DNA of 64,000 nucleotides from Cycas panzhihuaensis. Taxonomy: Eukaryota; Plantae; Cycadophyta. Positions 1 through 64,000 of this stretch are shown piece by piece. The translations under genes were made by a program, and so were the position numbers. Within the stretch, counting starts at the first letter, position 1; every line of letters begins with the position of its first letter. The notes under the pieces are model-generated. The model worked only from the letters and a program-made list of their open reading frames with translations. It had not been told where the DNA came from and made no database searches. The stretch is from positions 78,685,741-78,749,740 of the forward strand of contig CM041465.1 in the NCBI GenBank assembly GCA_023213395.1, written 5' to 3'.

Positions 1-1040
1 TCTAATAAGATTATTGATGAGACCAATACTATTGAGTATGTTGAGTGTGATGAACCTGTTATTATTATTGGATGTGGAGAATCTACTGATGATTATGATC
101 AAGCAATTCAAGATATCGAAGTTTCTTTACTCATTTCTACAAATGTTCTTGTTACTTTAAAGGAGATTGTATTTGAAGTTGAAAATTAATCAAATTTACT
201 TATATTTGCTAATGTTATTGATGATTCAAATTCAAGTAAAGTTCTTGTTTCAAATATTGATTCAGATTTGAGTATACAAGTTTTAAAAGATGATTATGAC
301 TACTCAAATAATGAGAAAGATTTGCAAGTTGATAAAAATAAACAAATTCTATTTGAGCCAGATCTAGGAGATATTTTTTATCCAAATTTTGATAAGAGAA
401 TGAAAAGATCTCAAATGATTCAGAATGATGAATCTAAAACAAAATACAAAGAAATTGAAGTAAAAGTTCATGAAATAGTTAATCTAAGACAGATACTACA
501 AGATCTACATCAAAATCAAAATGAACTTATAGAGATTTAGTATGATAATTAAGATATTGTATAGACAATGAAGAATCCAATTTTACAAAGAAGAATGAAA
601 CATATCAAGATCAAGCATCATTACTACATTCAAGAGTTGATACAATAAAGACAAATTGAAGACCAAGTTACAGATATCATTTTCAAGACATTTCTGAAGA
701 TCAAACGTTGCAAATCCAAAGTAATATCTATGTTCCCAAATGTGCATTATGAAGGAATGTTAAAATAGTTTGGTTTGCACTTCACAAGATAAAGTTATGA
801 TGCACATTTATGCAATTAATTTTATTATGACGTTGATATTTTGTGGTGAGTCCCATGCATAGCTAAGTTGTGTACTATAAATACACACTCAATGTATCAT
901 ATTGAGATATAATTGTAAAACATTTTTCTTATCGTTTAATCCAAGTTAAGGTACCTTCAAGGTGCCATTATGACCCTAGTGCTTCTTGTTTCTTTTGTGC
1001 CTTATTATTTTCTATCAATTTTATTGTTTTACATTTATCA
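1..1040 (+). mobile_element. Very decayed 3' end of an LTR element (acidic low-complexity ORF remnant, PPT-like tract, possible LTR ~758-1040)
   Basis: Broken Asp/Glu-rich frame (ORF 268-540); GAAGGAA followed by TGTTAAA at ~758; TATAAATA at ~877; ends ...TTATCA at 1040. No partner LTR in the window. Confidence 0.3.
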
Positions 1041-1079
1041 CTCTTTGAAGATAAGGATTCAAACTTGCATTATATTGGT

Positions 1080-1470
1080 GACATCAATCAAACATGGACA
1101 TGAGAAAAGGCAAACAAACAACTCTTTAATTTTTGAGTTGTAATCTCTAGTTGATCCTATTTGTTAAATTCACAATAGCTAGGTCAAACGCTTCCACCAT
1201 ATCATCTTTAGGTACATTGCGAGTGCACAACAATTCCTTGAACTACTTCCAAGAAGTGACTTTATTTCTCAACCCATTTTATATTTGGGTCTCAACTCCA
1301 TCCCACCATTTACTAACTTAATCCTTGAATTGGAAACAGGCAAGGGTAGGTCATCTTATTCTCATTAGAAATACAAAATGACTCAAAGTAGTCTTCCATA
1401 CTATTTATCGAATCATAAAAATCAAAGATTTTTCCTTATCCATTAAAAATTGGTAACTTGATAATTTTTA
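1080..1470 (-). pseudogene. Degenerate Ty3/Gypsy gag fragment
   Basis: Manual translation across frameshifts: KIIKLPIFNG..SMEDYFESFCISNENKMTY..KWWDGVE..VTSWK*FKELL, typical of retrotransposon Gag; several stops. Confidence 0.6.
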
Positions 1471-1970
1471 ATTGATGGAACTTTTCCAATAAAGTCATCT
1501 CATCCATGGGAGACCAATATTAAATATTTGGGGAAGAATGTGACTCGCACAGACTTCGATCCACTAGAGGTTTAGATGACTACTTTCCAAAATCAACTTT
1601 GACCTATGTCTCTTCCTTTTGCATTCTCTTTCTCCTTTGATGCACTTTAGTAATTGGAGGAACAGTCACATGGGGCTTGGAGGCTTTGTAAGGAGATTGT
1701 CCTTCTTCTTTAAGTTGACGAATCTCTAGTTTGTGAACTGCCTCTTGACTTCTTCATCCTTGAGATGCTTCCTAATTCTACAACATTATTATTGGGAGTG
1801 CATTCATTGTCAACGATTAGCTAGACATATTGGCCACACTTTTCTCACATGTAGTTACCCTATCTTTATATAAGATCAACATCCTTTTATGATGCTTTGA
1901 AAAAGTTTTGCCTCTTTCCATTCTTCTTAGTTGTACACCAATTCACCCAAAACCAGGCCTTGCTATTGAA

Positions 1971-3233
1971 TGTAAACAATATAAAAGTCTTATGTTGCTG
2001 AGATTTTTTGCTAATTAAATCTAAACTTCATAAAATGTTATTGCCAAATCCACAATTTCATAGATAATAATAATTCTCCATTCAATATTCGATAATACAT
2101 AACAAATGTATTTTCAAGAGAGCAGATACTAGAATAGAAAATGCAAAAAAATCTTGATGAGAGTATCTAAGAGTGAACAAGTAGGAAGCCGCCAAAGAGA
2201 GACAAACAATACCATTGTTGAGGACAAGAATAAAATCACTTCCACAACAAACTACCTTGCGTCCAAACTATAGCCACAAGTGAGCCACTCGCTAACCATC
2301 TCACCTTGTTATCATTAATTTCATAAGTAAATCTACTAAACACACCAATTTTGTTGTTGGACTTGTCTAAATGCATTAATGCCACCCAACAATATTACAT
2401 GCAATAGCTTTCACAAGTGGGTTACATGCAGTAGCCTTGCTACACATAATAGCTTCCACATATGGACTACACACAATATACTTCTCTAGGTGGAATCCTT
2501 TCGCTTATTTTGGGGTAGCTCTTTTTACAAGCTCATCTATAGAAGCAAATATCAAAGAACTCATGTTCAACGATTGCCATCCGTCTTGATTCAATTCTTC
2601 TTTAATATTACATGAAATAACCACATGAAGATCACTAGAAATGCAGTGAAAAGTCATTATTGAAGTAAAGAGTCAAGAGTTGTGTCTTGAGGGTCTTATA
2701 AATAACCCATTTCATAAGTCATGATTTTCTCCATTAGACATAGTTTCTTTTACACAACTAAGTTCAATGTTACAATAGTAATACATGGTCCCACTTATGA
2801 TTATAATAAAAATACATAAATTTTTTGGTATGTTACATTATGTCCTCACACTACAATGCCCATCCATGTGGTCGTATTCTTATAGACCAAGTATAAGAAT
2901 AGTGTCTAGGTCTCATTTTTGGAAACAAATGCAATCCCAACAAATGATAATTATCCTCCTCAAGTGCTCTAAGATCGTTTCATCATTAGGTCCACCAATG
3001 TCAGCATATTTATGATCCACCAATGTGAACTTTTACATAGGTCCACTAGTGTGAACTCCATTGTGGTCCACCGATGTGAGCTCACATAGTCCTTTACTTT
3101 CATTAAGTGGATTTATTGATCCCCCCATGAGGGAAGCACATTGTCAAGTAGTATAGATAGCTTTAAGGCATATGTTACCATATAGAATCACCTTTAAAAT
3201 ATATAACGAGTTATCATAATTTAGAGATCAACA
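1971..3233 (-). repeat. Probable 5' LTR of the gag-bearing Gypsy relic
   Basis: Starts TGTAAACA next to a degenerate PBS-like sequence upstream of gag; contains short tandem repeats; right boundary (...GATCAACA) tentative. Confidence 0.35.
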
Positions 3234-6200
3234 TCTCAAAAGTGCCTTAACACTCCTCTACCAATGCAAAGTGAGTATAAGTCCACTATTGGGAACTATT
3301 CATCCTCTCCAGAATCACAAATTGTGAGAGACAAAACCATTATAAAACATTGACACAGGACACCCTGCATTCACATTCCTTTCTAGAATGGCCACCCATT
3401 CCAAGGCAACTTATGCTTGAGAGGCCACATGTGAAAATTGCCTTGTGAACTACTCTTTCCATGAACTCAATCCACTTTAGGTCTTGTGTACATAGCAAGG
3501 AGACTTATCATAAAATAGATGGGTTTGATGCCATGGGTTCATGTTTTCAAGTTTTGAGGTCTTTGTTTCAAGACGTCAAGTGTGATTATTTCATGCCCTA
3601 CGATCAGAAATGAACCATGGCCATGCAAGAACAATAGAATGAGTTATAACCATGACTGACATTATTCAATATTCCATGATATACGTTAAAGTCACTGCAC
3701 ATAGCACGATGTCAAAATAACTAAGTAATTTTCTTGCAAGTGTGAAGAAAATCATTTTTCTTCCTAGGATACATTAATAAATTTGCAACTATAACATTCC
3801 TATCTTTTCCATCTTTAGAGCTTTGCATGAAAGAAAAACACCTCCATTATATTTATTATGGAATTACAACTCATTTTTCTTCATGCACCATTTTCTTATG
3901 TTGCAGAACAGAAATCATCATGCACTCAATGGAATTGTATATTACACATGGGTTTTTTTCTATTTTAACTTTTATAAAACAGAAATAAACTATAAGTACA
4001 TGCAGCATTCACTTCATGCTTATGTTATCACTTATTATGGCACAAATTTAACAAGAATTATAAACCTTCTGCACATCTAGAATTGACCATAATTAGATTT
4101 CAAAATTTTCCTTCAATTTTCTGCAACAAAGGTTTTGTTCATCAAATTTCAGAATAGAATCAAATCTGAAATTACATTTAATATGCAAATTTCTGTTACG
4201 AACTGTAAACAGCAATTCTTTTCTAATTTCTATTAATATTTTTACTTAGAAATGTAATTTCCACCACTTGCATATCACACATACACCAATTATATTTGCT
4301 ATTTTATCATTCATTCTTATAAACATAAATGAAGGGTAAATGCATACTATTTTCAACAAACATCTGTGACACCCTTCAAATCTGATTTCTGCTATTAGAA
4401 CAGAGTTTTATCATTGATTTTCCCTGGTCATTTCTCATCATTCATTTATGTTTCTACTTACTCATCTTATTTAAAATTTCTATTCAACCTTGTTTAAGCC
4501 AGAAATTGGTTGTATGGCTAAAATTCTGTGTTAAACTATTTGTAGGCCCCTATATGCCTAAGGTACGGTACCGTATAGACTAGTTAACAACCATATGCTT
4601 GTAGCAAAGCCATACAGTTTACACAATGGCTCTAGGACATCATTTCTTCCCTTTGTTAATGTTTAGATTCAGTTTTTCTGAGATTTGTTCAATCCAAATC
4701 TAAAAATCAACTTGACAGAAGAAGAGAGGACAAACAACATGAATCTCACCTTTATTTCTGAGTGTAATCTTGAACATAGTTTTGGTACCTTGAATTTCTC
4801 CTTATGTAGATTTTGATGGCACCTTTAAAGAAATTCGATGAAATATTGGTGAGAAAATTTAACTTTTTCTAGCTCCTTGCTCCAGTAATATCTCCTTCCT
4901 CTAATGATGGCTTAGTGTTTTGAATTTCTCATTATGTAGTTATATAAAGGAGTTCTTCTCTTAGGAGATGTGTTTACTAAGAAGCTTGCTTCCTTATTAA
5001 CAAATGATAAGCTACCTCTTGTGCACTATTCTTTATAACCCCTTTGAAGCTTTTAACCTTAGCCACTTCTTCAATAATTGATATTAATAATTTAAAATTC
5101 CCTCTTTAAATCATTGAGGATTAGTTCAAGGGTGAAATTCCCTCTTGTAACATCCCCCCACCCCCACATTGGAGATATTGTTGTCCTCAATGTTTAGTGG
5201 TCTTTAATCCAAAAATGCCTATTTGACATATTATTTTGTGAATTTGGTTTTATTTCATGGTATAATGAATCAACATATATTAATAGGTAATATTTGAAAA
5301 AGGTGATATGAGCACCTCATTTTGCCATCTGTTTGGGATGGTTTCGAATGTTGCATTAATAATTAACAAGGTCTTTGGAATACATATTTGTCCACCATAA
5401 TTTTATATTGATCATTTTCATATTATTTTGTATGCTTCTTTATTTAGTTTTGCATACATCCTTAGCATTTTACCATTGGCTCTTAACAAACCTTCTTATA
5501 AGTTTCAATCTCTCTATATATATATAGAAAAAGAAGAAGATTGAAACTATATGGATTTTTATCCCCTTTTAGGAAGAAACACTTTTAAAACACTTCTTGT
5601 TAATATTGGTATTTCAAGACAATTTGGGGAAACGTACATTTCCCTCATATGCTATATATATATAGAAGAAGAAGAAGATTGAAACTATATGGATTTTTAT
5701 CCCCTTTTAGGAAGAAACACTTTTAAAACACTTCTTGTTAATATTGGTATTTCAAGACAATTTGGGGAAACGTACATTTCCCTCATATGCTAATAATATA
5801 TTTTGAGAGAAGGCCTCATTACTTCTTTTTTCTTGAAAATATACTCTTATCCTCCATTAATTTGTTCTAAATATATTTATTTTGATTATGCATAATAAAT
5901 CTTGAAATATTCATGTGGGGATGAATATTTATATGCTTTGTTTGTTATTCAAGAAATGCTTTGTATGGATTTATCAAAGGAGACATATGCAATTTTGAAA
6001 CATTTCCTCCCAGGTAAATAACCTTTTTATTCATACTCTCTTGTTTTCTATAATATTTTCCTGAATATTTATTCCTTATTGTACTTTCAACTATACAAGT
6101 GAATCATAAAAATCATACTAATCCCTAACAATTTCATAATCAAGATTTTTTTTGGCTTATAGTTGCTTGTAATCACTTGCAACTTATGGATATGATTTCA

Positions 6201-6710
6201 TCATTCATTCATTTTCAAACAATAGATCTTACACATATGACTACTCATCATAGTAAGATGTCTGGATGGTGTACAATATGTTTTTTCCCCTTACATACCA
6301 CACTTTTAAGGGTTAATTTTAAATATTTGTATATTTATCTTTTCATGATGATATTTTAGTTTGTACTTTTAATTAGAAAGGATTTCAATATTTTGTTTTC
6401 CATTTTCATACCTCAAGCTATTGAAATCTTGTTTTACTTGAGGTATTATATACTTTTAGTTTTGTTTGGCAATGTTTTATGGCACTCCCTTTTTCATGGA
6501 TGATTTCCTTTTGCCTCAAATTCTTTTTCCATATGCATGATTAGCAACCCTTGGTTATTGTAATCCCTTTACAAGCAACGCTAGTCATAGAAATATTTTG
6601 AGTGTTTATATCGATTACATTGCCACAAGAAACTTTTCAAAATGTATGATTTGCAATTAATGGGCATTTTTCTTTATATAATGTCCTCATATTTCAATCA
6701 TCATAAATAT
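3234..6710 (-). mobile_element. Old Gypsy relic: LTR-like 3234-5152, PPT 5153-5166, decayed internal region
   Basis: Minus strand reads TGGGGGTGGGGGGA then TGTTACA at 5152; HP(Q)TDG integrase-like remnant at ~5316-5342. Confidence 0.4.
5514..5792. repeat. 138-bp tandem duplication (2 copies)
   Basis: 5514-5651 and 5652-5789 are identical except GAAAAAGAAG vs GAAGAAGAAG; each unit starts at a (TA)6 run. Confidence 0.95.
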
Positions 6711-6810
6711 TGAAGAGAATGTTCAATACATTTAAAAATGTGTATTATGTGAGTGGTCATTGTAATTTTCTAGTGATATCACTTGATGAAGTATCTCTCA
6801 AATGATGTAC

Positions 6811-7286
6811 TGATGGAGGATGAATATCAGCCTGGTTTGGAACCCAGGTTCAAGACTCATAACATCCTCATTAACATGCATCCAATTGAAAAATAAAAGC
6901 AAAGATAAAACAATAAAGTGAAACCTTAACAGTTAATCTTGAATGCTCTAAATTATAACATATGTATTCCATTCATCCATGAAAGATTACAATACGTTAT
7001 AATATTGAGAATGCCTTGTACGTAAAACAAAATAGAGGCAGTTACAAAATATAGAAGGTGAATCAAAAAGACATGCAAAGGTATCAAATATACCTTGCAC
7101 TATTTTAATAATCTATGACACCTCCATATGAGCACAAAACAACACCTCACATTACTAGGTTCACAACATTAAGTTGTGACTTAACATTTTTATATGTAAT
7201 AAAGCCCTTATAACAAACATTTACATCATTTACATTAATCGATCAAAGATCAATGGATTAATGAAATAAACATTAATCTTCTATCA
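6811..7286 (-). repeat. 3' LTR of Copia A
   Basis: TGATGGAGGATGAAT...CTATCA; homologous to 13577-14043; abuts the PPT (minus strand AAGGGAGGG). Confidence 0.95.
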
Positions 7287-10200
7287 CCCTCCCTTAATGA
7301 TGATTTCATTAATCCAGACATCGAGGCCAAGGCGAAATCTTTTGAATTTGTCGAGAGAGAGTGCTTTTGTGAAGATATTTGCAATTTGTTCTTCGATAGG
7401 CTTGTAGATCAAATCAATCTCATCATCCTGTACATGTTCCCTAATGAAATGATGGTGAACCTCGATGTGTTTCATTCTAGTATGGAACACAAGATTCTTG
7501 GTCAATTTTAGAACACTCTGGTTATCGTAAAGCAAATATGTATCTTGTTTTTTATTGAGTCCAACCTCTTAAAGAATCCTCCTAAGCCAGATAGCCTCAA
7601 CAGTAGCACTAATGACAACTTTGTACTTAGCTTCAGTTGAAGAAAGTGTGACATTAGGCTGCTTTTTACAGGACCATGAAACTGAAGTTGAACCCAGGTT
7701 GAAACTGTAATTTGAAGTTGATCTATGGCTATCTTTACATCTAGCCCAATCTGCATTTGTATAAGCTATCAACAAAGGATTCTCCACATGATAATAATCA
7801 AGTCCAAACTAAAGAGTACCCTAGAGATATTTCAAGATCCTCATTGTTGCTTTCCAATATGAGACTTTGGATTGTGTCATGAATCTGGAATAGGTCCCAA
7901 TGGCATAGGAAATGTCTGAACGAGTATGCATGAGGTAAATGAGTTTCTCCACAGGCTATCTATACAATGTTGGATCCACAGGTTTTCCATGCTCATCAAT
8001 ATCTAATTTCAAACCTGTCTCCGTAGGAGTTGGTGATGGTTTACATTCATCCATCCTATATTTTTGAAGAATTTCCTTTACATATTTTAACTTTGAAAGG
8101 AAAGTATGACCTAGCTCCTACTAGACTTCCATGCCAAGAAAGTAATGGAGCAACTCGAAGTCAGTCATCTGAAAGATGCTCTACAGTTCTCCTTGGAGAT
8201 ATGAAATCCACTTTACATCATTGCCAGTTATCAACAAATCATCAACATAGAGTACGACCAGAGTGATCAACCGATTATGTATTCTAATGTATAAATTTAA
8301 ATTTGACAACGAGTGAATAAGTCCATGCTTCTGGAAATAATTATCAATCTTTGCGTATCAAGCACGAGGTGATTGTTTAAGGCCATAGAGCACCTTTTTA
8401 AGTTTACATACCATGTGTTCTTTTCCACGAACCATAAAGATGGGAGGCATATTTATATAGATTTCCTTCTGCAAGTTGCCATTTAGAAAGGTGCTTTTTA
8501 CATTCATTTGATATATAGGCCATTTACATTGAGCTACAAGTGCCACAACAAGCCTAACAGTGGTCATGTTGGCAACTGGTGCAAATGTGTCATCATAATC
8601 AATTCCTTCGACCTATTTGAAACCTTTAGCAACCAAATGGGATTTATGTTGCTGAATGGAGCCATCTTCATGAAATGTTGTTTTGAAAATACATTTACAA
8701 TCAATCAGTTTCTTCTTGTCAAGCAACTCAACAAGCTCCCAAGTATCATTTTGTAGAATCGAATCCATTTCATCAGTCATTGTTTCTTGCCATTTTGGAT
8801 TTGCAGAAACTTCCTCAAAAGTAGAGGGTTCAGGAGTTAATAATACTTCTGCCATTAAGGCGAAGTAAGTGGATGACCTGTATTTTGATTGTCTCTTTGC
8901 TTGTTGTGGTGGTGAAGGAGTGGAAGAGATCATCTACATATACCATTTAAGTAACTGTTTCAATGTAGCCTCATCCTGAATGTCCATTGAAGGACTGATG
9001 GGAGAATATGTCGAAGTAGAGGTAGGTGGAGCAGACATAGAACTAGGAGTAAATGTAGATGTTAGAGGTATATGTACTGGAGGTATATTTTGTGGATCAA
9101 GCAATGAAACTGGTGCTTTATCTGACCAATCATCAAAGAATGACATTTGATTAATATCATCATCCTGGTTCTCTTCTAAAAATATAACATTCCTAGATGT
9201 ATGCATTTGGTTGGTAGTAGGATGATATAATTTATATGCCTTATAGCCAGGTTGATAACTAATAAAAATACATTTCCTACTCTTATCATCCAACTTTTTT
9301 CTCTGTTCTTTTGGTGTAAGCATATACGCAGTACAACCAAAAGTACGCAAGTGTGAGACTATAGGATTTTGACCTGACTAGGCCTCCTCGAGAGTAATGT
9401 TCAACATGAACTTGGTAGGATTTTTGTTTGTAAGGTATGTAGTTGTATGAAGGACTTTAGCCCAAAATTGAAGTCCTAAACTCTTGGCGAAAAGCATGGC
9501 TTTGCCTTTGTTGACCAAGGTCCAATTCATTCGCTCAGCAACACCATTCTATTGAGAGGTATATGGGGCAAAAAACTGTCATTTGATGCCATTATCTTTA
9601 CAGAATTTGGTGAATTCATTGGATGTCTATTCATCTACATTATCACAATGAAGAATTTTTAATGGCTTTCTAAATTCAATTTCAGTGCCATAACTTAAAT
9701 TCTTTGAATTTGTCAAGGGCTTCTAATTTCTGCTTCATGAAATATACCCAGACTTTCCTAGAGTAATCATCAATAAAAGTGATAAAGTAGCAATAGCCTC
9801 CAATGGATGCCTAAGACATGCGCCCATAGATATCTGAATGTACTAGGCCTAAAAGTTCCTTGGCATGTCAGGCTCTCTTATTTGACCTAAAAGGAGCCTA
9901 ATGGTGTTTTCCCATTACATAGGCCTCACAAAAACATTTAGTCTCCTTGATGTTTGCTATGCCATGCACCATATTCAACTTATAAAGCAGATAAAGGCTA
10001 GCCATATTCAAGTGACCTAGGTGTTGATGTCATAACTGGTCTTTCAAAATCTTTGGACAAATATATGTCTATGAAGTAAATTGATCATCTAAATCTAGTG
10101 TCGAAGTAGAAGGATTAGGAACTAAAGTTGTATTGCTACAAGAACCAACTTCAAGTGTGTAGATCAATGGTCTAGTCACTACATCAAGTTTATAAAGTCC

Positions 10201-11629
10201 CTGATCTTCGTATCCTGAGGCAATTAAATTGCCATTCAGATCAGTCATTAGGCATTTTCCAATATGGCTAAGCAAAACATCAAACTTTTGTTTATTTACT
10301 TAGCTAACTCAAATCAAGTTATGTGTCATGCTAGGCACATAGAACACATTGTTAAGATGATGAGGTGTGTTCGAATTTTTCAATGAGATAGGAACGTTGC
10401 CAATTTTGGCAACCTCTAAAGTGCCATCATCTCCAAAGATGACAAATTGATCCCTAATCAATTTTGTATTAGTCAGAAGTTCTTCCAAACCCGTCATGTG
10501 TTGAGAAGAACCCAAATCGATCAATAAGAGATATCAAAATGATGTGATGACAAAGCAACAAGAAAAGGATCTTGAGAATCAACCATGTGGCCTCCCTGGT
10601 TTTGTCTCTAGTTGTGATTTCTATTTTGTTGATTTCTCTGAGGAGCATTCTAATTTTGCCTCCTCGATCCCTGGTAGTTTGGTTAATTCTATCTTTGAGG
10701 TCCCTGGTAATTTCCATGTCCACGGTCGATTACCACGCATAGCGAGGTGGTTCTAGCTGATTACTGAAGGTCAACTCTCGTTTTCCTATAGTCTAGTGCT
10801 ATGTGTCTAAGTTTGCCGCAATAGTGACAAATGACTTAAAAATTATAAGATGAACGAGGTTGACATGGTTGATTAGGCTGTTGATAAGGTTGTTGATAAG
10901 GCTGCTAGTTCAAATTCATTGAACCAAACTGATGTGTAAGTTGTGGACGTTGAGATCTTCCTCTATATCTAGTGGCAAATGCTAGTGTGGAAGATGAAGC
11001 TCCAAGATTCTCGGAACAGTTCAGAGTGCATTCTTCTTGGAGTAATGAACCCTCAAATGTGTTGAAATCAATGGTAACAAGTTAGCCTGTATGTGATAGA
11101 GTAGATATGAGAACATTATAACCAAGTGGCAAAGCATTAACAATGCTAGATACAAGATCACTGTCCAATGGTGGCTGGCCCATAACTGATAACTAATTTC
11201 TGATCACCTTAATCTGGGACAAGTGAGCTACTATGGATCCTGCAAACGAAAGGGAAAAACGTTGAGCTTTGAGTATCATTGCCCTGGCATTGTCCATCCT
11301 CTCGTAAAGTCCACAGATGATGTTCTAAGCTTCCGCAAAGGTAGTGGCTTGCTTTATATTTTGGTCGACATTATCCTCACAGGACAGGTGAAGAAAGGAA
11401 AGGGCAACTTCATCAAACTCGGCAAAGGTAGCTACTTCATCAGATCAGGTGGGATAATGTTATCAAGATCATTAGGATATCGAGTAGTAACTGGCTGAGA
11501 AATTTTTCCAGAAACATAAGGTCAAAGTTTGTTTATGATCAGAATATTCTTGACTTGTTTCTTCTAAGCCAAGAAGTTATCATTGCCAGATAGTTTAATG
11601 GTATTAGCTGTGATCATCTGAAGTGCCAT
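7284..11629 (-). pseudogene. Copia A gag-pol polyprotein (disrupted)
   Basis: Starts MALQMITANTIKLSGNDNF; protease IDLGSSQHMTG; integrase-end RTFGCTAY; RT QMNVKSTFLNG and LKKVLYGLKQSPRA; RNase H ADWARCKDSHRSTS and HIEVHHHFIRE; many stops and frameshifts. Confidence 0.95.
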
Positions 11630-13563
11630 AGTGTCTGTTACGTGTCATGTTCTACCTAAGAAAGGGTGATCTAAACTAGGATCTAAGTCTCAGTATCTCC
11701 ACTCCTAAGCAGCCCCTCGTAGTTGAGACAGTTTTACCTAATGGCATACCTGCTCATAAGTCGCAACTCCAAGACCCAATATACCGAAGGTACGCAGGCA
11801 CTACAGAAGGCTCTACTGCCCCTATGACACCATTGACCCACCTGTGCCAGATTTACGACCTGAATAATAAATCCCTATTTAAGGGCACTCTTCCAACCAA
11901 GGTAGGCACCCTCTCCGAGTCTAGCCTGGTCTCCAAACTCTAAAGTTTTGGGTATAACACCTCAACCTACCACTAATTACACTTGATAGCTAAAGGGAAT
12001 CTCTAATATCTATAGAATTCAAAAAGGACTAATAGCATGTGCGGAGTGGTAATTTCAGGGGTCCTAACCGTTCCCCTTGCAAAGTTGGTAATTGGGTGGT
12101 TCATTTGGTCTTTATCTTTTTTAATGTTTTTTATTAATTAAAAAAAAAAAAAATTAGTGATTAATAGATTTATTTTAATGTTTCTAAGCAAAAATATAGA
12201 AAAACCTTTTAAAACAAAAAACACTACGTGAAAAATAGACTAAAAAAGGCCTCAAAAGCTTAAAAAATGATAAAAAACCTATTAAAATGGTAACTTTAGG
12301 TTATGAAATATATTAAAAATAGAATATTCTAGGGATATGTTGAATTATATAACCTAAAGTTTTTCAAACTATATAAAAATTAAAATCAGGTGGCAGGATT
12401 TTGAAAAAACAAGGTAGTAATCAGGATGCAGAGGCTAAATTCTCTCTGCTAAGTCAATGAAATCTCAATCATCTTCTCTTCTACAAGGCAAACTCAGCTA
12501 GGATCAGTTTAAATGGTCATATGCTGCACTTTTGTCCATTTGATAGTTTGAAGGAATCAACTAAAGTTAACAGACAACTGTTAGTCCTCAAATCATTTAA
12601 AAACACATGAAATGGAGCATAAATTGAATATGTCCGCTTCTAGATCTTTGTATGAATGTTCTTGAACTTGTATCAGTCTTAGCCAAAATTTAAAAAATGC
12701 CTCAAAATGCCTTTACAGGAGAGTACAGACAATATAATTCTGCACAGGACCGTTGAAATCAATAAGTTGAGTTGCAGCTCCAAAAGAAGGGCCACGCAGG
12801 GCTAGAATACTTCAACAGAGAACCACATAGGGCACGCAGGGCATAGATAGTGAATGCAAGGCAATGGTAGACAAAGCAGGCCACGCAGGGCCGTATAAAA
12901 TCCACGCAGGGCTCATGCACACTCATGATGAGGTGTAGGGACTGGCAGTAACCTTAAAGCGCCATGCAGAGTGGTATTTAGCCAGTTCTTTATAGGGTTG
13001 TATGATATATGAAGCAAACAAAGGCCACGAGGGAATATATACTATAGTCCTAGACATATAAATCAATGGGAGAGAGAGCCAATAAAGAACATAGGCCAAA
13101 GCAATTCAATGGGAGGCAACACTGAATGTACGGGAGCTGCTTAGCTGCTTCTATGCTTAATAGTCGTAACATGGCTTAATAAAAAAATTAGCTAGCAAAT
13201 ATTAATACATCTCAATCTAGAGTTTAAGTAGCCATAAATTGAGCCTAGATTCAAATCATTTAATATGGCTCAACAGGAACAACAACCAACAGAGTTTTTA
13301 ATATAACAACTATGATAAAATGGGCCAAAAGAAGGACGTTCAATAATCCATAACAGCAGCCATAAAACATATTTCAAAATAATATTCTTTAAATCTCAGC
13401 CAGCAAATTAACTAAGAGAGGAACCAACAATTCTATCACTCTTTCAAGTTGCAAATCTTAATAGCATTCAACAATAGAATGCAACAATTAGATGCTGCAC
13501 CAAAGAGGATGGATTAACCAATGAACTCGCTAAAAAAACAATCAACAAACTTGGTAGAGACTA

Positions 13564-13575
13564 GCTCTGATACCA
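13564..13575 (-). promoter_or_regulatory. Primer-binding site (tRNA-iMet) of Copia A
   Basis: Reverse complement is TGGTATCAGAGC, 1 nt from the 5' LTR. Confidence 0.93.
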
Positions 13576-13576
13576 A

Positions 13577-14043
13577 TGATTGAGGATGAATGTTTGCCTA
13601 GTTTAGAACTCAAGTTCAAGACACATAACATCCTTATTAACATGCATCCAACTGAAAAATAAAAGCAAAGATAAAACATTAAAGCGAAAGCTTAAAAATT
13701 AATCTTGAATGCTCCAAATCATAAAGTATGTATTCCATTCATCCGTGAAAGATTACAATACATTATAATATTGAGAATGCCTCATACATAAGACAAAATG
13801 GAGGCAGTTACAAAATATGGAAGGTGAATTGAAAAGACATGCAAAGGTGTCAAATATACATTGCATTATTTTAATAATCTATGAAACCTCCATATGAGGA
13901 TAAAACAACACCTCACATTACTAGGTTCATAACATTAAGTTGTGATTTAATTTTTTTACATGTAATAAATCCCTCATAACAAACATTTATATTAATGGAT
14001 CAAAGATCAATGGATTAATGAAATAATCATTAATATTCTATCA
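13577..14043 (-). repeat. 5' LTR of Copia A
   Basis: TGATTGAGGATGAAT...CTATCA, followed by TSD TGTAC. Confidence 0.95.
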
Positions 14044-14351
14044 TGTACACCTAATTTAATGTGAAATAGGTGCACAGTAAGTGTTTCTCATAGGTGAATA
14101 CTCTTAATATGTGAGTCTCTTTAATATGTGTGATTAAAACTCATATATTTTCACATACTTATTACTAGAATAATGTTTACATAAGATAAATTTTGGTTTG
14201 GTGAGTTGTTAAGTCATCATTAGGATGATGACACGTGTTAGGCATTACAAAAAGTCCTTAATGGACTCGTGACACTTATTAGGTCAGTTACGAGTCATAT
14301 TTGGACCGTTACCAATTCCTTTTGTGCTTATCGATATATAGGGTTGTGCAT

Positions 14352-16634
14352 TGTATTAAATAGAACCATTCTTAATAGGACGAACATGCCCTGTATTTCT
14401 CCACAATATTTATTATAAAATAGAATAAAGAGCATAAATGGAGTAGAATAGCAAGATTGAGTTTACTATTATCGTAGTTGAAGGACTAATTACAGAAAGA
14501 TGAGCACCAAAGAAGTATTAGCATCAAAGTAGCACAACTATGTGCCAATCACAATATCTTAAGCATATGACAATAATTCCTCTAACATTTTAAGAGGCCT
14601 TATAAAGACAAAAGAGCCATCTTGCATGAATTCCATTAGTGGGAATAAGCAGCCCATGCACGTATGTTAAGAGCTAGCACTAACAGACAAGTCTCACGAT
14701 CACAAGAGCTAGCAGTTAAGGCCCACGGTTGAGGGTGGATATGTAATAGGTCCCCTCCCTTGAGATGTTGAGTTCTTCAAGCTAAGAAGATGTGGATGCT
14801 GATAGACAAACTCTATTGATTCCTATTTTGGTTTTTCTAATTTGTAGTTGATCCATTGTACGAGATACTCATAGATGATTATGTTGTGGAGGCAGGATTA
14901 ACAGCTAGCCAGGATACAATTAGGAAGATTAGTAAGGATTTGTTCTGTTTGGGGTGTGGTGGATTTACAAAGGTTCTTTTGAGGTAGGAAACATAGAAAA
15001 CATTGTGAATTTTGATGTTAGGGGGGAGTTCAAGGGCATAGACAACTTCCCCAATACGTTGGAGGATTTTCTATGGAGTATATTAGTGAGAACTTAGCTT
15101 GTGATTTTTGTTTTGATTTAGGTATTGTTGTTTATATGGTTGGAGGTGGAGAAAGACAAAGTTACCCACTGAAAATGAGCAATCAAAGCAGTAGTAGTTT
15201 GTTTCATGTGGTTTCACATGGAGAATAGGTTCTACTTAAAAGTGTGGAGAATTTGATCCATGTCTTGGAGTTTTTATTGGATGACGATTGTACATAGGTT
15301 GGTAGCAAGGGTATGGTGGAATAGCAGGGGATAACCATAAAGGGCCATGGATGGGGACGTACTAATAGTGGAGTGATAAGAAGATTTGTACCAATATTTA
15401 GCAAGGGCTAACCAAGATGTACATTTACTCTGGTATTTTGAGGTGAAACAGTGCAAGTAGGTTTCTAATGTTTTATTGAGGACCTTTGACAAACTATCAG
15501 TCTAGGGCAGTATTTTGATTTCATGTTGAAAGAGGTCCCTAAAGCGCAAAAGTGTTCATGCGAAAATTAACTTATAAATTTGGGATCTTCGTCATAAACT
15601 ATGTTGGAAGGAAATCCATGAAGACAAAATACTAATTGAATATATAGTTCAATGAGACATGGGGCCTTGTAGGAGGTATGGATTGGTAAGAAGTGGGTAT
15701 ACTTAATTAACCTATCAATGATAACTAAGATGGAGTCGAATCCAATAGATGATGGAAGGTCAGTGATAAAATCTATCGCATTGTCATACCATTTACCTTG
15801 GAGAAAATGTAAAGATTGGAGGAGTCTTGGTTGTGCAATTGTCATAGGTTTGTTATGTTAGCACGTGTCACATTTTGAGAGAAAGGTGAGGATATCAAAT
15901 TTTATGTGTGGCTAGCAGAAGCCAATGTGGATGTGGCAATAGATTTTTGTCGAATCCAGAGTGGCCTCCTATAGGGTGGAATGGTATTTAGAGAGGATGT
16001 GGGGAATGAAAGAGGATGTGGGATGGATGAATATGTGATTCTTATGGAGAAGATGATCATTATGTAAGGACCAACCCTTTTGAGTGTGGACCTTTGCAAT
16101 CTATTGGGAGGAATCATGATGGGATTGGGTGGTAGTGACCAACTCGACTAACCAAGTGGACTAAGGTTGAGAGATAGCGTAAAGGGTGGGTTTAGAGAGA
16201 AGATAAGAGAGAGCATCAATAACAACATTGTTCTTGCCCTTCTTACAGGTTATGGTGAAGTCAAACACTTAGAGTTCATCAACCCACTTATCTTGTTCTT
16301 CTGATAGCACTATTTGGTCGAGGAGGAGGTAGAGACTGTGATGGTTAGTTAGAATGGCGAGTTTGAATCCAAGGAGGTATTGGCACCATTTATCCAAGGT
16401 ATGCAAACTAGATTTCATCTCTTTTTATTAGGGGGGAGCCAACACTCATGTTCTTTAAACTTATGGCTCTCAAATGCAATAGGATGAAAATTTTACATGA
16501 GTGTTGCACCCAAGCCAAAACCAAAACCATCTCACTCAAGTTGAAATGGTTGAGAAAATTTTGATGTGGCCAGGACAAGGGTGGAGGACATAATTGATTT
16601 GAGATGGCTAAAGGCTTCGCTTGCAATATGGAAC
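14352..16634 (-). mobile_element. Chromovirus-type Ty3/Gypsy B, 3' part (RT end, RNase H, integrase, chromodomain, PPT, 3' LTR ~14352-14748)
   Basis: EAFSHLKSIMSSTLVLA; IDFITDLPSSIGFDSILVIIDRLIKYTHF; KILQRIGEVVYALELPPNIKIHNVFYVSYLK; chromodomain EYLVQW; PPT AAGGGAGGGGA at ~14751-14761. Left LTR edge tentative. Confidence 0.88.
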
Positions 16635-19600
16635 TGTTACTGTAGCCAAGTTGCGTCCTCAAGACTTCAAAGGAGAGGAGGGATCTACTTGAAAGAAGTG
16701 AAGAAGAAACAACTCGACTAGCACCCCTCAACTCCCTCTTGAATAGCAGGGAGGTGGCCTCCCACATGTGATTGAAAAAGGGAAATCTAGATAAACATTA
16801 GCTAATAAATGAACAAAGAGCAACAACTAAAAAAACTAAAGAGCAAACAATCCCTAACTACTTCTCTCTAGGGAGACAAACAACTAAGAAGAGATCCCAA
16901 GAAATGGGAGATCCACTGGGGCTCTTGCCCCAAATGAAGACATCCTTGGGCTTCTTAGACTCTATCCACCCCAACCCCCTATAAAAAGGATCTAATCTAT
17001 CCCTCTACCCAGAACAAAGGTAAAAAAACTATGTTGTACTATCTATAAAATAGGAAGACTAATGGAAGGAGATAGAACCATAAGATAGATCTGCTCATGG
17101 ATAAGTCAATGCATACTCGTGCTTGCCAATAACAATCCACCCCCATGGTTGTGGAAGGTTTGGGGTAGCCCACATTTGTCTCTAGCTAGCTTCGTCAACC
17201 CCTAAAGGTGAAAGAGATAAGAAGACACCACTTCCAACCCAAAACATGACAGTAGACTCTCTCAACCACAAATGATCAAAATAGCTACCTACCACCTTTG
17301 GCATTCAAAACACTGTGGGAGAAATTAATCTCAAAAGAGGGTGTGTTTGTATGTTGGGGACATCACTTTTGGGTCAATAAAGAACCCTTCACAATAAGAC
17401 GTATTTGTCTCCAAAAGAAGGCTGAGTTTCTATGTCGAGGGTCTCAATTTTTGGTCGGTCAAAAACTCCCTCACTTAGTGAAATAGGACGTATCCTAGAG
17501 GACAGGCAAACAACAAACTTCTAAATGCAAGCTAGATATGCACTTTAAGATTGCATGCAACTAGCACAGCAACTATACTATGCAGACATGCCAAGCAAGG
17601 GATGCACACTAGCCCAATACATTTAAATGCACACCATATGTCTATATCCTTTTTCCCTTTTGTTGTTCTTTTTGTTAAATTAAATGCACATAACATCTAC
17701 CCTAATGTACACACACAAAAAAGTAAAGGTGAGTTCTTTCATTGCACTTACTCTTATCCTAGTTGCAAAATATATATGAGTTCCTTAGCTTGCTTTTCAT
17801 TTATGCTATCCAATTAGGAAATAAATACAACTAGATGCTCTCTTGTCTTGTTCTTTTTGTTTCAACTCAAAAAAAAATGAATGCATGCAAGTAGGATACT
17901 TTCTTTCTTTTAATGAGAACGCATACAAGCATCAAACCAACAAAGAAAGCAAGTGTCAAGTATCTCTTGTGCAAGAGTGTTATGCAATTCTTTACTTCCT
18001 ACCTTTCTTATGTCTCAATCACGCAAATAAGCAAAGATTACGATGATATCATAAAGTTTAATAGAGGAGAAAGCAAGGAAATATGCATCTCTTATCTCAA
18101 TTAACGGTCATGTATGCCTCATCTAAACTTTATATGCTCCGTTTTTCATATTCAAGTTAGCATCAACAAGATATAATCTTTCAATTTCTATGATAAAATT
18201 AAAATCTCAAATGATAACAAATGTAATGATCTTTCCTACCAAAATTCTGATAGCGTTTTGGTTGCACTTGGAAAATTTTGGTGAAGAAAGAATTAAGAGA
18301 AGGCTCAAAATTCTATTGACAAGGATTAGAGACTCTTCTTAAGACTCCTTAACGAAGCAACTTATCTCCCTAAGGAACATTCAACAACATTCTATCTATT
18401 TCTTCTAAATTTTTCTAAGGTTATAAGTATGAACATTGGTTGAGGAGAAAGAAATCTAAGAAAATAGTAAAGACCTAAGCTAAGAAGCAACTTAAATCAA
18501 GAAAAAAAAAACAATCAACTTAAGATTTATCAAATTGCATTTGAGTAATTCAGATCTAAAATTTACCAATGTAGTTCAAACAAATCACGCATATGAAATT
18601 AACAAAAACTATAATTTCTTACCAACGTATCATGAAACTGGTTGTATAAAGGAGGAGGGTGCTTTAGATTTGTGTTATATACCCTCCAAGTTGCTCCAAA
18701 ATCATGCTCCAACAAGCCATGAAGGTATGAATGTCAAGTTGTGAGGAAGAGATGGAAAGATTCAACCCAAAAAGAGAAGTGAAAGAAGAGGAAGGTTATG
18801 GCAAATGTAAGAGGGGGGTATGGATTTAGGAGGGAACACATTGAAATCTCCAAATCCCTCTTGAAAATACTCTAAATTATCCTCCAAATGGTCTCAAATG
18901 GTATCAAAAAGTTCTCAAAATAGTCAATCAAAAATTTAGTAGCACTTTGTTATGCACTTCTTCCTCTCCTTTTTCACAAAATAGAGGCCCTATTTATAGA
19001 AAAATGTGAGGCACAGGACTGGGATAAAACCATGGTAAAATGGCCCACAATTATGCAAAATAATCGCAACAAAAAAGTAAGAAAAATCCAAAATCTAGGC
19101 TCCGTTCTTATTGTTTTGCACCCATTACAATGAAAATGTGACAATGAATGAAAAATGTGATTTCAACAACACTAAAAATGCAACAATCTATATAAGATCG
19201 CATTTTTAATGGTTGCACAAAATCATGAAAAATGCAATAAGTCAAAGAAAAATGCAACAAATCATTAGAAAACGCAATTTGATAGATTTCGTTTGTTACG
19301 ATAATTATGAAAAATGAGACAAATTCTTAAAACATGTGATAAATTTCTCAAAAACGTTATAAATTCTACAAAAAAAGGGATAAAATTTTGAAAAACATGA
19401 TAAATTCTACAAAAACGCGATAAATTTTGAGAAAAATATGACAAATTTTCCTAAAAATGTGACAAATTTTGCAAAAAACTATCCTCACAGAAACCTTTAT
19501 AATTTTCGCATACGATGCCAAAATGCAGTGATGTTAGTTGTGTTAGAAAGCTAATTCATGAGGCTTCACAATGGTGGAAACAAATCACACTTTAAAGATA

Positions 19601-20112
19601 TAATAAAAATTGGGAATAAAAAGAAATTAATACAATCAAAATGAGGCAGTCATGAAGCAGAGATTTGCTTTTCACTAGCACATGTTTCATAGAAATCTTC
19701 AAAACTTTCTCATACATCATCAGAATTTAGAGTTGTTTGTTGCGTTGGAAAGCTAATTCATATGGATTCGTAATAGTGGTAATAAATTTCACTTTAAAGT
19801 CATAATAGAATTTGGGTATGGAAAGGAATTTGAGACAATCGTAAAGAAACAAACCCAGTCATCTACACTATGAAATCGCGCAATCTTGGAGAAATCTCTT
19901 GGAGCGAACTTGGAGGTATTTTATAAGTTCACACATAATGATTTATTATCATAGGCAATAAAATGGGACCATACTCACACACAAAAAACATCCAACAGAG
20001 CAACACCACCATCATGCAAACAATAAAAATCACACCATCATCAATGAACACCAAAGAGTAGGGTAAAGAATCAAACTTGGCGACATCAAAAGGGATAGAG
20101 CATCATGAAACA
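16635..20112 (-). repeat. 3' LTR of Gypsy C (~3.5 kb)
   Basis: TGTTACTGTAGCC...CATGAAACA; collinear with 37774-40052; PPT immediately to the right (20113-20123). Confidence 0.88.
19300..19480. repeat. ~20-21-bp degenerate tandem array inside the C LTR (AAAA-YGYGAYAAATTYT); also at 39300-39430
   Basis: About 8 consecutive units such as AAAAACGCGATAAATTTTG. Confidence 0.8.
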
Positions 20113-20449
20113 TTTGCCCTCTTGACAATAGAAGCTCTATGAACAAGTTGAAGCAAGATGGTGAACATCACCAACCCTGCCCATGGAAGTATCTATCCTA
20201 GAACTTAGGCTACCTACACTACTTTCTGGATTGATATGAAGATGGTGAGTTTGAACTATTGGTGATGAGTATCGATGAGCCTATGGGAAGATCTTTGATG
20301 TGGCAAAAAGGACTTGAGAAGACTAAACTAACTTAAAAGAACTAAGTTATGTGGTTTTTTATTTTTATTTTTTATACTTTTTATGTATTTTGGAATTTTA
20401 AAAGGTCTAAGCTACAAAATGTAAACCAAATAAGTATGTACATGTTGTA

Positions 20450-20575
20450 GTGTACCCACCATAATTTTATCTCATTAGTGGGTGGTTTTTGAAGGTAGTA
20501 CACACCATAGTTTTACCTCATTAGTGGTTAATTTTTGGAGGGGTGGCCACCATAGTTTATCCTCTTTAGTAGCTA
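20450..20575. repeat. Three ~45-50-bp tandem units in the 3' UTR of C
   Basis: CACCATA(A/G)TTTTA(T/C)CTCATTAGTGG-like core three times. Confidence 0.75.
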
Positions 20576-20919
20576 TCATAAACTCTTAAAAGATAAGAAG
20601 TACAGGGTATTGGAACAATTTTTGCGGATATATCTAAATGTTTTTGGGTTTTGATCATTTCTCTTTTTTTTTTTTAGGATATGATATGTACATTCATTTT
20701 ATACTCGTGATAGAGTGTTTAGCTAGTCTATACTCACCGCGGAGTGTGTGATGGGAACTACCATAGTTTAGTCTATGTAGTAGATAAGTTTTCAAAGTTT
20801 TAGTGTATTCTGATTGTAGAGATAATGATGCCCCCAAGCATGAGTCCTTAAGGAAAAGCAGGTAGATTATACTCATTGTAAACTATGAGATGCCCCCAGC
20901 TTAAGATGACAAGACTAAA

Positions 20920-21317
20920 AGCGATGGTGCTCAAGGATGTGGGTCACAATTGAGTCAGCTTCATCATTTCGACTATGCGGGACATACTAAATGGTGGTGG
21001 AACAGAATTGAGATAGTAAGGATTTGGTCATGACTAATAAAGTGAGTAAGTGCTCAGAGCGAGTTTGATAAACATGAGTCAGCTGGTATATAACAATCTA
21101 TGAGTTAGAAAATAAGTTGATTAGATTGACATGGAACTGCAAGACTACTAAGAGCATCCATGATAATTGTATATTCAACAACATTATTTGTTCCTTCAAG
21201 AATGTAAACTCAAGTGTTGGTTCGAACATTGCCCATCTTATCATGAATAATCTATGCAGTAGTAGATGGCCCTAGGTTTCCCCTGCTTTGCCCATCAGTG
21301 TGAATGTTCAATGCCAT
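20920..21317 (-). pseudogene. Additional archaeal-type RNase H (aRH) domain downstream of integrase in C
   Basis: Manual translation: LNIHTDGQSRGNLGPSTTA*IIHD..GTNNVVEYTIIMDAL /frameshift/ FSNS*IVIYQL..KSLLSQF..I*YVPHSRNDEADSIV; matches the aRH motif series DG.SRGNPG, TNN.AEY, DS.LV, VPR..N..AD. Confidence 0.88.
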
Positions 21318-23259
21318 GAGAATAGGGTATAATGACTCAGAGACAATCTCATGAATGTAAGGATGGTGCGAGAATCAACTAATAAGGATGTAATTCAAAT
21401 TGATTTGCTTGGATTTGACTATAAAATCTTTAAGGAAGTGAGCTCCATGGTTTGGTTTCCTCACTACTGTAACACCTTCTAAAACCATCCTATATAAACC
21501 TCCCTCGTGTCAAACAAGTTTCAATCACAATTGAGACCATGGTGGACCCAAGCAACTGGATCTAAAGGTCCTAAAAAATGCATATGACCAAACTCAAACT
21601 ACATATCTACAGGTAGAGATGAAGTTAACACATGACTTGCCCCAAATACCAAGAAGGTGCAAAAAATGCATATAGACATATATACAAGTTTTTTTTTTTT
21701 TTTTTTGGGGAGGGTATCACTCCATACAACAATTCAAACAAGGGTCATAGTGAACCAAGCATCGCTAAACCCACTTTTTGGATGATGCATCTCATCCAAT
21801 CTCATGTTTGCCATAATGGGCAAATTGATTATAGCTGAGGGCGGTAAGAATAACTGGCTTCGAAAGGTGTGATGGTGATTGGCCTACTCATGGATCATAA
21901 GGCCTTAAAGACAACAATAAGAGTGCTTTATAAAGAAACGTGGGCAGTGAAAACCCTGAAACCAAGATCTTGAGAGACGAACCACGGGTAATGGAAAGGA
22001 TGTTCAATTAGGGTGTCTCTGAGTATCTAGAGAATGGCATGTGTTGAATAACAAACCTTAGGAGAAGAACTAGAATAGGTCAAGGAGATTTACTACAATG
22101 TGGATTGTGCAAGATATCAATGGGTAGTGCAAATAGAGTGCTGACAAGGTGAATCAAAGATCTCAAGTAAACTTTATATTGAATGCAGGAAAAGGAGGAC
22201 TAAAGATTGCTTGAATGCAAGTAGAATCAATTTGAGAGAAGAAAAGACATTGGAAAGTCTTGAATACAAATGCACTAAGAAGAGAATTTGTCTCAAAGTA
22301 GGTAAAGATAGCTAAGAAGAGAGAGTGCATGATCATGAGAATGCTAGCAAGCAAGGATGCTAGTTTTCTTAAAATAGAACTCAACTAACTAATAAAAAAT
22401 GTTGTGTAGATAAAGAAGGCGACTAACTAGACTCACAACTAAGCACCATCTCACCAAACTAAGCTAGGGATAAAGAGGCTCTAGAGGGACTAGAACCAAG
22501 GGAAGGACATAAAAGAAAGGCACATACACATTTTTGTTCTTTTGTGAATTTATAATTGTTTTTGAATTTTGATAGAATAATATGTACATGTACTTGAAAC
22601 TCAATTTCAGAGTAATAGAACTTCAAAGAGGTGAATATAAGTGAGTAGGAGACAGAGGCAAGATCTCCAAGATCAAGAAAAAATAACTAGGAAGAATTAC
22701 ATGTTCCATTTGAGTTAGTTGGTTTATCTAGTAACCAAAGCCACCGAATAAAATAACCAACATTAAACTTGTAGGAATGGAGATCTGAATCATGCCAACA
22801 ACTCGAATGGGGAGTTAAATGTAATTTAGAAGACATGCCCAAAAAGAGTCATAAGAATACCTATCAATATCAAGTAACCCTATTTAACCAATGCTCACAT
22901 GACACTTCTCAAAAGGGGACTCGACACCCATTAAATATATCCAAGAATCCATTCAATAAGCATTAAATCTCCTGGGTATGTTGGATACTCCCTTGGCTGC
23001 TTCCCAATGTAGGAGGCTTTTAGGAACTTGCACCATGCCAAGGCCCTCCTCAACCTAAGATTCTCACATGGGTCTATCCTTCTAGGTACCTTCTTCCATT
23101 CCCAAGTCTGTTGCACTCAAGTGCATATCATTCCTAATCTCGCTTTCAAAGATTTTAGCAATATTATACCTACAGGATGACGACCATATGCCCCCAAGCA
23201 TTGAGCATGAGAAGAATTTAGTTTAAGCTCATTACAGAGCATATGTTGTTTACCCTCAT

Positions 23260-26200
23260 TTCGGGACAAGACCACTTAACCTTTCTAGGCATAGTACTTT
23301 TGCAAGTATTGCGAGTTAATAGTCTTCTAAAATTTAAGACCTTTGAGAGTGGCCAAGCGATAGGTTCCATTGTCCAGATCTTCAATAACCAAGAAGGGAT
23401 TGACCCACTTGGGAGCAAACTTTCTCTATTTATCATGTAGGTATTCCAATTTGAGAACTTTTCCATCGATTGAGAAATTTCTAGGCCTAAGGTGTTTGTC
23501 ATGTGCTGCCTAGGCGCTGGTCATGGAAACTAAATTCTTTTGATAGGCCTCTAGATGAGTTTCATCCAGTTTTTCAAGCTTAAAAGGTCTAGCCTACCTC
23601 AACCATTCCTCATTTGTAAATTCTTTGAGTGACACTGAGAGAGAGATGGTCTCTACCTCCAAGGGAAGAAAAGCTTTGGCGCCATAGACTAAAGAGAAAG
23701 GTGTCATCCCTATCATATTTCGTATGGAAGTATAATAAGCCCACAAGGTAGGAAACAATTGAATGTGCCAATCCCAATGAGAAGTGGCCATTGTTTTGGC
23801 CAAAATCTTAATCAACATTTTGGTGAAGGCTTCAATTTGGCCATTTGCTTGAGGATAATAAGGAGATGACGTTTGATGCATGATCTGAAACTTTTTATAT
23901 AATTCATTGATATCGGCATTACAAAAGGGGGTTCCATTATCAATGATAATAACATCAGGGATCCCAAATCGACAAATGATATGCTAGAATATGAAGGTGC
24001 CAATCACTTTTTTTATTTTAGTAATCAACGAAATAGCCTCACTCCATTTTCTAGAATATTCTATGGCAATTAAGATAAATTTTTGACCGCCTGACAACAA
24101 AGTGTAAATTTTCCCAATGAAGTCAAGACCCCATTGGGAGAATGGCCAAGGAGAGATAACCGCTTTAAGTGACCTGGACGGTTAGTGAATTGTGGAGGAG
24201 TGTGCTTGACACTTTTCTCATTTCTGTACATAAACATGTGCATCCTTAAAAAGGGTAGGCCAGTAATACCCCATCTTAAGGATGCGTTGGGTAGTGGATT
24301 GGCCACTAAAGTGACCCCTGCATATGCCATCATGGCATTCCATCAAAGTAGCTCGTGCTTCCAAAGTGAGTACTTATAAAGAGTGCTTATAAAGAACCTC
24401 ATCTAAAAGTGAGTACTCACGCATAGCTTCTTGCACTCTTCCTTTTTTTGAAGAGGCATCTAGAGGATAAGTTTGATCTTGTAAGTAGGTTTTGATATCC
24501 TTATGCCAATCAATTTCATTTAAGACAACGTCAACTTGGAAAATGTGCTCATCAGGGAGCGAGTCATCAATGATGTCATTATGTGCACTAGGAAGAGGTG
24601 TTGTGGCCAATTGATAATCAATAACCATTCCTTTCTTCAACTTGCAATTGACCATTCACAAGTCAAACTCTTAAAGCAACAAAGCCCATTTATCTCCTAG
24701 CCCACTAATATTAGTCTTAGTGAAAAGGAGGAAAATCAAATTTGATTGTGCAATGATGTAGGTGGTATTGCCAAGTAAATAATGATGTAATTTCTTAGTT
24801 GTGAAGACTAGGACCAAGCACTCCTTTCTAGATGATGAGTAATTTGCCTCCACAACAACCAAAGTGCAACTAATAAAATATATGGCTAACTCGTCCCCAA
24901 ACTCATCTTCATAGGCAAGCATGCCCCCAAGGGATTCTTTAATAGAAGAGGTATATAAAATGAAGAGTTTATGAGATATTGGCGAAGTGAGGGTAGAAGC
25001 AAAAACCAATGCTTGTTTAAATTTTAAAAATGAATTTTGGGCAATTGGGGTCCATTCGAGAGAGGCTCCTTTCTTAAGGAGGAGGTTCATAAGGGGCTTT
25101 GCATTTAAAGCAAAATTGGTGATTAATCATCAAAGAAACCCTAGTCTTCCAAGAAATGATTTGATTTACTTCTGGTTATGAGGTTGGCACATTTCAACTA
25201 TGGCTTTTACCTTGTCAAGGTCTACCTTGATACCATCCCTTGAAATAATGATTCCAAGTATCTTGCTTGAGATAACAACAAATACACATTTATTGGGAAC
25301 AAGGTATAATTGATACTTATGACATCTTTTGAAAATAGTAGTTAGATCACGTCTATGTTTTTTCCTATATTGTGACAACTCCAACATATCATCTAGGTAG
25401 ACCACGATTGTGATGCCAATCAAGTCATGAAAGATAGATACCATGGCTCGTTGGTAAGTAGCCCTCGCATTCTTCAGGCCAAAAGGCATGATCTTATAAG
25501 CAAATGTCCCCCATGGCATAGAGAATGTGGTTTTATGATGGTCTTCTAACGAGAGACAAATCTAATTGTACCTACAAAATCCATCCATGAAGGACATTAC
25601 TTCAAAGTTGGCACTTTGATCCCATATTTGGTCAATGAATGGTAGCGGAAATTGTCTTCAAGACAAGCATCGTTAATGTTGCAAAAGGTCAATGCATATA
25701 CAAATGGAGCCATTCCTTTTAGTGACAAGCATGATGTTTGACATCCATTGAGAGAAATCCACTGTCTCAATAAATCCAACTTTTAAAAGTTTCTCAATCT
25801 CCTACTTAATCACCGTAGATAAGCGAGGATGAATGAACCTTTACCTCTAGTGCTTAGGCTTAGCCCTAAGAGCGGTGGTAATATTGTGCACTACAACGTT
25901 AGGATGAAGACCCTTCGTATCATTGTAGTCCCAAATGAAGATGGAAGAGAAATCTCAAAAGAGTTCTTTAAGTTCCTTAATTTTAGAAGGGGAGCACTCA
26001 ACTCCTGTTTTGATCACCCTAGGTTTGTCATCATTTTCAAGGTCAACATCATTGGTGTCTCCTATGAACATGGCATTTCCCTCCTTGAAGTGAGGAAAAG
26101 CAAGCTCTAAAGGAGGTGAAGGAATATGAGTGTCTTGACCCAAATCAGCTAGGAGTGAATCAAGTTGGATATGCTTGGCAAAGTCAAGCCTATGATGATT

Positions 26201-26400
26201 GGGTGAGAGATCAGGAGAAATTCCTGCTAAATGTTACAGGATAGCTTCATCATTTTCAAAGCGATCAAGAGGAAAAATGGCCCTTGGAATTAAATCTTCC
26301 TAGGAAGGAGGATCTTGAGGAGGTAAATCAAGCATGCACAACTCCTATGATAAGACACTAGAAGCATAGGGAAGAACATCAACAAGAGTGGTTGCCTCTA
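23260..26400 (-). pseudogene. Gypsy C pol (RT - RNase H - integrase), disrupted
   Basis: MPFGLKNARATYQRAM, VYLDDML; EANYSSSRKECLVLVF; SSPYYPQANGQIEA, TPFSLVYGAKA. No aRH between RH and INT. Confidence 0.93.
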
Positions 26401-27085
26401 CTGAAGAACCCATTTGAGGGGGGAAGTCCTAGTCAAGCTAGGTGAGTAGAACAAACTGTGAATTATAAGCAAGTTGAGGTGTAGGTTCAAAAGAGAGATT
26501 AATAAGGGGGAAAACATTTTCCTCATCTTTAGAGGGTAAGCTTGCAACGAGATGGCTAGAAGGAGGCTTTTAGCATTCCCACTACTAGAAACCAACCCAA
26601 AGCGTAGTCTAGCTAACTTCTAGTATTTATCAAAGCAGTCTGTCTGACTTCTAGTATTTATCCTAGTCGACCTCATTACTCAGTTCATTATGGCCCACTT
26701 CAACAATATATTCTAGCTGACTTCTCAAGCTTCATCATGGCCACCTATTTATAAGGCTTTATGACCTAGGTTCTGGGAATCATTTTGGAGTTTTGGACCT
26801 CCTATAATCTTGACCTTAAGGGTAGCATTGGGAGGATACCTCACCTCAAAGGAGGAGCTAACAGTTAACCTTTTAGATCTATATTAAGCAATAGCTCTAG
26901 TTTACATATTATTGGTGTTATTTTACTTGAAATATTCAATCTATTTTGTTCCTACAACATGTGGATACTGTATCATTTACTTCATTATTCACTTAACTAT
27001 TTAAACCCCTAGAAGATAGATTTGTGTGTAAAGATTCTTTGTGTTTGAGGCATGAATTCCTATAGGAATTCCCACAAGGATCACC

Positions 27086-27893
27086 TTATGGAAAAGCCAT
27101 AGTGATCATATTAACCTCTTTTGGATCATCCTCAACTTTCACTAAGAGAGGTTCTATTGGGAAATATCGTCTAAATTCCCATGAATCAAAAGGAGAAGAA
27201 GAAGATTGGATTTCCTCAAAGATTGTATCAACCAACGAGATGGAGTGTTTAATAGGTTTGATCTTGTAGTTAATGACCTTGACCTCACCTTCATGAATGA
27301 ATTTGAGCTCTTTGAAAAGCAAAGAGCAAACTACTAACAATTGAATAATTCAAGGCCAACCTAGTAATATATTGTACTCTAGGTCAAGATCAAGGATGGC
27401 CACCTCAACCATGATTATTTTTCTAGTAGTGGGATGGGAACGGTAACCAGACCCATAGGAGTCATTTGATTTTTGTCATAGCCTTGACATACCCAATCTA
27501 TGAGCTCAAATGATGATACATGTAAATCCTTTAGGAGTCTGATAGGAATGATGTTAACTGGGGACCCTTCATCAAGTATACATCTCTTAATGTTAATGTC
27601 CTCTTTAAGGATCTTAGTACAGAAAGGAGTTGTATCGTTGTGATTCTTCTTCTCCTCACTAGCTATTGTGAGGGTATCGAATAATAAAGTGGGTTTGCTA
27701 GGTATAAAAGGTTTAGGCACCCCTAGAGTATCAAAAAGGAATTGACTCTAATCAAGGCAAATCTTGAGAAGATCTATGATCGATATCCCTACTGGGACAA
27801 TATTTAACTCTTCTACAAGTGAGAAGGTACCCTCAGTGTATTATGGAATAGGCCTAAAATGAATAAACCTGACTGGTATTTGAGTAGGAGAAT
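27086..27893 (-). pseudogene. Gypsy C gag end and aspartic protease
   Basis: RCILDEGSPVNIIP protease motif; YNILLGWP-like motif at ~27350-27375. Confidence 0.8.
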
Positions 27894-27898
27894 CTAAA

Positions 27899-28451
27899 TG
27901 TGAAAAATGGCCTAATGGCCTTACAATCCCAAGATCTAGAAGCTAGGTTCACTCTAGTTCTAGAAAGCAAAAATGCTGGATAAGTATGAAACTATAAGAT
28001 GAAACATAAGGAAGATAAAGCATGAAAAGGAGGAGTAAGAAAAATGATACCAAAGATGAGGAGTTGGAATTGGTCCAACCTCCAAATGAATAACAGTTTG
28101 ATTAGCAAACTGGTAGCATAACAATACAACTCCAACTCTATATGAGAACAATGAGGAGAGGTCTCATTATATAGAGTGAAAGGAGAGACCTAAGGCATTG
28201 GATGTTTGACAAGTGTCAAACATCCAAGGTACATGCCTTGCATATAGGACAGGTGTCCTTTTAGGGCTCTCAAGTGAAAAAAAGTGCATGGGGGTCCATT
28301 TGACCCTTTAGTGACAATGTTGTGTCACTAGAAAAGAATGTGGGTGTGCACTTTATCACTTAAGTGATAAGTCAACCCTAAAGTACAAAAGTACAAATAT
28401 TACATGACAAATAAAGTACATAGTCTTAACATGTAAACATAAGGTTTAACA
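27899..28451 (-). repeat. 3' LTR of Copia D
   Basis: TGTGAAAAAT...TTTAACA. Confidence 0.96.
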
Positions 28452-31400
28452 CCCCCCCTTACTATTTACAATGTTAAGTCGGACCCCTAGACCATCTCTA
28501 AATTTTACAAATTTTTCTCTACCAAGTAGCTTGGCAAAGATATCTGTTGTCTGTTGTTTTGTTGGTCTATATTGAAGGTTGATCTCACCACTTTGCACAT
28601 GCTCTCTGATGAAGTGATAATGAACCTCAATATGTTTGGTCCTTGCATGAAAGACAGGATTCTTGGCCAGCTTGAGCACACTTTGATTGTCGTAATAAAT
28701 CCTGGTGGGATGATCCTGCTCAAGTCCAAGTTCCCCAAGAATCCGTCGTAGCCAGATAGCCTCATAAGCTACGCTGACTGCAACTTTGTACTCTGTTTCG
28801 GTGGAGAACAAGGTAACATTGGGTTGCTTCTTGCAACTCCATGAAACAACTCCTGAACCAAGGGTAAAACAGTATCCCGAGGTTGATCTCCTGCTATCCT
28901 AGCAACTCGCCTAATCGTAACTGAGAACCCTTCCAGAGTGAAGTTCTCATCATGTGCATACTCAAGGCCATGCTGCAATGTGCCTTTAATGTATTTGAGT
29001 ATGCGTTTAGCTGCATTCCAATGTTTCTGATTGGGTTGAGACATGTATCGAAAACAAATCCCAATTGCAAATGAAATATCCGGTCGAGTGTCGGTGAGAT
29101 AAATGAGGCTACCAATCAACTGTCGGTAAAGAGTGGGATCTGCAGGTTCAGCTTCCTCATTGAGAGTAAGCTTTGTTCCATTCTCCATGGGTGTAGGCGC
29201 TGGCTTACAGTCGTGCATCCTGAACCGTTGCAAAATGTCCCAAGAATACTTTGCTTGGGAGATGAAGATATAGCCTGGCTGTTGCCATACCTCAAAGCCT
29301 AAGAAATAATGGAGAAGTCCAAGATCTGTCATCTCAAAACTCCTCTTCAAGTCATCCTAGAGAATTTGTATCATCTTAGTGTCATTGCCAGTGATCACTA
29401 AGTCATCTACATACAAGACAATAAAAACAACATGGTTTTTTCCATCTTTGATGTATAAGTTAGGATTTGAAGTAGAACGATGAAAGCCATGTCTCAAGAA
29501 GTAATCATCGATCTTTGAGTACCATGCTCTTAGAGCTTGTTTCAAGCCATATAATGCCTTTTTGAGGCGACAAACTAAATGCTCTTTACCTTGTACCTTG
29601 TAACCGGGAGGTTTCTCCAAGTATACCTCCTCCTGAAGATCGCCATTAAGAAAGGCGCTTTTCACATCCATCTGAAAAACTGGCCATTTGCATTGAGCTG
29701 CTAAGGCTAAGATGAGTTTGATGGTATTCATGTTAGCCACTGGTGCAAAATTCTCCTCGCAGTCTATGCCTTCCTTTTGTTTGAATCCTTTTGCCACAAG
29801 GCGGGCCTTCTGCCGCTTAAGTGTACCATCAGAATGGAATTTGGTCTTGTAGACCCATTTGTAGTTGATTGCCTGTTTGTGTTTAGGCAATTCGACCAAA
29901 TCCCCAGTTCCATTCTTTTTAATAGAATGGATTTCTTCATCCATGGCAGCCTTCCAATTCTCACTTTTAGAAGCCTCCTCAATTGAGAGGGAAGGAAAGC
30001 CTCAACAATCTTTTTGCCTTTGTCAATGGGGGGTTGCATGGATGCTGTTTGCAACTCCTTATGATCGTCTTCAACAAAGATTACATCTCTTGAGAGATGC
30101 ATTTTCTTTCCAATGGGATCATACAACTTGTAGGCTTTGTATGAATTGCATAACCTACAAAGATGCATTTTAGACTATGCTTGTCTAATTTTGTTCTTTG
30201 TTGATCGGGGATGTGCATATAAGCAGTACACCCAAAAGTCCTCAAATGGCTGACAGTTGACTTTTTGCCAGACCATGCCTCCTCTGGTGTGATGTTGGTG
30301 ACTATTGTTGTTGGACTTCGATTTGCTACATAGGCAGCTGTGTGGAATGCCTCTGCCCAGTAAACTTGAGTGAGTCCTTTTACATGCATCATTGCTTTGG
30401 CTTTGTTAGCCAAAGTTCTATTCACTCTTTCGAAGACTCCATTTTGTTGAGGAGTGTGAGGAATAGTAAGCTGTCTCTGAATGCCATTATCCTTGCAGAA
30501 TTGGGTGAATTTGTTTGAAGTAAATTCACCTCCATTGTCTGTCCTTAGTGTTTTGATGGATTGGCGGACTGCTTCTCCACTTCAAGCTTGAATTCTTTGA
30601 ACTTTGAAAATGCTTCAGACTTATGCTTGATGAAGTAAACCCAAACTTTATGAGAGAAGTCGTCAATGAAGGAGATGTAGTACAAAGCTCCACCAAAGGA
30701 TGCGGTGGACATAGGTCGATACAAATCTGAGTGTACCAGCTACAAAGGATATGATGCATGTCAAGCTTTGCCTTTAGGGAAAGGCAAGCAATGTTGTGTC
30801 CCCATTATGCATGTTTCAGAAAGACATTTTGTGCCATATATCTTCGGAAGCCCATGTACTATGTTTTTGTTCACCATCTGCCTGAGATTGTCTAAGCTCA
30901 AATGGCCTAGACGTTGATGCCAAAGTTGCATCTTGGACAAGGTTTGAGTGACAATGGAACCAGAGTAAGCAGAATCAAGTGTTATGTTATTAGCATCCAA
31001 TTTGTAGAGGCCATGATCCTCATATCCAACAGCTACTACTTGGTCATCTTTGTCACTTATTACACATTTCCCATTTTTGAATAAAATGCTCATCTGTTGC
31101 TTGTCCAATTTGCTAACAGATAGCAAGCTCTTGTCCATGGAAGGTATAAAGTAGGCATTGCCATTGGGAAATGAAGAGGAAGGATTAGAACAAGAACGAA
31201 ATGGAGCTATTGTGCCTATGCCAGAAATCTTGACAGATTGATTGTTGCCGAAGGTCACTGATTGACCTTTTCCTTCCTTGATGTCGCAAATGAGTTCTTC
31301 ACTCCCAGTCATGTGTTGAGTAGCTCCAGAGTCAATGATCCAAGTTTGATCAACCTTGGATGAATGATAAGCACAAAACAGTTTGTCCTCATCTCAGAAT

Positions 31401-32384
31401 CGATTGTAGTGGCATTGATTGCCACCTCTAAACCCCCCCCCTTCCTCTTTGACCTCCTCGATAGGCACCTCGATTTGGTCGAGGGGGTTGCTACTGCTGT
31501 TGTTGCTGAAATCTTTGTTGGAATTATTACTGTGGCTACTGCTATCTCTGACTTTGTTGACGTGGCTGTTGCTGCTGTTGTCGTAGATCTGCTTGCTTCT
31601 TCCTACAATCAGGTGCTATGCAGCCAGCTTTGCCACAATAATGACAAATAACATTGGTCTTTGAAGAACCAATGTTCATGTTCCCAAACTGCTTTGAAAG
31701 TGCAGGTTTGGGATTCTGCTTGGCCTTTGATTTGGCCGTGAATGCACCTGATGTAGACGGTTTGTTCTCATTATCCTTGGTGTAAATTTTCTCCTCTTGA
31801 AGCAACAAGCTTTCAAGTTCATTAAATGACATTCGTTTGAGTGAACCATCTCGTGTAGTGGAAGAAATAAAGCCATTGTAGTCCTTAGGCAAAGCTTTGG
31901 TAATTGATGTTATAAGCTCATCTCTAGTGGTAGGACTACCTAATGTATTCAATTCATTATATACCTCCTTGATGGAGGAAAGGAAAGCCGACATAGGCTT
32001 AACAAATTTTACAGAATACAACTTGGCTTTTACCATCAATATGCGAGCTTCATCTCGCCTTTCATACAAAGAGGACAAAATGACCCATGCTTCCTTGGAA
32101 ATTTTTGCACACACTATATTTTGATCTACATGAACATCAACAATCATATTTAGGAATGCCAAAGCGATTTCATCTTTGGCTTCCCAAGCAGCAACAAGAG
32201 CATCATCAGGTTGAATAGTTACATCACCATTGATAATAGGTATAGGTTGGGGTATCCTTCCAGAAACATAACCCCAAAATTCATTCATTATCAAAAGATT
32301 TTGAGTAATCATTTTCCATTCTTGATAGTTGTCTTGTCCTGTTAAACTGATGGTGCATGCATTAAGCATGTTAATTGCAGCCAT
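28446..32384 (-). pseudogene. Copia D gag-pol polyprotein (few lesions)
   Basis: Gag with degenerate knuckle CHYCGKAGCIAPDC; WIIDSGATQHMTG; LWHQRLGH; [11 protein letters not shown]; [10 protein letters not shown]; KHIEVHYHFIRE; split by frameshifts and stops. Confidence 0.96.
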
Positions 32385-34716
32385 GTTTCAGTTGCAAGGC
32401 TTGAAGCTAGCAGATAACTTGGAAACTCAAAGCTTTCGTCGCTTAAGTTCCACTTTCTAACGAAACCAACAGTTCTGATCTTACTAGAAGATCCAACAAC
32501 TGAATGGAATGATGAGGGGTGGAGGACTAGGCTATGGAGTTGGTCCAACCCTGATCTATAGAGGAGATCCAACAGTTGGCCAAGTTAAATCTAGGACAAG
32601 GCAGGTAGGGTTGATCTGCATGGACGTACCATGCTTTCCCTGGGATTCACAAACAATAACACCCTTTTCGAACCTCCTTTCCTCAAGCAACCTTAATTGT
32701 CGCAATCGACAAGATGGTCAGTTGGTCCCCTAGGGAATGCACCAAGCTTAAGGTTATTTCAGAGGCAAGGTTTGAACTTTTTTGGGCCTCTCCAACAAGA
32801 TTTTTAAAGTCACTTTTTAGAAGGTTAAAGTGAACTTTAAGATTTATTTTACTTGGATGATGTACTTATGAAAGTGCTTGATTAAGATTACAATGAAAGA
32901 GGCTTAAAAAATAAGCAATCTAGTATATCAAATGAACATTTAAAGTGTTGTTTACAATGAACACTTAATGAGGTGAGAGTGCTATGCAAATCCAAGTAAA
33001 CAAAAAAGATGCTTGAGTACAATGAGTTTTGCAAAAATAAGTACTTGAAAAGATGCTAAGTACTCAAAGAAGCAAAGCAAAACCTTGTGATGAAAATACA
33101 AGTGGGTTCCTTTTAATGCTCAAGAGTGAAGAGAAGAAGACCACTTGCCAAATAAGGACACCAAGCACCAAGTGTTGGGACTTTAAAATAGTCCCAACGA
33201 TAAAAAAATGAAGTGATTTTATTAAGTAAGAAGCATTCTTGAGCCCTTTTTGTGACTAAGGGCAATAGGTCACCATGCAAGGTGCCTTAAAAAAGAGTGT
33301 TGAAACAGTAATAAATATCACTTTTGACAAAGTATCAACACTTAAAATCACTTTCAACAATACTTTTTATCACTTATAAACATGGAATAATTGTAAAATA
33401 AAGCTTGAAATGCCTAAAAACAAAGGTTGAAATTTAAATTTTTTGCAACTTTGAGCAATAAGGACACCATGCAGGGAGCCTTTGAAAATGCTTTAAAATA
33501 AGTATTTTTAATCTTCAAAGAAGTGAGATTGACTTAGTATTAGTGATTTAATGAGATCACTAAGTACTAAGAAGATTTTTAGCTCCAAAAGTACAAAAAA
33601 AAAGATTTTTCCCTTAAGAAAATTTAAACCAAAGGTCACCATGCAAGGTGCCTTGACTAAGAAAAATAGTTTAATAAGAGGAAAATATCACTTTTAATAT
33701 AGAAAGTCACTAAAGTACCTTGGTTTAGTCTCTCTCTTACTAAAATGGAGTCAATATGATTAAAAAACTGAGAGAAATACTAAGGTAACCTTGAGGTTGG
33801 CTTAAAAAGGTGTTTTTTTCAATACTTTTAAGTGAATTAAAGGCACTTAGTATAAACTTTAGACCAAAAAGAGTTTATATAAAAAGGAATATATTAAGGA
33901 TATCCAATGTTTATAACCTAATGTTAAAAGGTAAATGTTAACAAAACGAAATTTTCGAAAAAAAATGGTCGACGGAGGAGCCGCCGCCGTTTGTGCGGCT
34001 GCGGAGACGAATAGGTGGTTCGACCTCCCTGTATACTCAGTGGAATCGACCGAAACTTTAGAGGCAGGTCTTCATTAGTCCAACGGAGGTGCATCTCAAA
34101 TATGAAGTGTTTTGACTGAGTCTGCAATGAGAACGAAGCAGGAGAGCTAAAACAGAGGGCGCACAAGCCAGTGAGAGAAAATGACAGCCGTACGACTATC
34201 TAGGGTCTGAAACCCTTCAACAATGCACCAAAAAACTTCTTTGAGGTTTGATACACCTGCATGCGAGTCAGTACGTGGACAGCTAGTCTGATTTAAGAGA
34301 AAAGAATAGAGAAACCTCAATTTCTTAAGTAGAAATCACTGAAAACAGTGATAAATCATCCCATCTTTGTTAGAGAAATGTAGAATATCAGATACAGATT
34401 AGAGACAATTGAATAAGACAGATCTGCCCCATTTTTTTGCAAAATAAATTTTTCTTAAAGAAAAATTAAGGAAAAAGCACTGTTTTTTAAGAAAACAGTG
34501 TTGCACCCTTGATAGAGATCTAAAAAAAAAAATTAGATCTGAAAGTAGCCTTGCTCCAGCTTTTAGTACTGCTCCAGAAGCTTGAACCTGCAAGAAATAG
34601 GTCTCAACAAACCTTGGATCGCCTTCGGAGGGCGAAGGTCGTCACCAAGGGTTTGTAACCCTTCTTTGAATCTCCTTGAGTAGAAAAATCAGAACAAAGG
34701 GAACTAGTCTCCTCTA

Positions 34717-34728
34717 GCTCTAATACCA
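34717..34728 (-). promoter_or_regulatory. PBS (tRNA-iMet, one mismatch) of Copia D
   Basis: Reverse complement is TGGTATTAGAGC, 2 nt from the LTR. Confidence 0.9.
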
Positions 34729-34730
34729 AA

Positions 34731-35283
34731 TTTGAAAAATGGACTAATGGCCTTACAATCCCAAGATCTAGAAGGTAGGTTCACTCTAGTTCTAGAAAGC
34801 AAAAATGCTAAACAAGTATGAAACTATAAGATGAAACATAAGCAAGATAAAGCATGAAAAGAAGGAGCAAGAAAAATGATACCAAAGATGAGGAGTTGGA
34901 ATTGGTCCAACCTCCAAATGAATAACAGTTTGATTAGCAAATTGGCAGCATAACAATACAACTCCAACTCTATATGAGAACAATGAGGAGAGGTCTCATT
35001 ATATAGAGTGGAAGGAGAGACCTAAGGCATTGGATGTTTGACAAGTGTCAAACACCCAAGGTACATGCTTTGCATGTAAGACATGTGTCCTTTTAGGGCT
35101 CTCAAGTGAGCAAAAGTGCATGGGGGTCCATTTGACCCTTTAGTGACAATGTTGTGTCACTAGAAAAAAATGTGGGTGTGCACTTTATCACTTAAGTGAT
35201 AAGTCACCCCTAAAGTACAAAAGTACAAATATTACATGACAAATAAAGTACATAGTCTTAACATGTAAACATAAGGTTTAACA
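34731..35283 (-). repeat. 5' LTR of Copia D
   Basis: TTTGAAAAAT...TTTAACA, followed by CTAAA. Confidence 0.96.
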
Positions 35284-35288
35284 CTAAA

Positions 35289-37640
35289 GACTTGGATGAG
35301 GGACCACCATTGAGGGGTTTGGTTATGGTAGAGACTTTAGTTGCTTCCACCATGTTAATGGTCTTTTTAGGCTCCTTGCCCCTACGAGGTGGTTTATTTT
35401 CAAAGCTTGTTTTTTTAATGTCACATTTGGGTGATGGGGAATGTTTCTTTTTGGACTTAGAATCTGAATCCTCATCTTCACTATCATCCTTGGGTTTGGC
35501 TGTCCTTATTGTCGAGAGGCTTCTTACTATGGTCAGGTAAGGGATCCTTGTAGATCGATTGATCTTGATTTGGCCATGAGATAGGTTTGTCATTAGCTTA
35601 ACCATTGCAAGCAAGCACCTTAATCTTGTAATAGTCATCTTGATCATGCTAATCGGTCCTATGGTAGGGACACTAAGGTGTCTATTTAGAGGGTTGACTA
35701 TTGGAATCTTGATCTTTCTTTTGCTCAGCATAATGGACAACTTTTGTTTCTTTTTCAACTTTAGGAGTAGGAGATGAATAAATACAAAAATTGGTGTTGA
35801 TAAACCTCTCCAAGGGCCAAATAGTAGATGTAAGGTGATCTTAAGTATGATCACCTTGGGAAGGTTTTGACTCTTGGGTAGAGTTAGATTTGTCTCTAAC
35901 TATTGGGGGCTTATACAATTTCTTAACCCCGGCTTGAATCTCAAATGCTTCAAAAGCTAATCATTTTTCAATGGCTTTATCGTAGGAAGTGGGACCTAAT
36001 TTGAGAACCTCAAGATGGACCTAAGGCCTCAGGAATTAGTGTAGACATTGAAAAGCAAGTCATTGTTTAAAGGGTCCTAATAAGCATGGACTAGGTCCTA
36101 GAATTGACGAACGAAGTCTCTAGATAACCCATCATCATCCTGTTTGACCAGAAGGAGGTCTTAGTGCCAATCTCGAATGGTTGGGCTACATCAAAATATC
36201 TTGTAAAAGTATTAACCAATTGTTGGAATGTGAAGATCAAAGCTAGCTGAATCACGTAAAACCACTTTAGGGCATCACCCTAAAGGGTCTTAGGGAGCAA
36301 ACACATCATAACATGGTCATAATGGAGGTAGTTGACACAGGAAGGAGTAAATGCTTGAACATGCCTTCCCAGTCTTAAGTAGATTCCCCTATAAACTTAG
36401 GCAACTTTGGGATGAAAGGAGGTAGAGAATATAGGAGAACCTCTTGTGGAAAGGGGTTCCTATTGTAGTCTACATAAGACCTCCCTACCCTTAGTGCAAG
36501 AGTTGCCTGAAGCACAGTTTTGGGAGGAGTGGGATTCTCAGGTGCTTGACCATAAGTATGATGCCCAATGTGAAAAGTAGGTTATTGCCCTAGAAACCTA
36601 GGGTTAGGCCATGTGGTGGAATATGTAGGATTTTCCCCTTAAGGGAGGAGGTCCCCTAGATGTAGAGGAGTAGAAGAAGTGTATGATCTAGGACCAACAA
36701 GTTAGGTTGGATAGCCCTGCTGAGTAGGAGTGCATATTGTACCATAGGAGAGTATGTGAGTTTGCCATGACTAGGTGGCCTGTGTGTAGGGGGCCTAGTA
36801 GCTCATGCTATGAGTGAAGAATGGACATTGATAGGTAGTAGGTTCTTGATGATCATAGGTAGGATAAACAAGTGTCAATCAAGTAGGAAGTGGTCACATG
36901 GAGGTGATTTATGATTGAGGAATATGTAAAGGGGTTATCCCAAGTAGGGTAGAACATCCCAATTGATTGACCAATATTTACTAGTGGTGGAAGAGGAGTA
37001 TATATGCAAGAGTGAGAAGCCACTAGTCTAGTATAATGGTGAGAAGATAAAGGCCCTCATTGAGGGCCTAGGTGAGGTGCCTCTAGTGGGGTGGGGATTG
37101 GTACACAAAAGTAGACTCCGTGTGATAAGCCTAGATATAATTGACAGGATTAACACCTATAGAATATGTATATGTAGGAGGTATATGTCCCCTAGATCCT
37201 ACTTAAGGATGTGTGAGTAGGCATGAGTTGGATCAACTAAGTGAGTAGCCTACTCATAAGGATGTAAGAAGTGTGGTGGGGAAATGGATATAGTTTCTCC
37301 ATGATTAGCCTAAAAGCCAGAGTCTTGGTAGTCCACTAAGGGACCATGAGATGTAGACCCATCAATCAAGGAAATATTATCAACCACGTCATTTTGTTCT
37401 TCATTAAATAACTTATAAGGACTAAGACTAACTAGGTCTCCAAATGGATCCACAGTTGTATCCCGTTGGATAGGCGGAACAATGTCATACTCTGTAATAC
37501 TAGTCTCACAACCTTTTGAGAAACTAAAAGCGGGCACCTGACAACATGTAGAAGAACCCTCAAGTGGAAGGCCCTAGATCCTTCTAGACTATCTAGGTTG
37601 TGGGATGGGGGGAATATCCATTGGGAAAATGAAACAAATG
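35289..37640 (-). pseudogene. Gypsy C gag (Pro-rich N-terminus and retrotransposon Gag core), disrupted
   Basis: PFIPKLPKF, CLLPKTL*GDALKWF, TFQQLVNTF motifs at ~36200-36420. Confidence 0.75.
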
Positions 37641-37751
37641 AAGGATGGGATGTGGAGGTATCACCTCAGTAATAAGAAAAGAATATAGATGTGTCAAAGT
37701 AACCTCAAGTAGTATGGATAGATGAATATGCAACTAGGAAGTTTTGGCAAC

Positions 37752-37769
37752 TCCCCAGTATGGTCATTA
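37752..37769 (-). promoter_or_regulatory. Degenerate PBS of C (tRNA-Arg type, as in Tat/Ogre)
   Basis: Reverse complement is TAATGACCATACTGGGGA, resembling TGGCGAC(T/C)..ACTGGGGA. Confidence 0.65.
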
Positions 37770-37773
37770 GAAA

Positions 37774-40052
37774 TGGTAACATAGCTAGGATAGGTCCTCA
37801 ATACCTCAAAGGAGAGGAAGAAATAACTCGACACGTACCTCTCAAGTCCCTCTTGAATAGAAAGGAGATGACTTCTTATGTGTGTGTGAAGAAGTGAATT
37901 TTAACTAACCACTAGCTAACAAATGAACAAAAGGCAATGACCAAAAGAAAACATAGAGAAACAAAGAGCAAACAATCCCTAGTTATTTCTCCTTGGGGAG
38001 ATAAACAACCAACAAGAGCTCCCAAGAATCAGGAGAGCCATTGGGACTATTGCCCCAAATGAAGACACCCTTGGGCTTCCTAGACTCCATCCACCCCAAC
38101 CCCCTATAAGAACCTAGCCCTCTACCCAAAATAAAGGTAAAAGAACTATGTCGTGTTATCTTTAGAATGGGAGGATTAACGAGAGAAGAGGTTGGAAGGA
38201 GATAGGACTATAAGATATATATATTCATGGATAGGTCAATGGGGAATCGTGCTTGTCAGTAACAATCCACCCTCATGGTTGTGGAAGGTCTAGAGTTGTC
38301 CGTTTCCTTCTTCTACTAGCCTCATCAACTCCCAAAGGTGAAAAATATAAGAAGACACTACTCTCAATCCAAAATATGGTAGTAGACTCTCTCAACCACA
38401 AGTGATCAATATAGTCACTTGTCACCTTTGGCATTCAAAGCATAGTAGGAGATTAATAACAAGAGAAATTAATCTCAAAAAAGGATGAGTTTGTATGTCA
38501 GGGGCAACATTTCTTGATCAATCAAAAAAACTTTCACAACGAGAAGTAAAAGGAGGGTGAGTTTGTATGCCAAGGGTCTCAATTCCTAGTCGATCAAAAT
38601 CTTCATCACTTAAGGGAACAAGACCTGGCCTAGGGGAAAAACAAACAAGAAGCCTCTAAATGCAGGCTAGATACACACTTTAAGATTTCATGCAACTAGG
38701 ACATAACCTATATTATGCAAACATGCCAAACAAGGAATGCACACTAGCTTAATACACTTAAATGCACACTATATGTCTATATTCTTTTCCCCTTTTACTT
38801 CCTTTTTTGTTTGTTAAAATAAATGTACATAATATCTACCCTAATGCACACACAAAAGAAGGTAAATATGAGTTCTTTCATTGCACTTACTCTTATCCTA
38901 GTTGCAAAATGTATATGGGTTCCTTAGCTTACACACTTCTTCCTCTTTGTTTTTACAAAATAGATGCCCTATTTATAGTAAAATGAGAGATATGGGGCTA
39001 GGATGAAGCCATGGTAAGATGGCCCATGGTTTTGCAAAAAGTTTACAACAAAAAGGTGAGAAAAATCTGAAATGGCTTCATTCTTATTGTTTTGCGCCCA
39101 TTATAGTGAAAAATGTGATGATCAATGAAAAACAAAATTTCAATAAAACTGAAAATGTGACAATCAGAATAAAATGCAATAAGTGATAAGATTGCATTTT
39201 TTATGGTTGCACAAAATTATGAAAAATGAGATAAGTCCATGAAAAATGCAACAAATAATTGGAAAACACAATTTGACATATTTTGTTTGTTACAATTGTT
39301 ATGAAAAATGTGATAAATTTCTCAAAAATGCATCAAATTCTACAAAAATGCAATAATTTTTTTAAAAATGTAACAAATTTTGCAAAAATATGATAAATTC
39401 GAAGAAAAATATGACAAATTCTACAAAAAGCTAACATCATAAAAACCTTTATAACTTTCGCATACGACATCAGAATTTAGTGTTGTCTATTGCATTGGAA
39501 AGCTAATTCATGAGGCTTCGCAATGGTGGAAACAAATCACAATTTAAAGACATAATAAAATTTGGGGATGAAGAGAAAGTTAAGACAATCATGAAGTAGA
39601 GGTCATATTTTTCACTGACACATGTTTTGTGGAAACCTTCATAACTTTCTCATATTACATCAAAATTTAATGTCATATTTATTGAGTTGGAAAGCTAATT
39701 CATGTGGGTTCAAAATGGTGGAAATAAATTGCATTTTAAGGACATAATATAATTTGGGTATGAAGAGGAAGTTGAGACAATCATAAAGCAACAAACCCAG
39801 TCATCTACGTTATGAAATCACGTAATCTTAGAGAAATCTCTTGGAGTGAACTTGGAGGAATTTTATAATTTTACACACAATGATCTATCATCATAGGCAA
39901 TAAAAAAGGACCACACTAGCACAAAAAACATCCAACAAAACAACGCCACCATCATGTAAACAATGAAAATCACACTGTCATCAATGAACACTAGATAGTA
40001 GGGTAAAGAATCAAACCTAACCATGCCAAAAGGGGCGGAGAATGGTGAAATA
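37774..40052 (-). repeat. 5' LTR of Gypsy C (~2.3 kb, lacks an internal segment)
   Basis: Collinear with the 3' LTR but lacks the segment equivalent to ~17792-18950. Confidence 0.88.
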
Positions 40053-40125
40053 GAGACCATTAAAATGAGTCTTTATAGAGGAGGTTGGTCAAGGGGGCGA
40101 TAAGGGAAGCGTATGTAAGGACTTG
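40053..40125 (-). pseudogene. Continuation of Gypsy B RT C-terminus
   Basis: YASLIAPLTNLLYKDSF*WS joins in frame with the sequence left of C; truncated beyond ~40125. Confidence 0.8.
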
Positions 40126-40859
40126 GTTCCTTAGCCTTCCTTGGTCATGTTATATCCCTAGTAAACATGTAAAATATATCTTTCTTTCTTAGTATTGTTC
40201 ATCCCATATGAGGTGGATACTTGATTCATTCTTTACCAGGTGTAGGGATGCACCATTTTGGTCTTATAGTTTAACAAGTATTTCTATGTAAAGATTGTAA
40301 TCCATTCAAACTTCAATTGTTCAACAGCTTAATCAATGTAAAATCACTCTTTGTTTGTTCCTTGCATAACACAAAAATAGCTATATTACTTAGATGGGCA
40401 ATGCAAAAAGAGGAGAACATGATATGAACGAGGGAATAAGAGGGAAAAAAACTAGTGTAATGGTAGGTGCTAGATTCAGAGACTTTCATGACTAGTTTGG
40501 GTGGAAGACTCAATTGTCCATTATACATTTTGCAAGGATTAATTCACCATGTTAAAAGGGAGGCTTTTAGCTTTCCATTGAGTGGTGAAAGTCCAAAAAC
40601 AAAAAGGTTATGTAAAATTAAAGTTGGAGGGTCAAAATTCCAATGTTGCAAATGTTGAAAAACTCAATGAGTTGGTATGTTTGAAAGGGAGAAAGGCCAG
40701 CTTAAATTGTTTTCTATCCTTTGAAAATCATCCCATAGTGAAGAGCATCCTTTAAGCTTTCCAATGACTGGTGAAACTCTAGAAACAAATGTCTGAGAGA
40801 GAAGTTATGAGCATTTGAATTGGACCCTCAAGTTGGGTTTTTTTAAAAGAAACATTTCG

Positions 40860-41370
40860 CATTTTTGTAGTCGGGTCATTGAGTGTGGACTCTTGTAGGT
40901 TGAAATACAAAGTTGCAAAACAAGGGTCGCAAGAGGAGAACCTTTTGCACTTTTGTACATGAGTCATTGAATGAAATCCAACAAATGGCAAGTTGTGAAG
41001 TTGCAAAAATAAAGGTCACGAGCAAAAAGCTCCTTGCAATTTCATAAGTGGGTTGTCGAGTATGAATATGTGATGATTGAGTTGCAAGGTAAAGTCATGA
41101 ATAAAGACCTTTTCACACTTCAAATATAGGCTTACAATGTCTAGGTTTTGAAGTTACGAAACAAAAGGATGGCAAGTTAAGGCAAGCATTTTGCAATTTT
41201 GCAAATGAGCTACTAAGTGAAAAATACATGTGTATGATTTTGAAGACACGAAATAAAAAGGCACGAACAAAGAACCTCTTTTCACCCTTCTGCAAATGAA
41301 CCATTGATATCAAACTTATGTGAATAAAATTGTGAAATTACGAAACAAATGATTTTGTAAGGGAGAAGCC
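40860..41370. repeat. Degenerate ~80-90-bp tandem array (~6 units) in an unassigned LTR-like segment
   Basis: Recurrent GAAGTT(G/A)C(A/G)AAA..AAAGGTCACGA..C..TT(G/T)CA core. Confidence 0.6.
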
Positions 41371-41505
41371 TAGATTTCAGAGCTCCATAGAAAGGATTTT
41401 AACTCACTTGTTTGAGGTCAAATTTGACTAATTCCATTTGCATTGGAATCCTTGATCGCGAGTCTACATTCTCAAGTAAGATAAATTATCCGCACCTATG
41501 AGATG

Positions 41506-44500
41506 TGAAAAGGGTTAATGACATAAGGTCATTACATTAGTTGATTATTTCGAAAAAGGGTCTTAAGTGAACTTTAAATTAGATCACTTAAGTAAAATGC
41601 ACTTTCATATGCATTATGTGTAATTTCATTTAACCTAACTCTAATGCCCCCTCTCTCAATATAAAAGCAAAAGCTCAATGGAGGAGATTCATTCTTACCT
41701 CCCCATTTTGTGAGAGCTACTTTCTTTCTCTCAAGTCTCTCTTGCTCCCATGTTTGCCTTTGTGTTTAGTGCATGGAGATGAAGGATAGATCCACTCATT
41801 TCATGTGGTATCAAAGCTTGCTTCCTTCATATTCCCCATTTGCGCTTGCAATGGAGCCATCACTTCTTTCTCCCCCACAATCCATATGGTGAAGGAGATT
41901 GTGAAAGTGAATTTAGAAATATTTTCAAGTTATTATGATAGCATATTTTGTATTGTTTGCTTTTCCTTTCTCTTTTGCAGGTTTGAAAGCATAATACAAG
42001 GAGTTGTAAGGCCCAAGGATTCCAATCCTTTGCTGGCATTCATGCTATCTCATTCTTCCTTTTTCTTTTCCCTTTTTTGTCCATTTAACAAGGGGAAATG
42101 CTGCCGAAAATTTTTCAGCATTTAGAAGAATGATTGTAAGGGGAGGTTTTACCCATTTTTTTTAAAGAATTTCAAGACATTTAAAATATCTATCATTGTA
42201 TGCTCTCACCTTGCCCATATTGGAATCCTGGTGATCAAAAAATGATGGAAATTTCATATGGTATCATGTGTTAATGAAATATTAGCAAGCTGAAATTTCT
42301 GCAGAAATACAATTTGATTGCTGAACTTCACAGGTCTGCAAAATCTTCTACAGAGATCTAATTGAAGTGATTCTAATTGTCAAAGATGGGGCTCTGAATC
42401 TACTTTCCAGCGCAAAAACCGGCACCTAATTTGGATGTCGTATGAAGAAGTTATTGCTGTTTTAGTGAACAACAGTTATTTTTAGTAAGAATTCTGAAAA
42501 AATATAATTTCTTAACTTTGTAGGGCTGTCAAAAACTTTCCAGAACTCATTTGGACCTGATTCCACTTCTTGAAGATGAAGCTCTGAGTCTAATTTGCAG
42601 CACAAAAACCGGCACTCCATTTCAACATCGTGGGAGAAAGTTATTGCTGATTTAGTGAACAGTACTTTTTTTGTATTAACAAAAAAAAGGAAAAAGAAAA
42701 AAAAAGTGAAGAAAATTTCTTCCTTTTTATAAGGCTTAAAAGCCCATTGTAAAAGTGAGAAAAAAACACCTGGATCGGAGAAATATCCGGTGTCCTCACT
42801 CACTTATTAGCATTGCATTTCAGCACTCTAAAATCACTGAAAGCAAGCACTCCAAAGACACTTCAAGCAAGCACTCCAAAAGCACTCCAAGCAAGCATTA
42901 TTTTCAGTTAAATGTACGTTTGATGCAATTCGATAATCTTTTCACTCTTCCTAAAAGGAACGTATCACATACACTATTTTCCGCCATCTTGTACCTATTC
43001 ACACACTTGCCAAGGTTTAGATACCTTGGTTGGCAGAATGCCGTGCCATAAAGGAGATGTGGGTTTCAAGTTGGGACTGGACTAAACCGGAATATTGGTG
43101 AGGTTTGGTTAGCCATACCATCGTGCCTCAATCAGGGATCATCCTGATAACCAACCGGGAAAACTGAAACTTTAATACAAGATTAAAATATACCCGATCC
43201 AATATCCATCATAGCCATGGGTATGCATGTATCACTCTTTAGAGGAGGTATATAGCTGCTCATTGGTGAACTGGGTGAGGATTGGGAGTACCTGGTTGTA
43301 GACTTGGATTTCATCACCAAGCACGATTGCAGTATCATGGTGAAGGCCAACTTAATTCTACTAGAAGCCTAGGCATCCCTTCAACAACCTCAACTACACG
43401 TTAGACACAAGTTAGAGGTTATTGGGTTGATTACGCATCCTACATTTGAGTTTCAAGTTATGTAAACCCAATGATGTCAACTTCTACATTGGCCTACAAT
43501 CTTGTATATTGATCACTTACTTATTTGTAAAAAGTGATCCATAGTGTAATCACAATCATAGTGCTTCTCATATTCCTGCTGCGTCAGGTTAATATTTGCC
43601 ACAAGTGTTAGTGGCCAATTTTTATCATAGTGCTTCTCATATTCCTGCTGCGTCAAGTTAATATTTGTCACAAGTGTTGGTGACTTTTCTCTAAGTTGCT
43701 CCCTTCATCTTTAAGCAACCATTCTCACTTCTTCTTCCTTCTTCTACACTACTTTATTACATTTCCCATTTGTAAATAGTGATCGGTCATTTATTGCCAT
43801 CACTTTTATAGTCCCTTATTCATTTCTTCCCTTTTAAAAAGACACAATGTTTCATAGTTCAAGGAAAATGTGAACTGCATTCTAAAAGGGAAAGAAAATT
43901 GGGACATGTGGTTAACTGGTGTCAGAAATGCTGCAAAGTATGAAAGTCTATGGAGAGATCACTTACAACCTACACCACTGCTGACTACCATACTACCACA
44001 AGCTTCTTGAGGAGGTGCTCCAACCGCTCCCATCAAGGCTGCAGCTAAACGCCAATGGGAACTTGATGATGATATAATCCGCAGGATATCGCTTGTCACC
44101 GATTATTCCTGCATAATCTCATTGATGAAGCCGTATGATACAAAGATGGAAAGTTCTTGAAGTTCTTAAGAAGAACTTTGACACTAAATCAGACTTAGAA
44201 TTTGTTCACTTAGTGCTGAAGATGAACAAATTGAAAATGCAGAAAGGACATGCAAGTCAGACAATCAATCTCCTTCGTCCAATCAAGCAAGCCATTGATA
44301 AAGATTTTAAAACTCAATGCATTACATGGGCTTTCTTGATTTAGTTATATCTCCATATCCCAGATTATAAAAATCTATTGGGGAGTTTTCAATCTAGTGG
44401 AACTTTGAAGACCCTAAACTTTGAGGATCTTGCTGATAAGTTCATTGAATTTGATAAGACCTTTGATACCAACTTTGCCACTACATCAGATCCAGTTGAT

Positions 44501-45127
44501 GCTGCTTTTGAAGTGGAAGAAGATCTTTGTTACACCAAAAATCAAGGTCAATACTCTCAGAGGTGGTAATTCCGTGGAAGAGGAAGAGGTAGACAACAAG
44601 GACAACGCCCTCTTAGTCAACAGGCTCCTCAATTCCAACAAAATAGCCTCAAGGCCAAGGCCAAAATAATCAACTCGACCTAGATCCAGTATTCAGAGAC
44701 AATCCAACCAGCCCAATACTTGGACTGGAAATCAAACAATCGTGTGCCAAAGGTGTAATAGAAGAGGACATTATGCCAAAAATTGCAGAACTGCCACCAA
44801 CAAACTACCAAGTTATCAACAGCACCATGGTGCAGATAATGTTGATAATACTTTTGAAGATGCTTTTGGTGGAATGCAATTTGCTCATGCACACCTTCAA
44901 AGAATTGGGACCACTTCATCAAATGTTGTTGATAGATCCACTAAGTATATTGAGGCTCATTGTGGCTATGTTTATTCACTTTTGCCTTCACCACTTGGAG
45001 TTGCAAATAGTGCTACCTCAAATACTTCATCGTGGATCATGGATACTGGAGCAACACAACACATGACTTGTCATCGCTAGTTCTTTCAAGATTTTGACTC
45101 TGAAGTTCGTGGTGTTGCACACATGGC
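41506..45127 (+). mobile_element. Copia E (same family as F), 3'-truncated
   Basis: LTR 41506-41803 matches the F LTRs; PBS TGGTATCAAAGC 41806-41817; leader and gag collinear with F; stops after the protease motif. Confidence 0.92.
43847..45127 (+). pseudogene. Copia E gag and protease start
   Basis: CQRCNRRGHYAKNC zinc knuckle; SSWIMDTGATQHMTCH. Confidence 0.9.
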
Positions 45128-46000
45128 CTTTTCGAACCTCCTTTCCCTCGAGCAACCTTAATTGTCGTGCACTGACCGTATGGTCCGTTGGTCCCCTAGG
45201 GAATGCACCAAGCTTAAGGTTAATTTAGAGGCAAGGTTTGAACTTTTTTTGAGCCTCTCCAACAGATTTTAAATTCACTTTTAAACAAGTCTAAGTGAAT
45301 CTTCTTACTTGGATTTTTTTATGCCTTTTGGCTTACAAAGAATGAGCACAAAACAGATTTCAAGTGCTTTAGATCCAAGTGAGGTGCTATGTATGCTTGA
45401 GTACAATGATAAAGTACTTTGAGTACTTAAAGAAAATAATGTAAGGAACCTTTGATGACTGAAAAGAGGGTTCCTTTTAACCTTCAAAATCTGATGAAGT
45501 GATGAAGTCACAAGAAAAGTGTACTCAAGAAATGCTCCAAAGGCCAACACAAGCTCCACGCAGCAGCTGTTGAGACTTAAAATGTCTCAACAATCCAACA
45601 AGAAAATTGTGATTTTATTAAGTTTCACAATGAGCCTTCCCTTTTTTTGAAGTGAAGAAGGCCAAGGTCACCATGCAAGGTGCCAAAAACTGAAGTTAGG
45701 TGGTAATTTTCTTCACCTTTACAATGTAAATATTCCTTTTGATTACATTAATTAAGCTCAATGATGCTTCAATAGCAAGAAAGTGTGCTAAAAGAGCTTA
45801 AAACAGTAAGTACAAAAGTACTTTTGAGAATCAAGACTGCCAAAAAAAGATTTTAAGTAGGCCTAGCTATAAAGACTTAAAGTCTTTTTAAAATTCCCCC
45901 CTTGAGAAAATTTAAAAAAAATCTCTTAAAACCTTTTAAAAAAAAATGATTCATATGAGCATATTGTTCAAAATATGCTAAGAAGAGATTGATTTTAATC
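45127..46000 (-). mobile_element. Fragment of a D-family 5' leader, opposite orientation to the adjacent RT
   Basis: CCTTTTCGAACCTCC...GGTCCCCTAGGGAATGCACCAAGCTTAAGG matches 32663-32753 in the same + orientation as minus-strand D. Confidence 0.85.
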
Positions 46001-46053
46001 TTGAAATTTGAGCCGAGCAACGTGCTGATCGGGCAATGACATTTGTCGAATGC

Positions 46054-47500
46054 TGACTTGGTCGAATTGCCTCCACACAAACAGTAATCAATCGGGTTGT
46101 AAATGGGTCTACAAGACCAAATTCCATTCTGATGGGACACTCAAGCGACAGAAAGCAAGACTTGTAGCAAAGGGGTTCAAACAAAAGGAAGGAATTGATT
46201 ACGAGGAGACCTTTGCACCTGTAGCAAACATGAACACCATCAGACTTCTCTTGGCCTTAGCTGCACAATGCAAATGGCCCGTATATCAGATGGACGTGAA
46301 GAGCGCCTTCCTCAACGGCGATCTTCAAGAGGAGGTATACTTGGAGCAACCTCCTGGTTACAAGGAACAAGGCAAGGAGCATTTGGTATGTCGCCTCAAG
46401 AAGGCTTTGTATGGCTTGAAGCAAGCTCCTAGGGCATGGTACGCAAAAATCGATGAATACTTTTTGAGACATGGGTTTCATCGATCCACATCTGATCCAA
46501 ACTTGTACATCAAACATGAACATCACCATGTCATTTATATTGCCTTGTATGTAGATGACTTAGTGATCACGGGTGATGACACTAAGCTCATCAATGTTCT
46601 CCAAGATGATTTGAAGAGAAGTTTTGAGATGCCTGATCTTGGACTTCTCCATTATTTTCTAGGCTTTGAGGTATGGCAGCAGCCAAGCTATATCTTCATT
46701 TCCCAAGCAAAATATTCTTGGGACATCTTGCAGAGATTCAGGATGCACGACTGTAAGACGGCGCCTACACCCATGGAGAACGGCACCAAGCTTTCTCTTA
46801 ATGAGGAAGTCGAACCAGGTAATTCCACTCTCTATCGACAGTTGATTGGCGCTTGATATATCTCACCAACACTGCCCGGACATTTCATTTGCGCTTGGGA
46901 TTTGCTCTCACTTCATGTCTCAACCCAATCAAGCATTGGCAAACAAAGAAACGCATATTCAAGTATATCAAAGGAACATTGCGGCTTGGACTTGAGTATG
47001 TACATAAGGAGAACTTCACTTTGAGGGGTTCTCGATTCGATTAGGCGGGATGCCGGGATAGCGGAAATCTACCTCGGGTTCTTGCTTTTACCCTTGGTTC
47101 AAGAAATTGTTTCATGGAGTTGCAAGAAACAACCAAATGTTACCTTGTCCTCCACTGAAGGAGAATACAAAATGCGGTCAGCGACTTGTGAGGCTATCCG
47201 CTCGACGGATTCTTGATGAGCTTGGGTTTCAAAGCGGTGACCAGCCTTCATTGTGACAATCAGAGTGTCCTCAAGCTAACTAAGAATCCTGTTTTCCACG
47301 CACGGACCAAGCATATTGAAGTTCACCGCCATTTCATCAGGGAGCATGTACACAGTGGTGAGATCACACTTCAATATCGACCAACGGAGCAACAGACGGC
47401 AGATATCTTTACCAAGCCACTTGGTAGAGACAAGTTTGTAAAATTCAGAGATGGTCTTGGTGTCCAACTTAACATTGTAAACAGTAAGGGGGGGTGTTAA
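46054..47500 (+). pseudogene. D-family Copia G RT and RNase H
   Basis: [26 protein letters not shown]...[10 protein letters not shown]...IVNSKGGC, close to the D protein. Confidence 0.93.
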
Positions 47501-47987
47501 ACCTTATGTTTAAATGTTAAGTTAATGTACTTTTATTTTTCATGTAATATATGCACTTTTACTTTAGGGGTGACTTATCACTTAAGTGATAAAGTGCACA
47601 CCCACATTCTTTCTAGTGACACAACGTTGTCACTAAAGGGTCAAATGGACTCTCATGCACTTTTGCTTGATCCAAGTCATGTATCTTGGATGTTTGACAC
47701 TTGTCAAACATCCAAGGCCTTAGGTCTCTCATTTCACTCTATATAATGAGACCTCTCCTCATTGTCTAAAAGGAGAGTTGGAGTTGTATTGTTATGCTAT
47801 CAGTTTGCTAATCAAACTGTTTCTTCTTGGGAGGTTGGACCAATTCCAACTCCACATATTGGGTATCATTTTCTCTTGCTCCTATTTCTCTTTGTGTCCT
47901 TTATACTTTCATGCTTTCATGCATTTGTAGTATTATGCTTGTACTTATGATCTTGGGACTAATGTGGCCTAATGCCCATTTTTCATA
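47495..47987 (+). repeat. 3' LTR of Copia G (D family)
   Basis: Follows PPT AAGGGGGGG; TGTTAAACC...TTTTCATA is the reverse-complement homolog of the D LTR, about 60 bp shorter. Confidence 0.9.
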
Positions 47988-50900
47988 GAGGATTTAGGTC
48001 TAGGGTTGGGGTTATACTTTCATCATTCTTTACACTACTTCCTATGTTATCGTTAGTATTCATATAATCAAAAGATTTAAAATTAATATCAATATCATCA
48101 ATTACATTTTTGGAAAGTAAATTACACCTATAGGATGAAGGGTTGACTTCATATGCATCCTGCAACCAGTAATCCACAAACTTTGCCCTGTTCTCATCGT
48201 CGAAAGAGTTGTAGATTTCCCCAAAGTAGGTGAGTTCTGTCTCTTGAGAGTTTATGAACTTGATCGATTCTTCGGTTGTATGATACAAGTTGCCTTCATC
48301 AAAAGAGGATGTTGTTTCTTCGCTTGCGATGGTTGTACTGGATGCATCATCTGGTGTCACCTCAATGGAATTCTTCCCCAGCATTGGAAGGACCACTTCG
48401 CTTCCTCCATCTGATAATGTGAAGGTCACATCCCTCCAACCTTGGAGACATTTGGTTTTATACAACCATGGATGACCCAACAAGGTTGGATAGGGTATTG
48501 TCCTTTCTCTGTTTCCACAATGGTAAAATCTATTTTGATTGCTATTCCTACCACGTCCACTTTTATGTTTGCCAACTTTCCAACTGGTCTTACTAATAGT
48601 TCATTTGTTAACTTCAACAAGTATGTCACAGCCTCCAGCTTAGGACTCCCTAACTTCTGCCATGTTGTGGTGGGCAAGACATTCACCACTACTCCCCCGT
48701 CCATAATCACCTTTGAAAAATTTTTCCCCAATACCTTGATTGTGACCATAGGATCCAAGTCAAAGGATGGCATTATCTTTTTTCAAGCTTTTTATAATTT
48801 TCCCTTGTTGTAGTATTCTGGCCTTAATCCAATCTATTACCTGATATAAAGGGGTTGCTAATTGTAATTGTTTTACCAGATTCTCCATTAGCAAAAGCAT
48901 CTAAGGGATATCCTCCATTGGTAACCCTTTGAACAATTCTTCTGCCTGAACCAACTAAGGTTGCATATTTGGTTCCTCTGTTTTTCTATCCTAAGGTTTA
49001 TTTTTTCTGACGTATAGATATTTCATCTCTAGTTTGCCCATTGGTAACATTGTTTTGGTTTGTTACTAGGCTAATTTTTCCAACACTTGTTTTGCTTGCT
49101 TAAAGCGATCAATTTCCACTTTAGTGTTTGGATATTCTCCACTTGTTGCTTCTTTCCCTTTATGTTTATTCTGAAGTTTCACATTCTTACCATTATTAGA
49201 GATAATAGTCATCAAATTACTTGTCTTGGGTTTTCCCTTTCATTCTTCCATCTTGTGCTCACTTGGGCCACAATTGTTGCATATGCACGGTTTATGCTCA
49301 TTGTCTTGTTTGGTTGGGCAATCTGACTTCCAATGCCCAAATTGCAAACAAATCAAACATCTTCCCATTGGTTGCTTCTTCTTTGAGGTTTCTGGCATGC
49401 TTCCTCTTCCCCAACCCCGTCCTCTATAACTTCTCCCTCTAGGGTCACAGAAACGCACCTTGGTGTTCTGACTATCCATGTCACATATGCGGCACCACTT
49501 ATCTCTTTGATGCATCGCACTGTTCTTTGGGTTAATTTTGCACTCTTTAGTTGTATACGAACTTTCTTCGCATATGTGACACCACTTTTTAATTTTACAT
49601 TCTTGGTCTTTCTTTTTCTTAGCTTCTTCTTCTTCTTTCTTATTTTTCATTCTTAGTCTTGCTACTTCCTTCCTTAAAGCTTTGATTTCTGATTCTTCCT
49701 TTAATATTCCCATTTGATAGAGGGGTCGATTATGTTGATTTTGTTTTATCTCTCTTATCTCATCTTGTAATCTAAGTAATAGGGGGTCATGTCCTCCCGC
49801 TTGGGCATCCATCTCGGCTTCAAAGTCCAGTGCCAACTCTTGAGCATTTTTAAATGATTTTAGAGGATGTGCATGCATCATAGATCTTAATTTCTCATTC
49901 AACCCTCTAACAAAGTAGTTCTTGATGTCGTGATCTGTAATTGTCTCATTGATCATATTAGAAGAGATTATTTTCATCTGACTAATGTAGGTTAACACTG
50001 ATTCGCCTAGCCTTTGTATGATCTCCCTAAGAGTGATCTCAATAGTCTCATTGTTCCAAAATTTCTAAAATCTCTCATCGAATGACTTCTTTATGTTTGT
50101 CCAGGTTTCCTTTTTATCCAACTCCTTGTACCATACCAATGGTACTCCACTTAGTGTACAGGCAAATCTTGCCTTAATCTCATCCTCATCTGTAATTTTT
50201 TTCATGTCCATCAAATTTTGGATTAGGTACACATGCTCCACCGCATATGATGTGTCATTAAAAATTAGTTTTCTAAAATCCCTTGAGTCGTCCATCCTTG
50301 GCGATTACACTAGTGTCCTTCCCAGTGGTTGTGACCTTTCTCATTCTGATTTCTTTGAAGATTCCATTCCTTTTTTTTCACTCTTCACTTTGGATGATGT
50401 ATTTGGTATGTTTGGTGCAACACTGTCTCTCCCAAATAAAGGATTTTGAAATGGTGTTTTTAAATGAATAGGTTAGGGTATTGTTGGCACTTATACCATT
50501 AATGATGTGACCACTAGATATGATTGTTCGGACCCCTTGTCCAATGAATCTTCAAACAATTGTCTTATTATCTTATTTTCCCAATTCGCCGAGGGACCTT
50601 TCTCTACCTTATTCTCATTATCACTTAGGTCCTTCGATGTATCATCTACATTTGTATATTTCTCCTTCTCTAGGGTTTCTTTTTCATTTGTAACTTTACT
50701 TTATTTCACATTTCTGTTTGAATTTTCCTCCTTTTTTGGGCTTAAAAGGTCATATTTAATTGGGACAGGTGTTAGTACCATTTGCTTGCCATTTCTTTCC
50801 TCTCCTTGTTCTTGAGGTGTCTGGGCTCCACTTGCTTCAGATTCTTCAACAAACTGTCCCTTAGTCTCGTTATTATGTAGACTCAATTTCCTCACCCTTC

Positions 50901-51060
50901 TCAATTTTGATTCCTTTTACCATCGTAATGCCCTTTCTCTGCTTGTTTCTTTCCCTTTAGGTGAAGTACCCTTTTGTGGCTCTCCTGCCTTCAAAGGCCT
51001 CTTATGTGGAATTGGAAGGTCCCCTGGCTGTCAAAGGCTTAGTTATAGCCTGCCATCATG
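47988..51060 (-). pseudogene. Gypsy H gag-protease with four zinc-knuckle-like motifs
   Basis: FACTLSGVPLVWY..TWTNIKKSFDERF; YFVRGLNEKLR; four CX2C knuckles in ORF 49240-49998. Confidence 0.88.
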
Positions 51061-52084
51061 ACGACAGCCAAGGTTCCTTGTTCTTCAAACATTCTCCCCT
51101 TGTAAAACTCTTGGCCCAGTCCCTCCTTAGTGAATGTAGGCAACGAAACCAATGTTGGCTTAAAAGGTTCACTACACTTGTGAAAACTGACACTTGTTAA
51201 AGGATTAGTGGTTGTTGGTTTAGCTTAGAATATGGTCAACATGTTTCTTTTTTCATTAACTATCATTAAGGTTCTCATGCACACAATGGTATCACACATT
51301 CATCCTTAATTCATCACAATATCATCATAAATTCCACACAGCAATACACCAATCCACATATATTCCATTACATAATCATTATGGCACACATAAGACACAA
51401 TATTCCACGTAACTCTTCACTTTTTTAAACAATAGGGCTAATATATTCAGTTCTAGAACATATCCTACATACGTTCCAGCCGTATATACAAGATTCTATC
51501 CACATGCATTCCAAAATGGAATGTATCACGCAAAGCATCTACTGAATCCCTAATCCGTACTATCCTCCTTAGTACTTTGGATACCATACTGCCTCATGGA
51601 TTGAATACTTGGCTCGCACTGCTAGAATGATCCTCAAAGTATCATTAAATATGTCCTTTTGGTGCCTCTTGAATGAAGGGTTATGACTCAAAGTCATAAC
51701 CGTACCTTTTTGTCACTAAGGTTCCCTTTCACTTAAACACATGATAAAGTCTCCTTAATGGTGTCTTTTTTGTCTGTAAATCTATACGTACGTTTGTTTA
51801 GGCTGACTTCATCGCATCTAGGTGCTTTTGGATCAGATCTATTCATGCATACCTTTTTGTCTACTAGCGTACATGAAACAGTATGCACCCTATGTTGCAT
51901 ACCCGAAAAGGTACATACTTGTCATATCTACCCAAATTGCACGCAATCTACCTTTCTTCACTATGCATACCTTCGTATGGTTTGTACCTACATTCCAATG
52001 GTGAATACAATCTTGCATTCCATCTTCCTCATAGTCTATGTGCCAAAATATACCCCAAGACATGCTAAATAAAAGGCATGAACA
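47988..52084 (-). mobile_element. Gypsy H (Athila-like), 5' part: LTR 51153-52084, PBS, gag, protease
   Basis: PBS TGGTTTCGTTGCC (tRNA-Asp-like) at 51139-51151; LTR TGTTGG...GAACA; protease VIMDGGVVVNVLP and LGHPWL; interrupts the gag of I. Confidence 0.82.
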
Positions 52085-53004
52085 TGATTCTGTGGGTTCT
52101 CTCCTTGTGTTCCTTCAAAGTGTGGCAAAGGAGGAATAACAAGGGAAAGAGGGGTCATTTAAATATCTATTATGATAGGGCTATTCATATAACCCATATG
52201 GGATTTATGATAGCTTTGAGTAGTCGCACCTATGGTAAGATATGAAGTGCTAGGTCCTGTTGGATTACTTTCTTGTGGAGGAAATCCAGGAGGTGGATTT
52301 TGTTGGGCAAAAGTTGATTAAGAGACATTCACACTAGGCCAACCAGATTGAAGACCTTGTGGAAGAGGGTTCAAATATGGATTAGCATATGAGGGTGTGA
52401 AGATAGGACCAACTTGTGATTGTGTTTGTGAAATTTTGAGAGCCAGACCTAGAAGCAAATGCTTGAGGGTTGAGTGCCCCCAGGGGTTTTAATGCCCCCT
52501 TAGGGTTTTTTGGCCAAATAATATGTGATGGGGTAACCAAAAAAGAGGGGCCAACTCCAAAGTGAGAAGAAGGACATGCTTGGGAAGCTGGATTGTTGAA
52601 TGACACTAGAAGCAGTTGAAGAAGTTCCTTAACATTAACTTGACGGGTTTGATACCCTAAAGCCATAAATTGAAGGTTCTTGCCTTAATTTAACAAGGTA
52701 GAAAGAGCAACAATTTCTTCAGTGGGCCAAACTAGTGGAAACTATAGTAGTAACTTGAGATGAGACTTGTTGAAAGTTTGATTGTGGAACTCTTGACTGT
52801 GGGATTCCAACACTAGACCCACTTGGTTGAATGCTTTGGGTAAAAGGATTCAAGAAAGGAGGAGAAGTATGTGAAGGCATAGAAGAGGGGCCAACATATG
52901 GTCAGTTTGCAGAATTTACATTTGAATTGATTGTATTTAAGGGTTAGATGCCCCCAAGGGGCTTTGTGACACAACAATTTGTGATGTAGGAGGTTGAGGC
53001 GTAA

Positions 53005-53301
53005 TGAAACGAGTTAATGTCACAAGGTCATTATATTAGTTGATCATTCCTAAAAGGGTCGTAAGTGAACTTTAAATTAGATCACTTAAGTGAAATGCGC
53101 TTTCATGTGAATTATGTGTAATTTCATTTCACCTAACTCTAATGCTCCCTCTCTCAATATAAAAGTAAAAGCACAATGGAGGAGGCTCATTCTTACCTCC
53201 CCATTTTGTGAGAGCTACTCTTTTTCTCTCAAGTCTCTCTTGCTCCCATGTTTGCCTTTGTGTTTAGTGCATGGAGATGAAGGATAGATCCACTCTTTTC
53301 G
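53005..53301 (+). repeat. 5' LTR of Copia F
   Basis: TGAAACGAG...CTTTTCG; TATAAAA box at ~53158. Confidence 0.94.
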
Positions 53302-55167
53302 TGTGGTATCAAAGCTTGCTTTCTTCATATTGCTCACTTGCACTTGCAATGGAGCCATCACTTCCTTCTCCCCATAATTCATGTGGTGAAGGAGAATTGT
53401 GAAAGTGAATTTGGAAATATTTTAAAGTTTTTATTATAGAATACTTAGTATTGTTTGCTTTCCCTTTCTCTTTTGTAGGTTTGGAAGCACAATATAAGGA
53501 GTTGTAAGTCCCAAGGATTCCAATCCTTTGATAGCGATATATGCATATCTCATTCTTCTTTTCTTTCCCCTTTTTTTGTTCATTTAACAAGGGGAAATGT
53601 TGCCGAAATTTTTTCAGCATTTAGAAGAATGTTTGTAAGGGTAGGTTTTGCCCACTTCTTTTAAGAATTTAGAGCCATTTAAAATATCCATCATTGTATG
53701 CTCTCACCTTGTCCATATTGGGATCCTAGTAATCAAAAAATGATGAAAATTTTATATGGTACAATGTGTTGATGAGATATTTGCAAGCTAAATTTTCTGC
53801 AGAAATAAAATCTACTTGTTGAACTTCACAGGTCTGCCAAAAATTCTAGTTTCCAGCACCAAAAACGACACTCAATTTAGTTGCCGTATGAGAAAGTTAT
53901 TGCTATTTTAGTGAACAGCAATTATTTTTAACAAGAATTTTGGAAAAATATATTATGTCTACTTTGCAGGACTACCAAAAATTTTGCAGAGCTCATTTAG
54001 ACCTGATTCCACTTCTTAAAGATGCGGCTTTGAGTCTAATTTGTAGCACAAAAACTAGCACTCAATTTTGTTATTGTGGGAGAAAGTTATTTCTATTTTA
54101 GTGAATACTTTTTTGTTAAAAAAATGTGAAGAAAATTTCTTTGTTTTTCAAGACTTCAAAGCCCATTGTAAAAGCGAGTAAAAAAACACTTGGAACGGAG
54201 CAATATCTGGTGTCCTCACTTACTTATCAGCATTTCATTTCAACACTCCAAAATCACTTCAAGCAAGCACTCCAAAGGCACTCCAAGCAAGCACTCTATT
54301 TTTAGCTATATGTACGTTTGATGCAAATTTGATGATCTTTTCACTCTCCCTAAAAGGAACGCATCACGTACATTATTTTCCGCCATCTTGTACCAGTTCA
54401 TATATTTGCCAAGGCTAAGATACCTTGGTTGGTAGAATGCTATGCCATAAAGGAGGTGTGGGTTTCAAGTTGGGACTAGACTAAACTAGAATATTGATGA
54501 GGTTTGGTTAGCCGTACCATCATGCATCAATCAGGGATCATCCCGATAACCAATCAGGAAAACTAAAACTTTAATACAAGATGAAAATATACCTGGTCTA
54601 ATATTTGTCACAGCCATGGCGTCGGAGGAGGTATATAACTGCTCATTGGTGAACTGGGTGAGAATTGGGAGTACCTGGGCTCTGTTGTGACTTGAATTTA
54701 ATCACCAAGCACAATTGCGGGTATCGCGAATGAAGGCCAACTTAATTCTACTAGAAACCTAGGCATCCCTTCAACAACCTCAACTACATGTTGTACACAA
54801 GTTAGAGGTTATTTGGTTGATTACACATCCTACATTTGAGTTTCAAGTTGTGTACACCCAATGATGTCAACTTCTACATTGGTCTACAATTTTGTATATT
54901 GATCACTTACTTATTTGTAAAAAGTGATCCATAGTGTAGTCATAATCATAGTGCTTCTCATATTCTTGCTGCGTCAAGTTAATATTTGTCACAAGTGTTG
55001 GTGACTTTTCTCTAAGTTGCTCCCTTCATCTTTGAGCAACCATTCTCACTTCTTCTTCCTTCTGCTACACTACTTCATTGCATCTCCCATTTGTAAATAG
55101 TGATTGGTCATTTATTGCCATCACTTTTATAGTCCCTTATTCATTTCTTCCCTTCTTGAAAGACACC

Positions 55168-58100
55168 ATGTCTTCACAGTTCAAGCAAAATGTGAACTGC
55201 ATTCTTAGAGGGAAAGAAAATTGGGACATGTGGTTCACTGCTGTTAGAAATGTTGCAATGTATGAAGGTTTTTGGAGAGATCACGTACAACTTACACCAA
55301 TTGTTGCTGCCACTGCTACCACAGCTGCCTCTGGAAGAACTCCTCCAACTTCCACTGAAACTATAACCAAACGCTAATGGAAACTTGATGATGATAAAAT
55401 CTGTGTAGGGATACTTCTTGTCACTAATTATTCCTTACATAATCTCATTGATGAAGTTGTATATGATACATCATAGAAAGTTCTTGAAGTTTTCAAAAAT
55501 AACTTTAACACTAAATCATACTTGGAATTTGTTCACTTAGTGCTGAAGATGAACAAATTGAAAATGTAGAAAGGACATGCAAGTGAGACAATCAATCTCC
55601 TTTGCCCCATCAAGCAAGTCATCGATAAAGACTTCAAGACTCAATGCATTACATGAGCTTTCTTGATTCAGTCATGTTTCCATATCCTAGATTGCAAAAA
55701 TCTATTGGGAAGTCTTCAATCTAGTGGCACCTTGAAGACCCTAAACTTTGAGGCTCTTGCTGATAAATTCATCGAATTTGATAAGACCTTTGATACCAAC
55801 TTTGCCACTACATCAGATCCAGTTGATGCTGCTTTTAAAGTGGAAAAAGATCTTTTTTATACCAAAAATCAAGGTCAATCCTTTTGCAAAGGTGGAAATT
55901 CCCGTGGAAGACATAGAAGTAGACAACAAAGACAACGTTCTCATGGTCAACAGGCTCCTCAACACCAACAAAAACAGTCTCAAGGCCAAGGCCAAAATAA
56001 TCAACTTGGACCTAGATCCAGCAATCAAAGACAATCCAACTAGTCCAATACTTCTTATAGGACTGGAAATCAAATAATTGTGTGCCAAAGGTGTCATAGA
56101 AAATGACACTATGCCAAAAATTGCAGAACTGTCACCAACAAACTACCAAGCTATCAATAACACCATGGTGCACATAATGTTAATAATACTTCTTTCGAAA
56201 ATGCTTTTGGTAGAACATAATTTTCTCATGCACACCTTCAAAGAATTGGGGCCACTTCATTAAATGTTATTTGACAGATCCACTCAGTATATTGAGGCTC
56301 ATTGTGGTTATGCTTATTCACATTTGCCTTCACCACTTGGAGTTGCCAATAATGTCACCTTAAATACTTCATCTTAGATCATGGATACTGGAGCAACACA
56401 ACATATGATTTGCCATCACCAGTTCTTTCAGGATTTTGACTCTGAAGTTCATTGTGTCGTACACATAGCTGACAAATCATCTCAGCCAGTCGAAAGACTT
56501 GGAACCATTTGCCTAAAACTCCCAGGTCTTCCAGATTTTACCCTTGCTGATGTTTTATATATTCTTGCTCTGAAACAGAACCTGCTCTCCCTATCCACCC
56601 TTGTCTCTTATGGATTTGATATGAGTGTAACTGCAAATAATAAAACTCTCTATGTCATTTACCCTCCTTCAAATGCTGTGGTTATGATCGGAATTCTTGA
56701 TGGAAAACGTTTTTGCCTAACTGGCTCACCATTCTCTGAAGCCAACTGTGTTGATGATGACTTTGCTTTTACCACAACCCTGACACCTCAAAAGTTTTCC
56801 CAAGAGGCCCTATGGCATGCTCATATGGGCCATATCAAAATTGATCGTTTAAGAGAACTACATGCCACTCTTCCTGGTATGCCTAGGCTCTCCTCTAAGC
56901 CCTTCAACTGTGAAGCATGTATCATTGCCAAATCTCAAAGACAACCCTTTCCTCGTAGTCAATAGAAATCTATTCAACCTTTGTAGCTTGTACATTCAAA
57001 TATATGCAGTCCTATGCCCATCCCTTCTCTCAAACATAAGTGGTACTATATTACTTTCATTGATGATTTTACCAAAAAAGTATGGGTTGGTTTTCTTGCA
57101 AAGAAAGATAAAGTTTTTTTCATGTTTCAAGCTTTCAAGGCCCGCATCGAAAATGAATCTAGATTCAACATCAAAATACTCAAGACTGACAATGGTGACG
57201 AGTACACCTCTAATGAGTTTGAATCGTACCTACATCACCATGGGATCAAACATCAGACCACTATTGTAAGTACACCCCAACAAAATGGAATTGCCGAGTG
57301 CATGAATAGGACCATCATGAACATGGCTTGTGCTATGCTGGTATACAAAAATGTCCCTGTCTATCTTTGGGCCAAGGCTATCTGGATTGCCATGCATTGC
57401 ATCAACATTGTTAGTCCCTCCAAGCTCGGCCCCTCTCCACATGAAATGTGGTATGGACAAACTCCCTTTGGCTCCCGCTTCAAAATTTTTGGCTCTACTT
57501 GTTATGCTCACATTTTGGAGGAACACATAAACAAACTCCAAGATAGAGCCCTCAAAGTCATATTTGTCAGATACCCTATGGACAAAAAGGGATACAAGGT
57601 TTTTCTACCTTCATAGCACAAAATCATCATCACTAGAGATATTATCTTTGCAAAGACTGAAGATCAATTGCTCAAACTTGACTCCAAGATGTCTTTGTAC
57701 TGATTTAATGATGCTACTGAATTTGATGACCAGATTCCAAAATTTAGGGGGGGAGATGCTCAACAGCTGTTCAAAATCTTGGAATCTGATAATAGAGCCC
57801 CAGAGGATATAAGCTGTGACTCCCAACCGATGTGTGCACATCTAGCACCATCATTTAAGAACAACCAACTTGACAAAGGCAAATCCATAACAGAAGGACC
57901 ACCTTCTCCAACATCAGTGGCTGGCCCATCTTCTCAAATATCGTCAACTTCCTCTATGCCAAACATTTCACATGATCCTTTTAGGATCAAAATGAAGACC
58001 AAGAGGCTGTGAAAATGAAAATCTCATTCCCAACTTGAGGTTTTCGTGAAGCCTACTAGCTACAAAAGGACATGCAACCAGATGAGGTAGACAAAACTGG

Positions 58101-59730
58101 CATTAGAAGTGCGCATAGAGCAAGGATGCACGAATCGCTTTCCATTGAGCTTGAACCAACAAAACTGCACCTTGCTCTCAATGAAGAACCCCTAATGTAC
58201 CAAGAACCTGTAAAGCATGCAGCTTGGAGAAATGCCATGAATGAAGAGTACCAATCTCTTATCAAGAACAAGACATGGGAGCTTGTTGATCTACCACTTG
58301 GAAGAAAGGTAGTTCGAAACAAATGGGTGTTCAAAAATAAGTATAGATCAGATGGAACCCTTGAAAAGCACAAGGTGAGATTGGTAGCAAAAGGATTCAC
58401 GCAAAGGGAAGGCATCGACTACGCTAAAATCTTTACTCCTACAACCAAGTGGCCTACAATCAGAACTCTTATAGCCTTGGCTGCTCAACAGGGTTGGAAA
58501 ATCTACCAGCTCGATGTTAAAACCGCATTTCTCAACAGGGACCTTAAAGAAGAAATTTACATGGCTTAGCCAGAAGGATACAAGATTGTTAGTCAAGAGC
58601 ATAAGGTTTGCAGGTTCAAAAAGTCCTTGTATGGCCTAAAACGAGCCCCTCGTGCTTGGTTTACCAAGTTGTCTGGAAGAATGAGGCAACTTGGATATGA
58701 GGTTTGTGACTATCAAGATATTGATACAACACTATTCATAAAGCGCCAAAATGATAAAGTTACTTACCTCTTAATCTTTGTGGATGATATGTTAATAACG
58801 AGGAATAGTGAACAAGTAATCAACCAACTGAAGAAGGACCTTGCTAAAACTTTTGAATTGTCTAACCTTGGATTGATGAAATATTACTTGGGAATTGAAG
58901 TAACTTAAAAGAATGGCAAAATCTTTCTCTCCCAAGAAAAATAAATCAACGATTTTTTGACAAAGTTCCAATTAGAAGATGCTCGACCAATGGTTACACC
59001 TATGGAACCTAATATTAAACTCTCAGTTGATGGTGACACTAGGGAGGCAGATGCAACATTCTACAGGCAACTTGTAGGTAGTCTCATCTATATTACCAAC
59101 ACAAGGCTAGATATTGTATTTTCTATTGGCATTCTTACACGATTCATAACAAATCCTAAGCAGAATCACTGGCAATTTGCAGTACGAGTGTTGAGGTACC
59201 TGAAGATGACCAACAAATATGGTCTATGGTATGAACCTAATGTAGAATTCAAATTTTATACATACACAAACTTAGACTTTGCCGAAGATAAAGACACAGG
59301 AAGATCCACATCTAGGTATGTAGCATTTCTTGGAACATCACCAATATCATGGAAATCCAGACGATAGAAGATAGTTGTAGACTCAACTACTGAAGCTAAA
59401 TATATTGCTGCTTTTGAGACAAGCAAAGAGGTGATATGGCTTAGAAAATTGTTGAATACATTAAATATCACCTAAATAAGTTCTACCAGCCTACGTGTCA
59501 ATAATCAATCTACAATCCAAATGGATAAAAATCCTATATTTCATGATTGTACCAAACATATAAGTACGAAAGTCCACAGGATTAGAGAACAAGTTCATGA
59601 TGGCACAATTCAAATGAAGTACTGCCCCACAGCAGATCAAGTGGCCGACATCTTCACCAAACCAGTGCAAAGGGTAAAGTTTGAATAGTTCTTAAGGCAA
59701 CTCGGCCTTAGGGCCTCCATCTCCAACTGA
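55168..59730 (+). pseudogene. Copia F gag-pol polyprotein (disrupted)
   Basis: MSSQFKQNVNCILRGKENWDMW; MDTGATQHM; FIDDFTKK, KTDNGDEY, PQQNGIAE; QLDVKTAFLN; FVDDMLI; RNase H. Confidence 0.95.
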
Positions 59731-60102
59731 TTGAAGGAGATGACAATAGGACCATCATACTCTATCTCATTCATGAAAACCCCTTGTAGGCGCGAAAGGA
59801 TAAGGGTTGTATCATTTTGGAAAATCAAAATCTGTAAAAACTCAAAAGGGCATGGGGGATGACCAAATGGTATATGGAAACTCAGTAGATTTCAGCTACA
59901 AAATTCATTGTATGAATTAGCTATCTAGCTTCATTTAAAGAGCCGCCTAAGCCAGGTTAGTAGATTAGAAAGTCCATGGGTTTTCTTCCCCATGAGGGTT
60001 TCTCACAAAAGTGTCATAGTAGTTTGTTTTGTAAGAGGCTTAGATGAAGACCTCATAGGATAGAATAAAGATGAAATGACCTTTTACTATTAAGGGGGAG
60101 AT

Positions 60103-60399
60103 TGAAACGGGTTAATGTCACAAGGTCATTACATTAGCTAATTATTCCTAAAAGGGTTTTAAGTGAACTTTAAATTAGATCACTTAAGTAAAATTCACTT
60201 TCATGTGCATTATGTGTAATTTGATTTTACCTAACTCTAATGCTCCCTCTCTCAATATAAAAGTTAAAGCTCAATGGAGGAGGCTTATTCTTACCTCCCC
60301 ATTTTATGAGAAATACTCTTTTTCTCTCAAGTCTCTCTTGCTCCCATGTTTGCCTTTGTGTTTAGTGCATGGAGATGAAGGATAGATCCACTCTTTTCA
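60103..60399 (+). repeat. 3' LTR of Copia F
   Basis: TGAAACGGG...CTTTTCA, then CATAA. Confidence 0.95.
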
Positions 60400-62048
60400 C
60401 ATAAGACCTAAACCCAATTGTGAAGATGTACCTACTTAAAAAGTGGACATATCAAGTGATGATAACAACTATTGCAATTGAGGGCCAACATTAAGTTGAG
60501 GGTTTTGATAGCTTAGAGTCCAAGATTGAAGATTTATGCCTTGATTTAAAAGAACTTGATAATGGCAGGGTCTTGGGCTATCTTAACCAAACCAGTAGAG
60601 ACTAAGGCAATAACCTATTGAAGAGTGAGTTGAAGAGTTGTTTGAGATCTTAAACATGAGGGAGAATATGGAGATAAGCTCAGAGAACCAAGACGTGTGG
60701 TTTTTGTCAAGGGAAGTGTTGGAACAATAGGGCCAAAACATTGTGAAGTGGATGCAACATGAATTGAGGAAATAAGACCTACACTAGATGAATGAAAGGG
60801 ACCAAAAAAGCAACTAATGAAAAAGTACTAACACCTAGGGTGGAACTAAGAATGGATGGAACTATAGGTTTCTTTAGTTGAGGAGGTAGTACACAAGAAA
60901 TAGAAGGTGATCCACACGCAGGAGATGCTCGAGAACTAGTGAACTCAATCCCAGTTAAAGACCTAATGGAAGGATAAAAAGAGGATGAAGTTGTGTCTCA
61001 TTCTAAAGGACATGAAGTGGGAGGAGAAAGAGCCAAGAGTTGTGCAACAATCTCGTGTTCGAGAACATCTTCTATGAAAATGTTCTCCTTGGGAGGGCCA
61101 AAAGGGCGAGGACCATCTTCTATTATAATGATAAGAGACTTTGGAGGAAGTCCTCTAATTTTGCATGAATTTCTAGCCAGAGAAAATATATTGGATGATA
61201 GTGCATGGCTGTGAAAAAAGAATGGAGAGAAATCAAGGTCAAGATTGAAAAACCTATGTGAAAAAAAGCTAAAAAAGGGCTAAAAAATAATCAAATTTTA
61301 TGCATTAAATTGACCTTAAAAGGATGAGAAAAAAATTTTAAGCGTATTTTGTTGTGATGGTGTATGAATCAAGAATTCATTGGTTTAAATAGTTCATGAA
61401 ACAAACATTGTTTATCAGAGATATGCTTGAAATAGTGAAGATCAAAATTTAGGGTTTTGGGAATTGCAATTGTACCTAGTACTAAGTTGCAGGTAACTTT
61501 TGATTTTAATATCCAATCAATCTAAAACTACTTCCATAAAAAAGTAGACCTCAAGACACATGGATTAAAAACACATTTGAGGTTAACTGAATATTTGTAG
61601 CTAAAGTTATGGCCATTTGAAGTTGCAATAGTAGATTTTCTATGCAATCTATAGCAACAAACAATAGGCTAAGATTGAAACCCTTATAATTTTTGTAATT
61701 TTGATCTAAACATAATAGTATAACCACTCAATATTTATAGAATGGGTCTGGCTATCTCAACTCTATAGTTACTTTTTTCAAATTTGGTTGTTCACGAGGA
61801 AGTTTTGTGCATTTTATGCATGAATAGAGTTTTTTTTTTGGTCTCTTTGTATTTTTTGTATAAAAACTAAGTTTTAATAATTTTGAACTTGTTTAATGCT
61901 AGGGTTTGTGTGTGGGCCTATTTTATGATATCTTTGGATGCAAAAATTTGACAAAATAGGTGTTTTTAAATGTATTTTTAAGAGAATAAGTATACAACAA
62001 GGGTTTGATAGGCAAAATAATAAGCATTCCCGAGTATGGTCACCAAAA

Positions 62049-63382
62049 TGTTTGCTAGGTAGAGTAGGTATGAGACCTAGAGCCAGAGGTTCACGTAAGA
62101 AAAAGAGGCAAATCTCACTCTATAGGTAACATATGTCCTATGTGTACTGAAAATTTATGAGAGAGTATGGCCACCAATTATATTCAAGATATAATAATTT
62201 ATGTAGGATTTGTTATGTGACTTTCAAGTAAGGAAGGAGATCTTAACTCACAACATATACAAATGCTACATCAATTCTTTTACCAAAAGTAAATTAAATA
62301 GGGTGCAAAATACACTCTTACCTTGTTTAATGCTTGATGATATGTGTCCTTGATGTGTGTGTCCTTGATGAAGCACTTCAATGATCCATTTTCTTATTTC
62401 TACCTGTAAGACAGTATCACAAGGGAAACTACTAAGAAATTGATTGAACATTAGAGAAACCAATGCAAAGCTATATGAAGGGCAAGAAAGAATGCCTCAG
62501 TATTAGGGATAAGGCTTTTAGTTGGTTTTGTTTGTGTGTGCGTATATTGTTGGTATGTGTGTAGTTCACTGAACTAGTTTCTCCAAAGCAATACAACAAA
62601 ACAAACAAAAAAATAAATGAAATATGAACAAAGTAAACAAATCAAAGATGTGAAAGAGAGATCAAACCAAATAGATTAATATCGATTCCACAACAAGAGT
62701 GATTCAAAACACCTTACTCAAGTGTCAGCAAGTAGGGGATGGTGACAACATGAGGCCATTCTGTGAAGAAGTAGATGTTATTCTCAACCAAAAGAGAATG
62801 GAATGAGGATATTTATAGTGAAAACTAAGAAGATAAAAGGAGAAAAATCTCAAGACATATTGTGAAGTCAGTATTTTAGACCAGTAGGCATTAATTGCAC
62901 TATTTTTAATGGATATTGTGAAGATGGCCTTGAGCACCACAAAATTGGACCAATGAGAGAAGGCGAAATCATAAAAGGAGCATAACTTCCTCATATGGTG
63001 CCCATTTTTGACCCGTGAGTACTTAATTCCCATCTACTTAAAGAGATCTACACAATAGCATAGGTGAAATTAATAATGACATTCAAAATCAAGGTGAAGA
63101 TGTACTAAAAAAAAGTGTGTGAAAACCATAGAGAACGTTTGTGCTGACCAAGATGAATTTCTCAAAAGGACATAACTCATGTCAAGTCGAGATGGACACC
63201 CAAAGGAGGCAAGGAAGAGAGTGAACTAATGACAAAGGATCATGTGTGTGAAACAATGGCAAAGTATACACAATAATGGCAATCAAGAGAGAAATTGCAA
63301 TGGAAAAACCATGTCATATGGACCATAATAATCAAAGGGATGACCTCCGATGTTGTATCTCCATAATTAAATGGGTGTTATA
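62049..63382 (-). repeat. 5' LTR of Gypsy I
   Basis: Lies next to the PBS; minus-strand TATAAATA at ~62809-62816; right end reads TATAACACCC on the minus strand. Partner LTR not in window. Confidence 0.65.
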
Positions 63383-64000
63383 GAAAACAGATCCCAAATT
63401 ATCATCAACAGGGGAGTGCAATATGAAAAGGCAACAAACTAGGCAAATGCTCATTCACATGCAATCTCAAGCAAATGACAAACAGTAGTATACGGTCCAA
63501 TGCATATCTAACTAATGAGAATAAGAGCAACCTGAGATTCCTAGATTGAGGGTAGGAGGCCAAAAATCAGGGAAACCAACATTACATCGAATATTATGAA
63601 ACTCAAAATATCCCAATACTATGTGTCTTTATTATTCAAAAGTTCCCATTAACGTCACTCTTTTTTTCCCTTCTATCTTTTGCCAAACAAGTATCCCCAC
63701 TGTCACAAATGTGGAGCCCATATTTTATAAAATTCATTTTTATCCTTTTGTGCTCCACCCATTTTCCATTTACTTGAAATTCACTAACATCATTGGATCA
63801 TCTATGAAGCATGGAGTTGCTGCTATTCATTTTTGAAAAACTTTTTGCACCATTGCACTTTATGCATCTTGCATTCACTTAAAATTGTGTAAGGTTATTG
63901 AAATATTTGCAAAGTGCCAAGCACGGAGCTACCATAAAACTCTATTTTTTTCTTTGCTCTTTGCCCATTCTATTATTGTGTTGTGATGCCTTTGGCCCTT

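Follow-up and report, generated by a model that had tools for sequence, protein, structure and literature searches.

The question raised by this locus is whether unrelated LTR retrotransposons can share a cis-acting element. In the 64,000-nucleotide stretch analyzed here (the window), a short module had been predicted to occur with fixed geometry, in pairs ~190 bp apart, in the non-coding DNA of both Gypsy and Copia elements, and to bind protein or organize chromatin. The homology and the period stand; the proposed function is not supported, and the most probable explanation is a satellite-like tandem repeat carried by both superfamilies.

Host Elements and Tandem Arrays

Six module pairs were listed in the original prediction. 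Four of these are real, with core spacings reproduced at 190 bp (39451/39641), 202 bp (19499/19701), 190 bp (42448/42638), and 190 bp (53894/54084), and all four lie in non-coding DNA of elements with identified LTRs and pol domains (Table 1). As they comprise the two LTRs of one Gypsy element (C) and two copies of one Copia family (E and F), they represent only two independent families. The remaining pairs, termed I leader (61493/61686) and I LTR (62981/63171), were rejected: HMM matches to 62981 have E values of 0.03–8.5, the partner sites are not matched, and the lag signal at these sites is not above background. Chance remains the best reading for them. Both sites fall beyond the end of Copia F at 60398.

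Table 1. Retrotransposon features and repeat arrays in the window
Feature	Coordinates	Strand	Details
Gypsy C second LTR-like repeat, 3' LTR	16655–20112	−	Extra 1.16-kb insert at 17791–18955
C-type array, 3' LTR of Gypsy C	19487–19846	+	Period 202; cores 19499–19558, 19701–19760
Gypsy C LTR-like repeat, 5' LTR in element sense	37800–40052	−	Matches 16700–17791 and 18955–20110 at 77%
C-type array, 5' LTR of Gypsy C	39439–39788	+	~1.85 units of 190 bp; cores 39451–39510, 39641–39702
Probable third, more diverged dimer (U)	40440–40830	−	Period ~186 bp; core-like ends 40756–40808, 40567–40626
Copia E 5' LTR and PBS	41507–41817	+	LTR 41507–41803; PBS 41806–41817, tRNA-iMet type
E/F-type array, Copia E 5' leader	42297–42682	−	~2.0 units of 190 bp; cores 42395–42454, 42585–42644
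Copia F, complete	53006–60398	+	LTRs ~296 bp, 93.6% identity; PBS 53304–53315
E/F-type array, Copia F 5' leader	53790–54117	−	Cores 53841–53900, 54031–54090

Element C is a large, non-chromovirus-like Ty3/Gypsy element with long LTRs (2.2 kb), whose RVT_1, RNase H, and rve domains follow the Gypsy order on the minus strand (25561–23597). Its array is located ~230–610 nt from the 5' end of the 5' LTR, and hence presumably in U3. Elements E and F display the Copia domain order on the plus strand (RVT_2/rve), with the array in a long 5' leader; in E the array begins ~480 bp downstream of the PBS, with the module oriented on the minus strand. The 5' LTR of E, where loose ends of contigs fall at 41506 and 41803, is 91–94% identical to the F LTRs, and the 5-mers flanking F (CGTAA/CATAA) look like a target-site duplication. 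E/F is a very abundant Ty1/Copia family. A protein search with an F integrase fragment returned matches of at most 48% identity, none from this genome, and an E/F-specific 22-mer pattern gave no match in a metagenome scan.

The pairs had been described as a module repeated ~190 bp apart. While this spacing holds, a short module has not been placed twice; rather, the whole unit is tandemly duplicated, with unit-to-unit identities of 72–83% across 154–195 bp at lags of 190–202. In C, the array at 39.4 kb matches itself at 83.3% (39443–39596 vs. 39633–39788; autocorrelation lag 192), and that of the 3' LTR at 74% (19485–19637 vs. 19687–19840; lag 202). Compared with its counterpart at 39.4 kb, to which it is 80–85% identical, the latter array carries a 13-bp insertion. 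The Copia E array matches itself at 72% (42297–42491 vs. 42492–42682; lag 190). The Copia F array, also with a lag of 190, is 81% identical to that of E and has a ~50-bp deletion in its first unit. The arrays start and end at different points within the unit (1.85 units in C vs. 2.0–2.3), and no long array of the ~190-bp unit was seen in the window, with at most 2.3 units per locus.

Elsewhere in the 64 kb, whole-unit duplication at a comparable lag was found only at U (lag 186; 72% identity across 60 bp, which exceeds the 95th percentile of background). The pattern ATAACTT-N35-45-TGGAAAGC matches this locus, with 0.01 matches expected; family HMMs did not match it, even when the search space was reduced to 500 bp. 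Judged by pattern and lag, U is probably a third, more diverged dimer, positioned between the hosts C and E. A ~90-bp repeat seen by eye at 40830–41380 was unsupported by ungapped autocorrelation.

Public contigs of related copies suggest that unit number varies. Joints in the C array show net skips of 190–192 bp as well as 190-bp joints that go back, the latter possibly reflecting the aligner's choice of register, and a joint in U skips 185 bp. These are suggestive of relatives with one unit fewer or more, so that pairs may not be a fixed feature. The C array seems to be missing altogether from one related contig (joint 39454 to 39825). The bin containing the first C core reaches 3–10 times the depth of its LTR neighbors, which, contig depth being a crude measure, suggests additional contexts for the core.

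A Homologous Core in Two Superfamilies

The gapless 60-bp alignment of 39451–39510 with the reverse complement of 42395–42454 contains 43 identities (71.67%), as claimed. The distance from CTTTC to AAGTTAT is likewise 45 bp in C, in E, and at 40757/40802, and a pattern search gave three matches against 0.01 expected. Offset and spacing hold, but the fixed geometry inferred from them is a trivial consequence of gapless homology combined with a tandem period. The module has the same orientation relative to the sense strand of its host in both families, C being a Ty3/Gypsy element on the minus strand and E/F a Ty1/Copia family on the plus strand.

Homology was confirmed by reciprocal leave-one-family-out searches. 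An HMM built from the Gypsy LTR copies alone recovers 4/4 units of E/F (E = 1.7e-6, 2e-6, 2.1e-3, and 7.8e-3, the first and third of these in Copia F), and an HMM built from E/F alone recovers 4/4 units of C (E = 9.4e-6 to 0.011), the matches agreeing in strand and model position in both directions. The best E value in 40 dinucleotide shuffles was 1e-3, against 1.7e-6 for the real sequence. The similarity thus exceeds chance, and the cores are homologous. Chance similarity between AT-rich repeats, suggested by the AT-rich genome and a single-pair BLAST E value of only 0.003, is effectively refuted for C and E/F by these reciprocal matches, which the shuffles fail to reproduce.

The C LTR and the E/F leader resemble each other solely where dimer aligns with dimer, and there only the ~60-bp core can be aligned. 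Homology of the 130-bp inter-core segments was considered and is unsupported (z = 2.0 and 0.0 in global alignments compared with shuffles). The inter-core is nevertheless exactly 130 bp long in C2, E, and F.

Origin of the Arrays

These observations are best explained, with a probability of roughly 60%, by variable-copy, satellite-like tandem arrays of common origin in the non-coding parts of unrelated LTR retrotransposons. The module would be the ~60-bp stretch that is best conserved within a satellite-like unit of ~190 bp, head-to-tail arrays of which (~1.8–2.3 units here, probably variable among relatives) would have lodged in at least two unrelated families. The 45-bp internal offset would then reflect gapless homology, and the ~190-bp spacing a tandem period that unequal exchange inside the arrays maintains. 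Common descent of the array is the most likely reason why both families have the repeat. We infer two routes by which it may have come to be shared: independent capture from a genomic “library” of tandem repeats, or exchange between elements, for instance by template switching of reverse transcriptase on co-packaged RNAs, or by recombination. If the captured variants had already diverged, the core being a slow-evolving box in the source, this would explain the restriction of cross-family similarity to the core, the equal period, and the later uniform drift within families. The net 190–192-bp contig joints fit variable-copy behavior. Against this explanation, its basis is a single 64-kb window with two or three families and no long satellite array, and simple neutral descent would predict changes in length by indels, where the unalignable inter-core segments are identical in length.

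That identity of length also counts in favor of an unlikely alternative, in which the core is a selected cis-acting box for a host or element protein and its ~190-bp spacing is functionally constrained (by nucleosome phasing, insulation, anti-silencing, or an enhancer dimer). Only the core can be aligned between families, yet the distance between cores is preserved. The matching orientation relative to both sense strands, the presence of the same end motifs and a 186-bp period at U, and the greater depth of the core bin than of the LTR flanks also point in this direction. However, conservation of the core does not exceed that of the non-core sequence, the pooled identities within families and between paralogous units being 75.7% and 76.4%, respectively (Fisher p = 0.78). 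Along the E/F leader, the array belongs to the less conserved segments and does not surpass the flanks, and F has lost ~50 bp of it. A ~10-bp WW periodicity is lacking, with power at 9.8–10.7 bp at the 4th–22nd percentile of windows of the same size and below the window median; AA/TT/TA spectral power in this range lies at the 7th–53rd percentile. RNAalifold on eight cores in sense orientation yielded a consensus fold with 0 pairs. With unit number apparently variable as well, these results speak against the nucleosome-phasing, insulating, or protein-binding function that had been proposed for the module; what the two superfamilies do share is a homologous non-coding segment in the same orientation with a ~190-bp period. 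There are, moreover, two to three independent observations, and with two families a matching orientation has a 50% chance. Similarly doubtful, and marginally more so, is the related idea that the core is a constrained, protein-binding-like box of an old ~190-bp family, repeatedly recruited by Copia and Gypsy elements, with the length of the unit under constraint.

It is improbable that the dimers are a nested, small non-autonomous mobile element (a MITE- or SINE-like dimer of ~380 bp) inserted independently in an ancestral C LTR and E/F leader and amplified with its hosts. The shared segment is indeed limited to the dimers, in regions that otherwise have nothing in common, and one related contig seems to lack the C array entirely. 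However, C, E, F, and U share no terminal inverted repeats at corresponding positions, and there are no recognizable target-site duplications. The copies lack a head resembling tRNA, 5S, or 7SL and match no Rfam family, the two families have unrelated inter-core sequences, and the differing phases of the arrays (1.85 vs. 2.0–2.3 units) are typical of truncated tandem arrays rather than of transposon copies.

Just as improbable is the separate capture, by each family, of pieces of a tandemly arrayed cellular unit consisting of a short conserved “gene” and a variable spacer, as in small-RNA clusters or the intergenic subrepeats of rDNA. Such a source would suit a conserved stretch of ~60–70 nt next to a spacer of similar length that cannot be aligned between families, followed by uniform drift after capture. 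Against it, ARAGORN found no tRNA on the array copies, and an Rfam search of four copies gave no snoRNA or other family, only noise far below gathering scores and inconsistent between copies; nor is there a consensus fold. Chance similarity of AT-rich repeats, already dismissed above, is the least probable explanation by far.

Significance and Comparison With Known Systems

Satellite DNA is known to arise from tandem arrays carried within plant LTR retrotransposons. For now, the present finding is a modest curiosity, a cross-superfamily variant of such arrays that known repeat dynamics explain. A core found both in the LTR of a Gypsy element and in the leader of a Copia family would nonetheless show that sequence passes from one superfamily to another or is taken up repeatedly from a shared pool of tandem repeats; either has, to our knowledge, rarely been shown. 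Were the core constrained in many families genome-wide, it would point to a factor-binding element exploited by very different elements; and should the reading as a constrained box be true, retrotransposons of both superfamilies would share a chromatin- or factor-binding cis element.

Plant LTR retrotransposons with tandem arrays in their expanded non-coding regions have been described, along with scenarios of capture and of origin (Vondrak 2020, PMC7004042; Neumann 2019, PMC6317226), as have the hypervariable 3' UTR arrays of Tat/Ogre and Retand elements (Macas 2009, as cited in PMC7004042). A homologous core across two superfamilies, as found here, is not known to be described in PMC7004042 or PMC6317226. 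As in Tat/Ogre and Retand, whose arrays vary in copy number and are carried round the genome by the host element, head-to-tail units of satellite-like length occur in non-coding LTR-element DNA, and one host is a large, non-chromovirus-like Gypsy element with long LTRs. Unlike in Tat/Ogre, the arrays are located in the LTR of C (U3 side) and the 5' leader of E/F, not between the coding region and the 3' LTR.

In the satellite DNA “library”, conserved boxes occur inside otherwise variable monomers. Reminiscent of this are the ~190-bp monomer, the conserved stretch in an otherwise divergent unit, and the retention of the period despite sequence divergence; the presence of just 1.8–2.3 units at each locus, which all lie inside or beside transposons, and the lack of a long array in the window are not. 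Repeated enhancer boxes in the U3 of LTRs, such as the BII boxes of tobacco Tnt1 and the 72–75-bp repeats of retroviruses, resemble the tandem duplication in the U3 of element C. In contrast to these, the unit is far longer (190 bp), and the repeat also occurs past the PBS in the 5' leader of a Copia family, a position that less readily suggests an enhancer. Short conserved or captured sequences in the non-coding DNA of plant LTR elements are further exemplified by the conserved motifs of Sirevirus Copia elements and the 5S-derived LTR segment of Cassandra TRIMs. However, those belong to one lineage or to a recognizable cellular RNA, while the present core spans superfamilies and has no cellular source recognizable by ARAGORN or Rfam.

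Template switching, which has given rise to recombinant or chimeric LTR retrotransposons (Sabot and Schulman 2007, PMC1950507), is a mechanism by which heterologous elements could share a segment. The cases in PMC1950507 involve related elements or swaps of whole LTRs or internal regions; here, a ~380-bp non-coding cassette would have come to be shared between Copia and Gypsy.

Composition of the window and its retrotransposons

The window is AT-rich and nearly all of it consists of decayed LTR retrotransposons (see table). The analysis covered these 64 kb, overlaid with contigs from public runs. Sequence of element C, a Gypsy element, is low-copy in public runs by contig depth, and one of its LTRs carries a 1.16-kb insertion (17791-18955) missing from the other. 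The family comprising Copia copies E and F is extremely abundant: in four public DNA runs its contig depths sum to 1e5-1e6, vs 5-8 for single-copy pieces. Its LTR is only ~300 bp long, contigs from the four runs ending at 41506 and 41803, and its leader exceeds 2 kb. F is structurally complete, with ~296-bp LTRs (93.6% identical) flanked by the 5-mers CGTAA/CATAA. E (41507-47883) is collinear with F as far as 45127; 45127-45299 matches a piece of the leader of Copia D in direct orientation, and 46055-47883 matches D itself (28031-29902 plus its LTR) at 83%, inverted. By its sequence, E looks chimeric. Just past the primer-binding site (PBS), an ATG with an open frame is preserved in each of the two copies (41790-42122, 111 aa in E; 53340-53480 in F), followed by a pyrimidine-rich tract ending in AG that resembles a splice acceptor. 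These could represent a leader ORF or an intron of the Copia family.

Features of the retrotransposons and repeat arrays in the window
Feature	Position	Strand	Remarks
Element C domains	25561 down to 23597	minus	RVT_1, RNase H, integrase; domain order of Ty3/Gypsy
Element C LTR-like repeats	~16655-20112; 37800-40052		77% mutual identity
Copia D LTRs	27896-28452; 34728-35284		younger element nested in C; LTRs 96% identical
Copia E	from 41507	plus	Pol_BBD, rve, RVT_2; one Ty1/Copia family with F
Copia F	53006-60398	plus	Pol_BBD, rve, RVT_2; one Ty1/Copia family with E
PBS, tRNA-iMet type	41806-41817 (E); 53304-53315 (F)		two bases past LTR
Array C1	19487-19846		in C LTR; period 202
Array C2	39439-39788		in C LTR
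Array in E	42297-42682		in 5' leader
Array in F	53790-54117		in 5' leader
Dimer U	40440-40830		more diverged

Tandem arrays with a period of about 190 bp

The original prediction described a short module placed twice, ~190 bp apart, in six pairs. For the C LTR, E and F pairs the spacings (190, 202, 190 and 190 bp) are correct, and unbiased autocorrelation of the whole window (lags 60-400) returns lags of 190-202 at four places: the two C LTRs, the E leader and the F leader. However, unit-to-unit similarity spans 154-195 bp at 72-83% identity in all four arrays, and thus covers the whole unit, beyond the 60-bp module. The arrays comprise 1.85 units in C and 2.0-2.3 units in E/F, F being short of ~50 bp through a deletion, and those of C and E/F start and stop at different phases of the unit. 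The six pairs reduce to two independent families (C and E/F) plus U.

Joints in contigs of related copies gain or lose a net 190-192 bp within the array of C; at U the net change is 185 bp, and one related contig apparently has no C array at all. Joints that skip sequence point to relatives one unit shorter, while those that go back may reflect extra units or merely the aligner's choice of register.

Directly upstream of the array, both C LTRs hold an AT-rich tandem repeat of 20 bp (or 40 bp) in ~8 copies (19310-19477, 39304-39429), and a 24-bp tandem repeat lies ~140 bp from the E/F leader array (42822-42897, 54244-54296). This architecture of a short repeat beside a 190-bp array is alike in both; the short-repeat sequences are unrelated.

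Homology of the core between superfamilies

Aligning 39451-39510 without gaps to 42395-42454 in reverse complement reproduced the reported 43/60 identities exactly. When a profile built from the four C units alone was run over the whole window, its best non-self matches were the four E/F units (E = 1.7e-6, 2e-6, 2.1e-3 and 7.8e-3), all at model positions ~11-72 and on one strand. The reciprocal E/F profile recovered 4/4 C units (E 9.4e-6 to 0.011). In a comparison with shuffled sequence, as originally proposed, the best E among 40 dinucleotide-preserving shuffles was 1e-3, reached once. Chance similarity is therefore excluded, and the resemblance of C to E/F is real homology. The module is antisense to both elements (C domains minus, E/F domains plus), which bears out the earlier claim of a like orientation in the two.

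When the full C LTR and the full E/F leader were compared at high sensitivity, the dimers were the sole similarity, and alignment is limited to the ~60-bp core. The inter-core sequence aligns no better than shuffled sequence; C2, E and F nevertheless agree precisely in its length, 130 bp, and C1 carries a 13-bp insertion.

An 'unassigned' copy had also been reported within U. Its two end motifs stand at the C/E offset (45 bp), with 0.01 matches expected by chance, but the C and E/F family profiles do not detect U. U is itself a dimer (lag 186, 72% identity over 60 bp), and is probably a more diverged relative. The remaining pairs (61493/61686 and 62981/63171) gained no support from profile search or lag analysis; F ends at 60398, so these sites lie outside the E/F family, and they were rejected as chance. 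Between C and U, 40168-40409 is 5-20x deeper than its neighbors in public contigs; it probably represents a further small element of moderate copy number.

Divergence within families and tests of function

In C, unit-versus-unit identity about equals LTR-versus-LTR identity (about 80% vs 83%). The two units therefore differed very little at the time of insertion, pointing to homogenisation or re-duplication shortly before. In E/F, the two units had already diverged before E and F split, and the array is, if anything, among the less conserved parts of the leader.

A selected cis module, as originally envisaged, retains some probability: the 130-bp spacing is preserved and the core is conserved between families. 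Within families, however, the core evolves no slower than the remainder (75.7% vs 76.4% identical in eight unit-to-unit comparisons; Fisher p = 0.78). The arrays lack a 10-bp WW-dinucleotide periodicity, their power lying under the window median, and the eight cores in sense orientation yield no consensus secondary structure. Protein binding by the module is compatible with all of these results, but nothing in them supports it; the chromatin reading likewise gains no support.

Origin of the arrays

These observations are best explained by a satellite-like repeat of ~190 bp whose short tandem arrays, variable in copy number and with a common origin, sit in non-coding parts of LTR retrotransposons unrelated to one another. 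The 45-bp internal offset is plain gapless homology, and the 190-bp spacing is the period of the array, which unequal exchange would preserve. Any account has to combine similarity across families confined to the core, an identical period, and drift that is uniform inside each family. These are reconciled most simply if each family took its array from a pool of related, already diversified repeats, in which the core would have been a slow-evolving box. Alternatively, a cassette may have been swapped between families long ago by template switching, a mechanism for related elements (PMC1950507), or by recombination.

Capture of a cellular array of 'gene plus spacer' units would match what is seen, but a tRNA search found none, an Rfam search of the copies gave nothing above noise, and no gene is recognisable. 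It is improbable that two or three families separately produced de novo duplications of equal length. For a small mobile element nested in each host, the expected hallmarks did not turn up: the dimers lack the inverted termini of MITE-type ends and a small-RNA-derived head.

Tandem arrays in expanded non-coding regions are well documented for large non-chromovirus Gypsy elements, where capture versus origin is still an open question (PMC6317226; PMC7004042). Unlike those arrays, the present repeat occurs in a Gypsy LTR and a Copia 5' leader; this location and the sharing between two superfamilies are its unusual points.

Elsewhere in the window, 5514-5801 holds 2.1 copies of a 138-bp unit at 98% identity, a tandem duplication of young age that has no relation to the 190-bp repeat.
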